From NCBI GenBank assembly GCA_038087875.1, contig CM075992.1, positions 6,822,001-6,886,000 of the forward strand: 64,000 nt of DNA, read 5' to 3'. Source of the DNA: Malacoraja senta (lineage: Eukaryota). Position numbers and translations under genes: made by a program. How positions within the stretch are numbered: position 1 is the first letter of the stretch; every line of letters begins with the position of its first letter. The notes under the pieces were generated by a model that was not told where the DNA came from, searched no databases, and saw nothing but the letters and a program-made list of their open reading frames with translations. This document shows positions 1 to 64,000 of the stretch, in pieces.

Positions 1-542
1 CGCTGGATGTAGCCACTGACATGCCCCGGGTTCCATCCTGCCCTCGGGTGCTGCGTCTGTGTGGAGTTTGCACATTCTCCCTGTGACCACTTGGCTTGTC
101 TCCGGGTGCTCCGGATTCCTCCCACATCGCAAAGACGTGCGGATTTGTAGGGTAATCCTTTTAAAAGTCGTTGCCCATTTTCTTTTCCCGACGGGAGTAG
201 GGCATTGCTGTGCGTTATACCCTGGTGACGGACTGTGCTAGTCTCGCCCATCGCCAACCAGCTCCATGAAGGGCTCAGTCCTGGCACCCACTGTGCCTCC
301 CACATTGGCCACTCACCAAGGGGCACAGGGTATTGAATTCTCACCCTGGGGGACAGTGCACAAAACGCAAGGTCCGTCCCTTCCCTCCCCCCTCCCCGCC
401 CCCACCTCGCTCCCTCTATCACAGCAGGCACTGCCATGCAGTTCAGAGCGTTCAGGTGGCACGGGTGGGGGTAGACGGCTGCACCCTCTGCTCTCACGCC
501 CCCAACTGTAGCGCCGCTCCCAACCATGCACTTGTTTCCTAG

Positions 543-1035
<493 letters not shown>

Positions 1036-1124
1036 CCGTAATCACCGATGCTCCTCCACTGTCCTCTGCCAAACTTTGCTCATTTTCATTGCCTCTTGAG
1101 CCTTCCGCTACCTTACCGAAGCTT

Positions 1125-1432
1125 GGGCAGCACGGTGCAGTGGTAGAGCTGCTGCCTCCCAACGCCAGAGACACAGGTTCGATTCTGACGTCGGGTGCTG
1201 TCTGTACAGATTTCTCCCCGTATTTCCTCCCAGTAACCGCGTGGGTTTTCTCCGGATGCTCCGGTTTTCTCCCACACTAAAGATGTGCCGGTTTGTAAGT
1301 TAATTGGCATCAATAAAATTGTAAATTGTGTGTAGGATAGCCATAGTGTATGGGGGGGGGGGGGATCGCTGGTCAGTGCGGACTCAATGGGCTGAAGGCC
1401 TGTTTCCACGCTATATCTCTAAAGTCTAAAGT
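1125..1432 (+). mobile_element. tRNA-derived V-SINE (HE1-like)
   Basis: A/B-box-like head (GGTTCGATTC), V-domain-like ggttttctccggatgctccggttttctcccaca, CR1-like tail ending tctctaaagtctaaagtc. Confidence 0.8.
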
Positions 1433-1704
1433 CTCCCTTGCTGTGCATAAAAGAAAGTGCTGGAGAACTCAGCGGCTCAGGCAGCATCTGTGGAGGGAAT
1501 GGACAGGTGATGTTTCAGGTCGGGACCATCTGTCAGGCTAATGGTGCTGGGATATTGTTCGGAACAAGGCGTATTCAACATATGCAACACAAAGACAGGC
1601 ACAGCTCAGACCCATTCGAGTGCCCTTGGCCGACTTTCAGATATAGAAAATAAAGAACGTACTATGTCAATATTCAATACCGCTGGGGAGTAAACTACCC
1701 AAGC

Positions 1705-2108
1705 GAAACTGAGGGGTGACTTCATTGAAAATTACCGAAAAGTGAAAGGCCTGGATAGAGCGGATGTAGGGAGGATGTTTCCACTATTGGGAGAGTCAAG
1801 AACTAGACGGCACAGCCTCAGAATAAAAGGACGTACCTTTAGAAAGGAGATGAGACAGAGTTTCTTTAGTCAAAGGGTGGTGAATCTGTGGAATTCGTTG
1901 CCACAGATGCTGTGGAGGCCAAGTTATTAAGTGGCGTCAAGTTTTTAAAGTGAATATTAACAGATTCTTGATTGGTACGGATGTCAGGGGTTATGGGGAG
2001 AAGGCAGGAGAATGGGGTTGAGAGGGAGAGATAGATCAGCCACGATTGAATGGTGGAGAATATGTGATGGGCCGAATGGCCTAATTCTGCTCCTATAACC
2101 TATGAACT
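1705..2108 (+). mobile_element. CR1-clade LINE 3' fragment
   Basis: Encodes the CR1 ORF2 C-terminus (GESRTR.HSLRIKG...FFSQRVVNLWNSLP) and has the gggccgaatggcct tail. Confidence 0.85.
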
Positions 2109-2551
2109 TGCGGAAAGCCTAATAAACACAAGCACAAATATCGTATATGCCTCCCACCACCACCTTTGGCAGCACGTTCCAAGCACCCACTCGATGGACC
2201 GAATGGCTTCTGTGACTTCTCCTCTGACTTATGGACTGTTTACTCTGATGTAAAGTCCCACACAGTGTTGCAGCCAGAGATGCAGAGGCAGGCTGCTGCT
2301 GTTCCACCCCAGCTTACACTGAATGCCAGAGTCCCCTGACACCGTGCCAATAAACTCCTGTCATTTCTTCACTTTGGTCCCACTGTTGTCTCCCCTGCCC
2401 TCTGCGTCACTGAGACAGACGATCTGTTTGTGGGAGTTCACTATGCACGGTATTCGCCATCCTTCCAACATTATCGCAGCATAACACCAGCGAGGTGCTT
2501 TGTGACTACTTGGGATTGTGCCATAAGTATATCTTATAAGTATAAGTACAA

Positions 2552-3140
2552 GTGCAGTTGTATAGGGCTCTGGTGAGACCACATCTGGAGTATTGTGTAC
2601 AGTTTTGGTCTCCTAATTTTAGGAAGGACATCCTTGTGATTGAGGCAGTGCAGCGTAGGTTCACGAGATTGATCCCTGGGATGGCGGGACTGTCATATGA
2701 GGAAAGATTGAAAAGACTAGGCTTGTATTCACTGGAGTTTAGAAGGATGAGGGGGTATCTTATAGAAACATATAAAATTATAAAAGGACTGGACAAGCTA
2801 GATGCAGGAAAAATGTTCCCAATGTTGGGCGAGTCCAGAACCAGGGGCCACACTTAGAATAAAGGGGAGGTCATTTAAGACTGAGGTGAGAAAAAACTTT
2901 TTAACCCAGAGAGTTGTGAATTTATGGAATTCCCTGCCACAGAGGGCAGTGGAGGCCAAATCACTGGATGGATTTAAGAGAGAGTTAGATAGAGCTCTAG
3001 GGGCTAGTAGAGTCAAGGGATATGGGGAGAAGGCAGGCACGGGTTATTGATGGGGGACGATCAGCCATGATCACAATGAATGGCGGTGCTGGCTCGAAGG
3101 GCCGAATGGCCTCCTCCTGCACCTATTTTCTATGTTTCTA
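2552..3140 (+). mobile_element. CR1-clade LINE, 5'-truncated and relatively young (one frameshift near 2850)
   Basis: QLYRALVRPHLEYCVQFWSP...RVVNLWNSLP is the CR1 ORF2 C-terminus, followed by its 3' UTR. Confidence 0.92.
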
Positions 3141-3344
3141 AGTTTACGTCCCTTTACCCTGTTGGCCTTCATTTTCAGCTTGTTCCTCCACATGGGCTTC
3201 CCGCGCTTCAGAGTGGGGGTGGCATCACGGGCTGGGGCCATCCTACACTGGGGAGGTGCTGAGGGGAGTGGGGGGGGGCATCAACAGCTGGATATGTGAT
3301 GTTACACACCCTGAAACCAAAGCACATCTGTGACGGACGTTTGT

Positions 3345-4018
<674 letters not shown>

Positions 4019-4189
4019 TGAGTGCGTGGGAATGCAGCCTGCCCAGCAGGACTCCGTACACATTCGCAGCACCAGCCACGCATGCACACCACTGCCAGAG
4101 CCTGTGTGAGGCCAGGCAGGAGCGAGGTCAGCCTAGTCAGGGATAACGTGTCTGTGGTGGCACCACACTGGCACACTGCACAGGTAGGC

Positions 4190-5208
<1,019 letters not shown>

Positions 5209-6736
5209 TGACGTTTAGTTTAGAGATACAGCATGGAAACAGGCCCTTCGGCCCACTGAGTCCACACCGACCAGCGATCCTCGCACACTAACACTACCCT
5301 ACACACACACACACACACACCAGGGACAATACACTTATACCAAGCCAATTAACCTACAAACCTTATTGATGTTTAGTGTTTTCTGAGTCATTCGTAACTG
5401 TCATTGTATGTCATGTTGTTACTTGTGGGCGGAGCACCAAGGCAAATTCCTTGTATGTGAATACTTGGTCAATAAACTTACTTACTTACTTAAAAAACCT
5501 GTATGTCTTTGGAGCGTGGAAGGAAACCAAAGGCCTCGGAGAAAACGCACGCAGGTCACAGGGAGAACGTGCAAACTCCGTACAGACAGCACCCGTAGTC
5601 GGGATGGTACCCGGGTCTCCGGCGCTGTAAGGCAGCAACTCTACTGCTGTGCCACCTGTGTGCCGGGGGTAGAGGTCATGGAGGGGCCGGGTGATGGGAA
5701 GCAGAGGTGAGAGAGTCAAAGGTTTCATTGTCCTGTTCTCTCCGGCCCGCACACCGACACGGCCACAGGGAGAGCAGGCAAACTCCACACAGGCAGCACC
5801 GCAGCGTTGTAGGTTAATTGGCCTCTTGAAATTTGCCCTGGTGTGGATGAGAAAGTGGGATAACGTAAAGCTAGTGTGAGTAGCTGATCGATGGTCGGCA
5901 AAGATTCGATGGGCCGAAGGGCTATATCTCTAAACTGAACTAAACTACTCGAAAAGGGCGGAGATTTCCTAGCAAGGGGAAAGAGCTTGCCATAAAAACC
6001 TTTCATTTCTCTAAGTCGGCACGATGACGCAGCGGTAGAGTTGCTGCCTCACAGCGCCAGAGACCGCAATACAATCCTGACTACGGGTGCTGTCTGTACA
6101 GAGTTATACGTTCTCCCCGTGACCACATGGGTTTTCTCCGGGATCTCCGGTTTCCTCCCACTCTACAAAGACGTACAGGTTTGTAGGTTAATTGGCTTAA
6201 GTTTTAAAAACATTGTAAATTGTCTCTGGTGTGTAGGATAGTGCCAGTGTACAGGGATTGGGTACTGATTGGGGATGATCAGCCATGATCACATTGAATG
6301 GCGGTGCTGGCTCGAAGGGCCGAATGGCCCACTCCACCTATTGTCTATTGATTGCTGGTCGGCGCGGAGTCGCTAGGTGGAAGGGCCTGTTTCCATGCTG
6401 TTTCTCTAAACTAAACTAAACTTTATCAGGGCTAGCACAATCGTGAAGGGTGAACGGTCTCTGTTTGTGACATTTTTGTGATTCTCTGCTCCGTTGCATC
6501 TTGTCGGTTCACTGCAAGCTGTAATTAGTGTAGACAGCAATATAAGTCAGCACCTTATTAAGTCAACTGCTGTTTGTGTGCCGGCACGTGTGGTGAGTGT
6601 TGTGCTGTGGGTGGGTGGGGCTGCACCGTCCTGCCTCTATAATGATGGAGTTCCAGCAGACATGCGATCGTTACAGCTCGCCTCGCTCCTCCCGCGCAGG
6701 CAGCCACTAATAATTGTCTCTTCTTTTCTTTTTTAA

Positions 6737-6889
<153 letters not shown>

Positions 6890-8319
6890 TAAATGCGGGC
6901 GATGCACGCGCGTGTATGCCCGACGTAATGCACGTAACCAGCGTTTCAGAAAGTCGATGTCAAGACAATAGGTGCAGGTGCCCTTCGAGCCAGCACCGCC
7001 ATTCAATGTGATCGTGGCTGATCATCCCCAATCAGTGCCCTGTTCCTGCCTTCTCCCCATATCCCCTGACTCCGCTATCTTTAAGAGCCGTATCTAGCTC
7101 TCTCTTGAAAGTATCCAGAGAACCGGCCTCCACCGCCTCTGAGGCAGAGAATTCCACAGACTCACAACTCTCAGGAGTTATGGGGAGAAGACATGAGAGT
7201 GGGGTCGAGAGGGAGCGGTAGGTCAGCGATGGTTGAATGGCGGAGTAGACTTGATGGGCCGAATGGCCCAATTCTGCTCCTATCACTTATGAAAGTGTCT
7301 CCTCTTCTGTGCTGGGAGCCTGTGGCAATGGCACTGGTGAAGTGAGCACAGGGACCAGGGTTGTGCTGAGAACATCTGCCCAGACTGATGCCATCAATGC
7401 ATGCCCAATGCCCAGTTACTGGTGTAACTGCACAGGCCCACAGCACACATTTTGATGCAGTGTGGAAACAGGCCTTTGGCTGAAATTATCTAGCATACAC
7501 AAATAGTAGATGCCAATGTTCACGATAAAAGTCTACAGTACATTGCCAAATGTATAGGTATATCGTTCAGGCCAATTATATCTGCCATAGTCTAATCTGT
7601 AGTTTAGTTTGGAGATTTAGTGTGGAAATAGGCCCTTCGGCACACTGACCAATGATCAACCGTACACTAGTTCAATCCTACATTCTAGGGACAATTTACA
7701 GAGGCCATTTAACCTACAAATCCACACGTCTTTGAAATGCGGGAGGAAACAGGAGCACCCGGAGGAAACCCACATGGTCACAGGGAGAATGTGCAAACTT
7801 TACACAGACAGCACCTGTAGTCCGAATCGAACCCACATCCCTGGTGGTGTAAGGCAGTTGCGCCACCATGCCACCCTATTGGTATTAGTACCAGGCACAG
7901 GTACCAGTAATACAGGACATGCCAAACTTATTGGTCTTCGACATGAAGTGCTGGAGGAACTCAGCGGGTCAGGCATCATCTGTGGAGGGAATGGACTGGT
8001 GACGTTTTGGGTTGAGACCCTTATATAGATTGATTGATCGGGCTGAAGAAGGGTCCCGATCGGAAACGCTGCCTGTCCATGCCCTCCACACATGCTACCT
8101 GACCCGCTGAGTTCCTCCAGCACTTTGCTTGAGATTTCAGCATCTACAGGCTCTGGTGTCCCCAAAGTCATCGGACGTGTTGTGAATGAGTGACCCACTA
8201 GTAGGAAGGTATTTGCCTATCCCCATTTTGCGACTTATGTTACCAGGTATTTGATATCCCACGACCATTCACATTCAGCCCAGAGTCCTCCTGCTACTCT
8301 GAGCCTTTGTGGATGCCCA

Positions 8320-8748
8320 GAGCATCACACGACCAACTTCCCTTCCATTGACTCCATCTACACTTCACGCTGCTTCGGCAAGGCCAGCAGCAAAATCAAG
8401 GACCAGTCTCACCCTGGTCACTCCCTCTTCTCCCCTCTCTCATCAGGCAAGAGGTATAGAAGTGTGAAAACGCACACCTTCAGATTCAAGGACAGTTTCT
8501 TCCCAGCAGTTATCAGGCAACTGAACCATCCTATCACCAACTAGTGAGCGGTCCTGAGCTACCATCTACCTCATTGGAGACCCTCGAACTATCTCTAATC
8601 ACACTTTATCTTGCACTAAACGTTATCCCCTGTATCCTGTATCTGTACATTGTGGACGGCTTGATTGTAATTATGTATAGTCTTTCTGCTGACTGGATAG
8701 TGCGCAACAAAAGGCTTTTCACTGTACCTTGGTATATGTGACAATAAC
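8320..8748 (+). mobile_element. Rex1/Babar-like LINE 3' fragment
   Basis: IKDQSHPGHSLFSPLSSGKRYRS...RFKDSFFPAVIRQLN motif. Related tails occur near 12170-12455 and 48185-48345, and on the - strand near 60890-61145. Confidence 0.8.
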
Positions 8749-9306
8749 CTTTAGGGGGCGGCACAGCGGTAGAGTTGCTGCCTTACAGCACCAGAGACCC
8801 GGGTTCGATCCTGGCTACAGGTGCTGTCTGTACGGAGTTTGTACATTCTCCCCGTTTTCCACATTTTCCCCGAACATTCCAGGTTTGTAGGTTAGTTGGC
8901 TTCAGTAAAATTGTAAATTGTAGGATAGTGCGAGCCTGCGGGGATCGCTGGTCAGTGTGGACTCGGTGGGCCGAAGGGCCTGTTTCAGCGCTGTATCTCT
9001 AAACTGAACTACTTGATGCTTGGGTGGTGTGATGGGCACTCTGTGGCGAGGCACTGATCTGGGCAGCTCTTCCTTCCTTTGGGCACGGCTGGATGACTAT
9101 CGCTGCAAATCCACACTGTGCATCTCCCAGCAGCGAACTGGTGAAGCCTGCCCGGTTTAGGAGTGAGCTATGAACCACTCTGCGCTGCAACGGGGAGGGG
9201 CGAGCGCAGCGAGGGGGGAAGGAGGAGGGTCACTGCACATTCCTGGAAGGGAGGTGTCGATTTGTGGAAGGTGCCTCCGAGCTGACTGCCTCCTTTCCCC
9301 CAGTAG

Positions 9307-9483
<177 letters not shown>

Positions 9484-10456
9484 TAACCACACTGTCCTCT
9501 CTGCTTTTTCCCCACAGCCCACATTTTTTTTCATATATTTATCTAATTCTCTTTTAAAATTGTAATTAAATTTACTTGCATCATCGTTGCAGGAATTGTG
9601 TTCCAAGTCATAGCAACTCACCGGGTGATAGATAGTTGGCTTCCCCTCTCCACTGTCTTTGCTGTTAATTCCTTTCTAAGCCTGTCCTCTCGTCCCATAG
9701 GCAACAGTTGGCTCCCTTTCCATCCTGTCATAAACATCTCCATGTAATCTCCTCTTAGCCTTCTCCAAGTCCCTCCTAGAGGCCGGGTACCTGATCTGGG
9801 CCTGAGAGCTTTGACTGTACCCATCAAGATCGGTTTGGCTTTGAAAAGAATGTTTAACCCTCGGGCCCAGGTCCAGACCAAGCTGCGCCGGCGCTTTACG
9901 AATGAACAACCTCGCCCTCTCCCTACATTCCTTCCTCTGGCTTCACAACTCGCAACTCTTCAATCCTGTCTCACGCCTTCCTCTTTTATCTCTGGCCTTT
10001 GTTCCATCCATCTGCCTATGAAAAACACCCCTCACCTGTGCCCACCAATTACCTGCCACGCTTTGTCCTGCCTCGCCTCTCTCCCAGTTTTCTATCTCCC
10101 CTTCCCCCCAATCAGTCCGAAGAAGGGTCACCTATTCACGTTCTCGAGAGTTGTTGCATGGCCGACTGAGTTACTCGATGGACCTTTTATGTCATTTAGA
10201 CACAAAGTGCTGGGGTAACTCAGTGGGTCAAGCAGCATCTCTGGAGAAAATGAATGGGTGATGTTTCTGGTCGGGATCCTTTTTCTGACTGATTGTGTCC
10301 TTTTATGCTCAAACTGAACATGGGGAGCAGGTTTCAAGTGGCGGAGCACTGAGACACAGGCTCAGAGTACTGACTGCTGTGTGCGTTCTGCATTTGGTCT
10401 GCTTTGGTTTGGGGATAGAAGACTTGCCGGTCTCAGGCTCAGGATTGATAGCTTTA

Positions 10457-10751
10457 AGCCCCTGTCCCACGATGCGAGTTTACCCAAGAGCTCTCCCGAG
10501 TTAAAAAAAAATCAAACTCGTGGTACCTCATCACAAGTATTTTTTTACTCTTGGAAATTTTTCACACTGTTGAAAAAACTTCACGAGTTTCTGCGTTTCC
10601 CGAGTACCTGCCGTTAGCATTACGAGCTGCTACGAGACATCCACGAGCTCCGACGTACCCGCTACGTACATTCTATGTACTTGCCACGAGTTTGATTTTT
10701 TTTTAAACTCGGGAAAGCTCTTGGGTAAACTCGCAGCGTGGGACAGGGCCT
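10457..10751. mobile_element. PIF/Harbinger-type MITE (295 bp) in a SMARCA4 intron
   Basis: ~67-bp terminal inverted repeats starting AG(C/G)CCCTGTCCCAC; TTA on both sides (10454-10456, 10752-10754); no ORF. Confidence 0.85.
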
Positions 10752-11442
10752 TTAGATTGTCCAAGCTCAAGTCTGAATTTTTTTTACCTGACTCTGGCAC
10801 CATTCCAATATCTCCACAACCTTGAACTGCTTCCTAATGTGCTGTTGTCAAAACTGGAAGGAGTGCTCTAGCTGAGACCACAGCCCTACTTCATAGGGGT
10901 TTAGTTTGTAGAACTGGGTGCAGTTTCAGAGGAAGCTGGTTTTCTGAATGATGTTGACTTTTTGACCCAAGCCTGCTTCTCCCAGAGAGATATTAATCAA
11001 GACCACCTACACAAGCTGTGAGAAAGCGGAGCTGTTCAACACATCCGGAGATGCTGGACAAATTAGCCTGACCCCACATTAAACCTCCTGACTAGAGCTC
11101 CTTTAACAAAGCTCCCATTGCCCAGGATGATATCCTGCACAAATTGCCGGAGTAACTCACCAGGGCAGACAGCATCTTTGGAGAGAAGGAATGAAGAAGG
11201 GTCTCGACCCAAAACGTCACCCATTCCTTCTCTCCAGAGATGCTGCCTGTCCCGCTGAGTTACTCCAGCATTTTGTGTCTACCTTCGATTTAAACCAGCA
11301 TCTGCAGTTCTTTCCTACACATGATAGAGATAGTTGGCCCTGATAGAGGCCAACATTGACATGACGGAATGAATGGCCTCATTCTATGCTCTATGACCAT
11401 TCTATGATTCTACTGTATGTATCACCTCCCTGTCTCTCCCAG

Positions 11443-11572
11443 ATCTATGAAGATTCCATTGTGTTGCAATCCGTGTTTACCAGCGTACGGCAAAAAATTG
11501 AAAAGGAAGAAGACAGCGAGGATGATAGTGAGGAAGGAGAGGAGGATGAAGAAGAAGGATCCGAGTCAGAAT
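11443..11572 (+). CDS. SMARCA4: SMARCA4 exon [22 protein letters not shown] plus acidic tract, phase 0-1
   Basis: ctcccag|ATC acceptor and T|gtaagt donor. [12 protein letters not shown] is diagnostic of BRG1. Confidence 0.96.
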
Positions 11573-13470
11573 GTAAGTACTGCAAAGAGTTTGGTTTCCA
11601 CTTTATCTTGAGAGATTCTGGGTTAGATTTTCTGCTCCTAGCTCTTTGTACGCACCATCCCTGCCACATTCACACAAAGCCTCCTGGACTGGAGGCTCTC
11701 TGAGAACGGACTGGGGTGAAAGCCCGGTTTAGTCGGCAGAAAGATGACACACAGATGCTGAGCAGGACCAAGGAAATTTGCTGCCCGGCTGCTCTGTAGA
11801 CGGAGATAGGTTTACAGGATTTAAAGCTGAACAGATACCCAGCCAGCGGTCTACACCATACAGCACCAAGAGCAATTGGGAACGGAACTGATCCAATGTT
11901 GAGCGGGAGGTCTTGGGTTGAAAGAATATACGGAACATCCAGAACAAGAACAGAACATACAGCACGGAAACAGGCCCTTCGGCCCAACTTGCCCACGCCG
12001 TCCAAGATGCCCCATCTACACTCGTGTCACGTTTACCCCATATCCCTCTAAACCTTTCCTATCCATGGACCCATCCAAATGTCTTTTACATGTTGCCGTG
12101 GTACCTGCCTCAACTACCACCTCTGGCAGCTCGTTCCATTTACCCACTAGTGAAGGATTGTATTCACATAGTTCCTGATTCAGGGACAGTTGTTAACATG
12201 CATCTGAACCATCCTATCTCCAACTAGAGAGCCGCCCTGACCTGCCACCTACCTGAATTGGAGACCTTTGGACTATCTTTAATCTGACTTCACTGGACTT
12301 TATTTTGCACTAAATGTTATTCCCTTTATCCAGTATTTGTTCACTGTGGACGGCTTGATTGTAATCATGTATAGTCTTTCCGCTGACTGGATAGAACATA
12401 ACAAAAAAGCTTTTCACTGCACCTCAGACACGTGACAAAAAACTAAACTAAACTAAATTGTGTAGAAAGGAACAGGGGATTCTGGTTTGTACCGAAGTTA
12501 TTTTCAAGAAGGGTTCCGACCTGAAACGTCATCCCATCCTTTTCCTCCAGAGATGCTGCCTGACCCACTGAGTTGCTCCGGCACTTTGTGTCTAAACTGA
12601 ACTAAATTCTGGTTGATGAACAGTTTAGGAAATAGGGATAGCCAAGATCATCTATCGGTGTCAAGGGCACAGAGCTGGATTGATGGAACACATTCTGACC
12701 TTGGGTAATAGATTAAGGAATGAGCATGTTCAGAGTCAGGGAATGCACGGGGCTAAAGGACACATTCTTGATTCTTCTGGCTTACAAAATGCAGAGATCC
12801 AGGTTCAGGGAAAAGGCTCTCGCTCCAATCACTCTTTGTTCATCCCGACTGTGCTGAGGATACACAGATGAAATTTAGTTTAGAGATACAGCGTGGAAAC
12901 TGGCCCTTCAGGCCACCGGGTCCACATCAACCAGCGATCCTGCACACTAACACTAACACTATCCTACACACACTAGGGACAATTTACCATTTTACGAAGC
13001 CAATTTGCCTACAAACCTGTACGTCTTTGGAGTGTGGGAGGAAACCGGAGATCCCGGAGAAATTCCACGTGGTCACGGGGAGAACGTACAAATTCAGTAC
13101 TATCAGCTCCAGTAACTAGGACCGAACCCCGATCTCTGGCACTGTGAGGTAGCACCTCTTTTCTCACAGAGAGGTGTGAGTGTGTGGAATTCTCCGTCTC
13201 AGAGGGCGGTGGACGCCGGTTTTCTGGGTATTTTCAAGAGAAAGCTAAATAGGGCTCTTAAAGATAGCGGAGTCAGGGGATATGGGGAGAAGGCAGGAAC
13301 GGGGTACTGATTGTGGATGATCAGCCATGATCACGTTGAATGGCGGTGCTGGCTCGAAGGACCGAATGGCCTACTCCTGCACCTATTGTCTATTGTCTAA
13401 TGTCACCACCGTGCCACCTCTCTAGGACAATCGTTTGTGATCCCCATTTCATGCTCTCTTCTTCTCACAG

Positions 13471-13610
13471 CTCGATCGGTGAAAGTGAAGATTAGGCTGG
13501 GCCGGAAGGAGAAGAGCCAGGATCGGGTGAAGGGGCGGAAACGCTCTAGTCGCGCATCGAAGTCCAAACCTATTGTAAGCGATGATGACACGGAGGAGGA
13601 AGTGGATGAG
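13471..13610 (+). CDS. SMARCA4: SMARCA4 penultimate exon ([15 protein letters not shown]...[10 protein letters not shown]), phase 1-0
   Basis: ctcacag|CT acceptor and GAG|gtggga donor; matches the BRG1 C-terminus. Confidence 0.95.
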
Positions 13611-15175
13611 GTGGGACCCGGTACCTGAGCCCGTTATTGCCGTTTCCATTATACAAAGTTGAGTTTGAGACAGTGATACGGGAACTCCAGTATTTGGTGG
13701 TCTTCAACCTCTCCCTGTGGACCTAAGCTTGTAGCTTTGAGTAATGTCATTTAATTCACCAGCTCTGATTAACAGGTGGCTTAAATGTAATTGGAGATGC
13801 GCTGTAATGAGTAAGATCAGACTTCGTAAGGACCAAACTGCTTGTAAATGAAGGACAAAGATCGGATGGTGACACAAGGAATTGCAGATACTGGGCTCTT
13901 GAGTGAAACACAAAGTGCTGGAGGAACTCAACGGGTCGGGGAGCATATGCGGCAGGAGGACTGAGTTACTCCAGCACTTTGTGAGCTGAAGGGTCCCGAC
14001 CCGAATCGTCGTCTATCCATTCTTTCCATGGATGCTGTCTGACCCGCTGAGTTACTCCAGCACTTTGTGTTTCACACAATGGTCAGATAATTTGTTACAT
14101 TGACGTTGATTGTGACAGAAATTTTGTAACCCCTCTGCTCTTCGTTGAGCTAGTCCCCTGTCCCTGTTTTTGGCCAATAACCCTCAAAACCCTACTTATC
14201 TATATATCTGTCCATATATCTTTAAAAGTCATAATTGTATCCACTTCTGTGGCTTCCAATTGCAGTTCATTCGAGAATACAGACTACCCTCCAAGTGAAA
14301 AAAATGCCTACTTAAATCTCTCCCCTCTCATCTTAAACCCATGCCCTTTAGTTTTAGAATCGTCTACCTCAAAAGACTGTGAGCAATCAGTTTATCCATG
14401 CCCCTCATGATCTTGTACACCTTAATAAGATCATCCTACGCTCCAAAGAAAAATGTCACCGCATATCCAAACTCCTCCAAACTCAAGCCCGCGAGTCTCT
14501 TAATATTCCGGTGAAACTCTTTTGCACCTTTTCCAACAACGACATCAGTCTGAAGAAGGGTTTCAACCAGAAACGTCACCTTTTCATCATCAGTCTGAAG
14601 AAGGGTTTCGACCCGAAACGTTGCCCATTTCCTTCGCTCCATAGATGCTGCCTCATCCGCTGAGTTTCTCCAGCATTTTTGTCTACCTTCGATTTTCCAG
14701 CATCTGCAGTTCCTTCTTAAACGTCACCTATTCATGTTCTCCAGGGGTGCTGCCTGACCCGCTGAGTTACTCCATCACTTTGTCTTTTTTTATAAATCAG
14801 CATCTGCAGTTCTTTGTTTCTGCATCTGAATGACATCCTCCCTCTAGCTAGGTGACTGGGACTCCACCTACAGGCCTCCAAGTGTGGTTTCACCAACAAC
14901 CTGTACAGTTGCATCATGACACCTCACCCTTTGTTCTCATTACCCTCATAACTATTCATTACTCAAGAGAAAGGGCAAGTATGCCAAACGCCGCCTTCAC
15001 AATGCTGTGTAGCTGACTCTCTACTTCTAGGGAAATCTGCTCCTAGGTTTCCCTGTTGCGCTCCCACTAATAAAAAACACTGCAGGGCTTCACGAGGGTC
15101 GGAGATGCCAAAGTTACCAGGATTATCTTGGATGGAATTTATTTATTTTGTTTGTTTGTTTCTCTGCCTTTTCAG

Positions 15176-15208
15176 GAACGGTCCGGAACTGGTACAGATG
15201 AAGATTAA
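15176..15208 (+). CDS. SMARCA4: SMARCA4 last coding exon ERSGTGTDED*
   Basis: ttttcag|GAA acceptor and TAA at 15206-15208; resembles the BRG1 ending DRSGSGSEED. Confidence 0.9.
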   Translation, partial: ERSGTGTDED

Positions 15209-15944
15209 TCTCAGGATAACATTCCGTGTTGGGATCTACACTGGGGCTTGTCCATCCTTCTGAGAGTGACTGTGCGATGTTCTCGTACCCGTGTCCAGCT
15301 AGCAGTGTAGTGTACGTTCTTAGTATACGATGTAATCTTGCATATTTATAACAGCAGAGCAGAAGGCATGTAGGATTATCAACTTAGTGTCTCGCTGTCT
15401 TGAGGCTGGTCGTGTTCACAATGGCATTAATGGCACAGTCTTTTCCAAGTTGCCATTCATTGTGCAGGATGCGTTAACTCTTAGACACAGCTGCTAACTC
15501 CAAGCATCTAAACCCTCCCTCCTCCTTCCTTTTTGTTTCCCACTGAGTTTCCCCGCACTGTGTAATACATAGTCCATCTGGTTAATTGTTATATTAATTA
15601 AATTAACCAGATTGGGTTGAATCTGGGAGCTTGACACTAACTCACAGTTAACACATCGCTGGTTGATGCACAAGAAATGACAACGTGAAAAAGGCTGGCC
15701 AGGAAAAGAACAAAAACTCATGAATTTGGGAATACTTGATTTTTTTTTTAGAGGTTTATTTTTGTTTCTTCTCTCCGTTCGAGCGCAGTCGGTCACATGC
15801 AGTCCTAGCCTCATTGTATGGTGACATGTGTAAGCATGTGTGTAGGAATTCATTGCCATCACTGTACTGTATTTTAAACAGGTCAATCCCACCCATCTCT
15901 GCAGAGCCTGAGGGAATTCTGTACTGTCATTATCACTGGACTAC

Positions 15945-15955
15945 AATAAAATAAA
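15945..15955 (+). terminator. SMARCA4 polyadenylation signal (overlapping AATAAA hexamers)
   Basis: AATAAAATAAA ~740 nt after the stop codon, followed by GT-rich sequence. Confidence 0.75.
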
Positions 15956-15979
15956 TACTTGACTGTGTCTGATAAATCT

Positions 15980-16465
15980 ATACGTATGTCCATGCGTGTG
16001 TCTGTTTGTGCAATGGTGTGTGTGTGTGTGCCCGCATGTGTGTCTGACTGTGTGTGTGTGCGTGCATGTTGTGTTAGTGTGTGCTAGCTTGTGTCTGCCT
16101 GCACGTATGTGTGTGCACAAGTATGTTGTGTGTGTGTGTGCGTGCCTGCATGTGTGTACTCGCATGTGTCTGAGTGCATGTGCATGTCTGGCCGTATGTG
16201 TGTGCATGCCTGCAAGTGTGCAGATGTGTGTGTCTGCCTGTGCACACGTGTGCATGCTCTAGTGTGCGTCTGCTTGTGCACGTATGTGTATGTCATGTGT
16301 GTGTGTGTGCGTCTGCCTGTATATGTGTGTCCGCGTCTGGTTGTGCGTGTATGTTGTGTGTATGGTCTGCCTGTACATATGTGTGTGTCCGTGTCTGGTT
16401 GTGCACGTATGTGTATGTTGTGTGTATGGTCTGCCTGTACATGTGTGTGCGCGCCTGCCTGTGCA
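15980..16465. repeat. Degenerate (TG)n tract just downstream of the SMARCA4 poly(A) signal
   Basis: TG runs with internal duplications (gtctggttgtgc...tatggtctgcctgtaca occurs twice). Confidence 0.9.
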
Positions 16466-17509
16466 GGATTTATCATTCAGTAACATCTACTTGCAGCTTT
16501 GATGTAGAATATCTCAATGCACTTAACACAAGTGATAAAAGCAAAGATTAACATTGAGCCATTATGGCAGATGGCCAAACACTTTGTTTAGAAGAGTTTT
16601 GTCCTTAAGTTAGGGTTATGTAGAATTCTGGAGCACGATGGTAGCACGATGATTAATCTCAGAGAAACTAACATCAGTAAAGTGCAAAGGGACAGAAATG
16701 GAGCACAGAGATTCTGGAGGGTGGTAGGGCAGGAGGTAATGCGATTGGGAAGAGACCATAGAGAGATTTGAACTCGATGAGAATTTCAAGTCAAAGCTTT
16801 GCAAGTTGTGGGTCGGGGTGGATGCCACAGAGAGACTGCAGGGTAGGATTCAAGGGGCAGAGATCTGTATGAGACCACTTTCCTGGGGGGGGGGGGAATG
16901 TGGGGGATAAGCAGAAAAACGAGGTAATTGCCTTAACTTAAAGGTGCGACCTCTTCAAAGTGAGACCTCTGAGATGGTGTTTGCTCTCCCAGCACCTACC
17001 TCTCTACCATCCAGCTGGATGCCAAATTCCTCGGTGTGCCAATGTCAAAGGGAAGGTGATGGTATTCGGAAAGGCCGTCATTCCTTCGGCTCGGCAAGGT
17101 GGCATTCCAGAGAACTGTTCGTAACCCAATAAAATTCTAAATCAAACCCAGCGCAAACCGAGTTTCCACACGGTGGGAGATGCTGCTGAGCTGAGATTTT
17201 TTTTCCCAGAGGTGGAGACAGTCCGCAGAAGCATTTTAAATCTCATTTTCCCATTCTTAATAATAAAGCTGATATTCAAAAGTGATAGAAAGCAGAAAGC
17301 CATTCGGCCCATCACGTCTACTCCATTCAATCATGGCTGATATATCTCCCTCCTACCCATTCTCCTGCCTTCTCCCCATAACTCCTGACACCCGTATTAA
17401 TCAAGAATCTATCAATCTCTGCCCTAAACATATCCATTGACTTGGCCTCCACAGCGGTCTATGGCGATGAATTCCACAGAATCGCCATTAATAATGTTAG
17501 CCTGAGACT

Positions 17510-17627
17510 TCTTCTTCTTGCGTATGGCGTGCACAGCGTAAAGTTGCAGGACAACTTGTTCTATTTGATTGTGCACGCCAGGTTGATTGCATTCGTTGAA
17601 ACAGTGAAGGTTGCAATCTCCCACCCC
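17510..17627 (-). mobile_element. Short structured retro-insertion with 11-bp TSD, (AAG)n tail and a partially deleted HDV-like 5' end
   Basis: TSD AGCCTGAGACT at 17499-17509 and 17628-17638. The - strand starts GGGGTGG and ends GCAAGAAGAAGA. Confidence 0.8.
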
Positions 17628-20037
17628 AGCCTGAGACTAAAGGCTAATGATGCTATTTTAAAAGATTTCACTGCAGTCGAGGTTTTGAATTCTATTGACG
17701 GGTTTTAAAAGGACAAGGCTGTGCCGGCATGGTTTGTTTAGATAGGATTCACGAAATGGATATTTACTCGAATGTATTCTTCCTGGAGATGGATGCAAAT
17801 AGCTGGAGTAACTCAGTGGGTCAGGCAGCATCTATGCAGATAAGGAATAGGTGATGTTTCGGGTCCAGACCCTTCTACACACTGAGTCAGGGGAAGTTGG
17901 AGAAATCAACTTCAAGTAACCCTTGCATCTAGGTTCACTGTCCTGGTGAGTTTCATTGTATAACTCGTTATCACCAATGGTAGACAGAAAAAGGAATTAG
18001 CCACGTTTCGGGTCGAGACCCTTATTCAGATTGAAGAAGGGTCTCGACCCGAAACGTCACCTATTCCTTCGCTCCATAGATGCTGCCTCACCCGCTGAGT
18101 TTCTCCAGCATTTTGTCTACCTTCTTCAGGCTGATGTCACCAAGCCCACAGCAGAATCATTCATGTGTTCTACATTTGTCTACATCTACGTCTATATCTC
18201 TCTTTTCCCTTTCCCCAAACTCAGTCTGAAGAAGGGTCTCGACCTGAAACATTCCTCTTACTCCAGCTTTCTTCGGTTGAAGCCAGCATCTGCAGTTCCT
18301 TCCCACACACTAGTATTCTTCCTGGGTTTGATGTGGCGACATTCCAGCTGGTGTCACGAACGGTCACCAGCAGCCCCCACACGCCCATCCCATTCCTCCC
18401 AGGCGTTCGTGTACGTATGGGCCCCACATATGTTGGACGACCGTAAACTCGGAATAACTTGTGAAGCCAGAAAATTCTGGAAAACATACAGCAGCATCAC
18501 ATACCATCTGTTTCTGGGATCTTGCTGTGTGCGCAATGGCCACTGTGATTTCTACATTACAATAGTTACCACACTTCAAAAACATTTCACTGGCTGATCC
18601 TCGCACACCGAGTCTGTGGATGACTCCAGCGCCTATTTGTAGCTGAGGCTAATCTAAAATAGCAGAGTTTACTTTTTTGATATGTGGCCATATGTTCACA
18701 CTTGGAGCGCTGTCTACAGTTCTCTTGATATTGCAAACAAAGTTATTGAGACAGGTAGAAGGTGCAAAACTGATTTACAAGGATAATACCAGAGCCAGGA
18801 GGTTATATATATATCAAGGAGGATTCGACGGGCTAGGGAACGTTTCTCTCATGAGACAATGAGACCAGTGGAGCTCTTTATGGTTATTTATTTTATAGGA
18901 AAGATATTATTAATGTGGAAAGGGTACAGAGAAGATTTATGAGGTTGTTGCCAGAACTCGAGAGCCTGAGCTATAGGGAGAGATACTATGTGGAAACAGA
19001 CCATTTTTGCGCACTGGGTCTGAATTGACCAGATATCATCCCGAACACTAACACTGTCCTACACACTAGGGACAATTTTACAACTTACTGAAGCCAATTA
19101 ACCTACAAACCTGTACGTCTTTGGAGTGTGGGAGGAAACCAGAGCACCCGGAGAAAACCCACGTGGTCACAGGGAGAACCTACAACAAATGTACAGACAG
19201 CACCCGTAATCAGGATTGAACCCGGGTCTCTGGCGATGTTTTAAGGCAGCAACTACCGCTGCATCATTGTGCCGCCCTGCTGTGCCACTGCGCACCACTA
19301 TAAGTGTTACAGAGTAATATGTTTACATATCTGTTTTGATGCTGCAAGTAAGGGCGGCATTGTTCGGGACATATGACAATAAAACACTCTTTGGTTCATG
19401 GTCGGTGAGGGGTCAGATGCAATGAGCCTCAAGCCACTGGCCTCTGCTGATCGATATTCTTCTTGGTGCCCAGAAGCACAGGGGAGGTGTCTTGTCCTGC
19501 CAACATACCTCCAGATTGTCTCGTACCTCTCTACCGTTTGACCACGGGTGTGCACAAGTCCAAGACCGGCTGCACTGCAGACCGTAGAGAGGTTGTCCCT
19601 GGAATCTCCTGATGCGGTGATTCGGTGCAGGGCAATGGCTCAGTGCGTCTGTCTCTGCCTGGCCTGCCATGTCCAGCGTACTGTTTTTATGACAGATGCA
19701 CAGCACTTTCGGATTACAAGTAGGTAGGGCCCATAAATGTAAGTCAGTCACGATGTAGAAACAAGGAACTGCAAATGCTGGTTTACAAAATAAGACACTA
19801 TGTACTGGAGTAACTCAGCCTGTCAGGCAGCATCACTGGAGAACATGGATGATCCATATTGCTGATCCAAGTTCTCCAGTAATGCTACCTGACCTGGTGA
19901 GTTACTCCAGAACTTTGTGTCTTTTATTTCAGGCAATCACAAACAAGTTCAAGGTGGGAATCAGAATCTTTCCACCAGTTCTAGAAGGTGGAACCTTCTA
20001 CAATGAGTAATTAAATTTAAGGGGATTCTAGATCAAT

Positions 20038-20815
20038 ATAATCATAATCATAATAATCATAATCATACTTTATTAGCCAAGTATGTTTTGCAACATATGA
20101 GGAATTTGATTTGCCATACAGTCATACCAATCAAAAGCAACAGAACACACAAAATACATTTTAACATAAACATCCACCACAGTGACTCCTCCACATTCCT
20201 CACTGATGGACGGCGAAAAATAGTTCAATCTCTTCCCTTCTTTGTTCTCCCGCGGTCGGGGTCCTCTAACCTTCCGTTGACGAGGGATCTTACTCCCGTA
20301 GCCGGCGGCGGGCCTCCTCGTCGGGGCGATCAAGCTCCTGCATCGGGGTGGGGGATCTCAGCTCCCCCGCGCCGGGCGATCTACACTAGGTCGGCAATAG
20401 TCGAACGTTGTGCAGCTTTTAGAGCTTCCCGACGACGGTCTCAACCCGAGACTTCGAGCTCCCGATGGTGAAATCCGCAGGCCGCAGTTGGAGCATCGAT
20501 CCGAGGCAAGGAATCGGCTCCAATGGTAAGTCCACGCCCCACGGTGGTGCTCAAAGTCAGGCCCAAGCAAGGCCTCCAGCTCCACGATGTTAGGCTGCAG
20601 AGCGACCGGAGATACGACCTGGAAAACAATCGCATCTCCGGCAAGGTAAGAGATTGAAAAAAAAGTTTCCCCCATTCCCCCCTGCCCAACCCCCACATCA
20701 AACAAACCAGAGAACATTAATACATACTTTTTAAATACACTAAAAATAACAAAAAAAGATGAAAAGGACAGACAGACTGTAGGCGAGGCTGCCATCGAAG
20801 CGCCACCTGGTGGAT
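20038..20815 (-). mobile_element. Unclassified non-LTR-like interspersed repeat with (GATTAT)n tail
   Basis: (ATAATC)n tandem run at 20038-20065 next to a CpG-rich body. A similar architecture appears near 55790-56190. Confidence 0.5.
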
Positions 20816-20860
20816 TTACGATTAAGATCAAAATAGGCAGATGAGGGGAGATCTTACATA

Positions 20861-22476
20861 CAGTGGCTTGCAAAAGTATTCATACCCCTTGAACTTTTCC
20901 ACATTTTGTCACGTTACAACCACAAACGTAAATGTATTTTATTAGGATTTTATGTGATAGACCAACACAAAGTGGCGCATAATTGTGAAGTGGAAGGAAA
21001 ATGATACATGGTTTTCAATTTTTTTACAAATAAAAAACTGAAAAGTGTGGCGTGCAAAAGTATTCAGCCCCCTTTACTCTGATACCCCTAAATAAAATCC
21101 AGTGCAACCAATTGCCTTCAGAAGTCACCTAATTAGTAAATAGAGTCCACTTGTGTGTAATCTAATCTCAGTATAAATACAGCTGTTCTGTGAAGGCCTC
21201 AGAGGTTTGTTAGAGAACATTAGTGAACAAACAGCATCATGAAGCCCAAGGGACACACCAGACAGGTCATGGATAAAGTTGTGGAGAAGTTTAAAGCAGG
21301 GTTAGGTTATAAAAAAATATCCCAAGCTTTGAACATCTCACGGAGCACTGTTCAATCCATCATCCGAAAATGGAAAGAGTATGGCACAACTGCAAACCTA
21401 CCAAGACATGGCCGTCCACCTAAACTGACAGGCCGGGCAAGGAGAGCATTGATCAGAGAAGCAGCCAAGAGGCCCATGGTAACTCTGGAGGAGCTGCAGA
21501 GATCCACAGCTCAGGTGGGAGAATCTGTCCACAGGACAACTATTAGTCGTGCACTCCACAAATCGGGCCTTTATGGAAGAGTGGCAAGAAGAAAGCCATT
21601 GTTGAAAAAAAGCCATAAGAAGTCCCATTTGCAGTTTGCCACAAGCCATGTGGGGGACACAGCAAACATGTGGAGGAAGGTGCTCTGGTCAGATGAGACC
21701 AAAATTGAAGTTGTTGGCCTAAATGCAAAATGCTATGTGTGGCGGAAAACTAACACTGCACATCACCCTGAACACACCATCCCCACTGTGAAACATGGTG
21801 GTGGCAGCATCATGCTGTGGGGATGCTTTTCTTCAGCAGGGACAGGGAAGCTGGTCAAAGTTGATGGGAAGATGGATGGAGCCAAATACAGGGCAATCTT
21901 GGAAGAAAACCTGTTAGAGTCTGCAAAAGACTTGAGACTGGGGCGGAGGTTCACCTTCCAGCAGGACAACGACCCTAAACATACAGCCAGAGCTACAATG
22001 GAATGGTTTAGATCAAAGCATATTCATGTGTTAGAATGGCCCAGTCAAAGTCCAGACCTAAATCCGATTGAGAATCTCTGGCAAGACTTGAAAATTGCTG
22101 TTCACAGATGCTCTCCATCCAATCTGACTAAGCTTGAGCTATTTTGCAAAGAAGAATGGGCAAAAATTTCAGTCTCTAGATGTGCAAAGCTGGTAGAGAC
22201 ATACCCCAAAAGACTTGCAGCTGTAATTGCAGCAAAAGGTGGTTTTACAAAGTATTGACTCAGGGGGGCTGAATACTTTTGCACGCCACACTTTTCAGTT
22301 TTTTATTTGTAAAAAAATTTGAAAACCATGTATCATTTTCCTTCCACTTCACAATTATGCGCCACTTTGTGTTGGTCTATCACATAAAATCCCAATAAAA
22401 TACATTTACGTTTGTGGTTGTAACGTGACAAAATGTGGAAAAGTTCAAGGGGTATGAATACTTTTGCAAGCCACTG
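20861..22476 (+). mobile_element. Full-length Tc1-family IR-DR DNA transposon (Passport-like), 1616 bp
   Basis: TA target duplication at 20859-20860 and 22477-22478. TIRs of ~212 bp start CAGTGGCTTGCAAAAGTATTCA, with inner direct repeats GTGTGGCGTGCAAAAGTATTCA. TATAAA at 21172. Confidence 0.97.
21239..22258 (+). CDS. Tc1-like DD34E transposase, 339 aa, uninterrupted ORF
   Basis: Paired-like HTH and GRPPK hook; catalytic motifs WSDETK, FQQDNDPKH and SPDLNPIE, with 34 residues between the second D and the E. Confidence 0.96.
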   Translation: MKPKGHTRQVMDKVVEKFKAGLGYKKISQALNISRSTVQSIIRKWKEYGTTANLPRHGRPPKLTGRARRALIREAAKRPMVTLEELQRSTAQVGESVHRTTISRALHKSGLYGRVARRKPLLKKSHKKSHLQFATSHVGDTANMWRKVLWSDETKIEVVGLNAKCYVWRKTNTAHHPEHTIPTVKHGGGSIMLWGCFSSAGTGKLVKVDGKMDGAKYRAILEENLLESAKDLRLGRRFTFQQDNDPKHTARATMEWFRSKHIHVLEWPSQSPDLNPIENLWQDLKIAVHRCSPSNLTKLELFCKEEWAKISVSRCAKLVETYPKRLAAVIAAKGGFTKY

Positions 22477-22478
22477 TA

Positions 22479-22843
22479 GGTATACAAAATCATGAGAGGA
22501 ATAGATCGGGTAGATGTATAGTCTTTTACTCAGAGTAGGGGAGTCGAGGACCAGAGGACATAGGTTGAAGGTGAAGGGGAAAAGATTTAATAGGAATCCG
22601 AGGAGTAACTTTTTCACACAGAGGGTGGTGGGTGTTTGGAACAAGCTGCCAGAGGAGGTAGTTGAGACTAGGACTATCCCATCGTTTAAGAAACAGTTAG
22701 ACAAGTACATGGATAGGACAGGTTTGGAGTGTTATGGACCAAGCGCAGGCAGGTGGGACTAGGGTAGCTAGGACATTGTTGGCCGGTGTGGGCGAGTTGG
22801 GCTGAAGGGCCTGTTTCCACACTGTGTCACTCTATGACTCTAT
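22479..22843 (+). mobile_element. CR1-clade LINE 3' fragment interrupted by the Tc1 element (left remnant 20836-20858)
   Basis: Joining the flanks gives atgaggggagatcttacaTAggtatacaaaatcatgagagg, which continues into RVGESRTRGHRLKVKG. Confidence 0.85.
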
Positions 22844-23926
22844 GTTTGTGCCCTTAATTTTAGCTACATTGTGAAGTTTTATCTGTAGTCTCATTTCTAA
22901 TTATCACAAGCATTTAGCATTTAGCATGATGTTATCGGTTGTATGTAAGAGAGAGAGAGAGCATTCTCCTGGGCACTTCCTGCTAAAACCATTCCCGGAA
23001 ATATCTCTGCCACAATCTTCCTGAGAGTCTGATTTGCAATTTTGTTTTCTCCATTTGTCTGTCTGCATCAAATGAAGTGAAGATACCAACTTTCTGTTGT
23101 TATGGCAACGATTGCACCAGACTATAGCGAGCAGAAGCCTAAATCTAAGTCAAAGTGTGGAATTGAATAGGAGCAGGAATTCAGAGGACAGGTTTCTAAC
23201 CCAGGCAGTTGAGGTTCGCAATGTTTAAACAATCTAGCTAGGTTTCTTCGGATAGGTATTTCTCCTGATGAAAAGAGGGTGTGCAAATAGGTGTATGTCT
23301 CAGTCTGAAGAAGGGTTTCAGCCCGAAATGTTGCCTATTTCCTTCGCTCCATAGATGCTGCTGCACCCGCTGAGTTTCTCCAGCACTTTTGTCTTCCTTT
23401 GTGCAAATAGGTGTATTTGTTCTTAGAGTTTTTCAGTCTTTCCTTGGTTTTCTTGGGAATTAATCACACACAAAATCATATCTCTGAATTTTGCAAGTGA
23501 CACAGTGGCGCAATGGGTCGCTGCCTTACAGCGCCAGAGACCCGGGTTCAATCCCGACCACAGGTGCTGTCTGGACGGAGTTTGCACGTCCTCCCTGTGA
23601 CCGCCTCAGTTTTCTCCGGGTGCTCTAGTTTCCTCCCACACTTCAAAGATGAGCAGGTTGTTTGTCAGCTAATTGGCTTCTATAAATTGTCCCTAGTGTG
23701 TAGGTTAGAACGAGTGTACAGGGTGATTGCTCGTCGGCGCGGATTCGGAGGGCCAAAGGGCCTGATTCCACACTGTATATATACAGTAAACTAAACTAAA
23801 CTTACATATTTTGAGGTCCTTACATTTTTTCTCCTCTCCCTCTATTTTCTCTCATTTTAGTACAGTACAGCACAGCACAGGAACAGGTCTTTCGACCCAT
23901 ACTTTCTGTGCCGAACTAAACTAATC

Positions 23927-24372
23927 TCTGTAGGAAAGAACTGCAGATGCTGGTTTAAATCGAAGATAGACACAAAATGCTGGAGTAACTCAGCAGGACA
24001 GGTAGCATCTCTGGAGAGAAGGAACGGGTGACATTTCGGGTCGAGACCCTTCTTCAGACTGATGTCAGGGGAGTGGGCGGAACAGAGATAAAATGTAAGA
24101 CTGGTAGGAGAACTGGGAAGGGGGGTGATGGAAAGAGAGGGAAAGCAAGGGCTACTTGAAGTTAGAAAAGTCAATGTTCATACCACTGGGTTGTAAGCTG
24201 CCCAAGCGAAATATGAGGTGGTGTTCCTCCAATTTGCACTGGGCCTCACTCTGACAATGGAGGAGGCCCAGGACAGAAAGGTCAGTGTGGGAATGGGAGG
24301 GGGAGTTAAAGTGTTGAGAAACCGGGAGATCAGGTTGGTTTAGGCGGACTTAGCGGAGGTGTTCAGCGAAAC
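23927..24372 (-). mobile_element. Penelope-like element 3' fragment (GIY-YIG C-terminus remnant plus terminal repeat)
   Basis: Reverse-complement homologue of 28830-29262; includes the hammerhead-like core near 24029-24057. Confidence 0.8.
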
Positions 24373-27300
24373 ACATGGGGAAAGTACCTGGGGAGGGGGT
24401 GGTTTGGGTGGGAAGGGACGGGTTGACCAGGGAGTTGTGGAAGGAATGGAGATGGGAAGATGCGGCTGATAGTGTGTCAGGCAGCAACTCTACTGCTCCA
24501 CCACCAACATGCTGCCTGACCGGCTAAGTTACTCCAGCACTTTGTGCTTTGCTCAAGATTCCAGCATCTGCAGTTCCTGGGTTTCCTGTCTGCCTTTATT
24601 CATAGGGATCAGACCAAACGATTATGCCTGAGTTTGCAATCAGAGTAATAGAGTCAAACAATACAGGCCCTTCAGCCCACCATGTCCATGCTGACCATCA
24701 CGTTTCCACCAACACGAATATCATTTACCTGCAGATAGACACAAAATGCTGGATAACTCAGCGGGTCAGGTAACATCTCTGGAGAAAAAAAATTGATGCC
24801 GTTTTAGGTCAGAACCCTCTTCAGACTCAAGAATCTGAAGAACGGTTCCAACCCAAAACGTCACCTATTCTTTTTCTCCAGAGATGCTGCCTGACCCGCT
24901 CAGCATTTTGTTACTCCAACCTTTTGTGTCTATCTTCGATATAAACCAGCACCTGCAGTTCCTTCCTACATTATTTGCCAGCACTTGCTTTGTAGCCTTT
25001 TATACTTCAGCAATTTAAGTGCATTTTGTATTTCAGCAGAGTTAAAAGCTTCATTTACACTGAGATTAATCTGAAATGAGCCGGAAGAGCTGTGGTTGTC
25101 GATGGCATGCTGGCATTACGTAACCAATAGTTACAGACACTTACTGTAATTTCTTTCCAAACAGTGGAGGTGGAGCTGCCCCTCCCTGCATTTCATGTCT
25201 GACTTCAGTGGGACTGAGGTGGAGGTATATAGGGAGGAGGAATGTTCCCTCTTGGTTTGGTCATTGCATCTTTGAGTCATTGCTTAATTCCTTGCCACCC
25301 CAGCCCGCCCCTGGCACAGATGCAACATTTTGCACAAATAAACTTGAATGCTTCTAACACGAACAAACAAAGGAAAATAACAAGAGAGAAATATTGTCCT
25401 TCCTCTTCCCGAGCAGGTTTGTGTCTGCAGTACTCAATTTTAAAGATGGTGGCCGCAGATGGCAGTAGAATTTCAGAATAGGTAGTGACTTCCCACCTGC
25501 TGCTCTCCATAGAAAGGTAGCAGGTACGACAGCTCTCCTGAACCTTTCTCGCCGCCTGTAAAATGGCACAGCGCCCTGCATTGTTCAAAACACGATAACT
25601 TGCTAATGAAATCATCACATCCCGCTTTTAACAGAGATCTATTTATGTGAATGTTTGAGAGCTCCACACGTCACGGAGCATAAAATACGGCAAATCATTC
25701 CTGTATCATTGTTTTTTTTTAACATTCGAGCGAAAGTACAAAAAGATGGCAAGCAGCCAGTCATTTCCTGCAGCTTTTTCTACAGTTTTAATTGCACAAT
25801 AATGAGACATTGTGTAGTCTTCAAACAAAAAAAATGAACAAATGTATTAGTTTAATCTAGCAGATGCATGTAGAGTAATTGGGAATACTCTCAGGACTAT
25901 ATTATCTGTAGGAAGGAACTGCAGATGCTGGTGTACACCGAAGATAGGCACAAATTGCTGGAGTAACTCAGTGGGTCAGGCAGCATATCTGGAGAAAAGG
26001 AATCTGTGACGTATCGGGTTGAGACCCTTCTTCAGACTGAGAGTTTGAAGTCTGTTTCTCAGTCTGAAGAAGGGTCTTGACCTGAAACATCACCTATCCC
26101 TTTTCTTCAGAGATGCTGCCTGACCCGCTGAATCACTCCAGCTTTTAATGTCTATCTTCAGGACAACATTAGATGTTGGACACACCCAACATCACAGCTC
26201 CTTGGTTTTACTCGCAACTTAAGGAAGAATTCGTCCAAAATTCAGGGCTTGTATCCTAATTTCACCACCTTGATAACCTTGTGTTCACTGACCTATATCG
26301 ACCCATGATTCATGAAATTCTCATATGTGTTCCTTCCTTCTCTCAGTAACCTCCACCATTCCTTTGAGATCTCGATATTCCCCTATATCTGCCCGCTTGC
26401 TCAAGGCCTCAAGCCCAAGTTTAGTTTCTCCATCGTTAGTGGCTTGGCTACTATCAGCTGCCAAGGTTTTTAGTCATGAAGTTCCCATGGTAAACCCCCT
26501 CTGCTTCTCCCTTTTCTTGCTTCCTTTAGGGCAACACAGTGGCACGGTAGAGTTGCTGCCTTACAGCGCCAGAGACATGGGTTCAATCCTGACTACGGGT
26601 CCTTTCTGTATGGAGTTTGTGACCGCGTGGGTTTTGCTACGTTTTCCTTCCACATTCCAAAGACGTGCAGGATTGTAGGTTAATTGTCCTTAGTGTGAAT
26701 ATAGATAGAACTAATGTATGGGTGATTGCTGGTCGGCCTCGAATCAGTGGGCCAAAGTGTCTGTTTCCACGCTGTATCTCTGAAGTAAACTAAACGAAAC
26801 TTTAAGGAGCCCCTTACGACCTGTCTCATCGACTACCTTTTAGGCTGCGTGCCCATAAGCAATTACATATTAATTTTTTGTTTAAATAAAACGCCTTGCA
26901 AAGTACCTTAAAGCATACTGAAGGAGCTACATATATAGAAGTTATTGGTCCTCTCAGCTCCCCTTTCTCTTTTTTTTATACTCCTCGTAACCTATTTATG
27001 CAATTGGTCACTTATCTAATATTTTAACGATATTTTGTTGGCCGTGTGGGACCTGGGACTGATTGGTTTTATTTAGTTAGAGACGTCATAAAGTTCCTAA
27101 AATTTGACCAGATGTTTGAGACACCTTGAAACTATCCATCTCTGTTGAAACCACTTCAGTAGTGGAGCAGAGAGAAAGCCATTTCCTCTACATCGGTTCA
27201 GCAGTCTCGGATTTCAACTTTGGAAATTTATGCAAATCTTGAAGGAGTAGGCCGGGCTAAAAAAGTGGCCTGATGGAGTGAATCACAATGGAACGCCCTC

Positions 27301-28829
27301 ATTACAAACCCCACCAACTCGAAGAGTAAGCCCTTGTGCAGCCAAGAATGCCAAGAATTTACATTCCTTTGGCATCACATTTTAGACGGGAAGGATGATG
27401 CAAAGGGGGTCTAAAAACAAATTAGTGGCGAGGCTTTGCAAAACTATTGAATAAATAAGTTAGAGCAAAGTACTTTGGATGTTGAAAATCTTACAATTTA
27501 ACATAAAATCTTGGAAATCGAGCAAGCACTCATGGCATTAAATCTTAAATAACAAGAGGCCATGCACCCCTTTCTAAACACCACACCCTCCCCGCTGCGC
27601 GTGGCCTGACCTACCCAATGGTAAATCTGAGGTGTTTATGCTGTGGATGTCTCCAGCTCTGTCCCTAGGTTCTCTCTCATATCTCCTGTGGCCATGAGAG
27701 TGTTTGTTTGTAAAGGCAAGCCTGAAATGCCTTTTTACGTGCCGCCAAAAGCAAACTTTGCCCCTTCATTCACACCAGATTTCGATTTCTACGCCCTTGA
27801 ACTAGTCCAAGCCTAACCAGTGTTGTAAACTTGCAGCATGAAAATTAAAATCCACCAACCAAATCAGTAAAACTTTGAATAACCTTTCCAAGTATTGAAC
27901 CCGTCTAACCATTCCTGTAAACAAAACTCACAAAGTACTGAAATACTGTAACTCAGCAAGTCAGGTAGCATCTGTGGGGAACGTGGATAGGTGACACAGA
28001 GAGCTTTTTTCACAGGGAGTTGTGAGTCTGCGGAATTCTCTGCCTCAGAGGGCGGTGGAGGCCGGTTCTCTGGATGCTTTCAAGAGAGAGCTAGATAGGG
28101 CTCTTGAAGATAGCGGAGTTAGGGGATATGGGAGAAAGCAGGAACTGATTGTGGATGATCAGCCATGATCACATTGAATGGCGGTGCTGGCTAGAAGGGC
28201 CGAATGACCTGCATCTATTGTCTATTGTGACGTTTCAGGTCGGGACACTTCTTCACACTCAGTCCATTGCAGGTGTCCGTTTTAGCAAGTCTTATCAGTA
28301 AGAGGAAGGTGGACAGACCCGTGTAGTTTTTAGCTGTCGAATAGCCCCGCCTGCAACCACATTCATCTGCGTCACACAACAAAAGCTGTGAGACCCCATC
28401 AGAATGCACTTCTCTATGTGGCTTAGACAATACATGCACCTGTAAGACTTCATTTTTCCTGTCAGCTGATGTGCTTAAAACTGGTCTTAGAACCTTGCCC
28501 AGTTTGACAGCAACCTCACAACACACTGTTGATTACTAGTCAGACAGATAAACAAGAGGGAAGGAAAGGGTGAAAAAAAATCCTTGGTTTAAGTCCAAGG
28601 TCCTTTAAGTAGGAAGGTCGGGAAATATCGTATGACTTGTGTAGTCACATAAACCACCAAGTACATAGCCTTGTGCATAAGAGATTATATATTGAAAGCC
28701 TATTGGATGAGCCCATATGGCCAGCTCCATTTAACCTTCCTCTTTGAACAGAGAGGAGGAGCCTCATTACACAGCAATCCTGTGAAAGTGAATGCAGGTC
28801 CTATCCTAGCCGTCCTGAAAGGTGGAAAA

Positions 28830-29262
28830 TACACCTTGGGAGAGCAAGAGCAGGCTCGCCGATCATTTTGCCCAACACCTCTGCTCAGTTCACACTAACC
28901 AACTTGATCTCCCGGTGGCTCAGCACTTCCCCTCCCATTCCGAATCTGACCTTTCTGTCCTGGACCTCCTCCAATGCCACAGTGAGGCCCAGCGCAAATT
29001 GGAGGAACAGCACCTCATATTTCGCTTGGGTAGTTTACACCACAGCGTTACGAACATTGACTTCTCTAATTTCAGATAGTCCTTGCTTTCTCCCTCCTTC
29101 CCCTCCCCTTCCCAGCTCTCCCGCAAGCCTACTGTCTCCGCCTCTTCCTTTCTTCCCCCCCGACATCAGTCTAATGAAGGCTCTCGACCCGAAATGTCAC
29201 CAATTCCTTCTCTCCATAAATGCTGCCTCTCCCGCTGAGTTCCTCCAGCATTTTTGTCTACC
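28830..29262 (+). mobile_element. Penelope-like element 3' fragment (GIY-YIG endonuclease remnant plus terminal repeat)
   Basis: ESKSRLADHFAQH...PVAQHF...RKLEEQHLIFRLGSL...NIDFSNFR* resembles the PLE endonuclease C-terminus. It is followed directly by the abundant short repeat. Confidence 0.8.
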
Positions 29263-29639
29263 TTGTGGATAGATGTCAGTTTGTGGAGGGAGAGTGAGGT
29301 GGGCTGGGGAACTGGCTGGGTGGGGTGGTGTGGACTGTGGATCTGTTGTTTAGTAATATTGATCCCTATCGCCTGTGACATGAGCCAGTGTTTTAACGAA
29401 TGTTCACCAACAAAAGGAACCGCACTTATACACCAGCTTTGGCTTTGATGTGGTACTAATTCAGATTCAGATTAGTTTATTGTCATATACACCAGATGCA
29501 ATAATAATTCCTTGAGACTCATAGAGAAGCCCGAATACATGTTAATGATACATAAAGTAATGATACAATAATCTGAAGTAGTGCAAAACATACTGGTGCA
29601 ATAATGTCATAAATGAATAAGGTACAGTCTGAAGTCCGA

Positions 29640-30262
29640 GAACACTGGTGCAATTATCAAGAAAGCACATCAGCGCCTCTACTTCCTGAGAAGATTACGG
29701 AGAGTCGGTTTGTCAAGGAGGACTCTCTCTAACTTCTACAGGTGCACAGTAGAGAGCATGCTGACCGGTTGCATCGTGGCTTTGTTCGGCAACTTGAGCG
29801 CCCTGGAGAGGAAAATACTACAAAAAGTAGTAAACACTGCCCAGTCCATCATCGGCTCTGACCTCCCTTCCATCGAGGGGATCTATCGCAGTAGCTGCCT
29901 CAAAAAGGCTGGCAGTATCATCAAGGACCCACACCATCCTGGCCACACACACATTTCCCTGCTACCTTCAGGTAGAAGGTGCCTGAAGACTGCAACGACC
30001 AGGTTCAGGAATAACTACTTCCCCACAGCCATCAGGCTATTAAACTTGGCTCGGACAAAACTCTGAACATTAATAGCCCATTATCTGTTATTTGCACTTT
30101 ATCAGTTTATTTATTCATGTGTGTATATATTTATATAATGGTATATGGACACACTGATGTGTTCTGTAGTCATGCCTACTATGTTCTGTTGTGCTGAAGC
30201 AAAGCAAGAATTTCATTGTCCTATCAGGGACACATGACAATAAACTCACTTGAACACTTGAA
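29640..30262 (+). mobile_element. Rex1/Babar-like LINE 3' fragment
   Basis: KKAHQRLYFLRRL...NFYRCTVESMLTGCI...IKDPHHPGH...FPTAIRLLN, followed by a (CTTGAA)n tail. Confidence 0.85.
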
Positions 30263-33200
30263 CTTGAAGAAGGGTCTCGACCCGAAACGTCACCTATTCA
30301 AGAGTCAAGTCAAGAGTCAAGAGAGTTTATTGTCATGTGTCCCAGATAGAACAATGAAATTCTTGCTTGCTGCAGCACAACAGGATATTGTAGTCATAAA
30401 TACAGATCGGATCAGTGTGTCCATATACCATAGAATATATCTATACACACATCAATAAACAGATGAAGTGCAATAGGCTGTTATATTATTTCGCTCCAAA
30501 GATGCTGCCGCACCCGCTGAGTTTCTCCAACATTTTTATCTACGTTTGATTTTCCAGCATCTGCAGTTCCTTCTTAAATAAAGGTACTATTAAAAGTAAG
30601 TAGGTGACAACACCCCGAAAGTGGTAATTGGTTTGGGAGCCTGATGGCAGGGTGAAGAAGCTGTTCGATTGTAATCATGTATTTGTCTTTCTGCTGACTG
30701 GATAGCACACAACAAAAGCTTTTCACTGTACCTCGGTACACGTGACTAGGTTAATGAGGTTCTTAACTACGAGTTTTCTCCAGGTGCTCCGGTTTCCTCT
30801 CATACTCCAAAGACGTGCAGGTTTGTTGGTTATATTGTAGATTGTCCCTAGTGTGTGAAGGATACCGTTAGTGTGCGGGAATTGATGGCCGGCGCAGACT
30901 CGATGGGTGGAAGGGTCTAATATCTCTAAACTAAACTAAATTAAACAAGTCTGGTCATCTGGACTTTGAAGTTTCTATATCTTCTCCCAGAAAGTAGGAG
31001 AGAAAAACAAAATTCTACATACTTAATGATATTACGAGCCTTCCTGATGCGACACATCATTGAGATTAACTGGATGGAAGGAAGTGACACGCTTGTGATG
31101 GTCTGGGCTGTGTTCACCACTCTCTGCAGGTTCAGGCATTTGAGTGCAAACACATGAGCACTCATCGTAATATTCAAGAGATTGCTTTGTTGCTGTTTTC
31201 AAGCATGCACGAATGCCTCACTAAAAGGAGAATGGATTTCTGTGTGGTTACTAAGTAATACGCCATCCTTTAACTGTTTGTTTCTTGTGTAGGTTTGCCA
31301 TGGAGACCTTCTCCCATATGTATTCAACCATTGGTGAGCTCCAGGAAAGAAGTAGTCCCCTCCTCAGTTTCAGCACTTGTTTACTTGACCATGACGCTGG
31401 GCGTGGTGAATCATCCCCGTGACAAAGCCTAGGAATAGTGGCGATCTCCCATCAGTTGACTTGACCTTCACTGAAGCACCAGGGGCGAGTGATGGGTATT
31501 TGGAATGAATTGGAAGCAATTACAGAATGCTCTCTCTTCTTATTTAGAAACATGAATTTGGAACAGGACCAGGCTATACAATTTAATGCATAATGTCTTA
31601 TCATATCTATTTTCCCACTCGATTCCCTTTGCTTCCAAAGAATCTATCCAACCTTGAGCGCACCCAGTGACTAGGTATCCACATCCCTCTCAGGATTCAA
31701 AAGATTTACAGCTCAAGGTATGAAGAAATTCCTCACCTTGTTCCTAAATGGCTGCTCCTTCTCTACAGACCATAACCCTCAATTTTTGGACAGTCTGCTG
31801 AGGAGAAACAGCCTCTTAGTACCCAGACAATTAACATCTTCTCTGTCGACTTGTAACATGTATGTTCCAGTTGGCTTGCCCCTCATTTGTGTGAGCTCCA
31901 GCGAGTGATCTTATCTCCTCAATCTCTGATCACAGGTGGAACAATCTCCTCACCCCGGGAATAGAGGTTGTAAACCTTGCATTTCGATTGCTAGATTCGT
32001 CTCCAAGATCAGTACATCAGTATGCCCTTCCTCAGGTACGGAGAACTGAATCCAGAATGGTGGCCTCGGCGCACAGAGGTGGAGGGGATGCTGCTGGAGG
32101 CAACGGATGGCAGGAGTCATGGTGTTGGTGGAGGGTGATCGCGGGAGGCCCTGCAGCAGCCGGGTGAGTGAGTGTATCGAGGAGCAGCCTGCAGCGGCTG
32201 CATGGAGCGGCAGTGGAAGGAGCCGGCGGCATCACCCTGGGCCAAGCCAAGCCCTACTTCATCAATCCAGTGCTGTCAAGGCATCGGGCCTCAAGGTGAG
32301 AATATAAGGAATTGTGTACCTCCTTGAGCCAAGATAAAACTTTTTTGAGAATTGAAAGTTATAAGGTGGTGCCGGAACGTGATTGATGTCTCTCTGTGTG
32401 ATGTCCCAGAAGGCGATCCATTGTACTCATCAGTTGACTGGATGGTATGCAGAACAAGCTTTCCACTGTATCTCAGTACATCTCTGTACACCTGAAGATA
32501 ATAAATTAAACTAAGCTGAACAAATGTACCATCCCAGCCCTGTACAATCCTAGCAAGACTTACTTCCACCACCCTTGCAGTAAAGAGAAACTCAGCGGAT
32601 GAAGCAGCATCTATGGAGCGAAGTAAAAGGTAACGTTTCGGGTCGAGACGTCACCTATTCTTTCGCTCCATAGATGCTACCTCACCTGCTGAGTTTCTCC
32701 AGCATTTTTGTCTACCTTCGATTTTTCCAACATCTGCAGTTCTTTCTTAAACCCTTGCAGTAAAGTGAGCTTTCAACTAACCCTCTAATTGCTCACGATA
32801 TTTGTCTGTTTATTTTCTATGTTTCCTCAGCAAGTAAACGCAGATGGTTCTGTACACAAGAGTTTAAAAGCTTCTCACCACATATAAAATATCTCGCCAT
32901 GGAAAGAGCCTCCCTGGGTTACTTTGCCCTTCTCACGCCAAGTGCCTCCGACCACACTCACCAAATGAAATAAGTTCCGGCCTCAATTTCTTAAAGTTAT
33001 TGAGTAGGAATCAGTCCTAAGAGGATGGATTTATTCTGTCAGCACAGAAAGAAGATTATCTGATGCTGATGGGAGTTTTACAAGGAGAGATGGTCTCATA
33101 TGTAAGACACTGAGAGGGGTTGACAGCATTGACAGGATTGATGACAAGATGCTACTGCCTCAATCTGTAGAATGTGGGAGCGTAATTGATTCAAGGATCA

Positions 33201-33613
33201 GCCACTTATACTGGTGATGAATTAGTTTCACACAGCGGACTGTGAATCTTTTCAATTCTCTGCCTCCACAGACTGTGGATGCTCCGTTGCAGACTATTTT
33301 CGAAGACTGAGATCACTTGAGTTTTAGATATTAAGGGACTCAACAGATCAGATAGAGAAGTGGTCTCAACGTCATGATCATCCATAGATATAAAAGGTGC
33401 ACTGGCTTCTGCTTCTGTCTCTTACTTGTGAAAAATATCCTTCAAAGAAAAGTAGGAAACACAATCTACCGATCTCTATCCGAGTGGGATTTTGCAACTA
33501 CAATTTGTATTTGTATTGTGCAATTAATTAAAAAATAATTGAACTATGTACTCTATGAAACTGGCAGTTTGACCAGTTAATGCTTCTCTTTCCTTTAAGT
33601 CAGAAACTCAAGA

Positions 33614-33900
33614 GCAGCACGGTGGCGCAGCGGAGGAGTTGCTGCCTTACAGCGCCAGACACCCGGGTTCAATCCTGACTACTGGTGCTGTCTGTACTTA
33701 GTTTGTACGTTCTCCTTGTGATCGCGTGGGTTTTCTCCAGGTTCTCCAGTTTCCTCCCACACTCCAAAAAAGTACAGTTTTCTAGGTAAATTGACTTGGG
33801 TAAAATTGTAATTTGTCCCTAGGATAGTGCTACTGTACGGGGTGATCGCTGGGCGGCACGGGGACCGTAGTGCCTGTTTCCACGCTGTATGTCTAAAGTC
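33614..33900 (+). mobile_element. tRNA-derived V-SINE (HE1-like)
   Basis: A box TGGCGCAGCGG, B box GGTTCAATCC, V-domain and tail. One of at least 15 copies in the window (e.g. near 6016, 8755, 12875, 18990, 23500, 26530, 47170, 49145, 56930, 58250, 61285, 62641). Confidence 0.85.
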
Positions 33901-34909
33901 GAATGTTATAAGATGAAGTCCTTTGCCAGAATTGATACACTGATCTGCAAGCTGTACACAGTGCTGTCAGAGCTGCCACTTGAAATGAAACATTAAACTA
34001 AACATCTGTTTGACTGTTCCAGTGGTTGAAGTCACACCATCACTCTGGCCAAACTGCAAATCCAGCTGTTTGTGGGATCTTACTGAGGCCAAAATAGCTA
34101 CGCTCCTGCCCACAAAAGAAACGTTCTATTTCAAAGTCCTTTCATTTAATTTGACCGGCTTTGAGATGTGATGAAGTGTTATTTCAGTGCTCTCTATTCT
34201 TTATAATCAGAGGCATTAGGCTGTGCTTGCACCGTCTCTTTTGTGGGTGAGATTGGCAAGTTCTCAGATAATCATCGTGACTTCTTCAAGCTGCTGCAGT
34301 TTCAACTTAAACCAAAAATGTCAGTCCAGCAATTAGCAAGGAGATTTCAGTATTTACTGTCCCCTTTCTTTTACCTTTCACCCTACTGCAGTATGTGGCA
34401 TATACACAGTGCGGGTTACTTAGAACATATGGAGCAGAGCAATGCAAGAATTGGTTTAATCTGGAATATTGGTCTAACAAAAGTAAGGGTGAATTAGTTC
34501 AAAACTAATTTAGAAATGCTGCAATATCTGCAGCAATGAGCACATTGATTTCAAAATTACCTTTAAACATTAAGAGCCTCTCCTCGTTCTATTTGAATAT
34601 CAGGCTGTTACTTCAGCAGATTAATTCTGCTCAATGTGCATCCCACGCATGATGACCAGTGAATGATATTAACTGTACAGCACAGGCTTTGGCCCTTCGG
34701 CCCATCAGGACAATGTTTGATGCCCACTGCTAAACGTCCTACAGCAGCCCTCCTCCTACCAACCACACTTCATAAACCTCTCTAAGTGAATCACGATGGA
34801 AAATTAATATAATAAACAAATTATTTCGAGCAAAGAGGAAATAGCAACACATTTTAACCAAATTTGGATTAAGGCCAGGCTGCAACATTTTTAAAGTTTC
34901 CTTTGTCTT

Positions 34910-35435
34910 TCATGTGATTGATGTTTTATGGGATTTTGTGTTTTTTTTGGTGTTTATGGGATTTAGGTATTTTTTGGTGTTTATGGGATTTAAGCTTTTC
35001 TTGGTGCTCAATGTGATTGAAGCTTTTTTTTAGTGGTATATGGGATGTGTTTTGGTGTGTTTTGTAGGATTTGAGCGTGATTTTTGGTGATATATGGGAT
35101 TTTTTTTTGTGTTTTTTAGTGATATAAGGGATTTGTTTTTTTGTGTTTTATGTCAATTGAAGCATTTTTGGTGATATATAGCATTTCTTGTTTTGAGGCA
35201 TTTTATGGGATTCATGCCTTTTGTTTGGTGATATATGGGATTTAAGCATTTTTTAGTGATATAAGGGATTTAAGTTTTTTTGTGTTTTATGTCAATTGAA
35301 GCATTTTTGGTGATATATAGCATTTCAGTTTTGGGGGTATTTTATGGGATTCATGCGTTTTGTTTGGAGATATGTGGGATTTAAGCGTTTTTTGGTGGAT
35401 GTTTTATCGGATTTGAGCGTGTTTGATGGTGATTT
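34910..35435. repeat. T/G-rich minisatellite (~26-28 bp unit) with a 137-bp higher-order duplication
   Basis: Recurring TTTTGGTG(A/T)TATATGGGATTTAAGC units. Blocks starting GATATAAGGG at 35121 and 35258 are near-identical. Confidence 0.85.
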
Positions 35436-35459
35436 CTTCTGAAGGAGATGATTGTGAGG

Positions 35460-35654
35460 AGCGCGGTGCCCGCAGCAGCAACAGCAGCCTGAGGCGGGGA
35501 CGCGCCCCGTGTGCGCGCGGTGGGCGGGACATGGACATTTAAATGTGGGCAGAGGGGGCGGGGCTAACGGATCACCCCACCGGCCGCGGGCGCCCGCCTG
35601 TCAAATACCCGGATGGGCGGGAGCCGGCTCCCATTCACAGTGCCGGCCGCCGAC
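35460..35654 (+). promoter_or_regulatory. LDLR: LDLR proximal promoter and 5' UTR (CpG-rich, several GC boxes)
   Basis: GGGCGG-type boxes at about 35491, 35522, 35554 and 35615 surround the SRE; Kozak-like GCCGCCGACATG. Confidence 0.85.
35571..35580 (+). promoter_or_regulatory. Sterol regulatory element SRE-1 (ATCACCCCAC)
   Basis: Exact match to the canonical LDLR SRE-1 decamer, ending 75 nt upstream of the ATG and flanked by Sp1-type boxes. Confidence 0.92.
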
Positions 35655-35715
35655 ATGACTAGACCACTGCTGTTGCCGCTCGCTGCTCTACTGCTGCTCA
35701 CAGCCGTGGCCGACG
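35655..35715 (+). CDS. LDLR: LDLR exon 1, signal peptide MTRPLLLPLAALLLLTAVAD
   Basis: Hydrophobic leader; donor G|gtgagt; phase 1 matches exon 2. Confidence 0.92.
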
Positions 35716-36382
35716 GTGAGTCAATATATATATATATACGTGTGTACACGCCGGGGAGAGGGATGCGAGGGGTCCCGGTGGAGGGCGGTCTGAGGGGATT
35801 TGTATGAGAGAGAGAGAGAGAGGGTTGTGTGAGGAGAGTTGAGATTTGAACGAAGAGAACTGAAAGGGGTTTAGCTGAGGGGAGTTTGAATGAAGGGAAT
35901 TTGTCTGAGGGGAGTTTGAATGAAGGAGGTTTGTGTGAGAGGGGGGAGCGCCTGCCTCAGGTGAGGTGAGGTGAAGCGAGGGGCGCGTCGAGCCCAGCGG
36001 CTGAGAGTGAGAGAGAGCTCGATGGACAGGCGTGAAGTAGGAAGGAACTGCGGATGCTGGTTTACACCGAAGATAAACACTAAAAGCTGGAGTAACTCAG
36101 CGGGACAGGCAGCGTCTCTTGGAGGGAAGGAATGGGCGACGTTTCGGGTCGAGACCCTTCTTCAGACCGGGTGGGTGATGAGGCTGAGGGTGAGAGAGCG
36201 TGTGGAAGTGGTTGCGGAGCCTGGGATGAAGGAGCCTCCTCCGCGACCCTTCATCCCGTCTGTCCCCTTCATCCCCTCATCCTACCGCAGCTGTCCACCG
36301 CTCCGGGGGTCTCGACCATCACTGGGACGCCGTGTGTGTGTGTGTGAGGGGAGGGGGGGGGCAGGTTCAAAAAGTCGCCTGA

Positions 36383-36486
36383 TGATTGGTCTCTCGATCT
36401 CCTGTTTTGCCCGGGACCAATCAGCGCGCCACTCTCGGGGGCCGGTCCCGCGGCCGCGCCTATGGGCGGTGGGGAGGGGCGGGGGT
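36383..36486. promoter_or_regulatory. Intron-1 module: inverted pair of CCAAT boxes plus GC boxes
   Basis: TGATTGGTC (36383-36391) and GACCAATCA (36415-36423), followed by GGGCGG/GGGGCGGGG in CpG-rich DNA. Confidence 0.6.
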
Positions 36487-36731
36487 CCGCGAGGAGGAGC
36501 CTGGGAGTTGTAGGCAGCCGGCGGTCTGAAGAAGGGCACAAAAAGCTGGGGTAACTCAGTGGGGGCAGGCAACATCTCTGGAGAGAAGGAGTGGGTGACG
36601 TTTCAGACTGGGTCTCGACCCGAAACGTCTCGAGCGATGCTGCCTGTCCCGCTGAGTTACTCCAGCTTTCAGTGTCTATCTTCTGTTTAATCTAGTTCCT
36701 TCCTACACGCTCCACCCGACCCTCCAGGCAT

Positions 36732-36986
36732 GTGTAGGAAGGAACTGCAGATGCTGGTTTAAACCGAAGATTGACTCAAAAAGCAGGAGGAACTCAGCAG
36801 GTGAGGCAGCGTCTCTGGAGAGAAGGAATGGGCGACCTTTTGGGTCGAGACCCTTCTTCAGACCAGTTGGTGGGGGGAGTCGTTACCCATTCCATCTCTC
36901 CAGAGATGCTGCCTGTCCCACTGAGTTACTCCAGCATGTTGTGTCTATCTTCGGTCTAAACCAGCATCTGCAGTTCCTTCCTACAC
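36732..36986. repeat. Palindromic Penelope-derived element (inverted pair of terminal repeats)
   Basis: Begins GTGTAGGAAGGAACTGCAGATGCTGGTTTA and ends with its reverse complement; arms ~100 bp. Similar palindromes lie near 19790, 24735, 25940, 32586, 36525 and 37041. Confidence 0.85.
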
Positions 36987-39900
36987 GTTGCACCCGAGCC
37001 TTCAGGCGTGTTAAATTTAACCCATGTTTTTAATTCCTTATGTGTAGGAAGGAACTGCTTTACACCAAAGTTAGACACAAAATGCTGGAGTAACTCAGCG
37101 GGACTTCTCTCCAGAGGTGCTGCCTGTCCTGCTGAGTTACTGCAGCATTTTGTGTCTATCTTTTAGATTCGTTAGTTGGTGTTCAGTGGGCAGGATCCAA
37201 TTGGTGGAGTCAGTTTCTGGTTTCAGACGGCTGGTGACGAGTTATGTGTAGCAAATCCTCTTGGGGGGGGGGGGGGGTGGCAGGGCAGGGGATCGGGGCA
37301 GATGTTTACTCATGGGGCAATCCAGAGCCAGACCATTACCATTATAAATAAGGCTCGCCCATCTAATATTGATGAGATGTAAAAGGGTCACTATTTGCTC
37401 TTCAAAAGCAAAGTCTTGCACCTATTAAAGCAAAAGTAAGAGTGTTCTTGATATGCAGAGACTCAAAAGAGTGCGCTGTTGCTGTTTTAAAGCCTATCAA
37501 ATGTGAATTTACTAAATCTAAAAATGATTTGGTGCTGCAGCCTGCCCCTCCTGATTTCATGTCCTTCCAGTTTGAAGGTGCTACTTTTGCAGGGATCTTT
37601 GGGGTGAGATAATACGGTATTTTGCTGTCTGATTAGTAGGTTTGCATGATGCAATCATAACTTGTATGCCTCTCCAGTTTGAAGGTGTTAGTATTGCAGG
37701 GATATTTGGGGTGATATGTTAAGGACTGCCCCTGTAATTTCATTAGATTGAAAGTGGGAAGTTTGCTGCAGTCTTAATCCTGAGCCAGTTCATTAAAACA
37801 AGTTGTTAGACGATTTCCACTCCTTGTTTGCTACTTTTCCACAGTACAGTATTATGATACTGGGAATGTACTGCTGTGGCAAACTTCCATAAACTGATGT
37901 TCAAGAAGTATATAGTCTTATAATAGATACTCCCCGGTTCTTGTGCTGTGATGAATTATTTCTGAAATTATTGTCAGTACACCTAATTTTTGGTAAGGGA
38001 AACGCAGACTGTTCAAACACTGAAATATGGGCTTGCATTGGGGAAGTAGGATGATTGAATACTTCTTAAATAGTCAGTTGAGCAGGGTGCCGGAGAGATC
38101 TTGTTTTCAATTTCCTTTGGAGGGTGAAGAGTGAATATCTCTCATTTACTTTGACTTGTTTGTTCCTGAGGTGTGAACCATTACGATAACTTATTAGAAT
38201 GATTTGCTGTTGGAAATGAAAGGAAGTGATTCACCTACAACTTCTGTAGTGAACAAAGGAGTGGAACATTCCATCAGGTTAAAAATGAATGATTGTTTCA
38301 AGGTTCACTCCCTGGAGATAAGAGATCAAGAAATGAGTATCAAGGACATCTAGCTGTCGGGTTAGTACCTGTGCAGGAAAATAACACACTGACATAGACA
38401 TTCAGTATTGTACACACACACACACACCACCATTTGATGAGATCAAGAGTTGAATGACCTATTCCAGTTTACAATTTTATATGTGATAAGGAGGTAATTC
38501 ACTCCACCCAGCATATTGCTACTTTTTAGATCAATTCCATTCCTCAATTTTTCCCTGCAGCTAATTCTCTAACATATGACCACGTGTGAACATGTACACT
38601 GACCCTCCCATGAACAACCTAGTCTATGGGTAATTTAATGTCTAATTAACCTAGTCCAGCATATTTTGGGGATGTGGAAGAGACTGGAGCACCTGGGGAA
38701 TTAGTGTCCACAAGGTTTCACGGTCCGTTTATTGTCACATGTACCAATTAATTACATGTACAAAGTACAATACATATGTGCTGCTGCAAGTAAGGATTTC
38801 ATTGTCCTGTTTTGGGACAAAATGCTCTTAATTCATGAAACCTGCACTGTCACTGGAAAAACACGCAAATCCTACACAGACAGCAGCTGAGGTCAGAAAT
38901 GAATGTATTTGCTGGAGCTGAAACGGTAGGACTAGCTGCACTGTCACTGTTTTGAGATTTGTTTCCTCTTGGCCCCTTTATCTCCATGGATTTCTGGGTT
39001 GTGTTTGATTTGTTGGCTAGTGCACCGCCTGCTTACACGTATAACAATTGAAGGGTTCAAATTGACCAAGCCACTCCTTGTTGTGAACATATGATAACAG
39101 CTTGTGCAAAGTGGCCTCTGATTGGCTGGCTGGCATGGTATGATCAAGCCGTCTTGTTGACTAAGTTACTGTTGATGGTCTCAGCTGCCTTTAGGTATTG
39201 ATGAGATGGCAACAAAAAAGCTTGTTATCCCGAGCACACAAACTGAGTTGCGCGTCTCATGAGAAATGATTCTTTTTAAAGTCGTACTGCAATAATTCTC
39301 TGCGAGCAGGCTTTTAAGTCCTGGTTGCAGTAATGATGCAGTTGCAGCTCTGTTTCTGCCTCTGCTGCAGTTTTGGGTTGTGTCTGTGATACACATCAGC
39401 CTGCTAGGCACTGGTTGAATCGAGGTGTCATCTGTGAAGCAGTGTGATAGCTTTCTAGGATGCTTTTCAGACAGTTGTTGCTTGCACTTAATCGAGCTTA
39501 GCATGCCGTTTGGGCTTGCAAATATAACCTGGGATTCACTTGTGGCAAAATGCCTAGTACTTTCTTGGTAGAAATGAGCAGTTATTATATTCAGTAAGTG
39601 TCTCTGTGTTAAGTGCCCTTTTATGTTGGGGAGTGGTTACAGGGTTGAGTTCTGCGCTGTGGTCTTTGGGAATCATTCTATGTTCCAAGAGAGAGCAGCT
39701 AAGTGTTACTCTTTCTGTCGGGCAACAGCAGATTATTGCTGAAGGCTGCAGAATTAATTTTGAATGAGGTTAAATGTTCAGTCCTGGGCATTGGAGGGGG
39801 TTAGTGTTAAATATTATGTTTAAATATAGATGGAGTGTATTGAATGTCTCATTAGATCATGTAGTTAAAGTTGCCTCATGGCAGCTCTCGACCTCGGTTG

Positions 39901-42608
39901 ATACTTTTTAATGCCCACCCTTTTGGAGTCCCAAATATTGATGGGCATTTCACCACCTCTTACCGCAGGACATGGAATTGATGGCTTCATACTAGTTGTT
40001 AGGAAAACTGATGTTTTTAAAAGTGGGGGTATAATAAATTGGAGACATTATTAGAAACTAATAACCAATGCCTCTTATTGAATGTTACATTTCAGATGCA
40101 TTGGTGAGAGGCATACATATTTCAGCTAAAGGTGCAACTTCAGCAGGTTAATTCCATTGAATGTAAATCTACCCAGTCTGGCAATCTCCCATTTAATGCC
40201 CTGATGACGCCCAAGCTGTAGCTGAAATGCGCTCCCCGGCTAGAACCCTCTTGACTTTTAAGAATGCAAGAAGGGATAGGACAAAATAACTAGAAAGACA
40301 TTCCATTAACTGTAGAATGAACAGACGGATCCAAGACTATGTGCAAGAGGTTTATAAAAAGTGTAAATTTGTCTGAGTTTCTGATCTTTGATTAATTGCA
40401 GTGCAACTTCTGGAAACTTCATTTATTAAGGTTTGACTGTTTGGTTCAGTTAGCTCATGCTTTAAAAAAAAAAAAAAAAAGATCCCATTTCGTTGTTCAT
40501 GTTCAAAATGTTTTTACTGTTTGCTACCTTTTATTTCCCCCTTTGAAACGTTTTCCTTTCGATTTCTAATGGCATATAATCCACCACCTTGCCTACATCT
40601 CATAAATCAGTGGGATCACGGACATATTCTTAATTTACTGGATATCTCTGTTCTATCTCCATTATTTTAAATACTTTGTCAGGTCTCTTTTCAAGCAGAA
40701 CTTTATTACATTTCAATCTTAATTCCTCAGTTGAATGTACACCTATTCTCTATAGTCTAGAAAGATTTCTGAGTAAATCTGGTATCCTCAGTCAGTGATG
40801 TAACTGGTGTCACTGAACTTAATGCAGATCCTCATTGGGTCCTTTAATCCCGACTCCTGGTGTATAGATGCAGGGGAAGATATTGATTAGTGTGCTACTG
40901 ACTGCAGCCAAGAGGATGGTGTTCCTGTAGGTGGCAGAGTGATCAGTATTAATACTCTTGTGTAGAAGCTATTGTAGAAGGTGAAATCTTGTTGCGTTTA
41001 AACTTTTATACTTCCGACTTCCAAGTATGAATGTGAGGTTAAGAGCCAGGCAATGGGAGCCATCTTTCCGTCTGATTCTATTTATTTATGGAGGAGTTGT
41101 AGCTGGAGTAACATGGTGCTTTGAATATCATGTTAACGTGCAGTCAGTTATTTCCTAGAATAGTGTGGGTGGGGCCATGAAATGTGTAGCAAGCAACAAA
41201 CCAATCCTGTCTCGTGAGGCCATCGGCCCATTTTCAGCAGCAAATGAGAGAAGTGAACCAAAGATGATTGTGTTCCTCTGCGTGAGTCATCGCCAGAGTA
41301 AAGTTTTACTAGTATTGGGGAAATCACCACAATTGGAATTTCTGCTTGAATTGGAATTTCTGCTTGAAATTGTATCGTCAAAGGGAAAGACTTTTCAAGC
41401 AAAGCTCTGACTCTCTTACCACCCCGCACAAAAAGGGGACTTTTAAACAAATCTCGGCAATCTTCCTGCAGATGTAACTTGTTGGGGTTTTTTGACAAAG
41501 TTACTGTTAACTCAATTGGTTATGTAGTGCAGTAGATTGATTATTGCCTGGTGTCATTTAATCTTTTTTTTTTTTTAATGAACAGGCAGATAATCAATCT
41601 ACTGAATAGGCTGTGTGCTGTGGTATTTTAGAGGAGTGCCTTTGATAGTTTTTTTCTGCACAGCTTGGTGAGAAGGCTGAGCTAGCAGTAATCCTGCCAG
41701 TTCCTTCAGTGATTGGCAAATCATTGTGTTTTACAAAGTTGTGGCAATGGACAGGGTGGTGGTGAGGTTGTGCTGCTTTTCCATTGAGTTAGCACAAAAA
41801 TGGGTGCTGGAGTAAGCCTTTTCTTCTCTATTGAAATCGTTCGTGTTATTTTTTTCTTGGTACCACTTTTCTTCATTTCCCCCATATCCCTTGTTTCCCT
41901 TAATAGCCAAAAGATTATTGAATATGATTTTGAATACTCCTGGTCACTGTGCCTCTACAGTCCACTTGGGTAGAGAATGCCAAATGGTTGTTCCTATTGA
42001 AGAATAAATGTTTTTCTTTCTTCATGCCTGATTAGCCCACTGCTCATTTTGTCTGTCAACTGGTTTGATCCTCAGGCAGGGGAAACATTGTATCTGCATC
42101 CATCTCTTTAACTGTGTTGTATATTTTCCTGTGACCATCCCTTATTCTAAGGTATGCAAAAATGCTGGAGAAACTCAGCCGGTGCAGCAGCATCCCTTAT
42201 TCTAATCTCAGGGTACAAACCTGGTCTCCTCATATCAGATCCATCACACTTGGAATAATCTGGTTATCAGCATCCAAACAAAATAGTCTTGAGTGCGATG
42301 TGGAACACATAATTGTCAATTGCTGCTAAAAGAATCAAAGGAATAATTTCTGTAGTTAGAAACCATTATTTAAGAGATGTGGTAATCAATCCGAGCCCAA
42401 TAGTTAGTGAGTGGCTACTCTCTATACAACTTAATGCAGGAAGTGGGAGAGGATTCTGAGGAAGAATCCTTGAGTTTGCCGAAAGAATCCTTGAGTTTCT
42501 AACTAAAATTGCCAGGGTGTCTTCCCTTTTGATATTTGGGTTTCCCTCTGATTTTAATCTTTGGCTTTTATAGTGATGAGGAAAGTGACCAGTATTTTGC
42601 TTTTTCAG

Positions 42609-42731
42609 CTATTGGACTGTGTGATCGGGACCACTTCGCGTGTGGTGATGGGAAATGTATTCTTTCACGCTGGCTCTGTGACGGACAGTCCGAATGTGAA
42701 GATGATTCGGATGAATCGCTGGAGACGTGCA
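42609..42731 (+). CDS. LDLR: LDLR exon 2 (LA repeat 1)
   Basis: 123 nt, AG/GT bounded; [37 protein letters not shown]. Confidence 0.97.
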
Positions 42732-43123
42732 GTAAGTGGAACTTTTGTTCTTTCAGTGGCAGTTGAACTGCACAAAATGCATCATCCCTGCTAAATTAGC
42801 CATTCCAGGGCATTAATTGCTTGCGCTGTAGTTTGTTTTTTGTCTGGATTTCCACTCCCACCTCCTGTAAAACTGAGTTACAGTGATGGTGTGAGGATAA
42901 TTAAGTGAGGGAGGAAAGTATTTGGAAAGGATATCTACTTGCTGAGCTTCTGCCATCCAAATGTACATTCTGCAGTCTGCTTATTTGGGAATCCATTGGG
43001 CTTGCCTAAATGGGAAAAGCTCTGCTTGATTGTGGGATTCATTTTAAATATGAAAAAAAATGAACATAATCCTATAGAGTTTAGAGTTTGTGTTGCACAT
43101 TTGAAATTTTCTCAATGTTTCAG

Positions 43124-43246
43124 AGAATAAGACCTGTGGCCCCCATGAGTTCAGCTGTGGTGGACGCGTTAACAAGTGCATCCCAGCGTCCTGGCGCTGT
43201 GACTCTGAGACTGACTGTGAGAACAAGTCTGACGAGGAGAATTGCC
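43124..43246 (+). CDS. LDLR: LDLR exon 3 (LA repeat 2)
   Basis: 123 nt; [38 protein letters not shown]. Confidence 0.97.
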
Positions 43247-43343
43247 GTAAGTGGCTCTGAATTTATATTTCAGCTCACGCAGTCGTTTTTAACCACTCAA
43301 CATCAAATCCTGTCTTACAATTCCTTGCTGTCCTGTTCCGCAG

Positions 43344-43724
43344 CTGCCCATATCTGCAAAGACAATGAGTTCCAGTGCCACGATGGAAACTGTGTCTCTC
43401 TGCAGTTTACCTGTGACGAAGAGGATGACTGTGCTGATGGCAGCGACGAACTAAAGTGTCCGCCACGGACCTGTGAACCCGCAATGTTCCAGTGTGACAA
43501 CGGCATGTGCATCCCAAGACTGTGGGCTTGCGATGGTGATCCCGATTGCCCCGATAAATCGGACGAATTCTCGCAGAACTGCGGACATCCAACAACATTT
43601 GAACGTCCCAATCCCTGCACTGCCCTAGAATTCCATTGTGCCACCAGTGGCGAGTGCATCCACGTGAAATGGCGCTGCGACGGCACCACAGACTGCAAGG
43701 ATAAATCTGACGAGGAGAGCTGTG
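43344..43724 (+). CDS. LDLR: LDLR exon 4 (LA repeats 3-5 with linker)
   Basis: 381 nt; three six-Cys DxSDE repeats; follows a 97-nt intron. Confidence 0.97.
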
Positions 43725-44332
43725 GTGAGTGTTTACAGCGCTCGCTCCTATGGCTATGTGTTGACCCGAAGCTAGAGGAGTCTCGGATGCAGGATTTCCT
43801 GTCCCAAGGATGTACTTGTATATCTAATCAAAAGCCAATGTTGTAGCTACGCAGGGGATGCCAGAGGTCTGGCAATCTTGAGTTTCTATGGTATTTGGTA
43901 GTAAGGAAGCAAGCCTCTGATTCATTTCATGACCGGAGTGGTCTCCCTGAAAAAATAATTGATTGATTGAGAGACACAGGCCCTCCATGCCGGCCATCGA
44001 TCAACTGTTCACACTAGCTCCGTTATCCCTTTTTCACATCCACCTGCTACACACACAGCAATTTACAAAGGCTATTTAACCTCCAAAACCTGCACGTCTT
44101 GGGGATGTGGTGGGGGCAGCTGGAGCACCTGGAGGAAATTTATGCCATCATAGGGAGAATGTGCAAACTCCATGCAGACAGCACCCAAGGTCGGGATCCA
44201 ACCCAGGTCTCTTGCGTTTTGAGTCGGCAGCTGTGCCACTGTACCACCTTAATGTTATGAGCATTACCAAACTAACGGAATCAACAGATATAATTTCCAG
44301 TGTGTTCATAAAGGTTTTTATTTCCCTTTAAG

Positions 44333-44455
44333 CTGTGACAACTTGCCGCCCTGATGAATTCCAGTGTGAAGACGGGACATGCATTCATGGAAGCCTTCAG
44401 TGCAATAAACAGTTTGACTGCCATGACCACAGCGATGAAGTTGGGTGTGTAAATG
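44333..44455 (+). CDS. LDLR: LDLR exon 5 (LA repeat 6)
   Basis: 123 nt; [36 protein letters not shown]. Confidence 0.97.
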
Positions 44456-45133
44456 GTATGTTGATTTCCATAAATTACCATGTTTTTGAACTAAAATTTC
44501 CTTCAGTCGCTGTAGATCTGTTTAGTTCATATGAGAGATTTTTTTCTATCAAATCTTATGTTAATGGGACAAGGTGCACTTTTCTTCAGCCAAAGCTGGT
44601 TGTACTTTGAGACTTAATGAACAATTTGCTATACTGAATGTTATTGGTCTTGCCCAGATTTTAGCCTGGTTAGGTATCTTGCTGTAATCCAGGCATCTCT
44701 AATTATGCAGTTGGAGCAAAGAAACATCCCATTCACCAATTAATTGGGATACATTGTAAAAATTGATATTTTCTTTCCTTTACTCATATTTTTTTTCTTG
44801 GATGCTGTCCAAGTTTGACTTGGTGGTAGCTCTCTTGTTGCTGAATGTTGGGAGATTATTGAACCATTTTATTAGTGGTGTTTGTTATCAGACTTCAAGA
44901 ATGGAATACTGTTCCATTCCCTGCCTTGGTGTATGTGACCCTACCATTTGGTGTAAAATGCAAACCTAGCTGCTGTTAAGATAATTAAAGTGCTGTCCTG
45001 CTTCCATACAAAAATACCCCCCATCTTTGCCCCTTCACTAGTTTATTGCATTGGGACAAACAGTGGTTGTTGCAGCCATTTGAGACAATGCAATGAATTT
45101 AGTCCTTCAACTTTCCCTTTTTTTTACCTGCAG

Positions 45134-45256
45134 TGACCCGGTGTGAAGGTCCCCATAAGTTCAAATGTAGGAGTGGGGAGTGTATCCTCCTGGACCAAGT
45201 GTGTGACAAGCGGCGTGATTGCCGGGACTGGTCCGATGAGCCCGTGAAGGAGTGTG
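45134..45256 (+). CDS. LDLR: LDLR exon 6 (LA repeat 7)
   Basis: 123 nt; [38 protein letters not shown]. Confidence 0.97.
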
Positions 45257-45437
45257 GTACGTCAGACGTTCAATTTTAACGCTCTATTTGTCTCTTACCT
45301 TTCTAGAAGTGGGCTGGTGGTGATGGCAAATAGGAGGATTGAGGGGGTCTGTCATTTAACTGAGATGTAACTGAGCAGGACAAGGATGAATAGGTTAAAC
45401 TGGTGTTAATGCCTTTGCTTCCATCATTCTGATTTAG

Positions 45438-45557
45438 GTGATAATGAATGCCTGCAAGAAAATGGAGGCTGTTCACACATATGTAAAGATCTGAAGGTCG
45501 GTTATGAGTGTCTCTGTCGACCAGGGTTCCGGCTGGTTGATAATACCAAATGTGAAG
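45438..45557 (+). CDS. LDLR: LDLR exon 7 (EGF-A)
   Basis: 120 nt; [38 protein letters not shown]. Confidence 0.97.
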
Positions 45558-45676
45558 GTTTGTATGCATTGCCATCTTCCCAGTACCCAACATTCCTCAC
45601 ATGATTCCTTTATTGCAAAATGTTATTCAAAGGATACAACTGATGTCGACACCTTGGATTTTTTTTTTCTATCCAG

Positions 45677-45802
45677 ATATTGATGAGTGTGAGAACCCAG
45701 ATACATGCAGTCAGATTTGCATGAACCTGAATGGTGGATTCAAGTGTGAGTGTAAGGAAGGCTATCACATGGATCCAGTGACTCAGCAGTGCAAAGCAAT
45801 TG
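45677..45802 (+). CDS. LDLR: LDLR exon 8 (EGF-B)
   Basis: 126 nt; [30 protein letters not shown]. Confidence 0.97.
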
Positions 45803-46382
45803 GTAAGGACCGTGAAGACTGTGCATGAGGTTTTATTTGAAATTTTAGCGACTCTAGTCGTCTACCTTCTCAATTGCTCTTGTCTTTGTTTTGAGTGCTT
45901 TTAAGTTAAATCGAACATTAATTTCCAAGTGCACAGCAGTTTGCGTGGGGTAGTTAACTAGTGATGACTACAGAATATTGTCATATTTGTGAAGAGGTGC
46001 CCTATGCTGACTGCTTTTTTTCTCCCCCTAAGCTTTATTGGATTTCATATTGTTACTAGAACATGAGGTTAGAAAAGCACAGCACCTGAACGGGCCCTTC
46101 GGCCTGCAGTGTCTATGGCCTACATAATGCCAAGATAAGCTAATCTTGTGTGCCTGCACATGATCCACATCCCAGCATTCTCTGCATATCCAAAAGCCTC
46201 TTAAACACCACCATTGTGTCTGCCTCCACCACCAGTGCATACCAGGCATATATGTTGTTTTTTTTAAATGCCACGCACTTAAACCTTGCCCCTTTGCACC
46301 TTAAAGCAATGCCCTCTAGTCTTGGACATTTCTACCCTCAAAGGATCTCATTCTCGTCTGAATAATAAGATAACTTATTATC

Positions 46383-46692
46383 TTCTTGCATTTGAGGCAG
46401 TAGAGGTTATGTAACGACCTCCAGGCGCTGTAGCCAGTTCAATGGTGGTCTTGGCCTTGGTGAGGCCTTCCGCATTCAGCTTCAGCAGGGTGATGCCATC
46501 CGGTTTGACATCCTTAGGTGCCTGCCCTAAAAAGGGCCATGCTCTGGGTTGGTGCCAAGCTGAGGCTGCATTAGGGCTGCAAGCTGTTGGTGTTTGTTGG
46601 TTGTTATTTCTGCTGCTGTCTGTTTGTTGTCGTTCACCTGACTGAGGTCAGTTGACAGGGCTCACCATGGGAAGGTCGACAACATGAGCCCC
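46383..46692 (-). mobile_element. 310-bp non-autonomous retro-insertion in LDLR intron 8, with 11-bp TSD and a 5' HDV-like ribozyme fold
   Basis: TSD AACTTATTATC at 46372-46382 and 46693-46703. The - strand ends in GCAAGAA(GA). Confidence 0.85.
46626..46692 (-). ncRNA. HDV/CPEB3-like ribozyme fold (probably inactivated copy)
   Basis: P1 GGGGCTC/GAGCCCT with G1-U wobble; P2 GTTGTCG/CGACAAC; P3 ACC/GGT; L3 TTCCCAT; P4 CTGAC/GTCAG; J4/2 GTGAA. Confidence 0.8.
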
Positions 46693-46961
46693 AACTTATT
46701 ATCATAACTTTAAACTTCTACCAGGTCTCCACTTGACCACTGATGCCTAGTATATGGAGTTGGTTGGGTCATTCCTTCATCAAAGATCAGCACTTTCAGT
46801 GTGTGTACAATGTATAACCTTCAATAAGGTCAAGACTTGTGATGCATTGGATAGGCTAGTGACGTGGTCTTGTTGACCTGACCTGAGTTTTGTTCATTTC
46901 AATCGATGAATTTGTTTGAATTGGCTGTATCTGATGTATCCCACTCTGAATGTAATTCCAG

Positions 46962-47133
46962 GGACTGTAGCATATTTGTTCTTCACCAGCCGGCACGCTG
47001 TCAGAAAACTGACTCTTGATCGGAGTGAGTACACCCAGCTGGTCCCCAGTCTGAAGCACGTTGTGGCACTCGACATGGAGGTGGCCACAAACAAGATCTA
47101 TTGGGCTGACGTGGATCAGAAGAAAATCTTCAG
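46962..47133 (+). CDS. LDLR: LDLR exon 9 (beta-propeller start; [13 protein letters not shown])
   Basis: 172 nt, AG/GT bounded, phase 1-2. Confidence 0.96.
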
Positions 47134-47698
47134 GTGATTCTATCAGTAGTTTGGGAAATCAGGGTTGGGTTTGGTTTATTATTGTCATGTGGGGAAACAG
47201 CCCCTTTGGCCCATCGAGTCCGTGCCAACCAGCGATCCCAGCATGCTTACACTATCCTACACACACACACACGGGACAATTTACAATTATGCCTACGAAC
47301 CTGTACGTCTTTGGAGTGTGGGAGGAAACCGGAGAAAACCCATGCAGGTCACGGGGAGAACGTACAAACTACGTACAGACAAGCACCTGTAGTCGGGATC
47401 GAACCTGGGTCTCTGGCGCTGTAAGGCAGCAACTCCACCACCGTGCCACGCTGAAGTGTACCCAGATGCAGTGAAAAGATTTTGTTTTTCACCAGTGATT
47501 GGCACCATTACATGGCTGGTGATAACAGCATGATCCTAATATGCTGCCAGGCTGCTGACCGGAGAGATTTGCATTTAGAATTCAGTCACATTTCCCGACA
47601 ACTTTGTTGATATTTATGGTGCAGTGAATCCATCTTTTGTGTAAATATTTGGATTCAAGTTAGATCTCTAACCCTCCAACTTTTCTCTTTTCCTCCAG

Positions 47699-47926
47699 TT
47701 CTCTAATGGACCAAGCTGAGAACTCTTCTCATCATTCTACAGTGATTGAGACTGAGATTGAAGCACCAGATGGTCTGGCTGTTGACTGGATTCACCAGAA
47801 CATCTATTGGACAGATTACCGTGCCAGTACTGTCTCTGTGGCTAACACCGCTGGAACAAAAAGAAAAGTGCTCTTCAAAGAAGCCGTTTCAAAGCCCAGG
47901 GCCATTGTTGTGGACCCTGTCCATGG
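47699..47926 (+). CDS. LDLR: LDLR exon 10 ([16 protein letters not shown]...PRAIVVDP)
   Basis: 228 nt, phase 2-2. Confidence 0.96.
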
Positions 47927-49005
47927 GTACGTGCTGTTTTTGAAGTAAAATTCAGCATGAGTTTTATAAAAACAGTTTATATAAATTGTCAGTGGGGCCC
48001 ATATTGAGTTGAACTTTAATTGTATAGGCTTTGTTGTTACTAAGATATATGGTCTATAATTCATTCCAAGGTGGTGCCCAGACCAGGCTACTCTCTGTAT
48101 GCAGGCTACAGAAGTGGTTCTGTAATCACCCCGCTCTTTTAAACTTCTATTCCAACAGCAGCATTTCTTACTTTAACTATGCTACTCCGACTATCTTTAA
48201 CCGGACTTTATCTTGCACTAAACGTTATTCCCTTTATCCTATATTTGTACACTGTGGGTGGTTAAATTGTTATCATGTATAGTCTTTCCGCTGACTGGTT
48301 AGCACGCAACAAAAAGCTTTTCACTGTACCTTGCATATGACAAACTAAGTTATAATTTGAGGGGGGGTGTGCAGAATCAAAGTAAGCTTGGCATAAAGTG
48401 GGGTGATGCTTTGATGGCTAGAAAGCATTGAACTAAAGAAAGTGGAAATTTGGAAAAGCACAGGTGCTGGAAGCTCAGCAAATTGGGATGCAGTGAATGT
48501 AGGCAGGTCCATTGTCAAAACTGGAAAATAAGTAATTGAGGCAGGAACTGTAATCTTCAGAGATTTGGACAGGTACAGGAATAGGAAAGGTTAAGGGAGA
48601 TGGGCCATGCACAGGCAAATGGGACTAGTTTGGACAGGATAGTGGAATTGGACTGAAGGGTCTGTTTTCAGGATGTATGACTCTGACTAAAATATTTTAC
48701 TTCTCAATCCTGACAAATCTTGAGCCTGAAACTAGCCCTTTCTTTCCTCAAATGTCACATGACCTGGGCATTTTTATTTTATTTTTTGCATTTGTCAAGC
48801 AACTCGTAAGTTGACCATCTAGTGTTTTGAGGGATGAAAAGCAAGGTGACCTTTTCCTTTTGATTTGGATTAGCAGTGTGAACATAGAACAGTACAGCGT
48901 GGGAACAGGGCCTTCAGCCCACAATGTGCTGAACATGATGCCAAGTTAAATTAATCTCTTTTGCCTGGATAGTGACTGAACTAATTGATTCTTTGCCCCC
49001 CTCAG

Positions 49006-49124
49006 GTTTCTGTATTGGAGTGATTGGGGCTCCCCTGCCAAGATTGAGAAAGGAGGTTTGAATGGAGTGGATCGTACGTCACTAGTCAATGAAGGGATTC
49101 AATGGCCAAATGGAATCACCCTGG
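49006..49124 (+). CDS. LDLR: LDLR exon 11 ([20 protein letters not shown]...WPNGITL)
   Basis: 119 nt, AG/GT bounded. Confidence 0.96.
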
Positions 49125-49746
49125 GTGAGTGTTCATATCTTGACTTTAGATTTTAGAGATACAGCGTGGAAACGGGCCCTTTGGCCCACTGAGTCCATGC
49201 TGACCAGAGATCACCCCATACACTAACCTACACACTGGGGACAATTTTACAACTTGCCAAAGCCAATTAACCTACAAACCTGTTTTGGGGGGGGGGGGGG
49301 GGGGGGGTTGTGGTGTGGGAGGAAACTGAAGCACCCAGAGAAACCCCAGGCAGTCACGGGAGAACATACAAACTCCGCACAGACAGCACCCATAGTCAGG
49401 ATCAAACCCGTGTTTCTGGCATTGTAAGGCAACAACTGTACCACTGTCGTCCCAAATTAGATTTTTATTATTTTTGTCTTATCCAAATGGGTTATCATTT
49501 TGAGCTAGTCAGTATTGAGGAGAGCTGCCTTGAATGCAGGTCTTCTGCATAGACTTGTCTTATTTGACACTGGGTTGACAGGTTTCCACTAACCATGGAT
49601 CTTCCCCAGTGCTCCATTGGCCTTCACTGCAGTCTTCATTCCCTGGAATATTTTGGGTTTTTTGTTTTAAAGTTATGATTGGAAATTGTTTGAGAATATC
49701 AAAAAGCGTGTTGGGACTGTGTGTGATGGTTCGGTTTTTGTTCCAG

Positions 49747-49886
49747 ATTTGGAGAATCAGAGACTCTATTGGGTAGACTCCAAATTGCACACTTTGTCCA
49801 GTATTGGTGTTGCTGGTGACAACAGGAAGACCTTGATCATCTCAGAAGACAAGTTGGCTCATCCCTTTTCTCTGGCTCTATTTGAG
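49747..49886 (+). CDS. LDLR: LDLR exon 12 ([10 protein letters not shown]...[11 protein letters not shown])
   Basis: 140 nt; both propeller histidines implicated in pH-dependent ligand release are present. Confidence 0.96.
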
Positions 49887-50374
49887 GTGAGTGGCTGGGA
49901 CACTGCACTGACAGATTCAGCTTGCTGTCAAGGTTAAAAGGAAAAGTGAGCGAAATAAAGTTGCGGAGGGATCAGCAGGTCAGGCAGCATCTGTGGTGGG
50001 AATGCTCCCATCACTCCAATACAAAAATCTGAAGGGTCATAACCCAAAATTTGGTCTGTCCATTCCTAAAACAGGTGCTGCCTGACTGAGTTCCTCCAGC
50101 ACTTTGTGGTTTACTCAAACCTTCAGTGTCTGCAGGTCCTTGTGTCTCTATTAAGGGAAAGGTTTTTGGGGGGAAATCCAGCTCTCTTGCTGGTTATCTC
50201 GAGTGAAATTTTGCTGTAATTTCAAAGGGCCAGACTAAAGCTTCTGGTTGTTCTTTCAAACCAAGGATTTATAAATTGCATTGAAAAATATCCTGTTCTT
50301 TTACCTGGAGCTTTGAATATCTTTGTACGTTTTCCAGAGCTGATGCCTTTACTAATGTTTATTTTTGTTTGTAG

Positions 50375-50516
50375 GATACGGTCTTCTGGACAGACGTTGA
50401 GCATGAGGCTATTTTCAGTGCCAACCGGCTCACTGGTGGTGACATTCTCACGGTCATTGAGAACCTCGACGGTCCCCAAGACATTGTCCTCTATCACCAT
50501 CTTCGGCAGCCCAAAG
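50375..50516 (+). CDS. LDLR: LDLR exon 13 (DTVFWTD...ANRLTG...LRQPK)
   Basis: 142 nt, phase 0-1. Confidence 0.96.
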
Positions 50517-51032
50517 GTTAGTTGCAAATTCAGGAGCATTTGTGGAAACTAAACAGAACAACGATTCTTTGGAGGTCCAGTTGCTCCCAATTAAAACTGG
50601 TTTGTGGCCAAAAGTCCACAACCCTCTAGCATCTTAAATCCAAAGACAAGCACCTGCAGATTACTATCTGCAGTTTCACTACCCAATTCCAGTGCTTTTC
50701 TTCAACGTATTTGAAGGCAACCCCATTTTAATCTGTTGCCGTTCCTAGGTGAACAAATTATTCATGCAGTTTGTCTGGATGAGTTTATTGACCCTATTTT
50801 AATTGCCGTTGCATTGAATATGCTTTTAACAACTCTTTCTTTCTACCCCTCCCCAAAGATGAGGGAATATCTTCAAAGGCCCTTTGTTTTTTGACCATCT
50901 ATTTGGTTAACATCCTAATCTTATGTGGCTCATTACTGACTGAATGTTCCAGTAACTTTACTATATTAAACTCTAAAAGTGACAGTCTAATTGCTGTTGT
51001 CTTGTATGTAATCACTATCTCGTTCCTCCCAG

Positions 51033-51185
51033 GTATTAACTGGTGTGAGCAGAATGGGCAGGTAAATGGTGGGTGTGAGCACCTCTGCCTTCCAGCACCA
51101 CAGATCACCTCACATTCTCCAAAGTACACGTGCGTTTGTCCTGATGGCATGCAACTGGGGTCAGACATGAAGCGCTGTGTTGCAG
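51033..51185 (+). CDS. LDLR: LDLR exon 14 (EGF-C)
   Basis: 153 nt; [37 protein letters not shown]. Confidence 0.97.
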
Positions 51186-51652
51186 GTTTGTTTGTTTTTA
51201 ATCTTTATTGGGTCTATTGTGGTTGGTTGTGTGATGCTGATTTTAGTTTAATTGAGGAGCATCAACCCTAATGACTTGCAATTGGAAACCACCTTTTATT
51301 TCTGTTTGTGTGGGGCTGGGGAGGGGGACAGTCCCAAAAATGTGGGAAAGGGTGCAAAATCAAAATGTCCATAATTAGTGTGATCAAATTATCATGGGTG
51401 GATTTTAAAAGGCCCAGATGAGCTACAAGTGAATGATGTGGGGGGGGGGGGGGGGGGGGGGTGGTATGGAAATCTAGCTACCTCTTGGAAGGAAAGTTTA
51501 TAAATAGAGTGGTAGTTTGCATTTGTTAGGGGTGTGATTGAAAGTGAAATGTTTAATTATCATTCACAATATCTCACCTTCTCCATTTTAAAATGATGAA
51601 TAGAGGTCAGATTATCACAACATACTAACCACTGAAATTGTTTTTAATTTAG

Positions 51653-51829
51653 CTGACGTTGTACCCGTCAAGTCGAGCACAGCCAAAACATCGAGTCACC
51701 GTGAGATGACCACCACAACAGCCAGCCCCACTGCAGCCAGGAAAGTCACCACCCTCGGCACCAACACTGCTCGCACCAATCCCACCACACTTCCCACAGT
51801 CCAGGAAATGCTCACCGCTTCACAGAAAG
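51653..51829 (+). CDS. LDLR: LDLR exon 15 (O-linked sugar domain)
   Basis: 177-nt Thr/Ser-rich open frame, phase 1-1; TACTAAC branch point at 51623-51629; donor AAG|gtgtga. Confidence 0.88.
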
Positions 51830-51911
51830 GTGTGACTCTTGATTACTTTCAAGAATGAATTTTGACTTTATAGTTTGCTATCGGGCCGCTTACTCTTCTT
51901 GTTTCCTGCAG

Positions 51912-51992
51912 CAGTGAAAAGTAAGATTTCGGCCGAAGCAGCTGTTGGAAAACACGGAGGAACGAATGCATTGTGGATTGTTCTACCACTGG
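51912..51992 (+). CDS. LDLR: LDLR exon 16 (start of the transmembrane segment, ALWIVLPL); alternative acceptor at 51915
   Basis: cag/cag tandem acceptor; donor G|gtaagt. Confidence 0.92.
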
Positions 51993-52305
51993 GTAAGTTC
52001 AGTCCAGACAACCTGGGGAGGTTAAATTGTAGCTGCAATACTTTGGGTGTTGAATCTGACCTTGGAATTATCACGTGCCAACAATATTGCAAGTGATGTT
52101 TGTTTTCGAACTTGATGGCCATGGATGCTGTCGGCTTCATATAGGGAGGCTCTATCTAGGATTTGAGGAGGGAACAAGATGGGGTGTGTTCTACAAAGTG
52201 CTTGAGGAAATTTCTGCTCCAAACTAGCGTAGATTTTAGCAACAGTCTGTGACCATGTACTGACATCTGGGACGGTTGATTAAACTGCTCTTCTATTTCC
52301 CCCAG

Positions 52306-52466
52306 CAATCCTGGCGCTGCTCAGCACTGCTGTGTATTTCATATGGAAAAACTGGAGACTGAAGAACACTAACAGCATCAACTTTGATAACCCTGTGTAC
52401 CAGAAGACCACTGAAGACGACGAGGTCCACATCAGCCGAAACCAGGTCGGCTACACCTATCCCACG
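52306..52466 (+). CDS. LDLR: LDLR exon 17 (end of TM segment and cytoplasmic tail, FDNPVY at 52383-52400)
   Basis: 161 nt; [41 protein letters not shown]. Confidence 0.97.
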
Positions 52467-53054
52467 GTGAGAAACTGCTGCCTGATACTTCCCCCTTTAG
52501 CTTGAAGGTCTATAAACTGCATAAAAAGTGAAAACAAATATTGGAAGATAAACCTCCCAAGTGCCAATTGTAAAAAGGCTATTATTAAAATTCTAAACCA
52601 TCACAGAAGAAATAATTTCCAGGTGGGCCATTAATGTCAGTCTGGGTTGTGACTGACCTAGACTGATGTCAAATGAGTTAAGGGTTGGATTTCTTCTGCA
52701 CTGGTATCTGGTGACCTACTTTAGACGGACAGTGCAGAAACAGATCCTTTGCTGGTCTGTGCAGACACAGTAAGGTCAATCAGCCCATACACAAATACTA
52801 TCCTACACACTAGGGACAATTTACAATTTTTATTTATTTTTTATTTTTTTACCAACGCCTTCTTTAGAGTGAGGAAAGTGGAGCACCCTCGAAAACCCAC
52901 CTGGCCACAGGCAAACCCATAGTCGGGGTCAAACCTGGGTCTCTGGTGCAGTAAGGCAGCAGCTCTACTGCTGTGCAACTGTGTTGCCCCCACAGGATTT
53001 TAAATTGCTGTTTTTGCTATTGCATGAAAATAAACAAAAGTCTTTATTTTGCAG

Positions 53055-53090
53055 AGAGCAGTCGTAAGCTTGGAAGACTTTGGTGCTTGA
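53055..53090 (+). CDS. LDLR: LDLR exon 18 coding part RAVVSLEDFGA*
   Basis: ttttgcag|AGA acceptor, VSLED motif and TGA. The summed CDS is 2589 nt (862 aa). Confidence 0.93.
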   Translation, partial: RAVVSLEDFGA

Positions 53091-54034
53091 TGCAAAGAGC
53101 CGACTGCAAAGTGCCTCACTGGAGCCATAGAACCCATGGATTGGAATGTCGGCTGTACTGTGCAGCCCCTGCACACACTCCTTTAGTTTCTCTACTGCCC
53201 TACCCCAAACTCGGCAGAACCACTCCAAATGTATTTTGGGTTTTTTTTTTGCAATCAATGTGCCATTTACTGTGGTTATTTTTAATTATGGTTTTTGTAA
53301 AGACCCCGACTTCAGATATTACTTGACTTCCTGAATGCAAAAAACTTTCTTTAGGACTCATGAAGGCGCTTGCTAAAAGTGCCACGTATCTGATGTGATC
53401 AGAAATGGACACTGATCATCGTGGGTTAATCTACTGAATGTAAAGAAGGGATTTAAATATGAAGACTGTTACAGAACTAGATTGTACATAACATTAGAGC
53501 AAGATTTTGACTTGAATTGCATGTTTTTGTAAATAACATTGTACAGCCAGGTTTAGTGGGAACGAGCTGGAGTTCCCTCTCCTCACTCACACATTAAATA
53601 ACTTGGGGTTGGTCAACAGATGGGCACTGGCCGTTTCCTATATGCTGCTGTTCAAATGATAGCTTTGAGGATTTTGTTTATATTTGGATCAACTGCAAGT
53701 TTATGTACAACTTTGTACATAATCGTATCATTATTGTAAAGAATGCTCTACTTGAGTGTTTGTACAATTCACTCCCAGGGTTATGTGCAATCCCACATTG
53801 ACCAGAGAGCATTGGAGGTATCCTTAGGCAATGTGTGCCAAGCACTGTTCTAATCCCTGTAATCACAGGACACTGCCAGTGTACCTCCACAACTGGGGCT
53901 GTCCCTCTGTTTTGAGTTGGTGCCAGCCCCACGTTTGAACCCAGCTCGCTCTTTAATTTGTAAATAACTGTAAATTGTACAAAGATTTTGCAGAAGGAAA
54001 TGTTTAATAATTTGCAGTATCGATGTATGTTTAA

Positions 54035-54048
54035 TTATTTATTTATTT
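54035..54048 (+). promoter_or_regulatory. AU-rich element in the LDLR 3' UTR
   Basis: TTATTTATTTATTT (overlapping AUUUA); a second ATTTATTTA lies at 54278-54286. Confidence 0.7.
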
Positions 54049-54289
54049 CTGTCTTCTGGAGCCGTTTATTGTGAAGCCACTGACTCCATGCAGCTTCCCC
54101 AGTGCTGCATGGAGTTGATTTCATGAAGCACTGGGCTGGGTTCAAATCAATACCTGTCCTAACTTTGTCTTTTCCTGTTTTAAAATGTAAATATTTACAA
54201 TAGCTGCTTTCTGACAGCGCATTTTTGCTAAATGGGTTTGTCTTTCTACTTGTTAAATTTACACTTGCAGAACATATATTTATTTACAA

Positions 54290-54295
54290 AATAAA
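54290..54295 (+). terminator. LDLR proximal poly(A) signal
   Basis: AATAAA ~1.2 kb after the stop codon. Confidence 0.6.
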
Positions 54296-55083
54296 AATGT
54301 TTAAAAAAAATTAGACACTAAAGCAGAACCCATTCCACTGAACCACTGCAGGATGTGTTCACGTTGGCAGGCAGCATGGCCCCCAGTTGGTTAAGAAGCA
54401 GGGATAGTGAGGAGATTTGTCAACGTGTAAAGTGATGGTGCATGCATGTGCCAATAGGTACAGGATCCTGCACAGAGCTGGGCTTGAAACTGGCTAAATT
54501 GTGACCACCTTCCATGCACACTTCAGTGTTGTGCTTCTGCTATGAATGTGATTCACTACCTATTACCCCTGCTACAAAACTTGATGGAACCCAAGGGAGT
54601 GGTTGGGTGCTTGCAACAATGTCTGGGTGTCTCTCTTGCGCGCTCTCTCTCGGCAAGGTAGCATGGTGCCCTTGTTAACAAGGCCAAGTGGCTTGCCCTG
54701 AATCCTAATGCCCAGGGTGTGTTTAACTTCAAGGTTGCCAAGCAGTTCATTAACCTACAGGATATATTGGTTAATCTTAAAATTACTTTGTCAATGTTCT
54801 GTGCAATACCTTGCTACCTCTGCTGCCATATCACTGTAAATTTGAACTTGTTGTGAGACTTTCATTGCAGTTTTTAAACGAGTTAATGGGTATATAAATC
54901 TGGAGCTGCTATTGGGTGAATCTCGCTGCAATCTGTTCAATTTAAATGTCTATCGTGCCATAATGTTTCTTTGATGCAACTGAACCTTTGTGTAAAGCAA
55001 ACTCATGAATGTCAGGCTAGGTGATCTTGTCTAAATCACAGCGTACATTTCCTTTCTTGCATTGTTTTTCCAGCGATCGGCTA

Positions 55084-55089
55084 AATAAA
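55084..55089 (+). terminator. LDLR distal poly(A) signal
   Basis: AATAAA followed by a T/GT-rich tract; repeat-derived DNA resumes after ~55170. Confidence 0.6.
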
Positions 55090-58000
55090 ATGATTTCAAA
55101 ATGATTTTGTTGCTGTACTTTGAATTTGTATTACATTTTCATCTATTTGACTGATAATTAAATCTTCAACTAGGTTTAGACAGTGGAAATGGGCCCATCA
55201 GCCCACCAAGTCCCACACTAACAAGATCCTACACTAGAGACCATTTACAGAAGCCATCCTCTCGCCCAATAACTTTTGGCTTCCATGTCCACATCTGTTT
55301 CATGCCATTCCCATGCAAAGTTATTTATACTTTGTACACTGGATGAAACCAAGTAGTTTGGTCATCAGTACAAATGCAGTGAAGTAGGGGTGCAATGAAA
55401 ATCTTGCTTACAGCAGCATCACAGGTACATAGACTCAGATACCACAAAAACGGTTACTTGCATTTTACAAGAACAGTGAAAAAGACGGCAAGAACCATTA
55501 AACGTCACACAGCATGGAAATGCCCCTTGGCCCAACTTGCTCGTGCCAACCAATATGCCCCATCTACACTAGTCTTACCTGCATACATTTGCCCATACCA
55601 CTCTAAACCTTTCCTAACCATGTACTTAACCAAATGTCATAAATGTTATTGTTCCTGCCTCGACTACCTCTTCTGATAGCTTGTTCCATATGCCCACCAC
55701 CCTCGGAGTGAAAAAATTATGCCATGGGTTCCTATTAAATCGTCCCCTCTCACCTTGAACTTGTGTCCTGCGCTTACGATACGATAACCTTTATTCATCC
55801 CCAGAGGGAAATTGCTCTGCCAACAGTCGCAACACACAACAAGGTGCGCAAAAACTTGAAATTGGATGTGAAAAATAACAGGAAAGGACAAGCGACTGTT
55901 GGCAGACTTGTGCGCACAGTGCCTAAACCGGAATGGACAAACCTGGGCAGAGGATTCTAAAAGTACAGTGCTCCCCCTGACCGATCCCCATTTGTTCTCC
56001 CACTGTCCCTCACAGCAGTCTCCCCAGGCCGGGTCCTCCTTTGTTCTTCACGTCAGACACCCGACTGGGTTCCCCTTGTTTCCCCATGCTCCACCGCCAT
56101 CAAGGTTGCCACTGCCAATGCTCCGTTGCTGCCGGGGCCCCACCACCGCCAAGGCTCCTGTTGCCGTCGAGGCTCCTACGGTTCAGACAGGCCTCCCTAC
56201 TCTAAGTAAAATACTTTATCGATTACTCATGGTTTTGTAGCCTCTAAGATTAACGTAAAACAAATATACAACTAGAAAGCAAGTCCGTGGTAGTGCAAGA
56301 GGTGGTCTAATGTTCCATTGCTGAGGTAGGATTTGGGTTGCGTAGGTCGATTCAAGAACCTGCTGGCTCTAGGAAAGAAGCTGATCTGGAACCTGCTGGT
56401 GCGGAGACTTAAAGCTTATTGCTACCTGCAGGTAGCAATGAGAAGAGTGTATAGGCCAGACAGTGGGGTTCATTGGTGATAGATACTGTCTTCCTAAGGC
56501 AGCGACTCAAATATGCTTGTGATGGTTGGGAGAGCTGTGCCTGTGATGGTCCATCACTCTGCAGCCTTTTGCTGTGTGTTTGGCATTGCTGTACCAGGCC
56601 ATGATCTAACTAGTTGGGATACTTTCCACAGTACATATGTAAAAGTTTAAGAGTATTTGGTGAAGTGCCGAATCTCTCTAAACTTTTAAGTAGAGGTGTT
56701 TGTGCACCTTTGTGATTGCATCTTAGTTCTGTGCCCAGGGCAGGCCATCTGCGATATTAATGCCTGCAGTTTGAAAGTGTCCACTGCCAGCCCACTGGTG
56801 AAAACTGGCACGTGATTGTTCTCCTGGCCACTACACACACAGTTTAAGTAATCAAGTCGAGCACAGCACATATACTGTACATAGTCGCATCACTCCACAG
56901 TTACAACAAGGTTCCATTCTGAAACTAGAGATTAGAGGCCCTTTGGCCCACCAAGTCTGCACTGGTTCAATGTTATCCCATTTTCTCATCCACTCCCTAC
57001 ATAATAGGGGTGTAGGTAGGTCACGATTACCCCGTACACTAGCACTATCCGACACATTCGGGACAATTCACAGAAGCCAATTAGCCTACAAACCTCTACA
57101 TCTTTGCAATGTGGGAGGAATCCGGAGCAGCTGGAGAAAACGCACATGGTCACAGGGAGAGCGTACAAACTCCGTACAGACAGCACCGGTAGTCGGGATT
57201 GAACCTGCGTCTCTGGCGCTGTATGACATCAACTCTACCTCTGTGCCACCATGCCACCCTCTTCCTGAAGTTCTGAAAATGAACAAGGACCTGCTGTGGC
57301 AGGGGAGTGGGCAGGCAAGGGAAGTTTGATCGGAATAGATGGGGTAGACGCCCAGAGTAGGGGAATCGAGAACCAGAGGACACAGTTTCAAGGTGAAGGG
57401 GGAAAGATTTAATCGTAGACTAAGGGGTAACTTTTTCACGCAAAGGATGGTAGGTGTATGGAATGAGCTGCCAGAGGAGGTAGTTGAGGCAGGTACTATC
57501 GCAACATGGAGAGGGCAGGTTTAGAGGGATATGGCAGGTGAGTAGTGTAGATGGGAGATGTTGGCCAGTGTTGGCAAGTTGGGCCAAGGGGCTTGTTTCC
57601 AAGCTGTGTGACTCTATGATTGCTGGCCAGCCTCACTGGCTCTGTGAGGGAGTCTTTTCACCACTCTTAGCTCTGCTCAGAATGGCCCAGCCCCTGAATA
57701 CTGTGAGTCCAGGGGATGGGGAGAGAAGGCACATGAATGTGCCTTGGTCCCACCAGGTACATGGATAGGAGAGGTTTAGAGGGATTAAGGGCAGGTAGGA
57801 CTAGTGTAGATGGGGCATCTGGGTTAGCATAGGCAAGTTGGGCCAAAGAGCCTGTTTCTGTGTTGCATGACTGCCTAAGATGCCTTCAGGAGATGGCAAA
57901 TCCATCCCACTGGTCTCCCAAGCTCTCACTCTGGGGCATCTATAAGTCAGGAGGTTGTAATCAAGGAAGGACATTCATGTGATGTAGATGAATGGTCTAT

Positions 58001-59602
58001 ATAATCCTGCCAAACATCAAGCTTTTGCAAGTGATCCAGAGTAAACCAAAACCAGAAATTATCCTGGAGGATTTCAGCTGGTATATTTAATAGGTTTTTG
58101 ATAACAGCTCTTGCAATAAACTTCAATGGAACAAAGTGATCTTTGTAATATGAGCTTTTGTTCTCAAGGTTATTTCCTTGCTGACTAGTTTCCACCAGGC
58201 TAGTGTGATTATTTGTGGACAATAGATTTGCATGCAAAATTATATGGTGACAGCAGCTCTACCAACTGCGGCTCCGTCTGTGCAGAGTTTGCACGCTCTC
58301 CCTGTGACCGTGTAGGTTTTCTCCAGGTGCTCAGGTTTCCTTCCACACTCCAGCGATGTATAGGTTTGTAGCTTAATTGGCTTCTGTAAATTGTAAATCG
58401 TAAATTGTCCCTACTATGTAGGATAGTCCTAGTATACGGGGTGATCGCTGGTTGGCGCGGACTCGGTGGGCCGAAGGGCCTGCTTCCAAGCTGTATCTCT
58501 GAAGTAATAAAAGCAATAAAGTACAGTTCCCTGAAAGTGACCATGTAGACAGGGTGGTGACGAAAGCATAGGGCATGCTTGCATTCATTAGTTGTGGCAT
58601 GGAACGATCACAAGAGGTGGAGCATCATGTTGCAATTGTACCAAATATTGGTCAGGCAAAACTTAATCAGTACTGCTAAGCAGCCTGACCAACATTTGGC
58701 ACAATTGTAACATGATGCTTTTGGAAGAATGGGATTCATCTTGAGAGGGGACAGAAAGGATTTCACAAGGTTGTTGTCGAGACTGGAGGGCATAAGTTTA
58801 CGGTGAGAGGGGAATGATTCACGGGGGACCTGAAGGACAACTTTTTCACCTAGAGGGTGGTGGGCATATGGATTGAGCTGCCAGAGGTAATGTTAGAGGC
58901 AGGTAGAATTACAATATTTAAAAGACATTTGTACATTGCTCGGAAAGATTTTACAGGGATTATGGCGCCGAACACCAGCAAATGGGATTAGCTTAGATAG
59001 GCAAATAAGGCACAATGCACTGTAGTAACTCCGGCGGTTCAGGCAGCATCCCTGAAGAATATGGATGGATGACGTTTAGGGTCGGGACCTTTTTTCAGAC
59101 TCTGTAAACCGGACTCTGTAAACTTTTTGTAAACCAGCATCTGCAGTTCCTTGTTTCTCGTTCAGATAGGCATCTTGGTTGGCATAGATGAGTTGAGCTG
59201 AAGGGCCTGTTTCCATGCTGTATTAAATCAGCAAATATAATTGAGAAAAAAGACAAACAGACTGTTTGAAGATGCATGCAATTACAGATGCTGGCAGGTG
59301 CTTGTACAGAACATAAAGTACTGGAGTAACTCAGTGGGTCAGGCAGCATCTGTGGAAAAATCGACAGCTGATGTTTCATGTCGGGTTCCTTTTTCTACCT
59401 GATTAAGGTAGAGGGGGGGGGGGGGGAGAAAGCTGGTAAAGAGGTGGGGGTGGGACACAACTTGGTGAGTGATAGGTGTATACAGGTGTGGGGATTAGAT
59501 TTACAGATGGGTGGACAAAGGCTCGAAATGGAAAGCAGACAAAAGGGTGTCAGACAAAGAGTGAAATAGGAATGAGATGTGAAGCCAGAGGGAGACATAT
59601 AA

Positions 59603-59831
59603 GGCGGGACGGTGGCGCAGCGGTAGAGTTGCTGCCTTACAGTGCCAGAGACCCGGGTTCGATCCTGACTGCGGGTGCTGTCTGTATGGAGTTTGTAACT
59701 TTTTGGCCTGGTAACTTTTTTAATTGCCCCTAGTGTGTGCACGAGTGTTAGTGTGCAGGGACCGCTGGTCGGCGCGGACTTGGTGGGCCGAAGGGCCTGT
59801 TTCTGTGCTGTATCTCTAAACTAAACTAAAC
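59603..59831 (+). mobile_element. tRNA-derived V-SINE (HE1-like), internally deleted
   Basis: A box TGGCGCAGCGG (59613), B box GGTTCGATCC (59656), (CTAAA)n tail. Confidence 0.85.
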
Positions 59832-62800
59832 TATCTAGGTGTAAGGGGGTGGTGGGTTGTGGGAGTGGGGAAGGAAGCAGGGTGGCAAAAAGACCAAAGA
59901 AGGGTCAGACTTGAAACATCATCTGTCCATTCCCTCCACAGCTGCTGCCTGACCCGCTGAGTTACTCCAGCACTTTGTTTTTTTCCCCCCTCAAGATTCC
60001 GCAGTCGGCAGTCTCTAGTGTCCATTATAATTACGGATTTTAATGCAGCTATACTTTACAAGTGTTGTGCAACCAGAACTCAAACATTACTGCAATGCAG
60101 CCTGACCAACAATTGGCACAACTGTAACATGATGCTGTAGGAAGGATGGGATTAACCAAGAGAGGGTACAGAAACGATTCAGAGTGTTGTTGCCAGGACT
60201 AGAGGGTTTGAGTTATAAGGAGACATTGTGTAGATGGACATTGGAAACAAAATAGTGGAGAAAATAAAAACACCTCTGGAGTGAACCAAAAAGTATCCAT
60301 GTAAATTCTAGTTCTATTTATAACACATCACATCACAGATAAATGACTGTCAACCAGAAACTTTCAACCTCTCAACTTCTCTCTCCTTCCACTGGCAGGG
60401 CAAAACTTTGCCCCATGTTTGCCATTCTTATTCATGTAGTTCTGGGGTCGATCTGGAAAAGGTTCCAAATGTCTCCAAATTTGACTGCTCTGCCATTGGG
60501 TGTCTTGTCCTGGTGGTCACACATCAAACTCTGGGAAAGCCCTCCCTCTATCACTAACTCTGATTAGTGGTAGAGAGGGAAAACATAGAAACATAGAACA
60601 TAGGTGCAGGAGTAGGCCATTCAGCCCTTCGAGCCAGCACCGCCATTCAATATGATCATGGCTGATCATCCAAAATCAGTACCCCGTTCCTGCTTTCTCC
60701 CCGTATTCCTTTAGACCGTTAGCCCCAAGAGCTCTAACTCTCTCTTGAAAAACATCCAGTGAATCGGCCTCCACTGCCTTCTGTGGCAGAGAATTCCACA
60801 GATTCACAACTCCATGGGTGAAGTAAAGGAAAAAGTCTGAAAATTGTGGTTCAACCTTGGAACCTTGAGCCTAAAAGTGCCAGGAAAGTTAAGTTTAGTT
60901 TATTATTGTCACGTGTACTGAGGTACAGTGAAAATATTTTTTTTATTGTGTGCTATACATGTTTACAATCAAGCAGTCTTCAGTGTACAGATACAGATAA
61001 AGGGAATAACATTTAGTGCAAGACAAAGTCCAATAAAATCTGCTTAAAGATAGTCCAAGGGTCGTCAATAAGGTAGATGGTGATAGGATGGTTCAGTTGC
61101 CTGATAAAGGATAGGAAGAAATTGTCCCTGAATCTGGTGATGTGCATTTATGATATTGATCTGCCAGCAGTCATAAAAACACAAAATACATGAAACATGA
61201 ACTTAAAGTGATGAGTGGAAAGGATTGGGGATATCCAAAGTTTGGGGATGGGGGGGGGGGGGGGGTAGTCAGTCCTTCCAATAAGGGCGGCACGGTGGCT
61301 ACAGGTGCTTGTCTGTACAGAGTATGTACGTTCTCCCCGTGACCTGTGTGGGTTTACTCTGAGATTTTCGGTTTTCTCCCACAGTCCAAAGGTGTATTGG
61401 CTTGGTATAAATGTAAAAACAAATCCTAGCATGTTTTTATGTAAGGTAGTGTTAATGTGCGGGGATCGCTGGTCGGTGCCAAAGGGCCTGTTTCTGCGCT
61501 GTATCTCTAAACTAAACTAAACTAAACACTAAGGACACTCCGGGGCAATGTTCTCCTATTTCTCCAGTGCATTCCCATGCCTCCTCCAGTGTACATTATT
61601 GGTCCATTGAGGTTACACCAGTTTACTCTCTGTCTTTCTGCCTCGCGAAATCACCGAACAAAAGTTGCAAACTAGGATTTTCAGTGAATCACAGGGAGAT
61701 TTGCTGAGCAATAAGCAATATATTAAAATAGATAAATTGCCACCCCCATTTAATGTGTAGGTGACTGACAATCTTGTAGGAAATAGAAAATAAAATGTTG
61801 AGTATGTTTACTTGGCAGCTGTTTCGATAAATAACAAATTATAAGTTGGAAAGTGTGAAGCAGAGATTCACCAGGAGTTTATGCGGGCTTGTGGCTTGAG
61901 GAAGAGGGAGTAGTTGGAAAAGCTGGGACTTTTTCCTTGGAGCGTAGGGGGCCGAGGGGTGACCTTATAGAGGTGCACAAGATCATGAGGGACATGGATA
62001 AAGTGGACGCTCACATCATTTTGCTCAGGGTAGAGGATTGTAAAACTAGAGGGCACAGGCTTCAGGTGAGAGGGGAGAGATTTAACATAGAGCACAGGGA
62101 TGGCCCTTCGGCCCACATTGTTTGCACCAATTATGATGCCATTAAGCTTATATTACCTGCCTGTACATGATCCATATCAAAAAAGCTCAGATATAAACCA
62201 TGAATAGATACAATCAGTTCAAACTCAAGTACAATAGGTAGAGCAAAGGGGACGAACGATACAGAGTGCAGAATACTGTATAGTTCTCAGCATTGTAGCG
62301 CATCAGGGAGTGAAAGATTTGTTCCTGAGGTCCCATGTGCTCTGTGGAGTAGAGGAGAATATTTCAGTAGTGAAGGAAGGAACTGCAGATGCTGATTTAA
62401 ATCGAAGATAGACACAAAATGCTGGAGTAACTCAGGCAGCATCTCTGGAGAGAAGGAATGGGTGACGTTTCGGGTGGAGACCCTTCTTCAGATCAGTCTG
62501 AATTGGACAGTACCATGGTTTATGCAAGGACTGTTCAGAATGCCTGATAACAGAGGGGAAGAAGCTGTCCCTGAGCACTTTGTGGCACCTGTATTTTCTG
62601 CCAGGTGGGAGCAGGGAGAAGGAGAAAAAGACTGTGCTGGAGTTTAGTTTAGTGATACAGCGCGGAAACAGGCCCTTCAGCCCACAGTGTCCACACCGCC
62701 CAGAGATCCCCGCGCACCAACCACTACCCTACACACACTAGGGACAATTTCACATTTACACCAAGCCAATTAACCTACAAACCTGTACGTCTTTGAAGTG

Positions 62801-62906
62801 TGGGAGGAAACCGAAGATGTCGGGGGAAAAAACCCACGCAGGTCATGGGGAGAACGTACAGACAAGCACCCGTAGTCAGGATCGCACCGGGTCTCTGGCG
62901 CTGTAA

Positions 62907-62960
62907 AGGGCCTGTCCCACTTGGGCCGTCATTTACGCGACATCATTTACGCGTCACGAC
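62907..62960. mobile_element. Truncated Harbinger-type end nested in a SINE
   Basis: AGGGCCTGTCCCAC follows TAA inside the SINE motif gctgTAA|ggcagc. It has nearly the same terminus as the 10457 MITE. Confidence 0.6.
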
Positions 62961-64000
62961 GCAGTAGCTCTACCGCTGCGCCACCGTGCCGCCCTAAATG
63001 ATGGATTCCCTCGTGGCAAATACCGAATAATCTGAACAATCCCTCACGCCCTCTGTATGTCAGAAGGTCGCCTTATCCTGGAACTAATGGGCACATAAAC
63101 ATCTGGTACGATGCTTTAGCCATCTTGTCCCTCTGTAGGTGCACAAAAATGCTGGAGAAACTTAGCGGGTGCAGCAGCATCTATGGAGCGAAGGAAATAG
63201 GCAACTTTTCGGGCCGAAACCCTTCTTCAGACCCTTGTCCATTGTCCCTATGTAACCCAGCTTCAACGACTCGGCGATTATACGATGCTTTAATGTCACA
63301 TGCACCTAGTGCAGTGAGATGCTTTGTTTTACATCCAACCTGGTAAAACCACACATCAGGTCGCAGCCTCTGATTTTAGTTCAAAACCTGTGAACTCGCT
63401 GCACCAACCACCTCCCCATCCCCAACTACAAATATGTTGGAGTTTACAACTTTCCAAATAACACCTAGAAAACCTAATGCAAATCTCCAGTCTGAAGAAG
63501 GGTCTCGACCCGAAAACGTCAACTGTCCCTTCTCCCTAGACATGATGCCTGACCCGCTGAGTTACTCCAGCATGTTGTACCTATCTTATGTGTAAGACCA
63601 GCATCTGCAGTTCCTTCCTGCACACATCTCCATTGCACCATCCATTCCCTGTCGCTGGTCCTCTTGTGTCAGAGATTCTGGCGTTTGTGCCATTGTTTTG
63701 AACGCTGGTTGGCAAAGATCCATCGATAACCTTTGAAGGATCTCTCAAGCACTTGTCAACAGAATGTTAGAATTCCACAGCCTTTAGCATGCTGGTGTGG
63801 GATATTTCAGAAGACCCAGGAATATAAACAGCAAGCTACTGGCAGGTTTCAAACAGAAATGCGTACTGATAGATTTGTGTCGAGATTTGCTTGTGTTTCA
63901 GTTGGGGGTATTCCTCGAACATTAGGGCTCAGTCTTTGGTTGGTGAGTTGGGTTTGACCCACATCTTCTCCACTTCCATCCAATGTGGTTGACCTGCCCC

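Follow-up and report, generated by a model that had tools for sequence, protein, structure and literature searches.

A minimal hammerhead motif of Penelope-like type in an abundant repeat at the SMARCA4-LDLR locus of the skate Malacoraja senta

Introduction

A short antisense sequence in the first intron of the skate LDLR gene reads as a minimal hammerhead ribozyme, and it raises the question of whether the motif is genuine, how it came to lie there and whether it would cut RNA in its present place. The association of hammerheads with Penelope-like elements (PLEs) was published in 2014 for many animals, including fishes, coelacanth and frog (PMC4209133). The consensus for the minimal hammerhead (min-HHR) in the accessible text of that report comprises CUGANGAH, a helix II that starts with G, GAAAN, a palindrome and NUH, and an extra nucleotide, the G10.1-C11.1 pair and the palindrome are named as conserved traits of the PLE motifs. 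In vitro, cleavage by monomers was not seen and cleavage by dimers was low (PMC4209133). In PAc, the Poseidon element of Anolis carolinensis, the accessible text describes a hammerhead that cut only with the element's protein, cleavage that was dispensable for insertion in vitro, and RNA-seq ends at the site that were not found (Frangieh et al. 2024, PMC11167929). The statement in the first-pass annotation of this DNA that PLE hammerheads cleave as dimers holds in part: some dimer activity is published, but it is only weak (PMC4209133), and the anole element needed protein (PMC11167929).

No chondrichthyan was found in the accessible parts of the table and alignment of the 2014 report (PMC4209133), and a 2026 preprint includes one according to its accessible text (Li et al., 10.64898/2026.07.22.740005). 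Literature searches, with repeat databases outside their scope, returned among the papers listed none on a PLE hammerhead in skates or cartilaginous fish, and the word 'Penelope' is absent from the main text of the little-skate genome paper (PMC9605692). The family described here may already be catalogued in Repbase, in Dfam or in preprint supplements.

A PLE-type hammerhead motif in LDLR intron 1

The window, that is, the whole stretch of 64 kb that was analysed, is the SMARCA4-LDLR locus of the skate. LDLR exon 4 shows 93% identity to Leucoraja erinacea LDLR, and the Leucoraja LDLR maps as 16 segments from 35613 to 53087, residues 35-71 and 581-627 falling below the filter. The upstream gene we take, from its translation, to be SMARCA4. 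The flagged copy of the repeat is antisense and lies 420 nt inside LDLR intron 1. The features of the two genes and of the motif are as follows.

about 13610-15177, + strand: last SMARCA4 intron, placed from the translation
15945: SMARCA4 polyadenylation signals
35613..35717, + strand: coding part of LDLR exon 1 (signal peptide), 97% identical to residues 1-34 of Leucoraja LDLR P0161, with donor GT
36037..36167, - strand: whole repeat copy around the flagged motif (PLE 3' end), antisense, in LDLR intron 1 and in a CpG island
36138..36165, - strand: minimal hammerhead core, with CTGAAGA as C3-A9 at 36165-36159
36158, - strand: extra A directly after A9
36157-36154 and 36149-36146, - strand: arms of stem II (GGGT/ACCC, 4 bp) with a CUCG loop
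36145-36142, - strand: GAAA, followed by the palindromic CG and then by U16.1-C17
between 36138 and 36137, - strand: cut site predicted from the motif layout
36168-36166 with 36137-36135, - strand: arms of stem I (GGT/GCC; U-G wobble, G-C, G-C)

The - strand sequence from C3 (36165) to C17 (36138) is exactly as first read, and the three pairs of stem I (GGT/GCC) were confirmed. Stem II had been drawn with 5 bp and a 2-nt loop. Five pairs closed by two nucleotides are sterically implausible, and 4 bp with a CUCG/UUCG tetraloop fits better. The flagged copy matches the published min-HHR consensus, as laid out in Fig. S3 of PMC4209133, at all positions, and it unites the CUGANGA...GAAA...UH core, the extra nucleotide, G10.1-C11.1, the loopless ACGU palindrome and a 3-bp helix I; it is the best-formed motif in the window. 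The extra A, one of the two grounds on which its activity had been doubted, is to be expected, because the accessible text lists an extra nucleotide among the named conserved traits of PLE hammerheads. As to the other ground, helices I of 2-3 bp occur in the alignment of the same report (PMC4209133). In the CChMVd hammerhead an extra A is described as lowering the rate only moderately (PMC3705267, accessible text). Judged by motif identity, the flagged sequence is a genuine minimal hammerhead of the PLE type.

Copies of the motif in the window

The loose pattern CTGANGA..GAAA occurs 20 times in the window against 4.1 expected, and the 28-mer, with up to 7 mismatches allowed, gives 28 matches against 0 in each of 50 dinucleotide shuffles. 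The first-pass annotation had counted at least 15 intact or degenerate versions, and all 13 coordinates that it listed are among these 28 (62463 should read 62464). An HMM built from 22 window copies recovers 50 pieces that amount to 4,937 bases, or 7.7% of the window, the repeat unit being about 100-135 bp long. All 11 core nucleotides and the palindrome are retained in 4 of the 28 motif copies, and 2 of the 28 have in addition a complete 4-bp stem II and a stem I of 2 bp or more; the 63492 copy, scored without gaps, is rejected because of an extra A. A family-independent descriptor of intact hammerheads accepts three motifs (14595+, 36165- and 62491-) against 0.03 in 100 shuffles and reveals no second hammerhead family in the window. 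Rfam gave no hammerhead match at E up to 10, either in the whole window or in 36090-36210 and 14520-14660. Some miRNA-like Rfam matches over inverted pairs were dismissed, their scores being below gathering.

14541..14816, + strand (sense): tandem of direct repeats within the last SMARCA4 intron, with two motifs of intact core at a distance of 45 nt and a third partial copy
36526..37168, alternating strands: six further repeat pieces in LDLR intron 1, none with an intact core
62371..62492, - strand: third copy accepted by the descriptor (C3 62491, stem I of 1 bp), downstream of the LDLR coding region

In the tandem, the motif with C3 at 14550 has a broken closing pair in stem II and that with C3 at 14595 is intact and carries GUU; no other two motifs in the window share a strand in such a way that a dimer-type ribozyme could arise in cis. 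The 36861 copy has G12>A and a broken palindrome. The extra A is present in 33 of the 34 pieces that cover its position, the G10.1-C11.1 pair is G-C in 15 of 24 aligned copies, and the palindrome is C-G in 13 of the 24, the remainder being largely CpG-type changes. Stem I has 2 bp in the commonest form of the repeat, and its third pair forms in 5 of 21 aligned copies. Four runs were also searched (X10, X1, X2 and X5), namely three other organisms and the best-matching run, whose contigs are of guessed or unknown kind. ACGU is the majority form of the palindrome in these contigs, and their majority letter restores the palindrome at 24033 (67-88%).

The parent element

At two sites the motif had been described as following a GIY-YIG-like remnant. 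Both remnants exist, but the GIY-YIG motifs themselves have been truncated away from both, and the label rests on homologues.

28840..29264, + strand: 5'-truncated PLE copy, with the endonuclease C-terminus at 28840-29076, a stop at 29077-29079 and a pyrimidine-rich 3' UTR
23926..24370, - strand: 5'-truncated PLE copy, with an endonuclease remnant at 24370-24155 (one in-frame stop), then 3' UTR

The remnants end 92 and 95 nt upstream of C3. The first copy has a degenerate hammerhead (C3 29171, G5>A) and a short 3' end without tail, and the second (C3 24057) has C15.2>T and a 3' end with tail. The flagged copy is 88.6% identical to the endonuclease-linked copy over 131 nt and carries the optional tail of about 34 nt, at about 36037-36070. 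No match to Pfam PF01541 was obtained in the two remnants, where one DUF4667 match lies below the cut-off. They are 66-72% identical to the predicted proteins P0002 (Leucoraja) and P0005, and 41-50% identical to proteins that combine a reverse transcriptase (RT), a CX2-5CxxC linker and GIY-YIG at the C-terminus. The RT is present in the relatives P0050, P0068 and P0118, and the linker in all seven relatives examined, its region falling outside the window remnants; such a linker marks Neptune/Nematis PLEs in the accessible text of PMC8557442. The 64-kb window contains no RT remnant, full-length element or 5' terminal repeat, and only 2 of its 50 pieces carry endonuclease sequence. Since the remnants are devoid of GIY-YIG motifs, the Pfam match is absent and the window holds no RT, we infer the clade only through these relatives: the repeat forms the 3' end of a PLE that bears an endonuclease and is probably of Neptune type.

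The same endonuclease C-terminus is spliced into public gene models (P0002, P0004, P0005, P0051 and P0113), and the models that contain it include neuromedin-U receptor 1, RECQL5-like and NYAP-like. These are probably annotation artefacts of an abundant element.

Conservation and predicted folding

Conservation was assessed in 24 aligned copies; similarity in the core was among the grounds for their selection, a choice that inflates the conservation measured there. Differing cells amount to 34/264 (12.9%) in the core and 93/903 (10.3%) in the distal 3' flank, with 10.9% in stem II, 18.1% in loop/N7, 19.4% in the proximal 3' flank and 30.2% in the 5' flank. The comparison of core with flanks that the first-pass annotation had proposed is therefore divided: among the window copies the core is conserved above the proximal 3' and the 5' flanks but not above the distal 3' flank. 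A second letter appears in at least four copies at 2 of 11 core columns (one of them a CpG site), 3 of 6 loop/N7 columns, 7 of 17 proximal 3' columns and 5 of 6 columns of the 5' flank. Individual copies decay without sparing the core, in a neutral-looking way. A core that is not spared in copies and is avoided by shared subfamily variants is what one would expect if the source elements are under constraint and the copies are not. Covariation of the named hammerhead pairs shows no excess over shuffles in these 24 closely related, decayed copies of one family, for which RNAalifold gives a consensus of -0.64 kcal/mol and 0 compensatory pairs.

Thermodynamic folding, which ignores protein and tertiary contacts, predicts for the flagged copy a stem II probability of 0.00 and a core-flank pairing of 0.92, the pyrimidine-rich 3' flank capturing the purine-rich core together with the 5' arm of stem II. 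Over 21 copies the predicted core-flank pairing has a mean of 0.65 against 0.41 for shuffled flanks; it is 0.85-0.97 in 8 of the 21, values matched by at most 5% of flank shuffles, and older copies show no excess. Because the copies share ancestry and pyrimidine flanks pair readily by composition, this pairing is treated as a lead only. None of four stretches is unusually stable (shuffle z-scores -1.14 to +0.27). Predicted energies are -13.5 kcal/mol for the active dimer, -15.6 for a pair of misfolded monomers and -25.3 when the two form an alternative duplex.

This energy ranking, along with a commonest stem I of 2 bp and a stem II of only 4 bp, would suit a motif of hammerhead descent that is a catalytic vestige already in the source element, where it would be kept as a promoter, protein-binding or folding signal. 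The accessible literature offers further points in the same direction, with an anole PLE that inserts in vitro without cleavage and leaves no RNA-seq ends (PMC11167929) and 8 of 9 Xenopus dimers that failed to cleave (10.64898/2026.07.22.740005), but also the opposite, a core kept across phyla (PMC4209133) and an anole motif that does cleave with protein (PMC11167929). Considering moreover that the shared subfamily variants lie mostly outside the core (2 of 11 core columns) and that the majority letter in the four runs (67-88%) restores the palindrome at 24033, we regard a vestigial motif as rather unlikely and favour one that cuts as a dimer in the source element.

Copy ends and abundance

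The ends of the repeat were determined from 53 local alignments to the 24057 copy (self-hit included), with positions counted from C3. At the 3' side, 23 alignments end at +83..+95 and 19 at +119..+131, with none between and 11 elsewhere, and the loose-end peaks in contigs of the four runs lie at +128, +119 and +94/95. The two groups, about 34 nt apart, represent the PLE 'tail', for which a length of 30-40 bp is given in the accessible text of PMC11167929 and PMC8557442. Of the 17 adjacent pairs 12 are oriented head to head, a number that none of 10,000 randomisations reached (null mean 4.3), and since the motifs of such pairs are on opposite strands they could not dimerise in cis. Three of the 17 pairs are direct, one of these with two core-intact motifs. 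The repeat thus has both an optional tail of 30-40 bp and inverted, 5'-truncated neighbours, and these signatures, together with the endonuclease linkage, bear out its original description as a Penelope-derived, very abundant repeat with a minimal type I hammerhead and a palindromic ACGU.

At the 5' side, the starts of 28 of the 53 alignments fall at -15..+5, and the cut site (+26..+30) has none, which argues that uncut RNA was the source of the copies, as it is for the anole element. Four alignments end at +26..+30, near the cut site: two resume beyond another repeat, a third runs on with mismatches and the fourth is the 14550 copy, whose end may, as far as the present data go, stem from cleavage. 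The loose letters at -5 continue as a pyrimidine tract with an agreement of only 0.38-0.48, and the 5' boundary is partly subfamily divergence. The joints listed include head-to-tail ones with units of 98-134 nt, each of them seen in 14-37 contigs of X10 and in 1-3 of X1 and X5, and they restart at -6..0, so that the preferred 5' edge at the motif is probably real; it would correspond to a transcription start or an RT stop. A splice-junction origin of this boundary, considered on account of the CAG just before the core, was dropped because many copies keep that CAG.

Contigs carrying the family at 80% or more (601-nt stretch) number 320,373 of 27.2 million in X10, and by the same threshold 21,188 of 804,835 in X1, 4,749 of 151,581 in X2 and 28,289 of 1,267,428 in X5 (2-3%). 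Contig counts and summed depth are not copy numbers, and depth was used qualitatively; in X10 the depth over the UTR that separates the endonuclease from the hammerhead is 10-80 times lower than on either side. The contig fractions and the density in the window point to a number of pieces per skate genome on the order of 10^5-10^6; the little skate assembly measures 2.13 Gb (PMC9605692).

Could the short copies form a SINE- or retrozyme-like non-autonomous family of their own, starting at the hammerhead and spreading through RNAs of 100-135 nt, possibly as circles from dimer-cleaved tandems? Non-LTR retrozymes, as far as the accessible text of PMC7229834 and of the 2026 preprint (10.64898/2026.07.22.740005) describes them, resemble the skate repeat in being short, non-coding, akin to PLE terminal repeats and equipped with a type I hammerhead, and rare head-to-tail units occur in the skate as well; the preprint proposes that retrozymes derive from such terminal repeats and includes one chondrichthyan. 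Endonuclease sequence in only 2 of 50 pieces, the 28 of 53 starts at the motif's 5' edge and the head-to-tail joints of 98-134 nt among those listed in X10, X1 and X5 agree with this. However, strong 5' truncation and inversion are normal for PLEs and suffice as an explanation, the joints listed number at least tens against 320,373 X10 contigs with the family, and 14541-14816 is the only tandem array in the window. Unlike retrozymes (PMC7229834, accessible text), the skate copies are dispersed or inverted and 100-135 bp long rather than in arrays of 150-450 bp units, and the ribozyme is minimal rather than canonical; the loop-loop motif of canonical retrozyme hammerheads is absent, and no tandem array of 150-450 bp units with a canonical type I hammerhead was found in the window. 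We consider an independent family of this kind improbable, and read the copies as 3' ends left by the PLE itself.

The host locus

The LDLR promoter CpG island, at 35251-36750, has a CpG o/e of 0.7-1.08 against a window mean of 0.46. The flagged copy keeps 5 of 5 consensus CpGs, two of which touch the core, and only one other of the 24 aligned copies does likewise; protection from deamination in the island would be a sufficient reason for its intactness. The 14595 copy also keeps 5 of 5 CpGs, yet it lies outside the island, so island position is not the sole route to intactness. The 50 pieces are distributed as 14 in SMARCA4 introns, 20 intergenic, 10 in LDLR introns and 6 downstream, about even per kb, and the idea of hammerhead motifs spreading through introns was thus overstated. 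Seven of the core-bearing intronic copies are sense and five antisense, and among the 50 pieces, a small number, nothing points to a preference for introns or to the removal of sense copies.

Several other features of the locus deserve mention. Between 36030 and 37170 seven repeat pieces alternate in orientation, and helices of 89, 51 and 36 bp are predicted in the sense LDLR pre-mRNA, which are possible ADAR-type substrates. In the LDLR body beyond this cluster (37200-53090), 16 kb contain just 3 of the 50 pieces, and all three lack an intact core. Oppositely oriented CCAAT boxes, two in number, lie with GC boxes between repeat copies at 36385-36480, in the intronic part of the LDLR CpG island, and could be an enhancer or a second promoter. 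Upstream of LDLR exon 1, at 35571-35580, a decamer that resembles a sterol response element, and which we take to be identical with mammalian SRE-1, sits between GC boxes; a degenerate T/G-rich tandem repeat with a period of about 136 bp (34922-35433) adjoins the island upstream. Between SMARCA4 and LDLR, an uninterrupted Tc1/mariner transposase frame of 343 codons (21227-22258, + strand; PF01498, PF13358, PF25787) looks young. A LINE-like ORF2 3' remnant is found at 29617-30066 (+ strand; PF09004 above cut-off), and a second abundant repeat of about 250-310 bp, with self-coverage up to 18-fold, occurs at 1125-1433, 23500-23803, 33611-33917 and elsewhere; presumably it resembles the tRNA-derived HE1 SINE of sharks and rays.

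A role in the host, in which a copy was co-opted to cut host RNA, is very unlikely for either candidate. The flagged copy is the best-formed one and lies about 220 nt downstream (- strand) of the CCAAT/GC boxes at 36385-36480, and could thus be part of an antisense transcript of the LDLR island; however, it has no intact same-strand partner nearby (the nearest - strand copy, 36861, has G12>A), and its position in the CpG island would explain its intactness. The 14550/14595 sense tandem, which would act in SMARCA4 pre-mRNA, allows a type III-like hammerhead to be drawn whose stem III has 5 bp, but this drawing is predicted at -3.2 against an optimum of -10.4 kcal/mol, with a stem I probability of 0.00, and in longer context both cores are modelled as buried; nor is there an intron strand bias (7 sense, 5 antisense). 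An unrelated repeat that resembles a hammerhead by chance, for which the absent Rfam match at E up to 10 and the absent covariation might speak, is highly unlikely given that all consensus traits coincide where a PLE hammerhead should lie, directly 3' of the stop codon of a PLE endonuclease, and given that the PMC4209133 motifs themselves were, by its accessible text, defined by a custom descriptor and not by canonical models.

Discussion

Taking these results together, we estimate a probability of about 0.8 that the motif is a passively inherited PLE hammerhead, with cutting restricted to dimers in the source element and an inert flagged copy. It would descend from the terminal repeat of an endonuclease-bearing, probably Neptune-type PLE that would have left very many short 3'-end copies in skate genomes. 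A monomer of the source element would be unable to fold, with stem III absent, a stem I of 2-3 bp and the core captured by the 3' flank, and cutting would take place only when two same-strand copies pair through ACGU, probably aided by the element's own protein, its role being to trim tandem transcripts. Uncut RNA would be the template for the genomic copies: reverse transcription would begin at one of two places, about 67 or 100 nt 3' of the cut site, and on reaching the 5' edge of the motif it would often stop or fold back. The flagged copy, single and antisense to LDLR, would be an inert passenger kept intact by an unmethylated CpG island.

The skate motif shares with the PLE pseudo-LTR min-HHRs, as far as they are described in the accessible text of PMC4209133, the core, the extra nucleotide between 9 and 10.1, the G10.1-C11.1 pair, the loopless 15.2-16.2 palindrome and the short helix I, and likewise its position 3' of the endonuclease ORF, with copies mostly solitary and pairs on opposite strands. 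Both its stems are among the shorter ones: stem II has 4 bp, as do some helices II in that alignment (PMC4209133), and stem I has 2-3 bp, in a class whose helix I spans 2-5 bp. The density of 28 recognisable cores in 64 kb is far above the 4,000-9,000 motifs per coelacanth or frog genome of that report, which counts intact motifs only. As in PAc (PMC11167929, accessible text), the hammerhead lies shortly upstream of two putative RT start sites separated by a tail of 30-40 bp, and copies appear to derive from uncut RNA; unlike PAc, an assayed Penelope/Poseidon element, the skate family looks to be of Neptune/Nematis type by its relatives and is known from sequence alone. With the endonuclease-bearing Neptune/Nematis PLEs in the accessible text of Craig et al. 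2021 (PMC8557442) it has in common the C-terminal GIY-YIG and linker Zn-finger, both seen in its relatives, as well as 5' truncation, inverted 5' copies and the tail, and it differs in that the window holds no RT or full element, the assignment being by relatives.

A more far-reaching proposal, which we hold improbable, is that the skate load of ribozyme-derived DNA is among the largest of any genome (order 10^5-10^6), in a SINE-like unit whose start at the 5' edge of the hammerhead would be due to transcription of the element beginning at that point. The 3' flank would then be an off-switch that spares host transcripts until the element's protein binds the RT-start region and frees the core, and rare head-to-tail tandems, perhaps including that of the last SMARCA4 intron, would undergo cleavage only at sites of synthesis of the protein.

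The finding extends the PLE-hammerhead association of 2014 to skates and is ordinary apart from its abundance; it is also a warning that most such hammerhead motifs are dead passengers. Dense inverted pairs could supply long double-stranded RNA in skate pre-mRNAs. Being abundant, with a mappable tail, a sharp 5' boundary and a predicted helix that buries the core, the family is a convenient model for what PLE hammerheads do, and these features allow the kind of protein-assisted cleavage that is reported from the anole to be tested directly.
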